Part shown: positions 1-64,000 of the stretch, one piece after another
How the letters are laid out: each line of letters begins with the position of its first letter
How positions within the stretch are numbered: position 1 is the stretch's first letter
From: Octopus sinensis
Taxonomy: Eukaryota
Direction of reading: 5' to 3'
Assembly (NCBI RefSeq): GCF_006345805.1
Contig: NC_043005.1
Coordinates: forward strand, 16,926,001 to 16,990,000
DNA: 64,000 nucleotides
Made by a program: the position numbers and the translations under genes
Notes under the pieces: model-generated
Database searches by the model: none
The model's input: the letters and a program-made list of their open reading frames with translations, nothing else
Told to the model about the DNA's origin: nothing

Positions 1-435
1 GATATTTCTGTTTGATTGATGTTGAAGAAATAATATATGAAAAAAAAAAAAAGTGTGAGAGAGGCAGGTGTGTAGTAGGAGTAAAAATAGATGTACGTAT
101 AGATTGTGCATATGCAATGTATAGATTGTGCATATGCAATGTATATAGATGGATGTGAAATGATGTATCTGTGTAGCCGTGTATGTATGTTTGTCTGTGT
201 GTGCATTTGTGTGTTTCCACTTAGTATAAAAGCCATATAAGTTACACAGGACTCTCGTTACGAAATCTAAGCAACATTTCAATCCACTTTGCCAAATTCT
301 ATAAAAAACATTCTTGATTCAGTTAATAATGTCAGCTCATATCATCTTTTTATCTTTATCCTTCCATTTCTTCCTCACTGAAATTTTTCTTCATAAACAA
401 GTATTTCCTTATTTTCTTTCTTAGACATTCTCTCT

Positions 436-478
<43 letters not shown>

Positions 479-727
479 CCCTCCCTCCCCCCTCCCCCTC
501 TCTCTCATTACACTTTGTCTCCCCTTCAGATTTTTATCAAAATGTAATTTGATGGTATATCTTACGGTAATATTTGGCATCTTGGTTCATATTGTTGCGG
601 GTGATGGTTTTGATGAAGTGTTTTGTGTCAATGGTGATAGGATGCTCTTGCTTTTGTTCTTGAACCCCAGGTTAGCCCTGGTCAAGTAGACCTATGATCA
701 AGGGCATTTCAGTCATGAATAGTCCTT

Positions 728-1105
728 GACATAGCCGGTGGCACGTAAAAAGCACCATCCGTTCGTGGCCGTTGCCAGCCTCGCCTGGCCCCCGTGCCGG
801 TGGCATGTAAAAAGCACCATCCATTCGTGGCCGATGCCAGCCTTGCCTGGCCCCCATGCCGGTGGCACATAAAAAGCACCATCCAATCGTGGCCGTTTGC
901 CAGACTCGTCTGGCACCTGTGCCGGTGGCACGTAAAAAGCACTCACTACACTCATGGAGTGGTTGGCATCCAGCCGTAGAAACATTGCCAGATCAAACTG
1001 GGCCTGGTGCAGCCTTCTGGCTTCCCGGACCCCAGTTGAACTCCAACCCATGCTAGCATGGAAAGCGGACGCTAAGCGATGATGATGATGATGATGATGA
1101 TGATG
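728..1105 (+). mobile_element. Retroposon family 3 (RTE-type 3' end, (GAT)n tail, 5' array of 62-65-bp units)
   Basis: ggttggc...agggcatccagc motif and gcatggaaagcggacgttaaacgatgatgat tail; about 15 copies in the window. Confidence 0.85.
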
Positions 1106-1534
1106 ATAGCATACCAAGGGCTACATTATTTGATGTGTCCTTTCTTTATCAAGACATTAAGGTGGTTGTGATTTGAGGGATGTTTGGCTTGTTATTTCCA
1201 GCAGGTTGGGTGACAACATACAAGTTAATTTCGATATATGTGTGCAACACCTAATAGTGGTATATTCTGTATGTTGTGTATATATGTAAACTCTGATGTA
1301 ATGTACCCTGGTGGTGGGTGCTGAAAAGATCCTGGCTTTGAGTAAAAGAAAATGCAGGAGGATCAATTAATTATGATTTTGTTAAACATATTCCCTTCTT
1401 GGATTCACACACTTACTGCAGCAGTCCTTCAGTTTTCCTAAGCCCTGTAAAAGACCTCAGAAGGCCTTTCACGATACCCTTAAAATCAGGAACTTTTCAG
1501 CACCCACTTCTATGTAAGATTTACGAAGTGTCAA

Positions 1535-1537
<3 letters not shown>

Positions 1538-1621
<84 letters not shown>

Positions 1622-1960
1622 GATATATATAGATAGATATATATAGATAGATATATATAGATAGATATATATAGATAGATATATATAGATAGATATATAT
1701 AGATAGATATATATAGATAGATATAGATAGATAGATATAGATAGATAGATATATATAGATAGATATATATAGATAGATATATATAGATAGATATATATAG
1801 ATAGATAGATATAGATAGATAGATATAGATAGATAGATATAGATAGATAGATATAGATAGATAGATATAGATAGATAGATATAGATAGATAGATATAGAT
1901 AGATAGATATAGATAGATATATATAGATATAGATATATATATATATAGAGAGAGAGAGAC
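1538..1960. repeat. Compound microsatellite (GT)n, (ATAG/ATATAG)n, (AG)n
   Basis: Read directly from the sequence. Confidence 0.95.
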
Positions 1961-2353
1961 CAAAGTGTATGTATGCCGCTATATTTTATATATAAAAAAA
2001 TATGTGTGTGATAACAGTAATGTCAGTCACATGTGTGTAGTATGTAATTGTACTATTTTCTCTGTTGTATATATGTCATGATGTATGTAATGTGTATGTG
2101 GTACCCTGTAGTATAATATACCATATGTTGTATGTATGTATGTGCAAATCCCAGTGGTATACTTACATGTTTGTCTGCATGATTTTAATTGTTCCCCAAG
2201 GCATCTATTATTATTATGGGAATTGTTTCTGTTTTCAGTTGCAACTTTCTGCTGTTGCCTATTTCTAATTCTTTATTTTTTTGACTAGTTTCTTCATATC
2301 ATTGGCCATTAGAACTGATACATCATCGCCACAACAGGTATGGCTATGTGGTT

Positions 2354-2578
2354 AAGGCGGCGAGCTGGCAGAAACGTTAGCGCGCCGGGTGAAATGCTTA
2401 GCGGTATTTCGTCTGTCTTATGTTCTGAGTTTGAATTCCGCCGAAGTCGACTTTACCTTTCATCCTTTCGGGGTCAATAAAGTACCAGTTATGCACTGGG
2501 GTCGATGTAATCGACTTAATCCCTTTGTCCTTGTTTGTCCCCTCTATGTTTAGCCCCTTGTGGGCAGCAAAGAAATAT
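2354..2578 (+). mobile_element. tRNA-derived SINE family 2
   Basis: ggcggcgagctggcagaaacgttagc...ctttcatcctttcggggtc...gccccttgtggg; about 10 copies in the window. Confidence 0.88.
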
Positions 2579-4193
2579 GTGGTTAAGAAGTTCACTTCCC
2601 AACCACATGGTTCTTGGTGTGGTGGCATGTCACGCGAGTGTCTTCTGTTATAGACCCCTGGCTTATCAAAACCGTCTAAGTGGATTGGTTGACAGGAATT
2701 GAAAGAAGCCCTTCACATATTGTGTGTGTGTGTCTCTTTGTAACATTCAATGATTGTAAATGAACGTTTTTGTCCTGCAAAAATGTGTCTGGCCTTGAGG
2801 AAAATACCACATTGCTTGGAAACCGGGAAAGGTTGGCAACAGGAAGGGCAACCGCTCTCAATAAACTCTGTCCAACCCATGCAAGCATGGAAAAGTGGAT
2901 ATCAAAATGATAATGAGGATACTGAGGCTGGAAAATTGACAAAAATTGTTAGAAATTTTTGGAGAAAATGTCTTGTTTTATCTCTTTATGATCTGAGTTT
3001 AAATCTTACTGAGGTTAACTTTGCCTTTTGTCCTTCCAGGCTTGATAAAATGCTAGTCTAGTGGGATCATATAATCAACTGCCCCCTACCTCTATCTCCC
3101 ACCCCTGTACCTATATTTGAAGCAATGATCTAAGTAGGAATTGGCTGAGTCATTAGTGTCAGATGAAAAGCGTTGTGGTGTTGCTTTCAATTTTTTATAT
3201 TTTGAGTTCAAATCCTTCTGAGGTCAGCTTTATCTTTCATCCTTATGAGGAGGTTTCATAAATTATAGTGTCTGACAAGTACTAGGATTGATTTCATCAA
3301 CTAACCCCCACCTCCAAAATTGTAGGCCTTGTGCCTTTATATGAAACAATGTTGTTTTTGTTAGTTACTACTACTACTACTAAGGCAGAGCTGATAGAAT
3401 TGTTAGTAGATTGGATAGAGTGCTTCACAGTATTTCTTCCAACTCTTTACATTCTGAGTTCAAACTCCACCAAGGTTGACTTTGTATTTCATCCTTTCAT
3501 GGTCATCAAATTAAGTACCTGTTGAGTACTGGGGTTGACTCCCCGCTCCCCCCTCCTAAATTGCTGGCCCTGTGCCAAAATTTGAAACCACTACTACCAC
3601 CATCATCATTACCAACATTGTTATCATTATTATTTCCATCTTCATCATCATCTTTATTATTATTACTACTATTATTATGAGTGTTTCATTCTGATCTTCC
3701 CAGCAAAGGTATCAGAACAAATTGAAGGTAGGACACCAACTTCCTTTCATCTGTTTGATGATGCATCTCATTGTGTTTTTTGGTTGCTCTTCTTTACCGA
3801 TTCTCTTTCAGTTGCCTGCAATCTAAACTAAACTAATAAATTTATTTTAATTATTTCTTTTTTTTTTTTGCTGTTTTAAAAATTTTTTCATTATATATTT
3901 GTTGTTGTTGTAGTAACTGATTGCATGAAACCATTGGATGCTATTTCTCTAAGGAATCTTGTGCAAAGTGTTAGCTGTGTTGTGAATCACTCTTTGGAAT
4001 GGTTTAACACAAACCCGTTTAATGTGAAACAATGTCTACATAGTTCTAATTGTTGTTGTTTGGTGACTCTTGTCTGTTTTGCTTGAGTAAATTTATCTTG
4101 GATGTAACCATTTGAATTAAACATTTGACTGTCATATCTGAGTATTCAGTCTTCATTGACAAGAATGTGTATTAGTGTTTGTGTGTGTATGCA

Positions 4194-4230
<37 letters not shown>

Positions 4231-4511
4231 TATATATATATATATATATGATGATATATATATATATATTTGGTAGACAGAAACTGAAGCCAGTCATGTG
4301 TGTGTGTGTGTGCGCCTGTGTTTGTTCCCCCAACATCGTTTGACAACCGATGCTGGTGTGTTTATGTCCCAGTAACTTAGCGGTTCGACAAAAAGAGACT
4401 GATTGAATAAGTACTAGGCTTACGAGGAAAAAGTCCTGGGGTCGATTAGCTCGACTAAAGGCGGTGCTCCAACATGGCCGCAGTCAAATGACTGAAATGA
4501 ATAAAAGAATA

Positions 4512-4566
<55 letters not shown>

Positions 4567-7265
4567 AAAGAAAATCAGAAGGAAGTCAAGCAGTTACCCC
4601 AGGCAGCAATCCTGCTGTGAACACCAGCTTTCAGAATGTATAGGAAGGAAAAATTCTTCAGTAGAAATATTGGTTTTACACAAACTGAAAATTCAGGAAG
4701 TTACTTTTAGTTGTGAAGTATAAAATAATTGGAGACTGGAATTTTTTGACATCAGATTTATTCTACAGATTACAACTGTTTCATAAGCCGAGGTTATACC
4801 AAGGTGACTTGTGGATCTTTCTATATATAATCAATATAAAATAATTGTTACTCTTGTCCCTTTTATCAGCTGTAAACCAGGGAATAAATCTTTACTTTGT
4901 GTATGTGTGAGTGTTTGTATGTACACACATGCTTGGTTTTATCTACTGGAAAATACAAATATTTCTATTTATAATTAAGCAATTAGTATTAAAAGAAAAG
5001 CACCCACTTCACTCTTGGAGTGGTTGGTGTTATGAAGGGCATCCAGCTATAGAAATTTTGTGAGATCAGATGCAGCCTTCTGGCTTGCCGGCCCTCAGTC
5101 AAACCATCCAGCCAATGCCAGCATGGAAAGTAGGCGTTAAATGACAATGATGAAGTTTTTTAATTTTTTCTTAATAGATTTCTATAAAATGTTTATCTTG
5201 TTTCATCAATAGAACTTCAGAGGATAAATCTTTGACAACTGATTGGTGAAAGAAAAAGGATATTTTCTAAGAGCTAATTGCTCCTCTCTCATACTTGAAA
5301 TTCTCATCACCTGGCATAAAGCAACCTCCCTCAATACTACACCCAACTAAGTTGAGGTGTCTTGTCTTGCAAATTACTTGGTGACCTTTTTGGTGCCAGT
5401 AACATTTATAAAGCTCTCAGTAAGATCTGTAGTGGTTGACGTTAGAGAGGGCACCCACCTGGAGAAACCATGCCAAAGCAGATATAGGAGCTTGACAAGC
5501 CAACCCATGCAAGCAATTGAAGATGGGTGTTAAATGGTGGTGGTGTGTGTGTAAAATTTTAAATTCAGTTTTTGGTTTTCTATCATACATACAAAGATGG
5601 ATTGGTTTTGGCAGAAATGCCTTTGATTATAGGTCTTGCACAGTCACTTGACTCAGGGCTAAGCAATATATATATGTAACAGCCAAATGTCTTTATTAAA
5701 AACAAACCCCCTCTTTGCTCTTCCGAATGGCTTCCGCATGTTTCCTGCTTTAAATCTACCGAATCAACCGAATTGTTCTTCAGTCAACTGCTCGTCTCTG
5801 TGCCACAGAATTTCTTCAAACAGAACTGAGCACGGAAGAAGCATGACTCAAATGAATTGCAATTTTGGCAACCTACTTCATATTCCATATTTTTCTTCCC
5901 GCTTGACTGATATTAGCAGCCAAACATTTCATGTTATCTATTTTACTTTGAAATTTTGGTACAAGCTTGAGGTGTATGTGTGGGGTGTGAACTAATGTGA
6001 CTTATTTTAGATAAACCTGTATATAATTAGACCATTTTTTTTTCATATGCTTGTAAGAAAGATAAAAAAAAAAAGGAAAATTGGGGTTTGTAGGTGGGAG
6101 TATAATAAAACGCCAGTTCTTTCGAAATTTTCATTCCGGTTTTTTTTTTTTTCTCACCAAGAAACACTTTTCTTCAGAGACTTCCTTGCAGTTTCATTCC
6201 TCTTCGCCCTTCCCTCTCCCTCATACACACACACACACATACTTTCTCTCTTCCTCCCCCTATCTGTCTATCACAGACAACAAGGTATTCCATTTGTTTA
6301 TGGTGGTTGCGGCAGCAGTGACGAGGCAGGGGGAGACAATGAGACTAACGATTTCCCCAGAAATCTGGTTCTTTGCTCTTTGTATTGTTTACTTAGCACA
6401 ACAACAGAACAATTGTTGGCTGCGTAACACCCAACACAGTTGGTGCAGTCAACTCACCCACCTACCTGCCCACCTACCCAGCTTCCCTCTGGAATATCTT
6501 CATTCTTCAGATCTGTTCTTAGGAAATAGCTTTCACTCAATGTGGCCATTTATTTCTCTATTTGTTTAGTTAATACAGGTGTACATATTATTATTATTAG
6601 TAGTAGTAGTAGTTGTATTAGTAAATGTCAAGAGAATAGTAAAAACCTCTTGTTGCTTAATGGCAAAGTATGCATGCATGCATGTACTCTGATGTAATAA
6701 TATATGGATAGCTTCAGGGTGGGTCTTCATTTTTTTATCAGCTGCCTAGAGACCAGGACCTGATTACCTAAGTGCTGACCAAAGTAATTTATCAAAAACT
6801 TTATCTCAGGGTGGGGGGAAGATTTTTTTTTTCTTTCTTTTAAGCTCCTAGTTGAAATTAATCCCCAGTTCCCTTTGCTCGCATTTAAACTGCTCTAACT
6901 GCATGCGTAGCAGTTTGTTTGGAGGTCGTATAGTACAGTTTTAAACACCACAAATTTTTTTGTTTTCTAGAATTCTCTGTCGTGTGTCTGTATGCAAATG
7001 CTTGCTGTTGTTTCTAATACTGAACTAACATCTCTAGTAAATCTTGCTTCCCTTTTCAGAATTGCAACCCTCTGGAATTCTGTTCTTGCTTATCTTACTC
7101 CCAACCTCATCTCTTACAAACCTGGACCTTCAACTTGTCAGCATTTTCACCATTTTCTAAAGGCCTGCAAGGATTGCTTGGCCTCCTGTCCCTCGTTCTT
7201 TAACTGACTTTAACAAAAAAAAAAAGAAAAGAAAAAGAAAGTGGGGGTGGGGAATAAAAAGGTAT

Positions 7266-7655
7266 AGACGCAGGAGTGGCTGTGTGGTAAGTAGCTTGCT
7301 TACTAACCACATGGTTCCTAATTCAGTCCCATTGCATGGCACCTTGGGCAAGTGTCTTCTATAGCCTCAGGCCAACCAAAGCCTTGTGAGTGGATTTGGT
7401 AGATGGAAACTGAAAGAAGCCCGTCATATATATCTATGTGCGTGTATATGTTTGTGTGTCTGTGTTTGTCCCCCCAACATTGCTTGACAACCGATGCTGG
7501 TGTGTTTACGTCCCTGTAACTTAGCGGTTCAGCAAAAAGCAACTGATAGAATAAGTACTAGGCTTCAAAAGAATAAGTCCTGGGGTCGATTTGCTCAACT
7601 AAAGGTGGTGCTCCAACATGGCTGCAGTCAAATGACTGAAACAAGTAAAAGAATA
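7266..7655 (+). mobile_element. tRNA-derived SINE family 1 (head, ccttgggcaagt core, microsatellite, second module)
   Basis: At least 13 copies in the window at roughly 85-95% similarity by eye; A/B-box-like head ggagtggctgtgtggtaag...ggttcagtccc. Confidence 0.9.
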
Positions 7656-8849
7656 AGGATATAAGATGCATCTTAATTTTGGCAGACATCTTCTTGGACA
7701 ACCACTTGCCTTTTGTTTATAAGATGCAGGTTGATTTTTCTGCACCACGGATAAACAAAATAACATTCCTTTTAAGCTGTGAAATACAGCAGGTGAATTG
7801 TTTGTCAGTGTTGACATCTAAAATGATGAGAATCTCTGAAGAAACTTTTCCCTCTTTCTTTCACCTGGAATTTCTCATTGCTGTCTTCCAATCTTGGTGA
7901 GATTTGAACACAGTACTACTGTTACTGAATGTGGTTGAGAACAGTAGTTTTAACCAAGGATGCTATTATTGTTCACAAAATGTATACGGTATAAAACATA
8001 TATACACAAATAAACCATCCCACATATATTTGTTTTAAATTAGCTTCTAATTTTATAGATTACCTTGGGACTAAATAGCTAATGTTATGGATGCAAGTAT
8101 GGCTGTGCGATTAAGGGTTAGATTCGCTCCTCTCACATGGCACCTTCTATAGCCCTTGGCTGATTGAAGGTTTGAGAGAAGCCCATTGTGTGTATATGTA
8201 TTTATGTATGTCACTTCTTGTTTTGACACAGCATGGTTGTTATAAACTAATGCCACCATCATACAAACTGTCAATCATTTCCAATATTATCAAAGAATTG
8301 TCCTGCCATGAGGTAATGCCTTGCTTGGAAATGAGTGACACTTGGTGACAGGGAGGACATTCAACTGTAGAAAATCTACTTCATTGAATTATGTCTGATC
8401 CAGGCTTGCGTGGATCAGGCACAAATTATGATGTATTTCTCCCATGTATGCGAGCTTTGAAAGTAGAGGTTCCTACTTCAAATCCAGTTATATACTATGT
8501 ACACACTCGAGACTGAGGTATCTAATAGGATCAAAGTGATCACATCAAAAACTTGAAAATATATTTTTCATCTCCGCTGACGAAAAAAAAAAGATAGCTT
8601 GATAAATTTTAATCATATTTTATAGATTGTATTTCTGACAAATATTTTGTTTCTTATATCTGCCTTTGGCTTTCATATTTTCTAATTTCTGAAAATCCCC
8701 AAGTCTTTTCTTTGAAGTAACAATGTTGCATGTTATATATTCAATTAAAACTTAGAATTATATGCAGTTCTATATCTTACTGTTATATGAATATCAATGT
8801 CAAGATAGGGCTTGATCTTTTGAGATCTAATTAAAACATGTGAACAGCG

Positions 8850-9698
8850 AAAAGTACAAAAGTTCTCAGACTAGTTCTGTAGTGTGCCAACAGATGGCAG
8901 CACATGATTGTGGGTGCAGTGAGAGCTAGCAGTGACCTTCATGAGGCAGTGTGCTGACAGCCACATCTCAGTGTTTACTTCACAAGTTGTGAAACTTGTG
9001 TCTTTGTGATCACGTATGCTGTAGTCTGTGATTTTTGTCATGGACAGGAAGGTGGAACAAAGAGTTGGAACAAATGTGAAAATTTGTGTTAAACTTGGGA
9101 AGTCTGCTACAGAGATATTGAGCATGCTTTGGCAAGCTTACGGCGACAAGGCACTGGGTTGTACACAATGTTCTGAATGGCCCGGAAGCTTCAAAAGCTG
9201 AAGAACACCCGTGGAAGACAATGAGCAATCTGGAAGACCTACCACGTCTCCCCACTGGAAATGTGGAGAAAGTTTGTCAGCTTCTGCATGGGGATTGTCA
9301 AAGGACAATCAACAACATTGCTGATGTTGTTGGTCTTTCATATGGGTCTGTGCAAGCAATCCTAACATCTACGAAGAATTGGATTCTTCATGATGCAATG
9401 TGCCCTGTCACTAATCTTTCCTCATTCGTAAGTTTCTTGCCAAAGGTATGGTATTGCTTCCACACCTGCCCTATTCACCAGATTTAACACCGTTGTTGAG
9501 ATCAAGGGTGAATCACAGTCTTCAACCTATTTACAGAAAATGACTTCTAGGCCGGATTCCGAAAGTGACAGGAATGCTAGGACCAGTATATTACTGTGCA
9601 AGATGACTATTTTGAAGGAGATGATGTTAAAACTTGGGTAAATGAGCCACTTTTTATTAAACATAGCTAGTCTTGGAACTTCTTGATACCACCACATA
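8850..9698 (+). mobile_element. Internally deleted, degenerate mariner (Tc1/mariner) element
   Basis: Translates with frameshifts and stops as EQRV..NVKICVKLGKSATEILSML.QAYGD...SGRP..S..NVEKV..L (mariner HTH region), then LPYSPDLTP and DYFEGD. Imperfect terminal inverted repeats aaaagttctcagactag (8858-8874) and ctagtcttggaacttctt (9667-9684). Confidence 0.85.
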
Positions 9699-10218
9699 TA
9701 TCTAAATATACTGGAAACAACACTATCTCTATGCATATTAAATATAGCAGATACTTTAATATCTGTACAGGTATTGGCATGGTTCTGTGGTTAAGAAGCT
9801 TCGTTTCCAATCGTGTGATCTTGGGTTCAGTCCCATTGCATGACACCTTCAGTAAGTGTCTTCTACAATAATCCTTGGCTAAGCCTTGTGAATGGATTTG
9901 ATAGACAGAAATTGAAGAAAAGCCCTTCATATATATATATGTGCTTGTACGTACCCTTGTCTAAATATCACATGATGGTTGTTAAATGAGCATCATCATC
10001 ATCATTACAAGCCATGTTGTTTGTTTCCAGTATTCCATCAAAAACACGACTAGCTATGGGGGAAATATTACATTGCTTGGAAATGGATGAGAGTTGGTGA
10101 CAGGAAGGTCATTTGACAGTAGAAAATCTACCTCAAATTCTGTCTGACCCATGCAAGCATGGAAAAGCCAATAATAATGACATATAGGTGGTTTAATATA
10201 AAGTGGCTCATTTACCTG

Positions 10219-10592
10219 TAGGAGTGGTTGTGTGGTAAGTAGCTTGCTTACCAACCACATGGTTCCGGGTTCAGTCCCACTGCATGGCACCTTGGGCAAG
10301 TGTCTTCTACTATAGCCTCGGGCCGACCAAAGCCTTGTGAGTGGATTTGGTAGATGGAAACTGAAAGAAGCCCGTCGTATGTGTGTTTGTGTGTCTGTGT
10401 TTGTACTGCAAGATTGCTTGACAACTGATGCTGGTGTGTTTACGTCCCCGTAACTTAGCGGTTCAGCAAAAGAGACCGATAGAATAAGTACTGGGCTTAC
10501 AAAGAATAAGTCCTGGGTCGATTTGCTTGACTAAAGGCGGTGCTCCAGCATGGCCACAGTCAAATGACTGAAACAAGTAAAAGAGCAAAAGA
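10219..10592 (+). mobile_element. SINE family 1
   Basis: Full-length copy. Confidence 0.9.
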
Positions 10593-10713
10593 GATCTTGA
10601 TATTTAACTGTACACATTGATTATATATTAAATTTCATCTAACCAATCTTGTAATTTACTAATATTTTACTGTCTGAGCTGTCTTTATGGTGCATTTTTG
10701 TTTTTGCATAGTG

Positions 10714-10750
<37 letters not shown>

Positions 10751-11629
10751 CAATAGTGTTGTAGTTAAGACAACCGTTGAGTCTGGTGCATATTGGGATG
10801 ATGAAAGCCTTTTTGTTTTTGTGGAGTGTGGAAATCTTAGGACATGCTCTTGTAACTGTGTGCTTGCTGGCTTTGTGTTGATGTGTCATAGTGTAGTGTG
10901 TTGTTTGAAGCAGACACATTCTAGTGATGTTTGTGTGTGGAGGTGAGGTGAATGCTTGCATGGTTTCATGGAGTGGCAAATCGACCATTGCATCTAGCTT
11001 GACAACATTTACTTGTCAGCTACAGGTAAGTGTTTTCTCGCATTTAAATACTTTCTCACACATACATACATACATACACACAAACGTGTGTGTATCTTAT
11101 GATGCATGTATAATGCATATATTCTCTTTCTCTCTCTCACTTCTCTATTCTTCAACACGTGACAATGTAATTAGTATAGCCACTGTTTATGACAACTCCT
11201 TTTCAGTAAAGGATATTACTCACTAATTGTCATTAGTTCAAGCTATTAAGACCCATTTGTGTTGAATTGATCGACAAAGGGTTTGTGCATTTAAATGTGT
11301 GTGTCTAATAAATATATATATATAAAGTAAAAAATTGCACAGGAGGATAACAGAACCCCCCACACACACACATAGGGCTTGACATGCTCAACACTCGTCA
11401 GTTATTGACCAAAAATCATTGAATTTTGAGCCTTTATATATGTGTGTGAGTGTGTAATGTATGTATATAATAATGGACTATCTCATTGCTAGACAACAAT
11501 ATGAGGGTTCGACAAATTATTACCGAGCAACCACACAGATAATATGTCTAAAATATATCTTTGTGAGGAATTTTTTTGATATTGAATTTCATGCTATTAT
11601 CTCAAAATACAGTGTATGTATATATATAT

Positions 11630-11663
<34 letters not shown>

Positions 11664-11664
<1 letters not shown>

Positions 11665-12015
11665 CATCATCATCATTATCATACATCCATTTTCCATTTT
11701 AGCATGCGTTGGACGATTTGACTGAGGTCTGGCGAACCTGATGGCTGCACTAGGCTCCAATCTGATCTAGCAGAGTTTCTACAGCTGGATGCCTTTCCCA
11801 ACGCCAACCACTCCGAGAGTATAGTGGGTGCTTTTATGTGCCACCGGCATGAGAGCCAGTCAGGTGGTACTGGTAACAGCCCTGCTCAAATGGTGCTTTT
11901 TATGTGCCACCTGCACAGGAGCCAGTCCAGCGGCACTGGTAATGACCTTACTTGAATGTTTTTTCACATGCCAGTAAGGCAACGCTGGTAACGATCAAGC
12001 TCGAATGGTGCTTTT
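11664..12015 (-). mobile_element. Retroposon family 3
   Basis: (CAT)n then reverse-complement body and variant array units. Confidence 0.8.
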
Positions 12016-12473
12016 TACATGTTATGTAAAAACGATATATATATATAAATATCATCATTGTTTTTACATGTTTTTTCATACTTGCATAGGCCAGATGGAA
12101 TTCATTTATGCTGATTTCTGTCAGAGATTCCTTTTCTGTTGCCATCCTGTTTCCAAGGAAAGGTAATATTTTCCTATGGCTAGACAGGTTCTTACAGAAA
12201 GTGGAAATAAATATAGCATATGTGACAGTGATTCTTGCTTACAACCATCGTGTGATGTCCAGACAAGGAGACACAAACACACACAAATATATCTACTACA
12301 GGTTTCTGTTAATAGTTTCCATGTACCAAATCCATATTCAGGCTGTTGTTTGGCCTGGGGTTGTAGTAGAAGACATTTGCCTAAAGCGTTACAGTGAGGT
12401 TAAAACTGAAACCATGCAGTTGGGAAGCAAGATTCTTAACCACACAACGATGCCTGCCCCTGCTCTCTCTCTG

Positions 12474-12506
<33 letters not shown>

Positions 12507-12509
<3 letters not shown>

Positions 12510-12788
12510 TCTCTTTTACTTGTTTCAGTCATTTGACTGCGGCCATGCTGGAGCACCGCCTTTAGTCGAGCAGATCGACCCCGGGACTTATTCTTTGTAA
12601 GCCCAGTACTTATTCTATCGGTCCCTTTTGCCGAACCGCTAAGTGACGGGGACGTAAACACACCAGCATCGGTTGTCAAGCAATGCTAGGGCGACAAACA
12701 CAGACACACAAACATATACACACACATATATACGACAGGCTTCTTTCAGTTTCCGTCTACCAAATCCACTCACAAGGCATTGATAGAT

Positions 12789-12840
<52 letters not shown>

Positions 12841-13390
12841 CGTCACTGGGGGTGGTTATATATACACACACATGCATGGCTGACTAGTTTCATTGTAGGA
12901 ATATAAGGAGGATTTAAAACATAAAGACAGCCATTCCCTGAAAAGCCTATTCCAGTACCTCTGTAGAAAATGCTCTTTTATATAAAGAACAACACTGGTA
13001 TCTGTTTGGAGATTTTTGAATAACAAAATATTTATTGTTATCTTACTCTCTTTTACTTGTTTCAGCCATTTGACTGCGGCCATGCTGGAGCACCGCCTTT
13101 GGTTGAGCAAATCGACCCCGGGACTTATTTTTTGTAAGCCCTGTACTTATTCTATCGGTCTCTTTTGCCGAACCGCTAAGTGACACAAACATATACACAC
13201 ACATACATACAAATATTTACATATATACGACAGGCTTCTTTCAGTTTCCGTCTACCAAATCCACTCACAAGGCTTTGGTCGGCCCAAGGCTATAGCAGAA
13301 GACACTTGCCCAAGATGCCACGCAGTGGGACTGAACCCGGAACCATGTGGTTGGTTAGCAAGCTACTTACCACACAGCCACTCCTGCGCC
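12507..13390 (-). mobile_element. Two SINE family 1 copies (12507-12780 partial; 13048-13390 full)
   Basis: Reverse-complement matches to the family. Confidence 0.88.
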
Positions 13391-14035
13391 TATAAACAAT
13401 ATAAAAATGTTGCTACTATGAATGACAAGACAGTGATGAAGTTTGGAGATGATAATTCTCTGATTGGTAGGATTGTAGCAGCAGTCAAAATGCTAGCTGG
13501 TCCTTATGTTGCTATCACTACTCATTCACTGTTTAGCTGCTACTGTCTTCTAATGTCTCTTGTTCACTACCTATTCTTTGCTTGGGTCAGCTGCTGTTTG
13601 CAGTCTCTTTCCCATCTGTCTGCAGTCTCTTTTGTTCATAGTAGCTATGGTGAACTGTACTGAACTTATAGTAATGGTTAGGATTAGAAAGTAATGTACC
13701 AAAAGTCTTGATTGATCAGATCTTTTTGATATTCTAGCAAACACAACATTGGATATAGTGATCTGATTGCTAAATATTCCCACTACACTATAAATTATCT
13801 TGAGGATTAGTAACAAGAAATTTCCTCAATAGGTTTTTGTGAAGAATTCTTGCAAAAATTAAAAAATAGGACAATTTTCTGCAATTTTATGATTCAAGAC
13901 GCCAGTATCAATATCACAGTCTCTTGGTGTTATTTTTAACATTATTACGACAGCAAAGATAGTCTTCACTCATATATTCTAACATTTTCCCAGTTGTGTA
14001 ACTGAGTTCCTAACGATTTTTAAACTTTTTAATTT

Positions 14036-14500
14036 TATTTTCTTATTTCTTTATTGCCCACAAGGGGCTAAACACAGAGGGGACAAACAAGGACAGACAA
14101 AGGGATTAAGTCGATTACATCGACCCCAGTGCACAACTGGTACTTAACCCTTTAGTGTTCAGATTAATCTGTTAAATGTAATACTTTTTCCACTCAAATT
14201 ATTTTCAATTAATCATACATTATCTTACAGCTATGAAGTTTCAATGGTGTGATAATTTTTTCTTAGAATGTCAATGTAGGTTAGGTGTGAGGGGCTGGAT
14301 ATGGCCAGTTTGAATGTAAAACATGTAGGATATTTGGGCCGGATATGGCCGGCTTAAACACCAAAGGGTTAATTTATCGACCCCGAAAGGATGAAAGACA
14401 AAGTAGACCTCGGCGGAATTTGAACTCAGAACGTAACGGCAAACGAAATACCGCTAAGCATTTTGCCTAGCGTGCTAACGTTTCTGCCAGCTTGCCGCCT
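14036..14500 (-). mobile_element. SINE family 2 split by a MITE
   Basis: The two halves rejoin perfectly across the TTAA duplication. Confidence 0.88.
14148..14368 (+). mobile_element. piggyBac-type MITE family A inserted in a SINE
   Basis: CCCTTTAG...CAAAGGG ends with a TTAA duplication (14144-14147 and 14369-14372); it splits SINE family 2 at ggtacTTAAtttatcg. Confidence 0.85.
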
Positions 14501-15191
14501 TAATTTTATTTAAATTTATTTAATTTTATTTTCTGTGGAGCAGATTCTGTCTTCTTCTTATAGGCTCTCTCTTTAGTTAGCAGTGAGATACCCCAAAGAA
14601 TCTTTAAGAAATTTGCTTTTTATTACTCATTGTATAGTCAAGATTATGGAGTTAAATAGTTAGCTGTGTGATCTCGTGATTTTGGGGTTTGATCTCATTG
14701 GACTGTAATAGACAACCCTTGTACTAGGGTTGACTTGTAATTTGTGAATGAAAATAATGAGCAGAAATTGACAGCTTTAAGACAGAGGTGAGTAGCCTCT
14801 GACCTAATAATAGAACAGGTCTTGTAATTGCTGATCTTGTAGAATAGGGCAGGAATCTTCTGACATTCCTGGATATGCTGTGATGTAACTGTGACTCTGA
14901 CCATCCTGTCTTTTTACAGGCACAGTGTAGGGTTATGTTGTTTTTCTCCTGTTGAGGTAGTGGGGTATAGTTTGAGGGAGATGTGATTGCTATTTCTGGT
15001 AGGTCCAGCAACCAACATGAGAACCTGTTGTTTACTCTTTAATTACTATTTTTATAAAAGCTGGGGCAAAAAAACTCCCAAGGTCACGAGGCGCAGGTTT
15101 TGGAGAAAGAGGTCACTAATATAATGTTTATTGTTGCTTTGCAAGGAGAATAATAATAGTAATAATAATAATAATAGTAATAATAATAATA

Positions 15192-15222
<31 letters not shown>

Positions 15223-15824
15223 TAGGACAGATAGATAACAACACTTCTGCTGTATCTACCCTCTTTCTCTCTTTCATATCTTCTGTAGCTTTAAAGTCTA
15301 AACCACCTTGAACAGCCAACTTGTCTCTGTAAAGATTAATGCATTCTTTTTTTCATGATCTATTTTATCTCCTTCAAGAGACACAATCACAACTTGTGTC
15401 AGTGATGGTGGTGTCTTGTTTTGGTACTGGTGAGGTGGGGGTGAGATGGGGGTTAGTAAATGTTTTGAATAATTTAGGTGTGTCAACTAAAGACTTAGAA
15501 ATGTAAGTGAATGTAGCAGCAGCGGCAGTATTGTTTCAGTAACCTCTAGTTTTCCTGCCCACCACCGCCAACTGCAGCAAGAAGGCTTTCTCGACACTGA
15601 CAACAAAAGTAACAATAGCTCCTGTTGCTGTTGTTGCTGCAGCTGCGTTCTCACTATCAACACCATCAGCTTCAGCAGCAATACCACCACCTACTACTAC
15701 TGACAATATCTCCTTCAACACCACCAAACCCTTTGAGTGAACTGACAACAGCCATCAGCTCTGCAACAACATCCCCAGTAACAGTGATCCCAGCCCACTT
15801 ACATCGCTACTAAGGTCAGCTGCT

Positions 15825-15995
15825 ATTGACCATCATAGCCTGCTGAAAACCCTGGGTTTTAGTTATCTCTTGCAGAATAAACTCTGAAGTCGAGCAAGAC
15901 GGAGCCTAATTAGTACTTAGATGGGTAACTATTTGAGAAAACCTAGCTAGAAATAGTAACCAGAATTTCCTCAAATCACATCCTACACTTTTTAA
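15825..15995 (+). pseudogene. 5S rRNA-derived sequence (5S pseudogene or SINE3-type head) joined to a dispersed repeat body
   Basis: ctctgaagtcgagcaagacggagcctaattagtacttagatgggtaac aligns by eye to the 5S internal control region ctcggaagctaagcagggtcgggcctggttagtacttggatgggagac. Confidence 0.65.
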
Positions 15996-16007
15996 GTAAA
16001 TGGATAT

Positions 16008-17133
16008 ACTCTTTTACTTGTTTCAGTCATTTGACTGCGGCCATGCTGGAGCACCACCTTTAGTTGAGCAAATCGACCCCGGGACTTATTCTTTGTAAGC
16101 CCAGTACTTATTCTATCAGTCTCTTTTGCCGAACCGCTAAGTGACGGGGACGTAAACACACCGGCATCAGTTGTCAAGCAATGCTAGGGAGACAAACACA
16201 GACACACAAACATACATGCACATACATATATATACATATATACGACGGGCTTCTTTCAGTTTCCGTCTACCAAATCCACTCTCAAGGCTCTGGTCGGCCC
16301 GAGGCTATAGTAGAAGACACTTGCCCAAGGTGCCACGCAGTGGGACTGAACCTGGAACCATGTGGTTGGTAAACAAGCTACTTACCACACAGCCAATCCT
16401 GCACCTGTTAATATATCCCAGATAAATTCTGCATGAATAAAACAGATTGGTTGTAGCTGGACTCTCTTTGATCAAGATCAGCCTGGGGTCAAATAACTAC
16501 AAACATATTGGTGTTATTTCTGACAATATCTGTTTACAAGTATTGAATGTCTTTCTCTCGCTATTCATGTATTGCTATCTCTGTTGTCTATTTCTGTCTC
16601 CTTCTTCCTCCCTCACCTGTCTATCACCAGCTCTCTGTCAGTTATATTTTTAAATCCTATTTTGAGTTGAGGTAAATTTAATCTGAGTACACTGACCTGT
16701 CATAAACCCCCCAACTTGTCACACACTGAGAATAATTTGTCTCGCTCCTGTCCGGGTCACAAACAAATGTTAAGTTCTCCTCTGAACACAACTCTTTGAA
16801 AGTTGTGTTTATTAAAATATCATTTAAAATGAAGGCAGAATTAGAATTATAAAATCTTTTTAACTTTCATCTTGCCTTTACTCTCGTTTACTTGAAATAG
16901 TAACCAGAATTTCCTCAAATCACATCCTACATTTTTTAAGTAAATGGATATACTCTTTTACTTGTTTCAGTCATTTGACTGCGGCCATGCTGGAGCGCTG
17001 CCTTTAGTTGAGCAAATCGACCCCAGGACTTATTCTTTGTAAGCCTAGTACTTATTCTATTGGTCTCTTTTGCCAAACTGCTAAGTTACGGGGACGTAAA
17101 CACACCATCGGTCGTCAAGCAATGTTGGGGGGA

Positions 17134-17183
<50 letters not shown>

Positions 17184-17344
17184 CATATATACAACAGGCT
17201 TCTTTCAGTTTCCGTCTATCAAATCCACTCACAAGGCTTTGGTCGGCCCGAGGCTATAGTAGAAGACACTTGCCCAAGGTGCCACGCAGTGGGACTGAAC
17301 CCGGAACCATGTGGTTGGTAAGCAAGCTACTTACCACTCAGCCA
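16008..17344 (-). mobile_element. Two SINE family 1 copies (16008-16395 and 16959-17344) sharing the same upstream flank
   Basis: Both are preceded by gaaatagtaaccagaatttcctcaaatcacatcctac...aagtaaatggata. Confidence 0.88.
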
Positions 17345-17513
17345 ATTTTTATCAAATTCACTGATGTAAATTACGCATGCTGATAATGAAAATCACATTC
17401 ATTTTAAAAGAAATTACAAGTTATGTAATTTTCAGCCTTTATGAAGCTTCAGTTTGTTGAATTGTATTTCAAGAATCCTTTGGGTCAGGATTTATTAGTT
17501 TTCAGAGCACTGA

Positions 17514-17724
17514 CCTTTCAATGTTCAGATTATTCTGTCAAACGTAATGCTTATTGATTCACATTGTTTTGAATTAATCAAGCATTATCTCATATCCTAG
17601 AGATTTCAATGATGTGATTGTTTAATGCAGAATAACATTGTAGGGTAGGAGGATCTGGTTAGGGTTGAACATAAAACAGATGGAATATTTTGGCCCGGAT
17701 ATGGCTGGTTTAAATGCTAAAGGG
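17514..17724 (+). mobile_element. piggyBac-type MITE family A
   Basis: Same body; right end ctaaaggg-TTAA, left end decayed. Confidence 0.75.
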
Positions 17725-17866
17725 TTAAAAAGATAAGTAAATCTCTCCTTTATAAAACATTGATTTTAAGCCAGGAAATTTTCTCGCAGAGAATTGAATG
17801 AAGTACAACAGACTTGGCATGGTAAACAGTTACACAATTCTACTTTGGTATTACATAGGTATTACA

Positions 17867-18100
17867 AAGGTGGCGAGCTGGCAGAAGCGTTAGCACGCCG
17901 GGCGAAATGCTTTGCGGTATTTCGTCTGCCGTTACGTTGTGAGTTCAAATTCCGGCGAGGTCGACTTTGCCTTTCATCCTTTCGGGGTCGATAAATTAAG
18001 TACCAGTTAGGCACAGGGGTCGATGTAATCGACTTAATACCTATGTCTGTCTTTGTTTGTCCCCTCTATGTTTAGCCCCTTGTGGGTAATAAAGAAATAG
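17867..18100 (+). mobile_element. SINE family 2
   Basis: Full-length copy. Confidence 0.9.
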
Positions 18101-18389
18101 GTATTACATAGAGCTAGGATTCTACAAAGGAGCCTCTACATGGTTGCTTTCCCTGCAAGAAGTACCAAGCAAAAATACATTGTGTATGTTATAGTATTAG
18201 ATAGATTGTCTGAACGTTATGATGGGAATCATTGGGCTTGACACCTAGATCAGGGATGACCTTAAGGTGGGATGAAAGTGTATATTACTGACAGACATAG
18301 AGCTAAGGTTGGCTCAGAATAGATAAGAATATCTGACAATTAGATTTCAATTACTATGTCTCTCACTATGTAACCATACTGTGTGTATA

Positions 18390-18850
18390 AATGTGTATGC
18401 GTGTGTATATGTGTGTGTAGATATGTGTATATATATATGTGTGTATGTGTGTGTGTATGTATAAATGCTTGTGTGTGTGTATGTATAAATGCTTGTGTGT
18501 GTGTGTATGTATAAATGCTTGTGTGTGTGTGTGTATGTATAAATGCTTGTGTGTGTGTGTATAAATGCTTGTGTGTGTGTGTATGTATAAATGCTTGTGT
18601 GTGTGTGTATGTATAAATGCTTGTGTGTGTGTGTATGTATAAATGCTTGTGTGTGTGTGTATGTATAAATGCATGTGTGTGTATGTATAAATGTTTGTGT
18701 GTGTGTATATATAATGCTTGTGTGTGTATATGTGTGTATATATGTGTGTGTGTGTATATATAATGCTTGTGTGTGTATATTTGTGTATATATATATATGT
18801 ATCTGAGTGTGTGTGTGTGTGTGTATGTATATATATATATATATATATAA
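18390..18850. repeat. Minisatellite of about 20-24-bp units (gtgtgtatgtataaatgctt)
   Basis: Read directly from the sequence. Confidence 0.9.
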
Positions 18851-19348
18851 TCTCGAGTAAAATGGTTGCTATAGTTGTATAAACAAACATGGTGTGCTGT
18901 TATTTAAGCCTGACATTCATTGTATGAAACAAAGGTTATTTAAATATTCTTCAACTCAGCCATATGCACACTTACTCACTTGTACACAAGCACAGGCAAG
19001 CAGACAAGAGTTAATCTATTGGATAGGAATATTAGACTCAGGTTTGCAATTTTACAATGAAAATCATGCAGTTCTGTAATGAATAGATACATTAGAGTGA
19101 ACAAATTTTAGAATCAAGATTAGAAATTTATTCAGAAATTATGCGTTTTCAGATCTCGTCTAAAAATGTCATAAATACAGATAGTGTGAAATCAATATTT
19201 CTTTCATGAAATATAAAGTCAGCTTTGCTGAATAGAACATAGGAATTGTCAATCATTGAACATGTGTAACCTGTTGTGGTGAATTAGATTAATTAAATTA
19301 GATTAATCTTAATTTTTACATGTATTTTTTTTCACCTGCTTGCATTAA

Positions 19349-19569
19349 CCCTTTAGTGCTCGCATTATTCAGCCAAAATTAATGCTTTTTCATCCACTTT
19401 GTTTTGGATTAATCATGCCTTATCTTGGAGCTATGAGATTTTGATGAAGTAGCTGTTAATTTTTAAAACGATATTGTAGGGTTGGCGTGAGAGACCAGAT
19501 CTGGCCAGTTTGAACATAAAACAGGCAGAATACTTTTGGCCGGATATGGCCGGTTCAAATGCTAAAGGG
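19349..19569 (+). mobile_element. piggyBac-type MITE family A
   Basis: TTAA-ccctttag ... ctaaaggg-TTAA. Confidence 0.85.
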
Positions 19570-20606
19570 TTAAGTTGTAATCGTTTCCAGCTTTTTTGTT
19601 GGATTCAACTCCTTGAGATCGACCCTTACCACCTCTTTCCATAGCTTTCTCTTCCACAGAATCCTCCAGTTTGGATTATTACTTGGCACTACTTTACTCA
19701 ACTGTTATTATCCTCCACGTGCATCACATGACCATAGCAGTGTAGTCTCTTCTCTTAACACACTAGATCTGATTTCTTTTGTACTCAGTTCTTTACTCAA
19801 CTCATCTGCGTTCTGTCATTCATCTACACTAAAATTACACATCCAACAGTGTGAGCCCTCCTCACTCCTCTCTGGTCATCACACATCCTTCTCATGAAGT
19901 GCTCATGTTTTGCTATCCTGTAACATTGTAGTTTCTGAGATCATCTCTCTGTATAAGGAAGGAAGTCCTACCCTTATCAGATGGCTGTTTCTCTTGTTCA
20001 GGTAGGGTATAAACCTGGGGCCCGGTAGTAATGAGACTGACTCTATTGTATTACACAGAGAGAGTATTATCAGAATTGAAGATCAGACTACTGAGCTAAT
20101 GGTGGCTGGGTATACAGGACTTACAGCAAGTGGTGTGTGAGGGTAATGCTCACATGCGATTTCTACAGATGTATTTGCAATGTTTATTTATTAAATAAAA
20201 AACTGCTCATCTCTTCCAGCATTTTACATTTCTAAATATTTCATTAGCAAACCATCTTCCTTGTGCTTGCAGTTTAATAAGAAACTGTAACATCTTTATC
20301 TGATTAAATCCCTTAAACCGATTCCAGTCAATGATAAATGTTATAAAATAAAATAAGTATATTTATAATATAAAAAAAATTACATGGAATCTTTAAAAAT
20401 TCATAAAAATAATCGTAAAACCAGTATTTAATAGAATTATTGGTTTTATAATTATTTTATGGTACTGTTTAAACTTTTAGTTACATATTTTTGCTGAAGT
20501 ATGCTGCCTTAGATAAGAATTAAAATTATTTTGCAGTTGTTAAGCAGGTGTTTGGAACACAAATTAATGTGAAATTTTGATGGGAGGTTTTTATTTATAT
20601 CATTAA

Positions 20607-20873
20607 CCCTTTAGCATTCAGATTACTCTGTCAAATGTAATGCTTATTTATTCATATTCTCTGAAATTGATAATGCCCCATCTTATAACTTCATGGTTTC
20701 AATGATATGACTGTTTATTTTTAGAATGACATTCTTAGGTAGGTGTGAAGCACCAGATCTAGCCAGTTTGAACACAAAAATCAGGTAGAATATTTTGACT
20801 GGACACAGTCAGTTTGAACATAAAATTGGTAGAAAATTTGGGGCTGGATATGGCTGGTTGATATGCTAAAGAG
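20607..20873 (+). mobile_element. piggyBac-type MITE family A with an internal duplication
   Basis: TTAA-ccctttag ... ctaaagag-TTAA; the agtttgaaca...ggtagaa segment is duplicated. Confidence 0.8.
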
Positions 20874-21062
20874 TTAAAGTTTTACCTTTGAAACATCTGG
20901 TAAAAGACACCTGAAATATTTGTTTTGTAAGTCACCTTGCTTACAAAGTTTAATTTCCATTACTGTGTTTATGACCATCTTTCATTATATGTGTATTATA
21001 TATGTATGTATGTATGTATGTATGTAACACATGATATAATTATATCTGTTTTTGTTCTTTAG

Positions 21063-21212
21063 AAACCATCATTTTCCAATTACGACTGAGACCACAAGAT
21101 GACAGAAAGAAAGAACGCATTCGTGCCGTGTCGCACAATGACTTGCGCCATCGTGATCATTCTCCAGAGTCATCTCAGTACCAGTTGCCATACCTTGTTG
21201 AAATTCATCCTG
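21063..21212 (+). CDS. AFDN: Afadin exon (end of RA2 and linker): TIIFQLRLRPQDD...LPYLVEIHP
   Basis: ttctttag acceptor, g/gtatta donor, phase 1/1; similar to vertebrate xFQLKRRP...LPYLVEL. Confidence 0.9.
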
Positions 21213-22824
21213 GTATTAACTTTTTTCTTTCTCTTTATTTTATTTACTTTATTGTCCCTCTTTTTTTTTTCCCCCTCCTCTCCCCGCTTCCCATTTGAGA
21301 TGAAATGTCAAGTCTGGCAGAAACCTTTGCTCTCTCCCCGCCTCCAACCTTTCATGATAAAACTATATCTGCTGGATGTGAATGAAATTTCACTGGTTTA
21401 TTGGGCTTACTTTGATACAAAATTTATTACCCTATCTTTTTTTTTTTTATCAAATTTATTTTGTTTATTTTTGTTGGGCTGACTGATGGCATAAATGTTT
21501 ATAACGGAGCCCTATATGTCAACATTACAAAGCAAGATGATTTGTCTGTAGGCCATTTGAAGAACAATAGTTGAAATGATGCCAAAATACCAAAGATAAA
21601 GTGGGTGTGTGGGACAGTATCCATTGACATCAGCATCAGTAAACCTGTATAATTACTAATTGATGCTTCAGTTTTTTTTCTTTCTAAGTAGTGATGGTGG
21701 TGGTGGTAGTAGTGGGTGGGGTTTCATTCTGGAATTATTTGAGGTAGGGTTTGTTAGTGAAAAAGAAAAGATACTCTTAAAGAACGAAGTAATAATGTTA
21801 AAGCAGAATCTAACAATGGAGTAGTTGATCCGACTAAACTAGGTCTGATTCTGAATGTAACTTAAATGAAACAATTCTAAGAATAATATGAAAAGTAACA
21901 ATAAAAAAAAAAAAAATTATGGTAAAAAAAAAAACAAAAAAAAAATCAATGCTTGAGTATGTTCCAGACACGAACTGTCTGGCATTATGGTCTCAGAACT
22001 ATAATGTTATTTTTCTCATTATCTGCACCAGATTTTTAAAGTAGTAAACTTCAAACCATCCTCTTGCATTTTTATCATTTTTATTTTTGTATTTTGACTT
22101 TTTTTTTTTAGTTCCACTATCGGCTTTCTTCAATTGGAACCATTTTATAGAAACCAATTCTAGCGTGTCTGATTTCATATTGATCACACACAGTCAGTTG
22201 TGTGCCATGCAGTATGTCTGAGATTATTTAGGAGATCAACTGCTGTATAGCTGCTAAATGGTTTTATATAGTTAGATTATATTTCACTGAGTCTAGACAT
22301 TTTTTGTGTTGACAGAAATAGTTTAACATTAAATGGAATCAACTTTACCTTTTTATCCATCCAAAGATAAGAAAGCAAACATGCTTGGATCAGTTCACTG
22401 GACTCTTATCCATTTCTACAAATTTCCTTTTACCCCTAGAAATATGCGATTATTTCCTTAAATCTCTTCACATTCACAGTCCATATCCCACCAATTCTTT
22501 GTTTACTTCTTTGTCATTAGATTGCAACCATGCTGGGGCAACACATTGAAGGGTTTACTTGAGTGGTTCTCAACCATTTTTTGCTCTTTGATTCCTATTT
22601 TTACTCTCCTGGACTTAGATAAACCCAGTCCATGTTTAAAAAATTCCTATTGAATTTTTATTAAATATGAGTGGCTGTGTGGTAAGTAGCTTGCTTACCA
22701 ACCACTTGGTTCCAGGTTCAGTCCCACTGCATGGCACCTTGGGCAAGTGTCTTCTGCTATAGCCTCGGGCTGACCAAAGCCTTGTGATTGGATTTGGTAG
22801 ACGGAAACTGAAAGAAGCCCGTCG

Positions 22825-22865
<41 letters not shown>

Positions 22866-25800
22866 CTATGTTTGTCCCCCCAACATCGCTTGACAACCAA
22901 TGCTGGTGTGTTTGCGTCCCCGTAACTTAGCGGTTTGACAAAAGAGACTGATAGAATAAGTAGTAGGCTTACAAAGAATAAGTCCTGGGGTTGATTTGCT
23001 CAACTAAAGGCAGTGCTCCAGCATGGCCACAGTCATATGACTGAAACAAGTAAAAGAGTAAAAGAGAAAATATCATTTGTATAAAAAAAAATACTTGTCA
23101 AAACAATTTGTGTATTGTCAAAGCATAATTGATTTATTGCTCATAAATTGAAGCAACAAAATCTTATATGGACCCTGGTTGAGCCAAACCAGGAACCATG
23201 TGGTTGGTAAGTAACTTCTTACCACACACCCACATGTCCCTTTACATTCTGAATCAAAATCTTGTAGATATTTACTTCGCCTTTTCAACCTTTTAAACTT
23301 GATAATATTAAGAGAATTACTAGAACTTAATTTGATATGTGTTCTCTCCTCTATAATGTGTGACCTTGTATGGGCGTAAAAAAAAAAAAGGTCATTGTTA
23401 GTCTTGTGTTACAGAGAAAAGTGTCTTGCTCCACAATATGAACATTAATACTCTCCAAGAAACCATTTATTTTAGAGAATAATTTTTTTTGTTTTTTAAT
23501 TACTGCTTTATGAAATCATTGCATATGAAGATCGTGTTCAAGTAACATTCTTCTTAGCAGTTTAGTTTGTTTTAGTCTGACTGTAGCCATGCTGGAGCAC
23601 AGTCATTGCAGTGTTTGTAAATTTAAACTAAAGCCTTTTAATGTAACTAAATGTTCATATTTGAATATTCTTTAAGTATAGAATAACAGTTTTATTTTGT
23701 TGCAAATAGTTGCACAATTTTCTCTGAAATTATGTTTATAAAATGTATTGTGTTGTATATATAAAAATAGGACAAATTTAAAATAGATTGAAAATGTAAA
23801 AAAATGATTTAATAATTTTAAATGCAATTTGAATGAACCATGCAATTTAGCATATTTAATAAAAATCCATCGGAATTTTTTAAACATGGACTGGGCTTAT
23901 CTTAGTCCAGGAGAGTAAAAATAGGAATCAAAGAGCAAAAAAAGAATGTAAAGGGACATACTCCCTACCCTCACTTCTCTGTTCTGTTAGGATGGAGATA
24001 AGTTATGAGAGGTGCTGAAAAGTTCCCGACTTTAAGGGTATCATGAAAGGCCTGGTTGGAGGTCCAACCTGAGTTCTTTTAGAGGGTTTAGAAAAACTGA
24101 AGGACCACTGCAGTAAGTGTGTGAATCTGAGAGGGGAATATGTTGAATACAATCATAATTAACTGATCCTCCTGTAGTTTCTTTTACCCAAAGCCAGTAA
24201 CTTTTCAGTACCCCTTCTTAACCGAATACCAAAATATATTTGGGATAAACTGTGGATAGGGGAGTGAAGAAACTGAAATTTTGATTTCTTTGACTGCTTG
24301 GTCATGAGTTCAAAACTTACCCCTACACCTATTGTGTTGTAACCCCGTACCACTTACATAACACTCTCTAACATAAAATTAGTGTTGCTCACTAACATGA
24401 AACAGGTTCTACATCAGGTTGGAAGGACATCCAACTTAAAGCAATTGCTTCCAGCACAAAATTTTACACCAGGTAGAGGCCACGGGTTATGGTCTCACTA
24501 GTCTTGCCGGGTCTTCTCACGCACAGCATACTTCCATAGGTCTCGGTCTCTAGTCATTTCCTTGGTGAGACCTAAAGTTCGAAGGTCGTGCTTCACCACC
24601 TCGTCCCAGGTTTTCCTGGGTCTACCTTCAATTTTACGCCATTGAAGTGTGGTGGTGGGGAATGGGATAAAGGGTATAAAATAGTAAAAATAATGATATT
24701 ATAGTGATGCTGAGATAATATATCTTTGTTTTTCTCTACAGGAATGGATGAAATGGATGGTAGACGTCACCATTTGCAGCTGAATGTTACTGAAGTTGGC
24801 AGTGAGAAACCAACGTCTGAGAGTGGACAATACCTTCAGGTTAGTCTCGTTATTCTTTTGATTTAAAACTTGTAATCACTAAATATATAAGATGAATTAT
24901 TTACACCCAGTGTAAATAAGTGGGTATCATCATCATCATTGTATGTAACTCTGAGATTTATGCCTGTGGTAATTAAATGTTAAGATTTCATTACGACCAC
25001 ACTTGGAATTCGCATCATCAGTTTGAAACCCCTATCTTGCTCAGAACATTGACCTCCTGGAATCTGTTCAGAGACGTGCAACCAAACGCATACCCTCCAT
25101 CAGACACCTACCATACTCTGAGCGCTTTGTTTCCCTGGGCATGGATTCACTGAAGCTCCGGCATCTGGCGACGGACTTGGTAAACACCCACAAAGTTATC
25201 AACCACCTCACCAATAACAACACTGAACACCTTTTTGATTTCCATGTGTCTAACACACGTAGACATGCCTACAAAGTCAGAAAACAACACAGCTCCCATG
25301 ACTTTCGGAAACATTTTTTCACGTTCAGAGTTGCTGAAGCATGGAACAAACTGCCTGCGTCAGTTTTTGACTGCCATGACACTGCATCCTTTAAGGCCCT
25401 CATGCTTTCCGAAATCTGCCGAAACTACACCTGATTATATATACACTTTAGATGAGTTGTAGTGCACCTGAGCACTGTACACAATGTTTTTTTTTATTAT
25501 ATTATTATTATATCACACTGTAAGATATTGAAGTGCAGAGGTGTTGATCCTAAGGTCAGGTATCTGAGTTGCAATCCTACTAAGGTTAATTTTACTTTTC
25601 ATTTCACTGTCTTTGAATTAAGTACCAGTAATGTGCTGGTTTCTGTTATATCTTTCACTTGTATTTGTGACCTTATCTATTTTGGAGAAAACAATATTAA
25701 TGATTTCTATGTTTTTCTGTGTAGTTATTTGGTCCAAACATTCATCCGTGTCACTGTGTGATTGCACACATGAATGGAAGCGTGACGGTGACACCAACTC

Positions 25801-28800
25801 GGAAAGATGCTGAGACTTACATCAATAATCGGCGGATCTACGAGACGACCCTCCTACAACATGGGATGTTGGTACAGTTTGGGGATCATCACGTATTCAG
25901 ATTTTGTGACTCCAGATCTGATGAGGTAATAATATCTACAAATCATTTCTTTTTATCACCCTTCTCTCTTTTCCTCCTCATCCCTTCTCTCTTTTCCCCC
26001 CTTCTCTCTTTTCCTCCCTTCTCTCTTTTCCTCCCTTCTCTCTTTTCCTCCCTTCTCTCTTTTCCTCCCTTCTCTCTTTTCCTCCCTTCTCTCTTTTCCT
26101 CTTTTCTCTCTCTCTCTCCTTGCTTCTTCTTCCTTCTCTCTCTCTCTTCTTCTTCCTTCTCTCTCTCTCTTCTTCCTTCTCTCTCTCTTCTTGCTCCTTT
26201 CTCTCTCTTCTTGCTCCTTCTTCTTTCTCTCTCTTCTTGCTCCTTCCTCCCTTTCTCTCTCTTCTTGCTCCTTCCTTCTTCTCTCTCTCTCTCTTTCCTC
26301 TAACTTTACACAATATCATTCAACCATTAACAATCAAGATATTGCTATTAGTGGTCGAACAACCTGTTTGTCTTGTTTGGTGTCATTCTCAAACTGACCA
26401 AACTTCATTCTTCAGCATTTTGCAGTTATTAAGTCTAAACTTCATGTTTTTGTTGTCACAATCAAGATGTTTCATATTATTTTCCTTTTAAATTGGAATT
26501 TTAAATGTTTGATTACATTAATGGATACTGAAAATAATTTTACAGAGGCTTGGTGCCATGTGAAAGGCACCCAGGCTACTCTGTAAAGTGGTTGGTATCA
26601 GGGAAGGCATTCAGCTGGAAGAACCATGCCAAAACAGATCTTACCGGTGCCGGGCCACATAAAAAGTACCCAAGTCCACTCTGTATGGTGGTTGGCATTA
26701 GGAAGGGCATCCAGCCATAAAAACCATGCCAAAACAGACAATTAAGCCTGGTGCAGCTCTCTGACTTTCCTGCTCCTGTTCAACCCATGCCAGCATGGGA
26801 AACAGACGTTAAATGATGTTTCTAATTATTTTTGAAACTAATTACTTATTATAAACTTAACAGAAGTGTAGAGAAATAATTCAACCTCACCCTTAGTCAA
26901 TAATTCAACACCCTATCAGTTTGGCTGAGTTGGCATGCCAGGGCTGCTGACTGGCCCCCATGCCAGTGGCACGTAAAAAGCAGCATTCAAGCATGATCAT
27001 TGCCAGCGTCGCCTTACTGGCACTTGTGCCGGTGGTATGTGAAAAACAACATTCAAGTGAGGGTGTTACCAGTGCCACTGGACTGGCTCCTGTGCAGGTG
27101 ACATGTAAAAACACCACTTGAGTGTGGCCATTGACAGTACCGCCTGACTGGCCCTTTCATCCTTTTCGGGGTCAATAAAAAAGGTACCAGTTGAGTACTG
27201 GAGTTGATACAATTGACTATTCCCGTCTCCCAAAATCTCAGGCCTTGTATTATACTGGTTTTCTCATATTTGATTTTATATAAACCCCTAATGGTTATCT
27301 TACTGCATAATCAAGATAGGGACAGGAGTGTCCATTGACTGTTGGACTGCTTCTGAGAGTGATGGGTGGAAAGGAGCAAATTATGCTCAATTTATCCCTT
27401 CCTCAGCACTTTGGGATCACTTCAGACTGGGTCTTTGGATTCACTTAATCCACCTTCTTGCCAGGACGAGATTTCAAATTTTTTTCTTTGTCTAATTTTA
27501 CAACATTCTTCACAAGCTTTTCAAAAATTCTTTTTAGGTCACTTCATATTAATCCATTCGTTACCAACTCTCCTGAAACTGGCTCTGGCTCTCAGTAGAA
27601 ATGCCTCATTTTCATTAAGTTTTGAATTAAAAATCTTCCACCAAACCTTAGTCACAATTTATGTTCCTAACACTAGCTGAATGATAACTAAGTTATTATT
27701 TTACTAAATTCTTTGTTATATCTAAAGTAATTTAAAGAAACACAGAGCATCTCAAAATAAATACAGTAACGAAAGGGTTAATATTATATTCATTATCAGT
27801 TGGTTATGGTTAACAACTCTCTCACTTGCATAGTATACACAACAAAAAAGCTTTTATTTTTCCATAGAATGTTCCAGTGTTTTTTACCTTTTTTTTGAGG
27901 TGTGCTAATAGTTCCCCCCACCCAATGTTGCCATTCTCATTACTACTGCCTCCTGTTCTGTAACTTTTTAAAATGTTCTTCTTGGCAGAGACCCTCCAAA
28001 GTTTCTCGGTCTCCCGATCACAGACTGCAAAACAATCAAAGGGATTCTCAGATCAGACAATACGACCCTGAAATGGATGCTGGTACCTACTCTAAACAAA
28101 TAGAGGAAAACATTCCCCGCCATGAGAGAGCAAGGGAAGAAATGCTCAGAAAGTAAGAAATCAAATGATTGGTTGATAAATTGTGTGTGTTTGATTATGT
28201 AGTTTTTTGTGATAGACTTGGCCAGGTCAGTGCCAGATTAAATGGATTGCAGTATATTTGGGTTTGTTCTGTCCTGGGTTTTTCTTTGCTTTTTTTTTTA
28301 TTTTGTCCCATTGGTTTCTCCTTTTCTTTTTGTTCCCCTGGGATTCAACTTTTTGCCTATAAATTTGTCTTGTGCTAATGTAAGAAATAATTATTTAATG
28401 ATGGAAATAGATGAAATGATGGTAGCAGACTACATATGTTATTTCTTTTTCCAATTTAGTCCTTGTCATCCTAAGTTCAAATCATTCCACATACACGCAC
28501 TTGCTTTTCAATCTTTTTTTTTTTTTTTTATCAGTAAATTAAACACTTATTTTTACCACAAATCAGCTTTGTTCCTATAATCAAAAATGTCTTGTGTGTG
28601 ATTTAGAAATAATGTATCTAGGATTGCATTATTCATTTTCTTTTCTTCTAAGACGGTAGGGATAAGATTTTGCTGCTGGTCAAGAAATTAATTGGTTATG
28701 TTGGATGAAGGTAAAGACTCCCGTTGGTCATGAATGATCATAGGATTGCTCCTAGAAAGTTCCCCTTTAAAGTACAAATCCGGGAAAGGGTGTTTATAGA

Positions 28801-30506
28801 AGACCAGCAGTCGCCCATGCACACCAGTCTCATCTCTCCATGTCACTGATGTTATCCAAGGCCGATACATTTTGGCACCAGTGACTTCAAAGCTCATTTC
28901 TAAAGTTGCGTGAACTGGAGCAACATGAAATAAAGAGTCTTGCTCAAGAACACAACACAGCCTGGTCCAGGAATCAAACTCACTACCTCATGATTGTGAG
29001 CCCACCACTCTAACCACTGAGCTATGTGCCTTTATGTTGTATGAAATGCTATACCATCCAAACTATATATAATCACCCATCCTTTAATCTATTGTACGAA
29101 TACTTCCCTCTGTCAACACCAAGTCTCTTAATGGATATTGGATGAAAACATATACTTAGTGTCTACCAATGATTGACAGTATTTGAGAGTTTCTATTATA
29201 AAACAATGTAGATTCTATAGACTCGTCTTGAAACATGCCATTTGAAGGCATCTAATAGAATCGAGTCTTTTTGTTGGCACAGCATAAATTCCACTTGTTT
29301 TACTCTGTTTTGTTTCTTTCTTAAAGTGCTCCCAACTCCATTACTCATAGCCCAGCACGGCAGCCAACACCTTCAGGAAAAATTGGTGATGAAGTACTTC
29401 CTGCTGCATTAGAGTTCCGTGAAGATGGTAAATATATTTTCTTAAAGTTTTGTTAAATTTTTACCTCAGAAGGTGAAGAGAATATTTTTGGGTTATGTGT
29501 ATTGTTTGTTGTTTGCATCAATATGGCGTGTGCATCTTATACATGTACTTGTACATTGTGTGTGGATGTTCTGAGAAAGCAGGGTTGTGGGCACTGGATT
29601 TTTTCCTCTGGTTGAACCATTTTAAAAGGGTAAAAAAAAGTAGCGCAGTTATTTGGCTTAAAATGATCAATTTTGATATCATCATCAAACATTTGTTCCA
29701 TGCTGGCATGGGTTGGACATTTTAAATGATGCTGGTAAGCTAGAGAGCTGCACCAGGCTCTGGTCCGATTTGGTATGGTTTCTATGGCTGGATGCCCTTC
29801 CTAATGCCAACCAATATCTATAAAACAAGAATCTTCCCCTGGATAAGATGCTAGTCTATTACGGGATTGGCTTTCTTTTTTTTCCCTTGCCAAAACAAGC
29901 TCAATAGTGCCAGCCATCAATTTTACTTGTCACAGTTATGCTTAGAACTAGGTGAACCTCATCATGGGAGATGTCTTGCCTCCTGAATATAAAGTTGCGT
30001 CAGTGACAGATTTGAGATGTCAGTACCACGGATGAAGGAAAATTTCAAGAAATACGCAATGTATGAAGGAGATGAAACATCGATTTATATTGGCGATGGG
30101 TTCAGTAAATATTTTAGCAGGATGATATGCTGGATAGCAGATATCTGTGAGTTGTTGGGGGAAGACACTGATATATGAAGTAAAACTGAAATGACTTAAG
30201 AAGTGATTACCTCTACATTAGTATTCATTGATTATGCTAGATCAATGTGCTTCATCCAGAAAGATATATTGGAAACAGGCATAGGTGTGGCTGTGTGGTA
30301 AGAAGTTTGCTTCCCAACCACATGGTTCCAGGTTCAGTCCCACTGCATGGCACCTTGGGCAAGTGTCTTCTACTATAGCCTCAGGCCGACCTTGTGAGTG
30401 GATTTGCTAGATGGAAACTGAAAAGAAGCGTATTGTATGTGTATATATATTGGATAACTGATATCCCATAGTGGGTTACCCCCATAACCCCTATCTTACT
30501 TTGTAC

Positions 30507-30541
<35 letters not shown>

Positions 30542-33500
30542 ATATTTGTGTGTTTGTGTCTGTTTGTCCCCCCCACTATCACTTGATAACTGGTGCGTTT
30601 ACGTGCCCAGAACTTAGCGGTTTGGAAAAAGAGACCAATTGAATAAGTCCAGGGGTTGATTTCTTTGACTAAAAAGGCAGTGTTCCAGTATGGCCACAGT
30701 CAAAATGACTAAAACAAGTAAAAGAATAAAAGAATATCAGTGAGGAAATGGCTAATTACATGGTGCTAATGATAATTATGATTATTATCTCCATAATGAT
30801 TGGCTTAAAATGATTTTAAAATATTCCATAACAATACCGGATGGTAGTGGGTTTGTATTTTCTTTCTAAATGGACTTTACCAAAGAAAGAATTTTTAATA
30901 TTCTTTTCCAAAGTAAGGTAGTGAGCTGGTGGGCAAAATGCTTGGAGATATTTTGTGTGTCTTCACATTCTGAGTTCAAATTCCACTGAGGTCAACTTTG
31001 CCTTCCATCCTTTCAGGGTTGATAAAATAAGTACCAGTTGTTCACTGGAGTCAGTGTAAATGACTTATCCCCACCCCTAAAATTGCTGGCACCTTGTGCC
31101 AAAATTTGCAACCAATATTTTACAAAGTATTGAATGGCAGACTCAGTAGTGGACAAAAATGCCTTGTGTTAAATCTGTGTTCAACATCTCCCTTCATTTG
31201 CCTGAATTTATTAAAATACATACTAGTCAAGTACTGGTGGCAGTTCAATTAATTAAACCCTTTGGCATTAGCAGCGGCATTTTATATCATGTGTCCGATA
31301 ATTTCTTTGGTTTCTTCTTGACCACTTCTTCCCCTCTGTCCATGCTTATTCCTCTGATGACTGAGCTACAAATGCAAGTTTGTACCAATTTGGAATATTC
31401 TAATTACACACACAGGGGCATATGAATGTGAGAACAAGGTGGAGAAACTTAGCAACAGTTAATTATCAAATGGATTCCATCAATTTTGAAATGTGACGAT
31501 TCCTTGCCCAATCAAGCTTGAACCTTTATTTACCAACTGGTTCATTGCAGGATTTAAAAAAAAACTTTATTTCTGCTAAAAGTTCACTTCTATCTGATGG
31601 TCAGTTATGTGAAATTTGGAGTAATAGTTTTTCTACTACAATAGACCTCTTTCTTTCTCTCTTCCCTTTTAATTTTGTTGGTAATTTTGTTTTTCAGCAC
31701 AAACCCCATTTCTATCAGAACTTATTCCAAATGTGAAATGCAATGCTGTCCAGTTCAAGTTGGCACCAACCTACACCTTGTATTTAGCCATACGTTATCG
31801 ACTATCCAATATCTATCGACCAGAAATAGAACCAGCTGAACGGGCTTTACGGTTGACTAATTTCATTAACAAGATGTCTTCTTTGATCCAACAAACTATT
31901 AAGGTAAATTAACTATAATTCATCATATACCGTATCTACTTGTGTAGATATTTTATACATGATTTAAATTCATCATCATCATCGTTTAACGTCCATTTTC
32001 CATGCTAGCATGGGTTGGACGGTTCAACTGGGGTCTGGGAAGCCAGAAGGCTGTGCCAGGCCCAGTCTGATCTGGCAGTGTTTCTACGGCTGGATGCCCT
32101 TCCTAACGCCAACCACTCCGTGAGTGTAGTGGGTGCTTTTTACGTGCCACCTACACAGGTGCCAGACGAGGCTGGAAGGAAATTATGAAAATAAATTATG
32201 TACCAAGATTTAAATTAGGGCTGCAATTTATGCAAATAAATATGGTATTTAGACTGAAGTTGTCTGTTCTGTACAGGCCTCCTCTTACTGTTTTCTTGTG
32301 AAGTCCTCTTCACAGCACTTCATTTTGTCCAGGAGGGAGGGTAAGTTCTTTCTGTATGCTCATATCATTGTTGTCATGGATACCAAAAGATAATTGACAG
32401 AATTAATTGAGGGCCACACAAAATGCTCTACATTGTTTACCTGATGATTCTTTTTGTTTTTCTGTTCAAATTCCGTTACTGTTCACTTTGCTTTCAACTT
32501 ACTGGAGATTGTATTAAAATTCTTAATAAAAATTTTTTGTGAGTTACTAACATCCTGTCCCTGAGAAGATTCGTCTCTCATCAGTTTAATTACTTCAGGA
32601 ATTGTGACCCATTATGGAGTGAATGAGTCTAAATTACGAGATTCTCACATATGATATTTTTTCTAACCGATTTATAATATTTGTGAGGTTAGCATACTAA
32701 CTATATAGTCATAATTTCAAATCTTTCTGCTCCAGTTATTGTCTTGTAATTTAGGAGCAGCCAAAACTTTGGTCTCTTTGACTAATGAAAAAAAAAATAG
32801 TTTGCCGTTAAAACGTTAGTGATAGGAAGGGCATCCAGGTATAAATACAAATTCTCTATGGAGAAAAATCATCTAACTCATGCAAACAAGAAAGTGGATG
32901 TAAAACTGATGATAGGAAACATAGTAAGGGACATTACTTCGTTTATGTCAGTGAGGCACCTAGAGTTATGTACCTTGCTCAGGGGTACAAACATGGTATA
33001 AATTACAGGGTCAATTTTTTAACTTTGGCACGGTGCTATCAGTTTATATAAAGTGGTAAGAGGTACGTGTAGACGAATGATATTGGTATATATTTCATGT
33101 CACAAATCAAAATAAACCTTGTTGGGATTTAAATTTAGAATATACAGAGGTGTAAATACCACAAAACCTTTTACCAATTTCCCTTACCAATTCTATCAAT
33201 AACAATATTTTAATTCATGACTATTGTCAGTTTGAAACACATTATTATATTTATTACAAGGCGATGAGCTGGCAGAATTGTGAGCATGACGGGCAAAATG
33301 CTTACCAGTATTTCGACTGCTGCTATGTCCATCATCATCGTTTAACGTTTGTTTTCCATGCTAGCATTGGTTGGATGGTTCGACCGGGGTCTGGGAAGCC
33401 AGGAGGCTGCACCAGGCTCCAGTCTGATCTGGCAGTCGCTTAACGTCCGTTTTCCATGCTAGCATGGGTTGGACAGTTCGACTGGGGTCTGGGAAGCCAG

Positions 33501-36500
33501 GTGGCTGCACCAGGCTCCAGTCTGATCTGGCAGTGTTTCTACAGCTGGATGCCCTTCATAATGCCAACCACTCTGTGAGTGTAGTGGGTGCTTTTTCTGT
33601 GCCACTGGCATGGAAGCCAATCAAAACGGCGCTGGCATCAGCCACGTTTGGCTTGTTCTGAGTTCAAATTCTGCCATGGTCGACTTTGCCTTTCGTCCTT
33701 TCAGGGTCGATTAAATAAGTACCAGTTACACACTGGTGTTGATGTAATCGACTTAATCCTCTCCCCCAAGCTGCTCTTATGGTAAAAAGTTGAAATCATT
33801 ATTATACTTATTACAATTTTAACTTTGTAACTCATTAATTAGCAGTGGTGTTCAAAGTTAGTGTAATTTCTTGTAAAACTAGATTAAATGTTTCCTTTTT
33901 TTTTTTCCTTATCTTTTTTTAGGAGAAGAGTGAGGACCCAGCATCACTTGCATTTTGGATGGCAAATGCATCAGAAATCCTAAATTTCCTCAAACAAGAC
34001 CAAGATATTCGACTATTCAGTCGCGAAGCACAAGACATTCTGGCAGAATCTGTCCAAATGGCATTCCATCATCTTGTGAACTGTTTACATTTTGACCTCA
34101 GTCACACGATGCCAGCTTTCGTAAATGATGATGATTCTGTGGAGGATGATGATTTTAGTGTTCCAGGTAGGTACTTGGTGGGGGTTTGAAAACGCGAAAG
34201 GTGAGGCTGAAAGCATGAACGTGTAAAAGATATCGAAGGAATGTGTCTTTGCAATCAAGCATAAAAGAAAACTTTGTATTTTTTTGGTTAGGAAACCTAG
34301 TATATTTTTAAGGGATGAAAGGGTGAGTTTAGGGGTAAGGTTATGAGTGAAAGGTTAGCATAAGTATTATTTATCCTCTCCTACCCCTACTCAGTTCTGA
34401 TTAAGTAAACTTTTATAATCTGTAATGTTGCAGCCAGCATTTTTTATTTTTTTATTTTTAGAGGACTTATAAAATATGTCCTTGATGTAGATTTAGCTGC
34501 TATTTTTAGCAAGCTATCCACTGTGTAGTGGTTCTCAGTTTTGTTTTATTTTTCACGGTGAAAGGTTGTTTAGATATTTTTAGAGGTTAAAGATTGAGAT
34601 TGTGATTTTGAACATTTCTGTTAGACAATGTCAAAAAGTTAATGACATTCTTCAGAATAAAATTGGATCCTCTTGCATCCCAGAATCCATTTTACTATCA
34701 CATACTGATGCTTCTTGGGAAGCATTTATCTTGCTTCTAAGACCTTTTTAATGTAGCAGCTCCAAATTCTCACTAAAAAAAAAAAATGTCTTACAGTCTC
34801 CAAAATGAAGATCAATTATCTTTTATTTAACCCTTTAGTGTTCGCATTATTCTGCCAAAATTAATCCTTTTTTATCCACATTGCTTTGAACTAATCATGC
34901 ATTATCTTGTAGCTATGAGATTTTGATGAGGTAACTGTTAACTTTTAAAATGATATTGTAGGGTTAGTGTGAGAGACCAGATCTGGCCAGTTTGAACATA
35001 AAACAGGCAGAATACTTTTGGCCAGATATGGCCGGTTTAAATGCTAAAGGGTTAAATCTTAAAATTAGAAGACTTAGAATAAAGATGGAATGGCCATGAC
35101 TGGACATGGCTATCAAATATTTTGTTTGGTCTGTTAAGACAACCAAAATAAGTCAACAGCTGTGTTAAACAATTGATTTAAACTGATGACATACGTTGCT
35201 TAATTTTGTAAATTAATTTTCTTAGTCTGTTGAAGTGTTCATCTCCAGCTGCGTATGCATCTCTCATGGTTACAAATCAACCATAGATGGTTACTAGCCT
35301 AGAAAGTGAAAACTAGTGGAGAGAGCTAGGATTGAACTTGGGAATTTGTTGGCATATACATGTTCCTATAATGTTAAGAATTCAATCATGTGTGGTCCCT
35401 AGGTTAGTCACCAGAAAACTGACATTTATGGACTTGGGATTGAACTTGTGATCTTGTTGTTTATGCCTCTGATTCCAAAATTAATTCCAAGGAAATTAAC
35501 GAGGAAGGGAAACATTTATTAGACTATTGCCTGCTCTTTCACCTGAGCAGCCACACACATGATGAATGTAGGTGTTAAATGGACAATGAATCTAATCCAA
35601 TGTTGAACTAAGTTCAGATCTTACTCTGTGGTGCTCACCACTAACTCAGAAATAATCGTAGGAAATCTTACCCTTTTTTTTTTTTTTTTTTGTTCCTTTA
35701 TATTTAGTTATTTGATTTGAGGAAAAACATACTTTGAACCCTTGATTTAATTGTTTCTCTTCGTTGCTAAAATTCCTAACAAATATAATTTCTTTTCCTA
35801 ATGTCATGTGATTTCAGAAACTGGCTATCGGCAGAAAGCGCAGCCGACACTTGGTGATGTCCTCCGCACATTGACGGCTGCCATGAACCTTCTGCGACGG
35901 TGCCGTGTGAATGCAGCACTCACAATCCAACTGTTTTCTCAGCTCTTCCACTTTATCAACATGTGGCTGTTCAACTTGATAATTCAGAAGCCACAGTTCA
36001 ATCTCTGCACTCGCCGATGGGGCATTATACTGAAGCGTCGACTTGGTAAAGTGGAAGCATGGGCCGAGAAGCAAGGACTGGAATTGGCTGCTGATTGTCA
36101 CCTTTGTCGTATCATTCAGGTATGTTCTGCGAATTCTTAACTTACAGATTGATTTCTATAGCTCTTGATTCAACTATCACCACACAATTTCTCTGTGTGT
36201 GTGTGTGCATTCTAATTCCATCAGTAACAGTTTCATCCTTGGTCAAATGGTCCAGAACTGAATGCAATATATGGTAGTACCTCGGTTTTCAAACACCTGA
36301 TCACAAATAAATCATGCTTTATCTCCTTTCTCATACTCGTTTAATACAATAGTATCTCAGTTTATGAACACCTGATCACAAATCGTGCTTTATCTCCTAT
36401 CTTATATTCATTGTTTATGGACACCTCTGATCACGAATAAACCGTGCTTTATATATATAAAGTTGCTTGACAACTGATGTTGGTGTGTTTATGTCCCTGT

Positions 36501-39500
36501 AACTTCGCGGTTCGGCAAAAAGAAACTAATAAGTACTAGGCTTACAAACAATAAGTCCTGAGGTCGATTTGTTTAACTAAAGGCAGTGCTCCAGCATGGC
36601 TGCAGTCAAATGACTGAAACAAATAAAAGAAAGAATATGTGCTTTATGGGCTTCAGTTAGGATTCCATCTGCTAAATTCCACTCATAAAATATTGATATA
36701 CCCAAGTCTGCAGAAGAAGCTTCATGAAAGCAGAGGACTGGAACTAGAAACCAAAGACATTGCAAAGTAAAATTCTTAGCCACATGGTTATACCTATAAA
36801 AATTATATATTAACAGATAATGTTAATATAAAATACCGTTGAACATATACATACATAAACCCTTTTTTGCCAAAGGAAGTGCAATTTTTCCATTCTGCTC
36901 TACACACTACTCAGACATGTGTATTGAGCACTTGTTTTGTGTGTTTCTTGACCACACAGTCATGTCTGTGCCTATATTAAGATAATTGTAGTGACACCAT
37001 CTTAGAAATCTCCAGCACTCATGCGCAGAGTTGGAGTCTTCTGGGAGGCCTGCCGGAAGTTCCCTCATGTACATGTGCAGAAAACTAGCTGCAGCAAAAT
37101 TCCCTCGTGTCGTTCTCTCGAACACCAGCAGTTGAATAGGACAGTTGCGTTTTATCAGCTCTCTCAGGCTGCTACCTCGTAGTGTAATCTCCGCTATGCT
37201 GGAACGGACAGGATTTGGCTCATTCCACTTGACTACTGCGATAAGCTCCTAGGCTGCCGATTCGCCCAGAAAGAAGAAATGTATATATTTCGAATCAAGA
37301 AATAAATATTTATACTGTTGAAGTTAATCAGAAGTCTTAACTCTTTCCTTTGATTAATATTTTAATGTAAAGGATGCGAGCTGCACCCATCCAGTGTGGG
37401 GACCTCTCATCCTGCTACATAATCTTTTAAATTTAACCCCTTAGTGTTTAAACCAGCTATATCTGGCCCTGATATTTTACTTGACTTATGTTCAAACTGG
37501 CTATATCTAGCCTCTCACACATACCCTACAGTGTTATTCTGAAAATAAGTAACCATATCATTGACATCTCAAAGCCACAAGATAATGCAGGATTAATTCG
37601 AAACAATATGGATAAATAAGCATTACATTTGACAGTAATCATCATCTTCATCAAAGGGTTACACAAAGCTAAGAGTATAAATAAGGCTAACAGCATATGT
37701 GAAGCGTAGTTGTCATGTAGCAGGAAAATGCTTTCATGTGTCCTCTTATAAAAGGGTAAAGACCCCCTTCGGTCATGAATGACCATGGGATTGCACCTAG
37801 AAAGTTACCCTCCTAGACACAAGTCTGGGCAAGGTTGTTTATGGAAGACCAGCAGTCGCCCATGCATACCAGCCTCCCCTCTCCACGCCACCAGTGTTAT
37901 CCAAGGGAAACACAAAGGTCGATACAGCTTGGCACCAGTGACGTCGCAACTTATTTCTACAGCTGAATGAACTGGAGTAACGTGAAATAAAGTGCTTTGT
38001 TCAAGAACACAACATGCAGCCCGGTCCGGGATTCGAGCTCACAACCTCACGATTGTAAGCTCGACGCTCTAACCACTGAGCCATGCGCCTTTATATATCT
38101 ACTTATATTGTTTCATTTAAATCTAGTCATGTGTTGTGGTTGAATATAGCTTTCAATAGTAACAAATTATTTAATTATATATTCGATGTAATCTTTAATC
38201 CTTTCATGACCATATTTTTAATGAAATACATTGCCTGCATGTTTCAATTAATTTAAAAGATAACTGGGAATTTAGAAGGATTAGTAAATTAACTTTGTAG
38301 TTATCAAGCAGGTGTAAAACGCAATGGACTGGCAGAAAAGAGAAATATGCTTTGCAGTGTTTGTTCTAGGTCTTTATGTTCGGAGTTCAAATCCTGCCAC
38401 GGTCAACCTTACTTTTCATTCCTCTGGAATTGATAAAATAAAGTATCAGTGAAGAATTAATGAAATAAACCCTTCTTCCCCAATCAAAAAATGGGAAAAA
38501 AATGCTTGAATTGTTGTGATTTGTCCAACATAACTTAAATGCTTTTCTTTTATGTATCATTCACAGGCTGCACACTTACTGCAGGCGCCAAAAAACAACA
38601 ATGATGACATTGCAAACATCAGTTCTACCTGCTTCAAGCTGAACTCACTCCAAATCCAAGCCCTCTTACAGAACTACATCCCAGAGGATAATGAGCCTCG
38701 CATCCCTCAATCACTGATTGACCGTGTTGTGACTGTTGCCAGGAACATGGCCGATGACTTGGCCCATTCTGACGGCAATGAAATTAAACTGGAAGAAGAC
38801 CGAGAGCTGCAGTTACCATTTCTGCTACCAGAGGATGGTTATTCCTGCGATATCATCCGAGGTGTACCAAATGGCTTACCTGATTTCCTTGAAGCGTTTA
38901 TCAGGAATGGGGTTTGCCGTTTCACACCTCAACCCAGTTCTAAAGGTCTGTGGACTGTATATATGGTTGGATTAGACCAGCAAGGACCAAGACTTAATGA
39001 GGTAAGAATTCTCTCTTCTATGTTCATCATCATTTAATGCCCGTTCTCCCTATTAGCATGGGTTGGATGGTTTGATAGGAGCTGGCCAACTGGAGAGCCT
39101 ACCCAGGCTCAGTGTCCTTCCTAATGCCAACCACTTTACAGAGGGAATTGGGTGCTTTTACTTGGAATCATGGATCTTTAAAACATTATTGCTTGGTTTA
39201 AGTTCCCCTGGTATGGTTTTTATGGATTTGATTTAGATGGAGATAAGTTGTCCATAGCTTGTGAAGGACTGACCGAAGTTAAGTGTTGGGAGTTTTGGAA
39301 CAAAAATAGTCAATGAAGCGGGTGTTGTATGTATTTGCTATTGAGAATTCATGGAAGAAGTTTTGTGGGAATATTTGGATTTCACAAGCGGTCCCCAACA
39401 ATCCCACATATAGAGACATCCTGTTTGCCGCTGATTGTCCGCAGACGCAGGGACAGAACGACTGAGGAGCTGCCGGTTGCCGAAACAGACACTCTGAGGA

Positions 39501-42500
39501 TTTTCACCAGAGCCCCGTCTGCCGGGTTGTGGCCCTAATACCACTCTGGTGTCAGACCAATCCACCTTGGGTGGCCCTACCAGGAACCGAAGTTCCCGAC
39601 GGCAGAGCTCTGACACTACCTGTTGCCAGCATCCCCACCATGGTGAGGAGGGGATGGACTTTGGGGACACAATCTCGGCTTCTTCTACCACCCCCGAGAA
39701 ACCTTGAGGGTGGTAGAAGCCGACTCAACCCACCCAGGGTGAATGTCACCACAAGTACAAGTGTTGTATGTGGAGAACTGGGGGTAGGATGATTGATAGA
39801 ACAGGCTGTAGTTGTGGTGGTGAAAAGTATCAGTCTCCTGGAGAAGAAGGTATTGAGAAAGGGTGTTACTGAATAGCAGCCTGTGTGTATGTGTGTCTGT
39901 ATTTCTTTTTATATTCATTTATTTGTTTCAGTCATTTGACTGCAGCCATACTGGAGCACTACCTTTAGTCGAGTAAATCGGCCCCAGGACTTATTCTTTG
40001 TAAGCCTAGTACTTATTCTGTCGGTCTCTTTTGCTGAACTGCTAAGTGATGGGGACAAAAACACATCAACATTGGTTGTCAAGCAATAGTGGAGGGGCAA
40101 ACATATGCACACACATAAAGGGCTTCTTTCAGTTTCCGTCAACCAAATCTACTCACAAGGCTTTGGTCAGCTTGAGGCTATAGTTTGTAACGGAAATAAC
40201 TATATAAGCATTTTTAGAGATGTAAAGTATAAAAGCCATCTCAATATTGCTAACCACAAAGGGGGGGTGTTACTGTAGCTTTTTACGTTCTGAGATTTAA
40301 TAATAAATTTTTAGAGTTACTTCCCTTATATATGCCAAAAATGCATTAAAAATGGGAAAAAGTGATGGTAAATTTTTTTTAAATCATAGACTCATCGTAG
40401 ACGCGCGCTAATACCCAGAAGGGCTCAATATGAATCACGACTATAAGATACCCGGTTTTGGTTAAACTGCACCGCAAAATGTGGGAGTAAGGAATCTAAA
40501 TCGTAGGAGACAGACAGCACACAACCTCTCTTTTATATATAAAGATGTATGTAAGAATTTTATGGCTTGGAAGCCCATTCACAGGCTGTTGTCACGTATA
40601 TAGTTTTCAACTAGAGGCATGAGCAGTGTGGGATGCATTGACTTTGGATCCAGGGTAGGGAAGAGTGGAAGGTCAAGGTGATTGATTGGGTAAGGTGAGA
40701 AGTTAAGGGAGACAGAAAATGAATGGGGTGGAGGTCTAGAGGTTTGTCTTTCTCTTGTGACCACATATTGAAACTTGTTTATTCTTGTTGTGTGATTGAA
40801 AAAATGAGAAGGAACCATTTGCAAATGTGTGTGGTGGGGCAGGGCAGGTAGAATAGTGCATGGTTTCGCCAGTCTCGTCTGGCACCTGTGTCGGTGGCAC
40901 ATAAAAAACACCATCCGAGCGTGGCCGTTCGCCAGCCTCGTCTGGCACCTGTGTCGGTGGCACATAAAAAACACCATCCGAGCGTGGCCGTTCGCCAGCC
41001 TCGTCTGGCACCTGTGTCAGTGGCACATAAAAAACACCATCTGAGCGTGGCCGTTCGCCAGCCTCGTCTGGCACCTGTGTCGGTGGCACATAAAAAACAC
41101 CATCCGAGCGTGGCCGTTCGCCAGCCTCGTCTGGCACCTGTGTCAGTGGCACATAAAAAACACCATCCGAGCGTGGCCGTCTGCCAGCCTCATCTGGCAC
41201 CTGTGTCGGTGGCACATAAAAAGCACCCACTACACTCACAGAGTGGTTGGCGTTAGGAAGGGCATCCAGCTGTAGAAACACTGCCAGATCAGACTGAAGC
41301 CTGGTGCAGCCTTCGGGCTTCACAGACCCCAGTTGAACCGTCCAACCCATGCTAGCATGGAAAGCAGACGTTAAACGATGATGATGATGTGTGTGTGCAC
41401 GTAGACACTTATGCTCTTAAACACAGATAGACACTTTCACCGTACACACACACGCGCTATTGTATGAAGTGTGTGTCTGTATTTCAACATTTTAGAATGT
41501 CCTCAAAGCTGTCAGTGTCTGTGAAAGTTATGTGATAGGCCAATAAGGGATATTTGTCACTGGTCTGATCAGTGGTGCTGAAACTAGAGTTTGGTACTTG
41601 TACTAGAGCTTTTTAGCTTTTGCAAAAATTCAAGCCAAAACTCCAGTCTGAGAATAACTTCTCTTTTTGCCCACTTCAACTTGGATATTTTATTAGAATA
41701 AACATCAAAAAAATCAATGGAAATTTTAGTTGTGATCCCTGTGCCAGTGGCACGTAAAAAGCATCATCCGAACGTGGCCGATGCCAGAGCCGCCTTGACT
41801 GGCTTCCGTGCCCGTGGCACGTAAAAGGCACCATCCGAATGTGGCCGATGCCAGCGCCGCCTTGACTGGCTTCCGTGCCGGTGGCACGTAAAAAAGCACC
41901 AATCCAATTGTGGCCGTGGCCAGCCTCACCTGGCACATAAAAAGCACCCACTACACTTACGGAGTGGTTGGCATTAGGAAAGGCATCGAGCTGTAGAAAC
42001 ACTGCCAGATCAGACTGGAGCCTGGTGCAGCCTTTTGGCTTCCCAGATCCCGGTTGAACTGTCCAACCCATGCTAGCATGGAGAACAGACGTTAAACGAT
42101 GATGATGATGAAACTTTATATGGTAGATACCATGAGAACAACTCCCACATTAGCATTTGATGCAGAATGCACTCTTGTTTATATTGGTTGCAGGGAGATA
42201 AATCCTCTTCACCTCCAGTGCTGAGACCACCAGATCACACGATTTCAACCTTGTTTTGTCTTGTCAGTGATGGACACTCGGTTGCTAGAGACAGCAGCGA
42301 TTCAGTGGTGGTGGTGATGATTTCAGCACTAGAGGTAGCAGAGATTTATCTTCCCATTAGCATTATAAACAAGTGTGTATTTTGCACCAAAAAGTCAGTA
42401 TGAGAGGCTCTCTCATGGTGCTGAAATCATCACCACCACCAGTATAGTTTGTTCTAACAGAACATCTACATTTAGGTAGGGATAAATATTATCTGTCGGT

Positions 42501-43502
42501 ATTAATACTTCCTCTGTCACTGATATGTAACTTCTTTCTCCCACCAACCAAAAAGCTTTGAATGAGCAATGACAAGTATGTCTTTATATAATGTATATGT
42601 ATGTATGTGTACAAAATAAGATAGGGGTTATGAGTGTAACCCACTATGGGATATCATTTATCCAATATACTGCCAGTAAAGTACCCAGAAAGGCTAATAC
42701 ATAAATGCTAAGAATTGCAATGCAATTAATTCATTTATTGTATTATATGGGCGAAGGTAAAATGTTTTACCTCAAATTCATAATACAAAATAAGAAAATA
42801 GAGGAATAGATTTCTATCAATCATCAACTACTAGATAATACCAATTCATATAATTTATTAACTAATTATTTAGGAACATCCAGATCAAACAGAATAATAA
42901 AGAATAAAACAGTACACATCAATAAGTAAGGTAATACCATAAGAACAATACATTTATATATTTTTATATTTATATGTATTGTTCTTATGGTATTATCTTA
43001 CTAATTGATGTGTACTGTTTTATTCTTTATTATTCTGTTTGATCTGGATGTTCCTAAATAATTAGTTAATAAATTATATGAATTGGTATTATCTAGTAGT
43101 TGATGATTGATAGAAATCTATTCCTCTATTTTCTTATTTTGTATGTATGTATGTGTGTGTGTATATATATATATGGTCACGAAGGCGCCTAGAAAGTTAC
43201 CGTCCGAGGCACAATTCTGGGCAAGGTTGTTTATGGAAGAACAGCTGTTGCCCATGCATATCACCACCGATGTTATCCAAGGGAAAGGCAAAGGGGCCGA
43301 TACAGCTTGGTGCCAATGACGTTGCAACTCATTTCTACAGCTGAGTGAACTGGAGCAACATGAAATAAAGTGCCTTGCTCAAGAACACAACACATAGCCC
43401 TTTTTGGGAATTGAAGTCACTACCCCATGATTGTGAGCTCAACACCCTAACCATTGAACTATGCACCTTCACATGCATGTGTGTGTATATATATATATAC
43501 AT

Positions 43503-43536
<34 letters not shown>

Positions 43537-43776
43537 AGCGTCTGCTTTCCATGCTAGCATGGGTTGGACGGTTCAACTGGGGTCTGTGAAGCGAGAAGGC
43601 TGCATCAGGCCCAGTCTGATCTGGCAGTGTTTCTACGGCTGGATGCCCTTCCTAACGCTAACCACTCCATGAGTGTAGTGGGTGCTTTATATATATATAT
43701 ATATATATATAATTCTACCTTACCCAACTTTGTGCTTTCCTAATTCTTATGCTTTCCTAAACTTGAGGTAGAATTA

Positions 43777-43815
<39 letters not shown>

Positions 43816-46800
43816 TACACACACATACATACACCACACACACACCTACCTCACTCCTGTTCCCAATGATATACTGTACATTAAGCCATCCTCATCATCT
43901 CTGATTGTCCTCCACCTTCCCATGCCTCACTCCTTCTTTAAACATTAATCTTTAAACTGGATAAACAAACTCTAGTTGCTTTTGATCTGACCTTTTGTTG
44001 GAATGGTGGAGGTGGGAGTGGTGTCAGTGTTACTGTGGCGATGGTGAGATGGAGTGGTGCTGGTATCTAATAATGATTGTGTACCAATCATGTGGTTGTT
44101 ATTTAGCCCTAGGTGAGTTCTGATCAAGCAGACATTCAAACCACGACCATCCCTTCTTTTTGTAAAAATAGAATTTTGTTATCCCAAAGTATTTTCTAAG
44201 AATAGTATGACATGAATAGGCGCAGGAGTGGCTGTGTGGTAAGTAGCCTGCTTACCAACCACATGGTTCCAGGTTCAGTCCCACTGCGTGGCACCTTGGG
44301 CAAGTGTCTTCTGCTATAGCCCCAGGCCGACCAATGCCTTGTGAGTGGGCTTTGGTAGACGGAATATAAAAGAACCCTTTGTATATATGGTATATGTATT
44401 TATTTATATATATATATATGATATATTATATTATATATATATATAGTATTATATATATTAATATATATATTATATATATAATGTATGTATATATATGNNN
44501 NNNNNNNNNNNNNNNNNNNNNNNNNNNNNNNNNNNNNNNNNNNNNNNNNNNNNNNNNNNNNNNNNNNNNNNNNNNNNNNNNNNNNNNNNNNNNNNNNGTA
44601 TATATATATATGTATGTATATATATATATATATATATAATATGTGTGTGTGTTTGTGTGTCTGTGTTTGTCCCCCTGGCATTGCTTGACAACCGATGCTG
44701 GTGTATTTATGTCCCCGTAACTTAGCGGTTCGGCAAAAGAGGCTGATAGAATAAGTACTGGGCTTACAAAGAATAAGTCCCGGGGTCGAGTTGCTCGACT
44801 AAAGGCGGTGCTCCAGCATGGCCGCAGTCAACTGACTGAAACAAGTAAAAAGAGTAAAAGAGAGAGTATGATTCAAAGGAGATTTTACTACTGTTTCTAG
44901 TAGATCAAGCAACAGTGTAGATTCCCTCTGTAGTAGGTGGATGGAAGTGTTGATGAATTAATCTGTCCCTCTTCTCCCCTACAACTGTCCCCCACCCACG
45001 CTCTACAGTTAGTGGACACTGAGCTTGTCTTCTCTGCTGTATCAACAGAATGTTGTTATTCCAGTGCAACAAAGTAGTTACCTTGTCAAGTCCTGTCTCA
45101 CCATCACTGCTACTACTGTTGTGGTTGGTCAATAATGAGATGGGGTGGTGGTGGTAGTGGTGGTCATTCGTGTCTCCTACTGTCCAGGAAACTGATTATA
45201 TAAATCTGTTTTTATTTGATGAGGGTGTTTTTCTTAGCATCTGTTGCCCTTCACAACTCTCACATTTCACCACTGCTACTCAGCCCCTCCCCCTCCACAC
45301 CACTCCATTCCTACCCCCCCCCGTCCCTTTGCTATCTCACCATCTCTCCTCCACCACTACTTTACCTCACCACAACTTTCTGCCCCCTCCCCATCATATT
45401 GTTACCCCCATGTTGCTTCCCCCTCTCTGGTTCTCTACCACCTCAACGTCTCTCTCCGTCATTATCACCACCATGATTCTTGCAACCCCCCCCACATCTC
45501 TTTGCCACCCCACAATGTCTCTTTGTGTCCTTCCCCCCTCCAATCACTCTAGTCCCATCCACGCCTCTTTACCACCCCTGTATCTCTGGCCCTTCTTTGC
45601 AATGCTTCTTCAACCCATGCACCCCTCACTATCACCACTTTCACTGTTACCACTTCCATTATACCTCTTAACTACTCCCAACCTTCCTCCTCCCTCTCAT
45701 GTCCTTACCCCACTCCCTCACACCTCAGCTGTCTAATTTCCAATTGGAGCTAATTAATACTGCCGAAGACCTCCATCTTTGTCCCTCTCTTCCGCTATGT
45801 AAGTTCTTACAGACTTTGGTAATATTTCTACACCAAACTTCTGACATGTTAGAACACTTTATAGTATTTGTTTGTGTCTTTTTGTTGTTATATCTTTTAT
45901 TTTTTTTCATTATGGATACCAAGATTTTATTTGAAGTTTTTTTCTCTGGCACCACAAACATATCAACTCAATTATGGACATTCCTCTATCTCTTTCGGAC
46001 TGAATTACACACAACATACATATATTATTTTTGTATGGCTTACATCTGATTTTCTTTGCTAGCAGAGGCAAGATAAATACTTACTCGAGGCAATATTTTT
46101 ACCACTGGTGGCTCTTATTGCCAACCTTTACTGCTTTTACAAGAATGGATTTTTTATTCTGTTACTATGCACAGGCAACTTAATGTGAAAAGCAGAAATG
46201 ACAACTTTCATACATGTACACATGCATGTGCATACACACACACACACACATGCACGTCATTTGCTAACCCTTGTCTTAAATCATTGCAAAACCACACACG
46301 TGTACCTGTATCTATATTCTAAATGTTTTGAAAACAAATACATGCGTATGTACTTGTACCCAGATGTGTATGCAAGTATGTTTTAGTTTATGTATGTGTG
46401 TAAAAGATTTCACTTTGTAACTTTTGTTCTGATAGAGAAAACAATAGCAAAAATAATTTTGAAAGATTAATCCAATCTCACAGACACACGTACATTCGTT
46501 CACCTTTTTATATTACTTCTTTCTCTCCCAGATCTCTACAATCTTTGTTCCCTGAATGGTTTTCCTCGCTACAATTCCCTTCCTATACACATTTTTGTCA
46601 GAAATCAACTACAGCCTCACTGATCTGAGAGGTTCTGCAAAGATCGTAGGCCATAGTCCTGTCCCCTCTGTATCCTCTGTTTATTATGGTTCCTGCTAAT
46701 GAATGTCTTGCTGGGGTGAAGTAATTTAAAACAAAAAACTAGAGTTGGCATTCTACCAAAATTATAGGGTCTGGTTAAAAGGATTCTGCAGGATGTTAAT

Positions 46801-49800
46801 TTGTTGAGGGATTTTGTAGGTGGAAGATTACAAGATGTTAGTTTGTCCTGGGTCTTGTTGAAAAAAAATTTGCAGATTCAGGACACAGCAAATAAATGTT
46901 TGTCTTTTCCTAATTGAAAAATTCAGCCTTTTCTGAATTATTATTTTCTTTTTTTTTTTTTTTTTGGAAAGAGGAGTTAAAATTTATTTAATTTCTCATA
47001 TTTTATTTTGATTTATATATTTTCTTTTGTTATATATTAACATAATAAGAATACTATTTTTCCCAACATACAAGTCAATATAGTATATTTTGTAAACTTG
47101 TAGTGTAAATATTTGAACAATGCCACTATCTTTCTAAATCCTGCTACAGTTCACATAAAATTTTTGGTCCTCCTAAGTTGTCTTGGTCTAAAAGTTGACC
47201 TTTTCTGGACTGTAAACTTTTGTCTGAAAAATTCAGCTTGTATGCCTGAAAATATGGCTTTTAATTTTTGTTTTTTCAACATGATTGCTTTAAATGTTAT
47301 ATATATTTCAAAATAACTAGGTTTTAAAAAAAAATTTTTTTTTTTCTAGTTTAGACATTTTTACAAGCTTGTTAATAATGTTATTGTTTATTATACACTA
47401 TCCGAAGGTGATTGATGTCAGTACCCCCTGACTGGTTCCTGTACCGGTGGCAAGTAAAAAGCACCCACTACACTCTCGGAGTGGTTGGCATTAGGAAGGG
47501 CATCCAGCTGTAGAAACTTTGCCAGATCAGACTGGAGCTGAGTGCAGCCGCTGGCTCTCCAAACCTCAGTCAAACCGTCCAACCCATGCCAGCATGGAAA
47601 ACAGACGTTAAACGATGATGATGATCCCCCTACTGCTATAGGGGGATCCTGCATTACTGCTCTACTAGTTATACCGTACACACCACCACCACTTTTGTCC
47701 TAGTTATATTACACAATATTAATGCCACCACGTTACTCATATTCACCATATTTTGTTGACCTAACAAGCAATTCCATTACAACTAATGCAATTCTGTATT
47801 TCCAAGGGATAAACTCTGTTCTTGTTGAGATCTTCTAATTCTAACCAAACATTTACCTTTCAGATTCATCAGAAGGAAGGAGGATTTCCAGCACATGTGC
47901 CACACCCAGATGAATTGCCACCAGAACCTGAAATAATTGAAGTTGTGTTTGAGAAAGTGAAAGGCAGTATAGGACTAAGTATTGTAGCTGCTAAGGTGAA
48001 TATAGTCTACTTTACATTTTTCCTTCACTGAATTATGACAAATATTTAGTCTAAGTACTAAAGCTTTCCCCCATCATCATCATCATCTTTTGTGTCCTTG
48101 GTATTATTAGTCACCCTTATTGTCATCATCTTTGTTTTAAATGTCCATTTCCCATGCTTAGCATATACTGAACGTACCAATCATACAGTATATGTCGCTT
48201 GTCTCATCCTTTTGTTAACTTTTCTGTGTTGCACAACATCCTGAGACTTTGTCTTGTTTCTTCCCCCACCCCCCACTGTCTTTCTCAGCTAAAAAAAAAA
48301 AAAAAAAATCCACCTCTGACAGCATGATACCTTTTCCTTCAGAACCCATTTTCCTCTTTGCCCACACATCCATACCAGATCAGCTCACATCACCCAGTAG
48401 CTCATATTCAGTTACCTTTCCTGTATGTCTCTGCTTATACATTAATATTTAACTAATCTCAACTTGTGTGTATTCTACCTTTCATGTAGGTTAAGCATTG
48501 CACATCCAATGCATCATACTTCGTTTGTCCCTAAACTCTATTTTTTTCAGTAGTGTCCTATAAACCTTTGAATTACTGGAACACAGTCTTCTCGACTGTT
48601 CCATATTCCTTCAGATTACTGTGACACACAATCTTCAATACTGTCTCATAAACCTTTGAATTATTGGGACACAGTCTTCAGCAGTCCCATATTCCTTCAA
48701 ATTATTGTGACCCTACAGACTTCAGTAGTGTCCCCATATGCCTTCAAGTTACCAGTGTAATTAGTCTTCAGCAGTGTTCCATTATCATTGATTACTTTTT
48801 CAATCAAATGCAGCAGTTTGCACCGGTAATTACCTAATTCTACAATTTTAGATTAATCAACCCAAAACTAAATGAAGAGCTGCAAAACTTGGATGAATTC
48901 AACTTGAATTCTGGTGGAAAATATTTAACTTTTTCAAGGGTTTCAATGTTTTCATGAACACGGACTCCCCAAAGTTCTTTGCACATCCATTTAAAAAAAA
49001 AACTTAAACCATCATTTTTATACAATGTCCCCTTGTTGGGAAATTTGCTTTGATGAAATTAAACTGGTCAAAGGGTTAGAAGACATGCATTGATGTATCT
49101 TTTTTTGCATGTCAGACTGACCCCACCACCTATTCACATTTTGTTGATATATTTCCACATAAGACAGTGAATTGGTAGATTCAGTAGTGTTGAACATTGT
49201 TGTAGAGCTGAAAACGAGGTAATTTCTACTCTTCTCCCCTGGAAGCCATCTGCTCGCGATACCAGAGGGCACACACTCTCCTACCCAGATGTAATCGCCA
49301 GGGATACAGGCATCCAGCAACAGGACCTCCATAATGCTATGACGGACCGTGAAGTCTGGTGTAACGTAGTAAATTCCATTGTCTCGACCACAGTCGAACA
49401 ATGATGTGGATGAGTGTTGGACAAAATGCCTTTTTGATATTTGTCCTGCTTCTGTACATTCTGTGTTCAAATCCTGCTGAGGTCAACTTTGTTTTTCATT
49501 CTTATAGAGATGTTAAAATAAAATACCAGTCATGTACTGGTGTTGATGCCGCAAACTGTCTCCTTCCCACAAATTCCTGACCTTGTACCTATGTTAGAAA
49601 TTATTATATCCATGCATAGGAGGACATATACATATATAAAATCCTTGTTTATTGATCTAACACCCCACTGTTATCATCCTGGTATTAACCTCACTCTCCT
49701 TTGTTAAATGCCTTGTTTGTAAATACCCTGTTAACTTAACCTTCTGTTGTTAAATACCCCATGTTAACTCCCTGTTATTAACCCTGATCTTCTTGTTAAC

Positions 49801-52402
49801 CCTCGCCTTATTGTTAATCACCTCTCTTCACTGTTAACATTCCCTGCTTTTTGTTAACCTCCCCTCTGTTGTTATCCCACCAGTTTCTAAAACCGCCTAA
49901 ACCCTATCATTATCAACAGCCACGTTTTCTCATTGTGTAGATTACTATAGTGGACAGCCATGGTCGTACGGTAAGTAAGCGTGAAATGACCAAGCCATTG
50001 GTCTCACACTCTGTGTGTCCGATGACTATTTACGACTGTGTTGTCTCTTTCTCTCTCTCTCTCTCTTTGCCTGTTCATGTTATGACAAATGTATATTGGT
50101 CTTGATTTAATATCATGGTCACTTCACGGTCACCTTACCTCAATATTTGAGGAAATGCTGGATCACTTATTCACTTATGCATGGTTTCATGTACGTATGT
50201 GACACAAATGCAAACACACACACATATTTACACAATTGTATGCACTCATACACAACCTGCACAGAAGACACATGCATATCTACACTCACACACACACATA
50301 TATATATATAATGTTGTAACGTGCCAGTAGACTATTTGTTGTAAGCTTTTGAAAATTTCTCCTTCTTTCACTCACTGACTTTTAGATATCTTCAGATCTG
50401 TAGATCTAGTGTAAACTCTACTCTATATACCACCGCCTATCTTCAGTTTGTATCAAGTACAAAACAAGTGTAATTTATACTCTATATTCTGCTGTCTGCT
50501 CCTCTCTTCAGCTGTGTTGCTAAATCAGCTTCATAAAACAGCAAAATTTTAAGAGATACTGTTAGAAAGTAGTCCAAAATAAATGAAAATATTGCTAATA
50601 GAATTTATGTAGAATTCTGTATTATTTACATTTGATGATATTTGTCCTCATCTTGTTTGTTGTTAACACAACGTTTTGGCTGATATACCCTCCAATCTTC
50701 ATCAGGTGTCTTGGGGAAATTTCGAACCTGGGTTCTCATTCCTAAGGTATTTTTCGATGTTACTGCCTGGAATCGAACTCAGAATCTTGGGGTTAGTAGC
50801 CTGCACTCTTAACTACTATGCCATATGTCCGTGGGCAATTATAAAGTGAATTTTAGGGCTTATAAATCTAATATTTTTCTATCCTTCCTTAATACTGGTT
50901 CCCACTGGGTCTGCTTAGGAGGTTATTATGTCCTAGCATATGTGCTGCTTCTTTTAGTTTTCGTATTTTCCAGTTTGATTCCAGACAGTGACCTGAATAA
51001 TAATAATAATAATAATAATATCGAAAAATACCTTAGGAATGAGAACCCAGGTTTGAAATTTCCCCCAAGACACCTGATGAAGGCTGGAGAGTATATCAAC
51101 CGAAATGTTAGGTTAACAACAAACAAGATGAGGACAAATATCTGTCAAATGTAAATGTACATAATTCCTTGTCTCTTAAATATAGAACTGTATGTAGAAT
51201 TGTTTGTCATATTCATATAGATATACTGTTGAAAGTCTAGAAACTATGACACTCTTCTTGAGGAATCATCTTGTATCAATGTATTAGTAGCAGATGAAAA
51301 ATGTCTGGCAGCAGTTATGGAATTGCTGAATATGTATTTCTGCGTCTTTGAGTATCATCAACAGCAAGCATTGACAAACACTACATACCAAGATAAATTT
51401 AGTCTCTACTTGATAAGGAAAGAAAAAAAAAAAGACTTGAGAGATATTCTAGAAGAAAAATAAACTTTTATTTTTAAAAATTATTTTTTCACATTCAGCA
51501 CTTGTGTCAATTAGAGAATAGAAGGATTAAAATTCATTCTCGGTTAAGAACAATTTCTTGAGTCTTCATCTCTCCACCCTAAGTAAAAAATATAAGAACT
51601 TTATTTTATGCAGTTTCATATCAGCTGCAAAGCATGAAGGAATTAATAAATTTTCCTAAATGATCAATGCTATCAAAATCTGCATGACAAGCTTACAAAC
51701 ACTGATTTTATTATTTTCCTACTATTTTAGTTGATATAGTGTGTTGCAAATTTAAGTTTACTATTGGTACTTTGTGTTTCACTAAAGAAGCATGCTTTGT
51801 TAAATCAGATTTCTGAGCTCATGTTTCAACATCACTTTCTTTACAAAATACTTTATTGCTATCATACTTTCTTTCTCTCTCACTGAGTTTGAAAATTGTA
51901 GATTGGTTAAGCGCGACTTTTGAAGCATTTTAGTCACTTGAATAATTGAAGTTTAGTTTGTTCAGACTTTTATCACAATGAAATGCCATCATCGACTCCA
52001 GATTCCTTTGAATTTAGTACATCAGGGAGCTTAATGATAGCTCAACATGTTAGAAGTAACAGCCAAATATTCCTCAATTTACACCGTAATCTTAGAGAAG
52101 ACTACATAGAAGAAAAGTCACTCCACTATCTTTAAAAAGTGTATATTAGCACAAATATAAATTTATAACTGATTTCCTGTCACACTATCTTATTCTATCC
52201 TTAGAGTAAACTGTTACTAAACAGATCTAATCATAAAATAGGCGCAGGAGTGGCTGTGTGGTAAGTAGCTTGCTAACCAACCACATAGTTCCAGGTTCAG
52301 TCCCACTGCGTGGCACCTTGGGCAAGTGTCTTCTGCTATAGACCCGGGCTGACCAATGCCTTGTGAGTGGATTTGGTAGACGGAAACTGAAAGAAGCCTG
52401 TC

Positions 52403-52458
<56 letters not shown>

Positions 52459-55400
52459 CTGTGTTTGTCCCCCTAGCATTGCTTGACAACCGATGCTGGT
52501 GTGTTTACGTCCCCGTCACTTAGTGGTTCGGCAAAAGAGACCGATAGAATAAGTACTGGGCTTACCAAAGAATAAGTCCCGGGGTCGATTTGCTCGACTA
52601 AAGGCGGTGCTCCAGCATGGCCGCAGTCAAATGACTGAAACGAGTAAAAGAGTAAAGAGTAAGAGTATACCTGCCCACGAAGATTTCAATTCCAAATTCA
52701 ATAATGCCATTTGGAATGATTGAAACCAGATGTCAAAATTAATTTTAAGAAATATTGAAATTTTACATTGAATTTCTGAAAATAATGTTTAAAAATGGTA
52801 CTGCGAATGTGTAATGTTTGATTGAGCTGGAAGAATTTATTTAGGACAGTTGATATAAGTGATTGTCCTGTATGAGTTATTGTATGATGTAATCAATCCT
52901 AACTGATCAATACTTCTGTGAATTTCAAATGGGAAATAAAAGTTTGAAGAATTTCACATTACTAGATCTTTATTCATTCATTGTTTCCTTGAGCTGTATT
53001 GATGAATTACAGTTCAGATATAATTCCACAGTAATTACACTCCCCTGTGATATATTTTTTTCAAGGTTGTGTGTTTATGATACAATATCAACCAAAGTAA
53101 GAGAGACTATGGCAGTGGTTTTCAACCAAGGTTTCTCGGAACCTTAGGGTTCCGCAAGAAGTTACAAAACTGCTAAAATCGGCAGTAATTTTTAATTCTC
53201 CTGTGCAGATATGTGTGCATAAGACTATTAAATTATTGCACAGGGGTTCCTCGAGCCAGTGGAATGTTTCCTTGGGGTTCCGCTCCAGCAAAATGTATGA
53301 AAAGCACTGGACTATGGTATTTAACCCTTTCATTACCAACTCAGCTGAAACCGGCTCTGGCTCTGTAGTACAAATGTCTTGTTTTCATAAGTTTTGAATT
53401 AAAATCTTCCACCAAACCTTAGTCACAATTTATGTTCCTAACACTAGCTGAATGATAACTAAGTTATTTTACTAAATTCTTTGTTATATTTAAAGTAATT
53501 GAAAGAAATACAGAGCATCTCAAAATAAATACAGTAACGAAAGGGTTAATTAGTCGACAAATTTTACTTGTCAGCTAAAAATTTCATATAAATGAATGTT
53601 GGAATAGAAAACTAAACTGTGTTACCCACAAAATTTTCAAGTTATGCAACCCCCCCCCCCCCCAAAAAAAAAACAACAACAAAAAACAGCATAATCCAAT
53701 ACTTGTAGCCCAATCTGATAACCATAGTCTTCAGTTAGTACCAACTCTAGAATTAACGTAAGCTATATACAGCTGTTGTCTACTCCTGTCTAATTACTAG
53801 TTTTGGCACCACTGCTTGGCTATAATTAAAGTATCAGGTCTTTGATTAATGGTTTTGTACGTGGCTAATCTAATATAGCCATAGAAACTCCTTCTCTCTC
53901 TGTTTATCTCTCTCTCTTTGTCTCCGTGTGTGTGTGTCTCTCTCTCTCTGCTTGTCTCTTTCTCTCTTTTTCTCTGTCTCTCTCTCTATCTCTCTCTCTG
54001 AATGAGTTTCTTCTTAGCATTCTCCTTGCCTGCCTCCCTCTGACTTTCCTTCCTTCTATCCTTATTCTCTCCCTACTTTTTCACTTCCACTCTTTGTCTC
54101 TCTCTCTCTCCCTTCTACCTATTCTCTTACCTCTGTCTCTTACACTCACTCATTCCTGAACTCAGAACTCCCTAAGTACTAAGTAGAAAAAAAAACAAAA
54201 AAACAGACATACAATGACATGTTCCTTTCAAATTAGTCATCTGTTTCCTGTATTAGTATACCACACCATTGCACCTATGCCTGTAGCTGTTACTTTGCTA
54301 CTTCACAATCATTAAATCTCAATCCTTCACTCTTGTTACTCCATTTTCACTAACATTTTAATCCTTGATAATAAACAACCACATTCTGGCCACTTCAGTG
54401 ATTAATATTGTGCTGGTGCTCCAGCCTGGTCAGGAACATCACAGTAATCTAAAATGATTAATGAAGGCCTCCAGTTTTCATCTATTCGACTTGATCCTCA
54501 CTAACCTCACCCATATCAGTTGTTGGCTGCATGCAACCTGTAGGACTTTCTGTGTGGCCTGCTGAACGAAAACCTTTTTTTAGTAATGTGGTTTGCTTTA
54601 TGGTAAGCTTTGTCTCATGTGGGCCCACTTCATGGAAAAGGTTGCCCCAAAATGAGAAACCTGTTATTTCAACAACACATTGAGTCAGATGTAATTTAAT
54701 AGGGCCTCATTGAGGTAAATGTCATTAACTATATTATTGTTCTACTTGTCATATGTGTTCGAGTGTTACACCTTGAACAACCTTCACAATGGAACTGAAT
54801 TTTTAACCTGATAAAATATGAAAGTCTGTGAAGTGATGCTTTAACCCTTTAGCATTTAAACCATCTATATCTGGCCAAATATTCTACTTATTTTATGCTC
54901 AAATCAGCCAGATCCAGCCTCTTACACCTACCCTATCATGTCATTCCAAAACAAATACTTTACTTACAGTGAGCCATCACATAGTGTGCTATCAGTGATT
55001 GAAATAGCATAAGAGAGAGACAATCTCTTTGATCAGTTCGAGGTGTCACCTGCCTGGTGTCTGTGACCAAAGAGGAGACAACTGCTCCGAAATGCTGACA
55101 TCTCGGTAGGTGGTGCTGCAAACTGATCTACTGTGTATCCACACCATTTGTCAGCAGCAAGAAATTTTCTGTATGCCAAAACACAGTGAATAGCTTGTTC
55201 TTCAGTTTGAATGTACCTCAAGCATATTTGAACTGGTAAATAACATTGCATTAAAAAAAAATATTATCACATCATTGAAATTTTAAAGCTGCAAGGTAAT
55301 GCGTGATTAATTCAAAGCAATGTAAATGAATATGCCTTACATTTGACAGAATAATCTGAACGCTAAAGGGTTAAAATTGAAATAGCAACAATTATTAATC

Positions 55401-58400
55401 ATCATCATCATCATCATCGTTTAACGTCCGCTTTCCATGCTAGCATGGGTTGGATGATTTTGACTGAAGGCTGGCAAACCAGATGGCTGCACCAGGCTCC
55501 AGTCTTGATCTGGCAGATTTTCTATAGCTGGATGCCCTTTCTAACGCCAACCACTCCGAGAGTGTAGTGGGTGCTTTTAATGTGCCACCGGCACAGGGGC
55601 CAGTCAGGCGGTGCTGGCAATGACCTCGCTCAAATCTTTTTACACGTGCCACCGGCACAGGTGCCAGTGAAGTGACGTTGGTAACGATCACGCTCAAATG
55701 GTGCCTTTTTACGTGTCATGGGTACGGAAGCCAGTTGGCTGCTCTGGCAACGATCACGCTTGGATGGTGTTCTTGGCACCCTACTAGCACAGGCATAAGT
55801 GCCAGTAAGGCGACGCTGGTAACGATCATACTCGAATAGCCGCTCTGTCAACGATCATACTCGAATAGCCGCTCTGTCAACGATCACACTCGTATGGTGC
55901 TCCTTGCACCCCGCTAGCATGGATGCGAGTCATCGAAATGATTTTGATTTAATCATGTAAATATTAAAGAAATTCAGCTATCTGGTGCTTAAGCCATTTG
56001 ATACCAGTCCATGTGAGATTGCTCCTGGTTCTGTTGTACAAAAGAACCTCAATCAAAACCTTCCATCAAAATTCTGTTTTGTGTGTCAAACACCAGCTTA
56101 ATAACAGACAACATTATTTTACTAAATTCTCCATTATTTAAAAAATTAATGGAAACGAAGGCAGCGTATATCAACAGAAATTTGGTGGTGAAAGGGTTAA
56201 ACAAACTGCTATGCCTTGACGATAGCAACAATTAAGGTGTGCTATATGGTTGGTGGGTTGTTTTTCTTTCTCTAGAGTGTAAGGCTAACAGAGAAAATTA
56301 TGGATATTTTATTACGACAGAGATAATAAAAAAAACAGTTTGCTAAGTAATAATTATGCTAGGACACAGATCTAGTGAGTCTTCTGTCTCTGTTATTACC
56401 TAGCACGCTCTTTTTTATCGTCTCTAACTATTGCAACGTAGTGTAATCAGTGGCAACACTGTTTTATTGTAACCGTTTTACTACATCTTTCACTGTCTTG
56501 TGTTAGTCTTCAGTTAGTACCATAGTACCAACTGTAGACTTCACCTTTCATTGTGCTTCATTTTTAATATATTTAAATATTTTCTTTCTTCTCTCCAATA
56601 AAATCTCTACACCAAATAGAAAAAGAAAATGTTTTGAAATTTCTTTGTCAAACTCACTATTCCTCACATATATTCACTTTCATTGTTATAATTTCACGCA
56701 TAGACATATATTTGATGTTAAACCCCTGTTTAATGGCTTAATTTTCCCTTTTTGTTAATCACCACCCCTGCATTGTTAAATGTATCCTATTTTCAACCAC
56801 CACCCTTGAATACACCCTGTTAACACCCCTTCTCTATTAACCTGTTTTTCCCTCGTTAACCTCCTTCCCATACTTTGTGTTTAACCATGTCCTGCTTACA
56901 ACCTTGTGTTTTTTAACCATTCTTATATTGTTAATGCTATATTGTTTAACTTTTACCCCTGCTCATGTTAACCCAACCCTATAGTTGATGTTCACCTCTG
57001 TTAATACCTACAATTGTTAACCCTCAGTTTCTAAAACCTTTCAAACCCTGTTGTTATCAATAGTCACATTTTCTCATTGTGTAGATTACTATAGTGGACA
57101 GCCATGGTCGTGTGGTAAGTAAGCGTGAAATGACCAAGCCATTGGTCTCGCACTCTGTGTGTCTGGTGACTATTTACGACTGTGTTGTCTCTCTCTCTCT
57201 CTGCCTGTTCATGTTATGACAAACGTATATTGGTCTTGATTTAATGTCATGGTCACTTCAGGGTCACCTTACCTCAGTATTTGAGGAAATGGTGAACCAT
57301 TTATTCACTGATGCATGGTTTCATGTATAACACAGGTGCATACACACTGTGATTTTATATACATATGTACACACACATACATTAATATGCATGTGTATAT
57401 ATGTGTATATGTATGATGAATGCAAAATGTTCATATATATATATACACACAAATATTCACACACATATATACACACATGTGCACATATACATGTGCATAT
57501 ATTGTATAAGTAGCATGTTGTTATGAATTTGTACCTATTGGCTATTTTGTAGTATAGTTTCTTGTCTCAATCACTGACTTTGAGTCAATTTTCTTCTGTT
57601 AGTACTGTTTGTAGAACTAGTTTCTAGAATAGTGTAACTCTACTCTATATACAACTGCCTGTCTTCTGTTAGTACCAACTGTAGAATTAGTGTAAACTAT
57701 ACTGTATATGCTACTGCCTGTCTTCAGATATCACCTGTCAGAACTACTGTAAACTATATATATATATGTAATATAATTGTTCTTTCTTATGTAAAATATA
57801 GAACTGCTTTAGAATTAAGATATAAACTCAAATTGGGCAATCACACAGTTATAAATTTGACTTAAAATGCACATACATATATTAATACATATTGGCACAT
57901 GAATATTTTTTTTAATATTTATAAAATGTATATATATAAATGGGTTGTATTTACATACACTTTTATGCATGTATATGTTTTATAAATATTTAAAAAAAAT
58001 ATTCATATGTGTCCATGTATTAATATATGTATGTGCATTTTAAGTCGAATTTATAACTGTATGAGTATGATTGCCTAATTTGAGTTTATATCTTAATTAT
58101 CTTTTGTCTTACGTTCGACCTGCGCAGTTCTATATTTTTCGAAAGAAAGAATAATAATATTTTATATATATATATGCACTCTGCTGCCTGTTCTCAGTTA
58201 GTATCAACCAGAGAACTAGTGTAAATGCTACTGTAGCTTAGACAACTGTACATGTTTACAAAAACTTGAAATCGGTTCTGTCTTTAGTTAAACCAACTCG
58301 AGAACTAGTGTAAATTACACTATTTATGCTACTGCCTGCTCTGATCTAATTACTAGTTTTAAACTCCAATTCTATGCATTTGTTTATTACTGGTCTGTAA

Positions 58401-61400
58401 TCAAGGTATTAGGTCTTCGATAAAGGTTTTACCTGTGACTAATCTAACACAGCTCCATAAACTTGGTCTGCCTGTCTCTCTACCTTTGAGTTTCTTTTTG
58501 GCAATCTTGTACTTGCTTGCCTCTTTGATTCACCCCTTCTGCATTTTCTTCTCTTTCTCCTTTCTATTATCTCTCTTCTGTCTATCCATTCTCTCTCTCT
58601 TTCATTCACACACCTACTCTTTTATTTTCCTCTCTTGGTCTTTCAGACTCATTCTCAACCTTATTAACTCTAAGGAATTTATGTAGACATTTGATGTCCT
58701 GCTCCTTTCAAATTAGTGATTGCTTTATTGTAGCGTTGTACCACCTCATTGCACCTATGCATGAGCTGTTACTTTGCTGCTTTCACTTACAGTAATCGAA
58801 TCCTCAACCTTAAGCAATTTACTGTACTTTCAACTGAAAGATCAGTTCCTTGTAATAAACAATCACATTCTGGCTATTTTATTGGTTACAGTTGTGCTTG
58901 ATACTTCTGCCTGATCCAGAACACATACTCTTTTACTCTTTTACTTGTTTCAGTCATTTGACTGCGGCCATGCTGGAGCACCGCCTTTAATCGAGCAACT
59001 CGACCCCGAGACTTATTCTTTTGTAAGCCCAGTACTTATTCTATCGGTCTCTTTTGCCGAACCGCTAAGTAACGGGGACATAAACACACCAGCATCGGTT
59101 ATCAAGCAATGCTAGGGGGACAAACACAGACATACAAAGACACACACACGCATATATATATATATACATATATACGACGGGCTTCTTTCAGTTTCCGTCT
59201 ACCAAATCCACTCACAAGGCTTTGGTCGGCCCGAGGCTATAGTAGAAGACACTTGCCCAAGGTGCCACGCAGCAGGACTGAACCCGGAACCATGTGGTTT
59301 GTAAGCAAGCTACTTACCACACAGCCACTCCTGCGCCTATCTATAATCTAAATTGACTAAACCTCCAACAGTCAACACACTGGTACACCAGCTTGGTCAA
59401 ACCTTCCCTTTTAGTATATTAAGTGTTCTAGAAATTAAAGAATTGAAGACACTAAACCAATACCTTGGAAAGTGACTCAAAGCAAAGAATAGAGCTTTAT
59501 TTATCAAATAAGACAGACAACTTGAAAGTTTTACACAAATTGGTTTTCCAAACACTTTTGTTGACTTCAGCCAAACCTTGAGAGCTTCTGTTTCCTCTAC
59601 ATGTTTCTTATTTCTTTATTGCCCACAAGGGGTTAAACAGAGAGGGGGCAAACAAGGACAGACAAAGGGATTAAGTAGATTACATCGATCCCAGTGTGTA
59701 ACTGGTACTTAATTCATCAACTCTGAAAGGAGGAAAAACTAAAAAGCAAAGTTGACCTCAGTGGAATTTGAACTCAGAATGTATCGGCAGATGAAATACC
59801 GCTAAGCATTTCACCCGGCATGCTAACATTTCTGCCAGCTCGCTGCCTTCTGTTTCTGCCCCTCTATCATGCTTTTATGTCCTTCAATACCCCACTCAGT
59901 CAAAGGGTCTTGTTTTGCAAGTTCTTGGTAAACCCACTTGTGCTGGTTCAATGAAAAAGCATTCAGTATAATCTATAGAAAGGGCATCCTGCTGTAGAAA
60001 ACATGCCAAAGATGTTGGAGCTCTGTGCAGCCCTCTGGTTTGTCGGTTCCTATTAAACTATCCGTTCCATACCAGTATGGAAAAGGGGATATTAAATGAT
60101 TTGTAATTGATTTAGAAATACGTTAAAATTTCTTGACAGAAGGGCAACTACTGCTAGTTTCAAATCTAAAATTCTAGCCTGCTACACACATGTACAGGTT
60201 TTGCAACTTGATGAGAATCCAAATATTTTGGGGGATTCTAAAATGGCTGGTGTCACCTTTTCAGTTCAGGAATTTGATATTTCTGAATCAGTAATTATTG
60301 CATATATGAGGGAAAAAAAGACACAGACACAGGCATACACACAGGCATAAAATAATTTCATTAGTTCTTAGTTTTGGAGAACATGGCATGATTATAAAAT
60401 TCATTTTTAAAGTTTTATATTTAAGAGATGAGGAATTATGTACATTATTTACATTTGACATATTTTTGTCCTCATCTTGTTAACGTTTCAGCTGATATAC
60501 CCAAGACACCTAATGAAGGCTGAAGGGTATATCAGCCAAAATGTTGTGTTAACAACAAACAAGATGTGGACAAATATCTGTCAAATGTAAATTATGTCCA
60601 TTTTTAAAGGTTCTGCATTTCCGCTACAAGTATTCACTGTCACATTTATTTGAGATTTTCTTTAATGCAACACACCCATAGTTCTCTTAGCTTGTGAGTA
60701 ACTAGTTTGATTATTATTGAGTGAGAGAGCAGTTCATGCCATCAAAGTGACACTGGGGTAAAATATACGAAGCCCAGTATACCCATCATGACTACCCGTC
60801 TGATAAGGGTACACCAGGCACATGCATCACAACCATATGTGCACGACATGGTGATCTCATATCAAGGTAAACAGCGCATGACCTTGCAGGTGGGGCCCAG
60901 TTAGAATTTTCTTCAGGTTGAGTAGCCCATCCCGTTTGAAAGGTCCCTGAATAAGGGTTGTTTAAGGATGTTGAAAGAACCACTCATGTTTCCAGAGGTG
61001 AATTATTGAAACCCCAAAGAATCCCGCTCAACACATGGCTATGATGCTCCCCCACTACTTCTGCTTGTGATCAGAGATGCACATATCATCAGCCACTAAG
61101 GGACATGGTCAACTGGTTAAGGTCAAACAACTGACAAGCAAATCTGTGATATTGAGCAGAATATTTGCTGTAGCCCATCTTTTATACCAAGACAAAACAA
61201 TGTACATGATAACACTTCCAATCAGTTAAGATCAGAAGCCATGAGAGCCACTGTCTGGTACTGCATCAGGGCATTATTATTATGATTATTATTATTAAGG
61301 TGGTGAGCTGGTGGAATAATTGGGATGAAACTTCATTCCAAAGATATGTTTGTTCCAGTAAATTGTGGCATTTTTAGAGAATTGTCCAAAGAGAATATTT

Positions 61401-62168
61401 ATCAAAATTCTTTAAAATTGTGTACATTGATTAGCAGCAGTGCGTGTTCTCTCTCTCGCTTTTTAATGTCCATTGTCCATGCTGGCATGGGTTGGACGGT
61501 TTGATTGAAAACTGATAAACTGGGGAGCAGCACCAGGCTTAAATCTGATTTGGCATGGTTTTTTTCAGCTCGATGCCCTTCCTAATTCCAAACACTCCAG
61601 GAGTGTAGTGAGTGCTTTTTACATACCACCAGCACAGGTGCCAGTTATGAAACACTGGCATTGACCACAACTGTGATCTAACTTGGCTTGACAGGTGAGC
61701 TGGCACACCAGACAAAATGCTTAGTGGAATTTCGTCCACGTTTATATTCTGTGTTCAAATGCTGCCAAGGTCGACTTTGCCTTTTCAGCCTCTCATGGTT
61801 GATAAAATAAATACCAGTCAGACACTGGGGTCAATGTAGTTGACTAGCCCACTTACCTAAAATTTCAGCCTCTGTGGCTATAGTAGAATGGATTATTATT
61901 ACATTTTTATTATTATTATAATTAAGTGTCCAATATTATAAAATTTTCACCACCCACAAAATAATAATCCCTTTATGAACTCTCATTAACGAACACCTGA
62001 TCTGTTGCTGCTGAGCTCCAGAGCAGTACTGATCATGTGCACTTAGATCAAAGGCATTGTGAAATAAATGCATGACCTGCTAAATATAGCAGCCAGGTCT
62101 CCCTTCCTACTTACCTCTTAAATAGGGAAAGACACATTGGTTAATGTAGTTGTCCTATATATATATAT

Positions 62169-62200
<32 letters not shown>

Positions 62201-63044
62201 TTAGCATCCGCTTTCCATGCTAGCATGGGTTGGACGGTTCAACTGGGGTCTGTGAAGCCAGAAGGCTGCATCAGGCCCAGTCTGATCTGGCAGTGTTTCT
62301 ACGGCTGGATGCCCTTCCTAATGCCAACCACTCCGTGAGTGTAGTGGGTGCTTTTTATGTGCCACCCGCACAGGTGCCAGACGGAGCTGGCAAACGGCCA
62401 CGGACGGATGGTGCTTTTTACGTTCCACTGGCACGGGGGCCAGACGAGGCTGGCAACGGCCCGAACGGATGGTGCTTTTACGTGCCACTGGCACGGGGGC
62501 CAGGCAAGGCTGGCAATGGCCATGAACGGATGACTACATTCACTGGTGTATAGTAGAGATCATGCTGCTATATTTAGCATGCCATGCATCCACTTGGGGG
62601 TTGTCTTCTTGACTCAACAAGACCTGTTGTATTTTGGGTGGCTGAAAATTAATTTAAATGTATTTATAATAAATATTTTTATAGTCTTGGTAATTACTTA
62701 TTAATATTGGCTTTAGAACACATTTTTTTTTTACTATTGTATGTAATTTCAACTTTATCAACAAAGAGATAGACTTTGTTATAAGGTTGCATGCAACTTG
62801 AGTCTTTGACTTCTTTCTTTCTTTCTCTCTCTCCCCCTTCCCCACTATCTCTTTCTCTCTCTTCCTTCGATTTTGTCAACAATGGAAACCATATCGTTCC
62901 CTCAATCCTTCCATCTTCTCTCATGTCACCTAAAATAACAAATCAGTTATGTAAGTAAAGTTGGCAACAGATTCTGTCGCCGTCATATTACTGCTGACTA
63001 TAACTTGCATTTTAATTATCAAAGTTGAAATTTTGTTGCTTTTG

Positions 63045-63076
<32 letters not shown>

Positions 63077-63656
63077 TATGTGTGCTTACTGGCTAATTTT
63101 CATTTTTCCTTTATTTGTGTGTAGTATTTTATGTGGTCTATATAAGTTAGTTTTAGAATTATAAAATACCATTTTCTGTTCTATTGAGGATCTCACAGGT
63201 AGTTAATTGTTTCACAAATCAAGCATAGTCTCAGGTTTCTATTTAATTTTCTTACCGTCTCCAAACCACTGACCATAAGAGATCATTGTCAAAAAAAAAC
63301 TTAAAGAATTTGCTAAAAAAATAAAACAGGCATTGAATATTAAGTCAAGGTTTATTTGGATTGTTTAAAAATACTTGCTAATTGTCAAAGCAAACCCTCA
63401 CTTGTTTCTGGAAGGAAAGATGGGCTGTTGTAAAATTGTGCTATAGATCACAAGAGACCATTTAATTTTGCTAATTATCTTCTGGAATGCAAAAGTTTGG
63501 TTGAAGTATGAAATCAAACTCTGTCCCGGTACACATTTCTTGTTCCCTTCCTGAATATAATTTCTTTACTCTTTCTTCTGTTATTTCCAGGGTGATGGCC
63601 AGATGTCACGAGGAATCTACATCAAGTCAGTTGTGCCTGGTGGAGCAGCTGCTTTG
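21063..63656 (+). CDS. AFDN: Afadin (AF6/canoe) orthologue, partial multi-exon CDS: end of RA2, FHA, DIL and N-terminal half of PDZ
   Basis: Eleven GT-AG exons join in frame (2099 nt). The translation matches remembered afadin motifs in the correct order: LPYLVE, LQLNVTEVG, FGPNIHPCHC, FKLAPTYTLY, LAFWMANASE, RRCRVNAALTIQLFSQLFHFINMWLFN, WAEKQGLELAADCHL, FKLNSLQ, LQLPFLLPEDGYSCD, GLSIVAAK, GIYIKSVVPGGAA. Confidence 0.97.
22561..23185 (+). mobile_element. hAT-like MITE interrupted by a SINE; a second, inverted copy lies at about 23640-23942
   Basis: agtggttctcaacc start and atggaccctggttgag end; a ~95-bp segment is the reverse complement of 23850-23942. Confidence 0.55.
22668..23066 (+). mobile_element. 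SINE family 1
   Basis: Full-length copy nested in the hAT-like MITE. Confidence 0.88.
24004..24220 (+). mobile_element. Mariner-derived MITE
   Basis: TA-flanked inverted ends (gaggtgctgaaaagtt / aacttttcagtacccc); retains the transposase C-terminal remnant KLKDHCSKCVNLRGEYVE*. Confidence 0.75.
24475..24628 (-). mobile_element. RTE-clade LINE 3' fragment
   Basis: Minus-strand translation GRPRKTWDEVVKHDLRTLGLTKEMTRDRDLWKYAVREKTRQD*, a typical RTE ORF C-terminus. Confidence 0.85.
24742..24839 (+). CDS. AFDN: Afadin exon (FHA start): GMDEMDGRRHHLQLNVTEVGSEKPTSESGQYLQ
   Basis: ctctacag acceptor, cag/gttagt donor, phase 1/0. Confidence 0.93.
25040..25510 (+). mobile_element. CR1/L2-type LINE 3' fragment, 5'-truncated
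   Basis: ORF 25141..25434 contains LKLRHLATDLVNTHKVI..., TRRHAYKV and FRKHFFTFRVAEAWNKLPASV, which match the CR1 ORF2 C-terminus; (TTA)-rich tail. Confidence 0.85.
25725..25925 (+). CDS. AFDN: Afadin exon (FHA): LFGPNIHPCHCVIAH...HVFRFCDSRSDE
   Basis: ctgtgtag acceptor, gag/gtaata donor, 67 codons, phase 0/0; overlaps ORF 25758..26303. Confidence 0.95.
25960..26300 (+). repeat. Polypyrimidine (CT-rich) tandem tract
   Basis: Repeats of cttctctcttttcctcc and ctctctcttcttgctcc starting about 35 nt after the FHA exon donor. Confidence 0.9.
27553..27777 (+). mobile_element. piggyBac-type MITE family B
   Basis: Near-identical to 53325-53545; gtaacgaaaggg-TTAA end. Confidence 0.75.
27989..28152 (+). 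CDS. AFDN: Afadin exon (FHA-DIL linker): RPSKVSRSPDHRLQ...AREEMLR
   Basis: cttggcag acceptor, aa/gtaaga donor. Phase 0/2 is exactly what is needed to join the flanking exons; little recognisable homology. Confidence 0.8.
28710..29032 (-). mobile_element. SINE family 4
   Basis: Aligns by eye to 37754-38091. Confidence 0.8.
29327..29427 (+). CDS. AFDN: Afadin exon: NAPNSITHSP...DEVLPAALEFRED
   Basis: ttaaag acceptor, g/gtaaat donor, phase 2/1; LPAALEFRE matches vertebrate LPASIEFRE. Confidence 0.93.
30278..30734 (+). mobile_element. SINE family 1, diverged
   Basis: Both modules present with an expanded (TA)n spacer. Confidence 0.8.
31698..31903 (+). CDS. AFDN: Afadin exon: AQTPFLSELIP...FKLAPTYTLYLAIRY...LIQQTIK
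   Basis: ttttcag acceptor, aag/gtaaat donor, phase 1/0. Confidence 0.95.
31973..32176 (-). mobile_element. Retroposon family 3, with about one array unit
   Basis: Reverse copy starting about 70 nt after the afadin exon that ends at 31903. Confidence 0.85.
33258..33790 (+). mobile_element. SINE family 2 split by two tandem family 3 inserts (33330-33655, minus)
   Basis: Head at 33259-33328; the body resumes at tgttctgagttcaaattc (about 33655). Confidence 0.8.
33923..34166 (+). CDS. AFDN: Afadin exon: EKSEDPASLAFWMANASEILNFLKQD...FSVP
   Basis: tttttag acceptor, cag/gtaggt donor, phase 0/1; overlaps ORF 33959..34189. Confidence 0.95.
34831..35051 (+). mobile_element. piggyBac-type MITE family A
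   Basis: TTAA-ccctttag ... ctaaaggg-TTAA; near-identical to the copy at 19349. Confidence 0.85.
35818..36119 (+). CDS. AFDN: Afadin exon (DIL core): ETGYRQKAQPTLGDVL...DCHLCRIIQ
   Basis: atttcag acceptor, cag/gtatgt donor, phase 1/0; overlaps ORF 35808..36140. Confidence 0.97.
37437..37658 (-). mobile_element. piggyBac-type MITE family A, reverse orientation
   Basis: Reverse-complement body with TTAA-cccc and aaaggg ends. Confidence 0.75.
37754..38091 (-). mobile_element. SINE family 4: tRNA head with an RTE-related body
   Basis: Minus strand ggcgcatggctcagtggttagagcg...gagctcgaatccc head; related copies at 28710-29032 and 43173-43469. Confidence 0.85.
38567..39001 (+). CDS. AFDN: Afadin exon (DIL C-terminal part): AAHLLQAPK...GPRLNE
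   Basis: ttcacag acceptor, gag/gtaaga donor, 145 codons; overlaps ORF 38552..39037. Confidence 0.97.
39360..39755 (-). mobile_element. RTE/BovB-like retrotransposon 5' region
   Basis: GC-rich island. The minus strand contains ctcctcaccatggtgggg...gagctctgccg...cctggtagggccacccaagg, resembling remembered RTE/BovB 5' UTR motifs; highly structured. Confidence 0.6.
39559..39747 (-). ncRNA. Candidate HDV-like self-cleaving ribozyme
   Basis: A nested double pseudoknot can be drawn by hand (P1, P2 of 8 bp, P3 of 3 bp, P1.1 CC/GG, P4 with a cUUCGg loop, J4/2 CCAA). L3 is 13 nt and P1 has one mismatch. Confidence 0.4.
40181..40545 (-). mobile_element. Possible non-autonomous Helitron-like element
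   Basis: The minus strand begins A/TCTTTATATATAAAAG followed by tgtctgtc, typical of Helitron 5' ends; it truncates a SINE at 40182. No clear 3' hairpin/CTRR seen. Confidence 0.4.
40861..41388 (+). mobile_element. Retroposon family 3 with about six 63-bp tandem units
   Basis: Unit gtggccgttcgccagcctcgtctggcacctgtgtcggtggcacataaaaaacaccatccgagc recurs at 40921, 40984, 41047, 41110 and 41173. Confidence 0.92.
41741..42110 (+). mobile_element. Retroposon family 3 with three variant units
   Basis: Units contain gccgccttgactggcttcc; (GAT)n tail. Confidence 0.85.
42783..43144. repeat. Near-perfect long inverted repeat (171-bp arms, 20-nt AT spacer)
   Basis: 42783-42953 is the reverse complement of 42974-43144 with two mismatches found. 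Confidence 0.95.
43173..43469 (-). mobile_element. SINE family 4
   Basis: Aligns by eye to 37754-38091. Confidence 0.8.
44217..44865 (+). mobile_element. SINE family 1 spanning the assembly gap
   Basis: Head before and second module after the N run. Confidence 0.85.
44498..44597. other. Assembly gap (100 N) inside an AT microsatellite
   Basis: Run of N. Confidence 1.
47864..47995 (+). CDS. AFDN: Afadin exon (PDZ betaA-betaB): IHQKEGG...EPEIIEVVFEKVKGSIGLSIVAAK
   Basis: cctttcag acceptor, aag/gtgaat donor, phase 0/0. Confidence 0.96.
48550..48790. repeat. Degenerate tandem repeat of about 40-bp units
   Basis: Recurrent taaacctttgaattat/ctgg.acacagtcttc and ccatattccttca.att units. Confidence 0.6.
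48960..49412 (+). mobile_element. Degenerate RTE-clade LINE 3' fragment
   Basis: HCCRAENEVIS...LPWKPSARDTRGHTLSYPDVIARDTGIQQQDLHNAMTDREVWCNVVNSIV...* with the stop at 49402-49404. Confidence 0.8.
49941..49970 (+). CDS. AFDN: Predicted 30-nt microexon A (ITIVDSHGRT)
   Basis: ttttctcattgtgtag acceptor, acg/gtaagt consensus donor, open phase 0/0, and a conserved duplicate at 57085. No transcript evidence available. Confidence 0.7.
50619..50836 (-). mobile_element. tRNA-headed element with a Penelope-type hammerhead motif (copy 1)
   Basis: Minus strand: A-box/B-box-like head (tggcatagtagttaag...gagttcgattcc), then the body, then gacac-ctgatga-a-gattg...cagcc-aaaa-cgt-t-gtgtt at 50665-50710. Confidence 0.65.
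50972..51190 (+). mobile_element. tRNA-headed/hammerhead element copy 2, inverted relative to copy 1
   Basis: B-box remnant and (AAT)n, then gacac-CTGATGA-a-ggctg...caacc-GAAA-tgt-t-aggtt at 51069-51114. Confidence 0.65.
52240..52665 (+). mobile_element. SINE family 1
   Basis: Full-length copy close to the family majority sequence. Confidence 0.9.
53113..53309 (+). mobile_element. hAT (Charlie-like) MITE
   Basis: Inverted ends cagtggttttcaa / atgaaaagcactg with a perfect 8-bp target-site duplication GACTATGG (53105-53112 and 53310-53317). Confidence 0.9.
53325..53545 (+). mobile_element. piggyBac-type MITE family B
   Basis: TTAA-ccctttcattac ... gtaacgaaaggg-TTAA; a diverged relative lies at 55993-56196. 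Confidence 0.85.
54845..55370 (-). mobile_element. piggyBac-type MITE family A with a ~300-bp internal insertion
   Basis: TTAA-ccctttag and ctaaaggg-TTAA ends; the body is interrupted at about 54955-55255. Confidence 0.8.
55400..55925 (-). mobile_element. Retroposon family 3 with a long heterogeneous array
   Basis: Reverse copy with repeated aacgatcacgctc...atggtgc units. Confidence 0.85.
57085..57114 (+). CDS. AFDN: Predicted 30-nt microexon B (ITIVDSHGRV)
   Basis: Same acceptor, gtg/gtaagt donor, phase 0/0; differs from microexon A only in the last codon. Confidence 0.7.
57770..58165. repeat. Long imperfect inverted repeat (foldback or MITE-like)
   Basis: 57813-57925 pairs with about 57975-58098; outer arms 57775-57808 and 58125-58160 also pair. 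Confidence 0.85.
58928..59338 (-). mobile_element. SINE family 1
   Basis: Full-length copy. Confidence 0.9.
59608..59849 (-). mobile_element. SINE family 2
   Basis: Full-length reverse copy. Confidence 0.85.
60411..60600. mobile_element. Inverted pair of truncated hammerhead-element copies
   Basis: Minus partial copy 60411-60502 abuts a plus copy with gacac-ctaatga-a-ggctg...cagcc-aaaa-tgt-t-gtgtt at 60505-60550. Confidence 0.6.
62170..62535 (-). mobile_element. Retroposon family 3 with three units
   Basis: Reverse copy. Confidence 0.88.
63591..63656 (+). CDS. AFDN: Afadin exon (PDZ betaC-alphaA): GDGQMSRGIYIKSVVPGGAAAL
   Basis: ttatttccag acceptor, ttg/gtaagt donor, phase 0/0. Confidence 0.96.
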
Positions 63657-64000
63657 GTAAGTCATTCAATATATAATAATAATAATAATAATTAATAATA
63701 ATAAAATTATTGTATACTGTGCTCAAGTGCACCACAACTTGTCAAAAGTGTGTATAAAGCATATGCAGTAATGTACAAATGTCTGGAAAGTGAAAAGTGT
63801 ATGAGTCAGATACATGCTTACATGTGTATGGAGGGGAGAAATATTATCCAGGTATATGGATACCAGGAGAATATAATATTTAAAAAGGTACCTTAAGAAT
63901 AATTGGGATGAAACTTCATTCCAAAGACATGTTTGTTCCAGTAAATTGTGGCATTTTTAGAGAATTGTCCAAAGAGAATATTTATGAAAATTCTTTAAAA

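What the first reader, a model, noticed from the sequence alone, without database searches (positions are those of the whole stretch)
49941..57114. Tandem-duplicated 30-nt microexons predicted to insert into the afadin PDZ betaB-betaC loop
Seen: the 15.6-kb intron between ...GLSIVAAK (ends 47995, phase 0) and GDGQMSRGIYIK (starts 63591, phase 0) contains two copies of ttttctcattgtgtag/ATTACTATAGTGGACAGCCATGGTCGT(ACG or GTG)/gtaagt at 49941-49970 and 57085-57114. Both have consensus splice sites and an open frame, encoding ITIVDSHGRT and ITIVDSHGRV. Established: the betaB strand and betaB-betaC loop of PDZ domains contribute to peptide selectivity, the afadin PDZ binds nectin C-termini, and frame-preserving microexons are typically neural. 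Inference: an alternatively spliced switch (skip, A, B or A+B) remodels afadin PDZ binding, with a Thr versus Val difference that could add or remove a phospho-acceptor. I do not recall such an insert in vertebrate or fly afadin.
Basis: partly seen in the sequence, partly recalled or inferred. Interest (0 to 1): 0.88.

Follow-up and report, generated by a model that had tools for sequence, protein, structure and literature searches.

The report
Duplicated mini-exons in octopus afadin PDZ
Two copies of a 30-base mini-exon in the octopus afadin gene add 10 or 20 amino acids to a ligand-contacting loop of its PDZ domain; public gene models already include them, but nobody has studied them, and their effect on binding is untested.

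Summary
Two 30-nt, frame-preserving units with identical acceptor (ttttctcattgtgtag) and donor (gtaagt) sit at 49941-49970 and 57085-57114. They lie in the 15.6-kb phase-0 intron that splits the afadin PDZ domain between GLSIVAAK and GDGQMSRG.

They are not a new discovery. The window is Octopus sinensis afadin, and RefSeq already annotates both units as coding exons:
- isoforms X1, X2, X4, X6 and X7 carry A+B;
- X3 carries A only;
- X5 carries neither;
- there is no B-only model.

The two copies belong to a young local duplication of about 0.3-0.6 kb (core about 92 % identical). The exon and its splice signals are no better conserved than the rest of the block, so their identity is not evidence of selection.

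New here: 8-9 kb mRNA assemblies from a sister-clade cephalopod carry an unrelated 30-nt cassette (TKDPDYDIQK) at exactly the same junction. Every other afadin/canoe examined keeps the short loop.

Structure models keep the PDZ core. In the +10 form they extend the betaB-betaC hairpin, at only moderate-to-low confidence.

The closest precedent is the PTP-BL PDZ2as 5-residue splice insert, which abrogates binding. Effects on ligand binding, tissue specificity and the Thr/Val phospho-switch idea remain untested.

The parts
47864..47995 (+). Afadin exon encoding the linker plus PDZ betaA-betaB (IHQKEGG...GLSIVAAK). It ends in phase 0.
   Evidence: 100 % match to O. sinensis afadin.
47996..63590 (+). 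15.6-kb phase-0 intron that splits the PDZ domain at the betaB / betaB-betaC loop boundary. It is rich in dispersed repeats and microsatellites.
49941..49970 (+). Cassette microexon A, 30 nt, encoding ITIVDSHGRT. Acceptor ttttctcattgtgtag, donor gtaagt.
   Evidence: Present in RefSeq isoforms X1, X2, X3, X4, X6 and X7.
57085..57114 (+). Cassette microexon B, 30 nt, encoding ITIVDSHGRV. Its splice signals are identical to those of A. It differs from A by 2 nt in the last codon (ACG to GTG).
   Evidence: Present in RefSeq isoforms X1, X2, X4, X6 and X7, always together with A.
49881..50193 (+). Copy A of the high-identity core of the duplicated block: 60 nt upstream, the exon, and about 220 nt downstream. 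Weaker similarity continues to 50498.
   Evidence: (families D5, D8, D14).
57025..57327 (+). Copy B of the duplicated core. Weaker similarity continues to 57720.
63591..63656 (+). Afadin exon encoding the rest of the betaB-betaC loop plus betaC (GDGQMSRGIYIKSVVPGGAAAL). It starts in phase 0.

Best explanation
A and B are genuine alternative cassette exons of Octopus sinensis afadin, and they arose by a recent local duplication of a single 30-nt exon together with its splice signals. Both are phase 0-0, so they can be included independently without changing the frame. The annotated outcomes are a PDZ domain with the ancestral 8-residue betaB-betaC loop (skip), a +10 form (A) and a +20 form (A+B).

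The insert sits immediately after the last residue of betaB, the strand that pairs with the ligand's C-terminal peptide.

Inferred mechanism: the hydrophobic ITIV continues betaB, DSHGR makes a turn, and the native loop is drawn into a longer betaC. This gives an elongated betaB-betaC hairpin beside the peptide groove, which re-tunes PDZ ligand binding. By analogy with PTP-BL PDZ2as, the likely effect is slower or weaker binding of canonical C-terminal ligands. Extra contacts with upstream ligand residues are also possible.

What is shown: the sequence anatomy, the gene identity, the presence of the exons in annotated isoforms, the duplication, and the position of the insert in the fold.
What is inferred: that the isoform models rest on spliced reads, the conformation of the insert, and any effect on binding or tissue specificity.
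For: - Sequence and frame are as described.
- There are 2 copies against 0 expected by chance.
- A and B are the only candidates with strong splice sites among 437 in the intron.
- The gene is O. sinensis afadin, with RA-RA-FHA-DIL-PDZ-AFDN domains and 100 % identity including insert A.
- Seven RefSeq isoforms carry A+B, A only, or neither.
- A different 30-nt cassette at the identical junction is assembled in 8-9 kb mRNA contigs from four RNA-seq runs of a sister-clade cephalopod. This shows that the junction accepts a 10-residue splice insert in vivo.
- AlphaFold models keep the PDZ core at pLDDT 84-94. In the +10 form the strands run 19-29 and 35-49, which is a longer hairpin.
- The closest solved folds are the afadin-nectin-3 complex (3AXA), Canoe-Echinoid (7MFW) and PTPN13/PTP-BL PDZ2.
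- PTP-BL PDZ2as carries a 5-residue splice insert at the start of the same loop, and that insert abrogates binding (PMC4365404).
Against: - The RefSeq proteins are conceptual translations of this same genome. I could not inspect junction reads.
- No independent octopus transcript contig covering the PDZ, with or without the insert, was found in any length band.
- The O. vulgaris, O. bimaculoides and Argonauta models lack the insert. This may reflect annotation depth rather than true absence.
- The exon plus splice signals are not more conserved between A and B than the surrounding duplicated intron: 3/84 versus 22/219 mismatches, Fisher p = 0.10, scan statistic P = 0.53. There is therefore no signal of purifying selection.
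- Model confidence in the insert itself is low: pLDDT 56-70 in the +20 form and 58 at the hairpin tip in the +10 form.
- In Drosophila the Canoe PDZ is reported to be largely dispensable in the laboratory (PMC10399776). This tempers the expected phenotypic weight.
Confidence: 0.72

Rival explanations
1. Young, effectively neutral exonisation. The 30-mer with strong splice sites is spliced in, and is therefore annotated, but it is a recent lineage-specific accident. Its duplication and inclusion have no adaptive role, and the PDZ simply tolerates a floppy loop.
For: - There is no excess conservation of the exon over the flanking duplicated intron.
- The duplication is young: the core is about 8 % diverged, while the intron of another octopod is about 20 % diverged from the window.
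- The insert is absent from the available O. vulgaris, O. bimaculoides and Argonauta protein models.
- Model confidence in the insert is low.
- The fly PDZ is largely dispensable.
Against: - Five of the seven annotated isoforms include both exons, so inclusion does not look marginal.
- The loop is otherwise invariant in length across Bilateria. An insert that is tolerated in most models is therefore unlikely to be inconsequential.
- A second cephalopod lineage has a cassette of the same length at the same junction.
Confidence: 0.2
2. Annotation artefact. The exons were placed in the gene models by the prediction pipeline without real spliced-read support, and they are not used in vivo.
For: - The proteins derive from the same assembly as the window.
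- No independent transcript contig was found.
- The other differences among isoforms X4, X6 and X7 are length variants of a GPPHQ repeat, and these look like alignment-driven models.
Against: - From general knowledge of the NCBI pipeline, not tested here: alternative variants are only emitted with transcript or RNA-seq support, and a 30-nt exon is not predicted ab initio.
- Three distinct inclusion states are modelled.
- The splice signals are perfect consensus.
- The transcript searches found no octopus PDZ fragments of any kind, so they are uninformative rather than negative.
Confidence: 0.06
3. Exonised mobile element. The roughly 0.6-kb unit is a transposable element that carries cryptic splice sites, and it inserted twice into the same intron.
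For: - The intron is packed with dispersed repeats and MITE-like hairpins.
- The left edge of the duplicated block is sharp, at about 49869-49881.
Against: - There are only two copies in 64 kb, both in the same orientation and the same intron. True dispersed families in this window have 5 or more copies.
- No terminal inverted repeats were reported at the block ends.
- Genome-wide copy number could not be tested with these tools.
Confidence: 0.08

Closest known systems
PTP-BL / PTPN13 PDZ2as, the alternatively spliced VLFDK insert
   Same: - It is an alternatively spliced, frame-preserving insert at the very start of the beta2-beta3 (betaB-betaC) loop of a class-I-like PDZ domain.
- PTPN13/PTP-BL PDZ2 is among the closest solved folds to the octopus model (ranks 5, 9 and 13).
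- The insert abrogates APC/RIL peptide binding by lowering the association rate, without destabilising the fold (PMC4365404).
   Different: - It is 5 residues, against 10 or 20 here.
- It is a single exon, not a duplicated pair.
- It is in a different protein.
- Its functional effect has been measured, whereas here nothing has.
Canonical afadin / AF-6 / Canoe PDZ (3AXA nectin-3 complex, 1T2M, 7MFW Echinoid complex)
   Same: It is the same domain and gene family. The PDZ core is 51-58 % identical to the vertebrate and fly domains and superposes on them. The skip isoform X5 has the ancestral loop.
   Different: No vertebrate, insect, mite, annelid, gastropod or bivalve afadin retrieved has an insert at this junction. 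Oysters have only +2 residues. Known afadin/Canoe splicing concerns the C-terminal disordered region (PMC10399776).
TKDPDYDIQK cassette in afadin of a sister-clade (decapodiform-like) cephalopod, from Logan mRNA assemblies P0040 and P0041
   Same: It has the identical junction (AAK|GDGQ), the identical length (30 nt, 10 aa) and the identical phase. It is alternative, because most assemblies of that species lack it.
   Different: - The sequences are unrelated: 10/30 nt and 1/10 aa identical.
- No counterpart exists in the octopus intron.
- It is a single copy.
Neural microexon programme (SRRM4 / eMIC-dependent)
   Same: These are very short, frame-preserving cassettes that alter surface loops of interaction domains. 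Fly and mouse programmes were assembled largely independently (PMC8797185), which echoes the unrelated cassettes seen in octopus and in the sister clade.
   Different: The octopus exons are 30 nt, at or above the usual size limit. There is no UGC within 40 nt of either acceptor. Neural specificity is unknown.
Tandem exon duplication giving mutually exclusive exons
   Same: The origin is a local tandem duplication of an exon with its splice sites.
   Different: The copies are not mutually exclusive: both are included in X1 and neither in X5.

Membership tests
Afadin / AF-6 / Canoe | Domain order RA-RA-FHA-DIL-PDZ followed by the afadin C-terminal region | tested here: met
   Precomputed Pfam domains for P0001 are PF00788, PF21989, PF00498, PF01843, PF00595 and PF26705. 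Window exons map to residues 331-1050 of isoform X1.
Afadin / AF-6 / Canoe | PDZ domain of the afadin type (GLSIVAAK ... GIYIKSVV ... DGRLQAGDQLL) | tested here: met
   See the alignments. The best fold matches are 3AXA, 1T2M and 7MFW.
Alternative cassette exon | Canonical AG/GT boundaries and frame preservation | tested here: met
Alternative cassette exon | Transcripts both with and without the exon | tested here: inconclusive
   RefSeq isoform models exist with A+B, with A only and with neither. The underlying reads could not be inspected, and no independent octopus transcript contig was found.
Neural eMIC/SRRM4-dependent microexon | Length of 27 nt or less (strict definition) | tested here: not met
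   Both exons are 30 nt. They would qualify only under looser definitions.
Neural eMIC/SRRM4-dependent microexon | UGC motif close to the 3' splice site (PMC8797185) | tested here: not met
   There is no TGC in the 40 nt upstream of either exon. The motif was defined in vertebrates and flies, not in molluscs.
Neural eMIC/SRRM4-dependent microexon | Neuron-restricted inclusion | not testable with these tools
   No RNA-seq read data by tissue were available.
Mutually exclusive tandem-duplicated exons | Adjacent duplicated exons in one intron | tested here: met
Mutually exclusive tandem-duplicated exons | Exactly one copy per transcript | tested here: not met
   X1, X2, X4, X6 and X7 contain both copies. 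X5 contains neither.
PDZ beta2-beta3 loop splice insert (PTP-BL PDZ2as type) | Alternative insert located at the start of the beta2-beta3 loop | tested here: met
   The insert follows K25, the last betaB residue, in the alignment and in both models. The PDZ2as position is taken from PMC4365404.
PDZ beta2-beta3 loop splice insert (PTP-BL PDZ2as type) | Insert alters or abrogates binding of the C-terminal peptide | not testable with these tools
   This needs binding assays with recombinant domains.

The most novel reading that the evidence does not exclude
Coleoid cephalopods have placed a splice-controlled 10-residue module in the afadin PDZ betaB-betaC loop, a loop that is otherwise frozen in length across Bilateria. 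This happened either twice independently or once, followed by complete sequence turnover. Octopus then duplicated its module, giving a graded 0/+10/+20 hairpin extension that tunes which junctional ligands afadin binds, possibly in a tissue-specific (neural) manner.
Probability: 0.25. Interest if true: 0.6.

Novelty: new member of a known kind. Interest (0 to 1): 0.4.

Why it matters
Afadin links nectin-type adhesion receptors and other junctional ligands to actin. Its PDZ domain is the most conserved part of the protein, and the betaB-betaC loop has the same length in every non-cephalopod afadin retrieved except oysters, which have +2.

A splice-selectable insert of 10 or 20 residues at the edge of the ligand groove would be the largest known splice insert inside an ordered PDZ domain. 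One survey found a maximum of 5 residues for structurally characterised isoforms (abstract of PMC3045584).

An unrelated cassette of the same length at the same junction in the sister cephalopod lineage would also be a neat case for how microexon programmes evolve.

Against this, the exons are already in RefSeq, no selection signal is detectable, and no function is shown. It is a reasonable lead for a PDZ or cephalopod-splicing laboratory, not a surprise of the first order.

Tried and rejected
1. Dispersed repeat. Rejected: there are only two copies in the window.

2. Conservation between A and B as evidence of constraint. Rejected: the mismatch distribution is compatible with random placement.

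3. A TKDPDYDIQK-like exon hidden in the octopus intron. None found: the best ungapped BLOSUM62 score was 16, with no splice sites.

4. Independent octopus transcript contigs carrying the insert. Three protein searches covered candidate lengths of about 72-227, 248-787 and 826-2628 aa.
- Only RefSeq models carried the insert.
- No octopus transcript assembly spanning the PDZ appeared at all; the one short octopod hit (P0069) is a genomic gene call.

5. Orthologous intron DNA.
- The O. bimaculoides, O. vulgaris and Argonauta genes exceed the 100-kb retrieval limit.
- Genomic contigs of another octopod (L005-L007) align to window 46503-49613 at about 80 % but stop about 330 nt short of exon A.

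6. Exact look-ups of the ORF that crosses exon A found nothing. A full-library search with it gave one irrelevant weak hit.

7. Literature. No paper links afadin with microexons, with octopus splicing or with a PDZ insert.

8. The Thr/Val phospho-acceptor idea. There was nothing to test it with. Both copies keep T2 and S6, and I did not recognise a kinase consensus around the last residue (own judgement).
Full report
**1. Observation**

- Each is preceded by ttttctcattgtgtag and followed by gtaagt.
- They translate to ITIVDSHGRT and ITIVDSHGRV.
- The upstream exon ends ...GLSIVAAK at 47995, and the downstream exon starts GDGQMSRGIYIK at 63591. Both boundaries are in phase 0, and the intron between them is 15,595 nt.
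- The shared 27-mer occurs twice in the window even with three mismatches allowed, against zero expected in shuffles.
- I enumerated every AG|open frame of 9-60 nt|GT unit in phase 0 in the intron. There are 437 candidates. Five have a pyrimidine-rich acceptor and a donor matching GTAAGT at 5 of 6 positions or better. Only A and B have a perfect GTAAGT.

**2. The repeat is a duplicated block, not a duplicated exon**

- The similarity starts sharply about 60 nt upstream of the exon.
- It runs about 220 nt downstream at 91-93 % identity (49881-50193 versus 57025-57327), with a 10-nt indel in a CT microsatellite.
- It resumes more weakly at 50407-50498 versus 57630-57720.
- Nothing else in the 64 kb matches it. 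Real dispersed families in this window have five or more copies. It is therefore a local duplication 7.1 kb apart in the same orientation.
- The core has 25 mismatches in 303 aligned columns. The unit from 16 nt upstream of the exon to 38 nt downstream of it has 3 mismatches in 84 columns, against 22 in 219 elsewhere (Fisher p = 0.10). A stretch this clean arises in 53 % of random placements.
- The near-identity of A and B is therefore explained by the youth of the duplication and says nothing about selection.
- The only two exonic differences fall in the last codon (ACG to GTG, Thr to Val).

**3. Gene and species**

- I searched with the spliced peptide (exon, insert A, exon), padded so that full-length proteins qualify by length. 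It hit afadin isoform X3 of Octopus sinensis (XP_029640557.1) at 100 % identity over 100 % of the query, insert included. The protein has RA, RA, FHA, DIL, PDZ and AFDN domains.
- tblastn places residues 331-1050 of isoform X1 on the plus strand of the window at 21062-63656.
- O. vulgaris differs in this exon (HVPHS versus HVPHP), so the window is O. sinensis.

**4. The exons are already annotated**

Listing the members of the 90 % cluster and reading the junction gives the following:
- X1, X2, X4, X6 and X7 read AAK-ITIVDSHGRT-ITIVDSHGRV-GDGQ.
- X3 reads AAK-ITIVDSHGRT-GDGQ.
- X5 reads AAK-GDGQ.
- There is no B-only model.
- The O. vulgaris (CAI9728758.1), O. bimaculoides (XP_052826944.1 and older models) and Argonauta hians models lack the insert.

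These proteins are conceptual translations of the same assembly, so they are not independent sequence evidence. Their weight rests on the rule that NCBI emits alternative variants only with transcript or RNA-seq support. That rule is my own knowledge and was not tested here. The remaining differences among the isoforms are an 8-residue cassette and length variants of a GPPHQ repeat. The repeat variants are a reminder that some modelled 'isoforms' can be alignment-driven.

**5. Search for independent transcripts and for conservation**

- Two further protein searches covered fragments of about 72-227 and 248-787 aa. They found no octopus transcript assembly spanning the PDZ, with or without the insert, so they are uninformative.
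- One short hit (P0069) is a gene call on genomic contigs of another octopod. Its intron aligns to window 46503-49613 at about 80 %, but the contigs stop about 330 nt short of exon A.
- The annotated afadin genes of O. bimaculoides, O. vulgaris and Argonauta span 124-236 kb, which is beyond the DNA retrieval limit.
- Exact look-ups and a full-library search with the ORF crossing exon A gave nothing useful.
- Conservation of the 30-mer in other octopods therefore remains untested.
- The core of the duplicate is about 8 % diverged, whereas the other octopod's intron is about 20 % diverged. This suggests the duplication is younger than that split (inference).

**6. A second, unrelated cassette at the same junction**

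- In a cluster of unnamed full-length proteins from Logan assemblies, P0040 and P0041 read AAK-TKDPDYDIQK-GDGQ. P0004, P0035, P0036, P0037, P0045 and P0046 read AAK-GDGQ.
- P0041 is encoded on 8-9 kb mRNA-like contigs in four different RNA-seq runs.
- The insert is again exactly 30 nt. It shares only 10 of 30 nucleotides and 1 of 10 residues with the octopus exon.
- In a maximum-likelihood tree this species and a second unnamed one form the fully supported sister clade of Octopus plus Argonauta within cephalopods. That is the position expected for squids and cuttlefish.
- No TKDPDYDIQK-like exon exists in the octopus intron.
- So the junction accepts a 10-residue alternative insert in two deep cephalopod lineages. 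This arose either by independent exonisation or by complete turnover of an ancestral cassette, and I cannot distinguish the two.
- The 8-residue cassette shows the same pattern (AKVSEQIE in octopus, GRVVINEE in the other lineage) but with faint residual similarity.

**7. How unusual the insert is**

- Every other afadin/canoe PDZ retrieved has eight residues between GLSIVAA and GIY. This covers vertebrates, insects, a mite, an annelid, gastropods and bivalves.
- Oysters are the only exception, with ten.
- Genomic gene calls that run from intron into exon in vertebrates begin the exon at GAGQ. This is consistent with the same ancient intron position (inference).

**8. Structure**

- With an alignment of 16 afadin/canoe PDZ domains, AlphaFold2 models the +20 form with a confident PDZ core (block means 84-93). 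The insert is modelled as a low-to-moderate confidence excursion (56-70) with scattered beta-bridges.
- The +10 form is modelled with betaB running on through K25-ITIV (strand 19-29), a DSHGR turn, and betaC beginning early (strand 35-49). This is a lengthened betaB-betaC hairpin, with pLDDT 78 falling to 58 at the tip.
- The nearest solved structures are the afadin-nectin-3 complex 3AXA, AF-6 PDZ 1T2M, Canoe-Echinoid 7MFW and PTPN13/PTP-BL PDZ2.
- These models show that the fold can plausibly accommodate the insert. They do not establish its conformation.

**9. Mechanism and precedent**

- betaB pairs with the ligand's C-terminal peptide, and the betaB-betaC loop flanks the groove where upstream ligand residues lie (general PDZ knowledge; PMC4365404).
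- The closest documented case is PTP-BL PDZ2as. Its 5-residue cassette (VLFDK) at the start of the same loop abrogates APC and RIL binding, through a roughly ten-fold lower association rate without loss of stability (PMC4365404).
- My best explanation is that octopus afadin uses A and A+B as graded extensions of this hairpin that re-tune PDZ ligand binding. Weakened or slowed binding of canonical ligands is the most likely direction, by analogy.
- Confidence is about 0.8 that the exons are really spliced, and about 0.4 that binding changes measurably in the stated direction.
- A caveat: the Canoe PDZ is reported to be largely dispensable for fly development in the laboratory (PMC10399776).

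**10. Comparison with known classes**

- As neural eMIC/SRRM4 microexons: the exons are 30 nt and lack a UGC within 40 nt of the acceptor (motif from PMC8797185). Tissue specificity is untestable here. I therefore do not file them as members of that programme.
- As mutually exclusive duplicated exons: they fail the exclusivity test, because X1 has both and X5 has neither.
- What they are: ordinary cassette exons in an unusual place, with an unusual duplicated arrangement.

**11. Novelty and verdict**

- The exons are already public as RefSeq CDS.
- No paper in the searchable library links afadin to microexons, to octopus splicing or to a PDZ insert.
- I rate the finding a new member of a known kind, namely a splice insert in a PDZ beta2-beta3 loop, and of moderate interest (0.4).
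- The points that raise it above routine are the size of the insert, the otherwise frozen loop, the tandem copy that gives three states, and the unrelated same-length cassette in the sister lineage.
- The points that lower it are the prior annotation, the absence of any selection signal and the absence of functional data.

Noticed in passing
window 3704-3727 (+): A second alternative afadin microexon, 24 nt and phase 1, encoding AKVSEQIE (codons span 3703-3726; acceptor ...ttcccag, donor gtagga). It is absent from O. sinensis isoform X2. The sister-clade cephalopod transcripts have an 8-residue cassette, GRVVINEE, at the same junction, with faint similarity.
   Followed up: partly
L001 (Logan SRR8281672 contig): about nt 4055-4084, derived from protein residues 1019-1028 of the CDS at 1001-7909. 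Also L002-L004.: A 30-nt cassette, ACAAAAGATCCAGATTATGATATTCAAAAG (TKDPDYDIQK), is inserted at the afadin PDZ AAK|GDGQ junction in an unnamed decapodiform-like cephalopod. It is present in P0040 and P0041 and absent in most assemblies of the same species.
   Followed up: yes
window 52238-52656 and 58932-59340: A pair of inverted repeats of about 420 nt, 89-92 % complementary, brackets microexon B inside the intron (pairs I1 and I2). It is probably two copies of a mobile element in opposite orientation. In a pre-mRNA such pairing could in principle loop out exon B. This was not examined.
   Followed up: no
window 50612-50762 / 51016-51167; related copy at 60408-60601: A MITE-like hairpin element just downstream of copy A, with arms 88-96 % complementary, and another copy 9.4 kb further on.
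   Followed up: no
window 49411-49543; also about 3196, 3444, 30922, 33656, 38360, 59742 (-) and 61711: A dispersed short repeat family (72-88 % identity) lies immediately upstream of the duplicated block. The other octopod's genomic contigs (L005-L007) end just past their copy of it, at the equivalent of window position 49613.
   Followed up: no
window 47408-47625 (-), 55398-55699, 61440-61676 and 62178-62521: Another dispersed repeat family, starting with an (ATC)n tract and containing CCATGCTAGCATGGGTTGGA. One inverted copy lies only about 240 nt upstream of the PDZ exon at 47864 (families D4, D7, D9 and D13; pairs I3-I5, I9 and I11).
   Followed up: no
P0009, P0012-P0017 and P0019 (oyster afadins): Ostreid afadins have a constitutively different and 2-residue longer betaB-betaC loop (GLSIVEATPKSEGQKVSGIYIK). 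This is the only other length change at this loop among the afadins retrieved.
   Followed up: no
O. sinensis isoforms X4, X6 and X7, at residues about 1187-1250 of X1 (outside the window): These isoform models differ only in the number of GPPHQ pentapeptide repeats downstream of the PDZ. That pattern could reflect alignment-driven 'introns' inside a repeat rather than real splicing.
   Followed up: no
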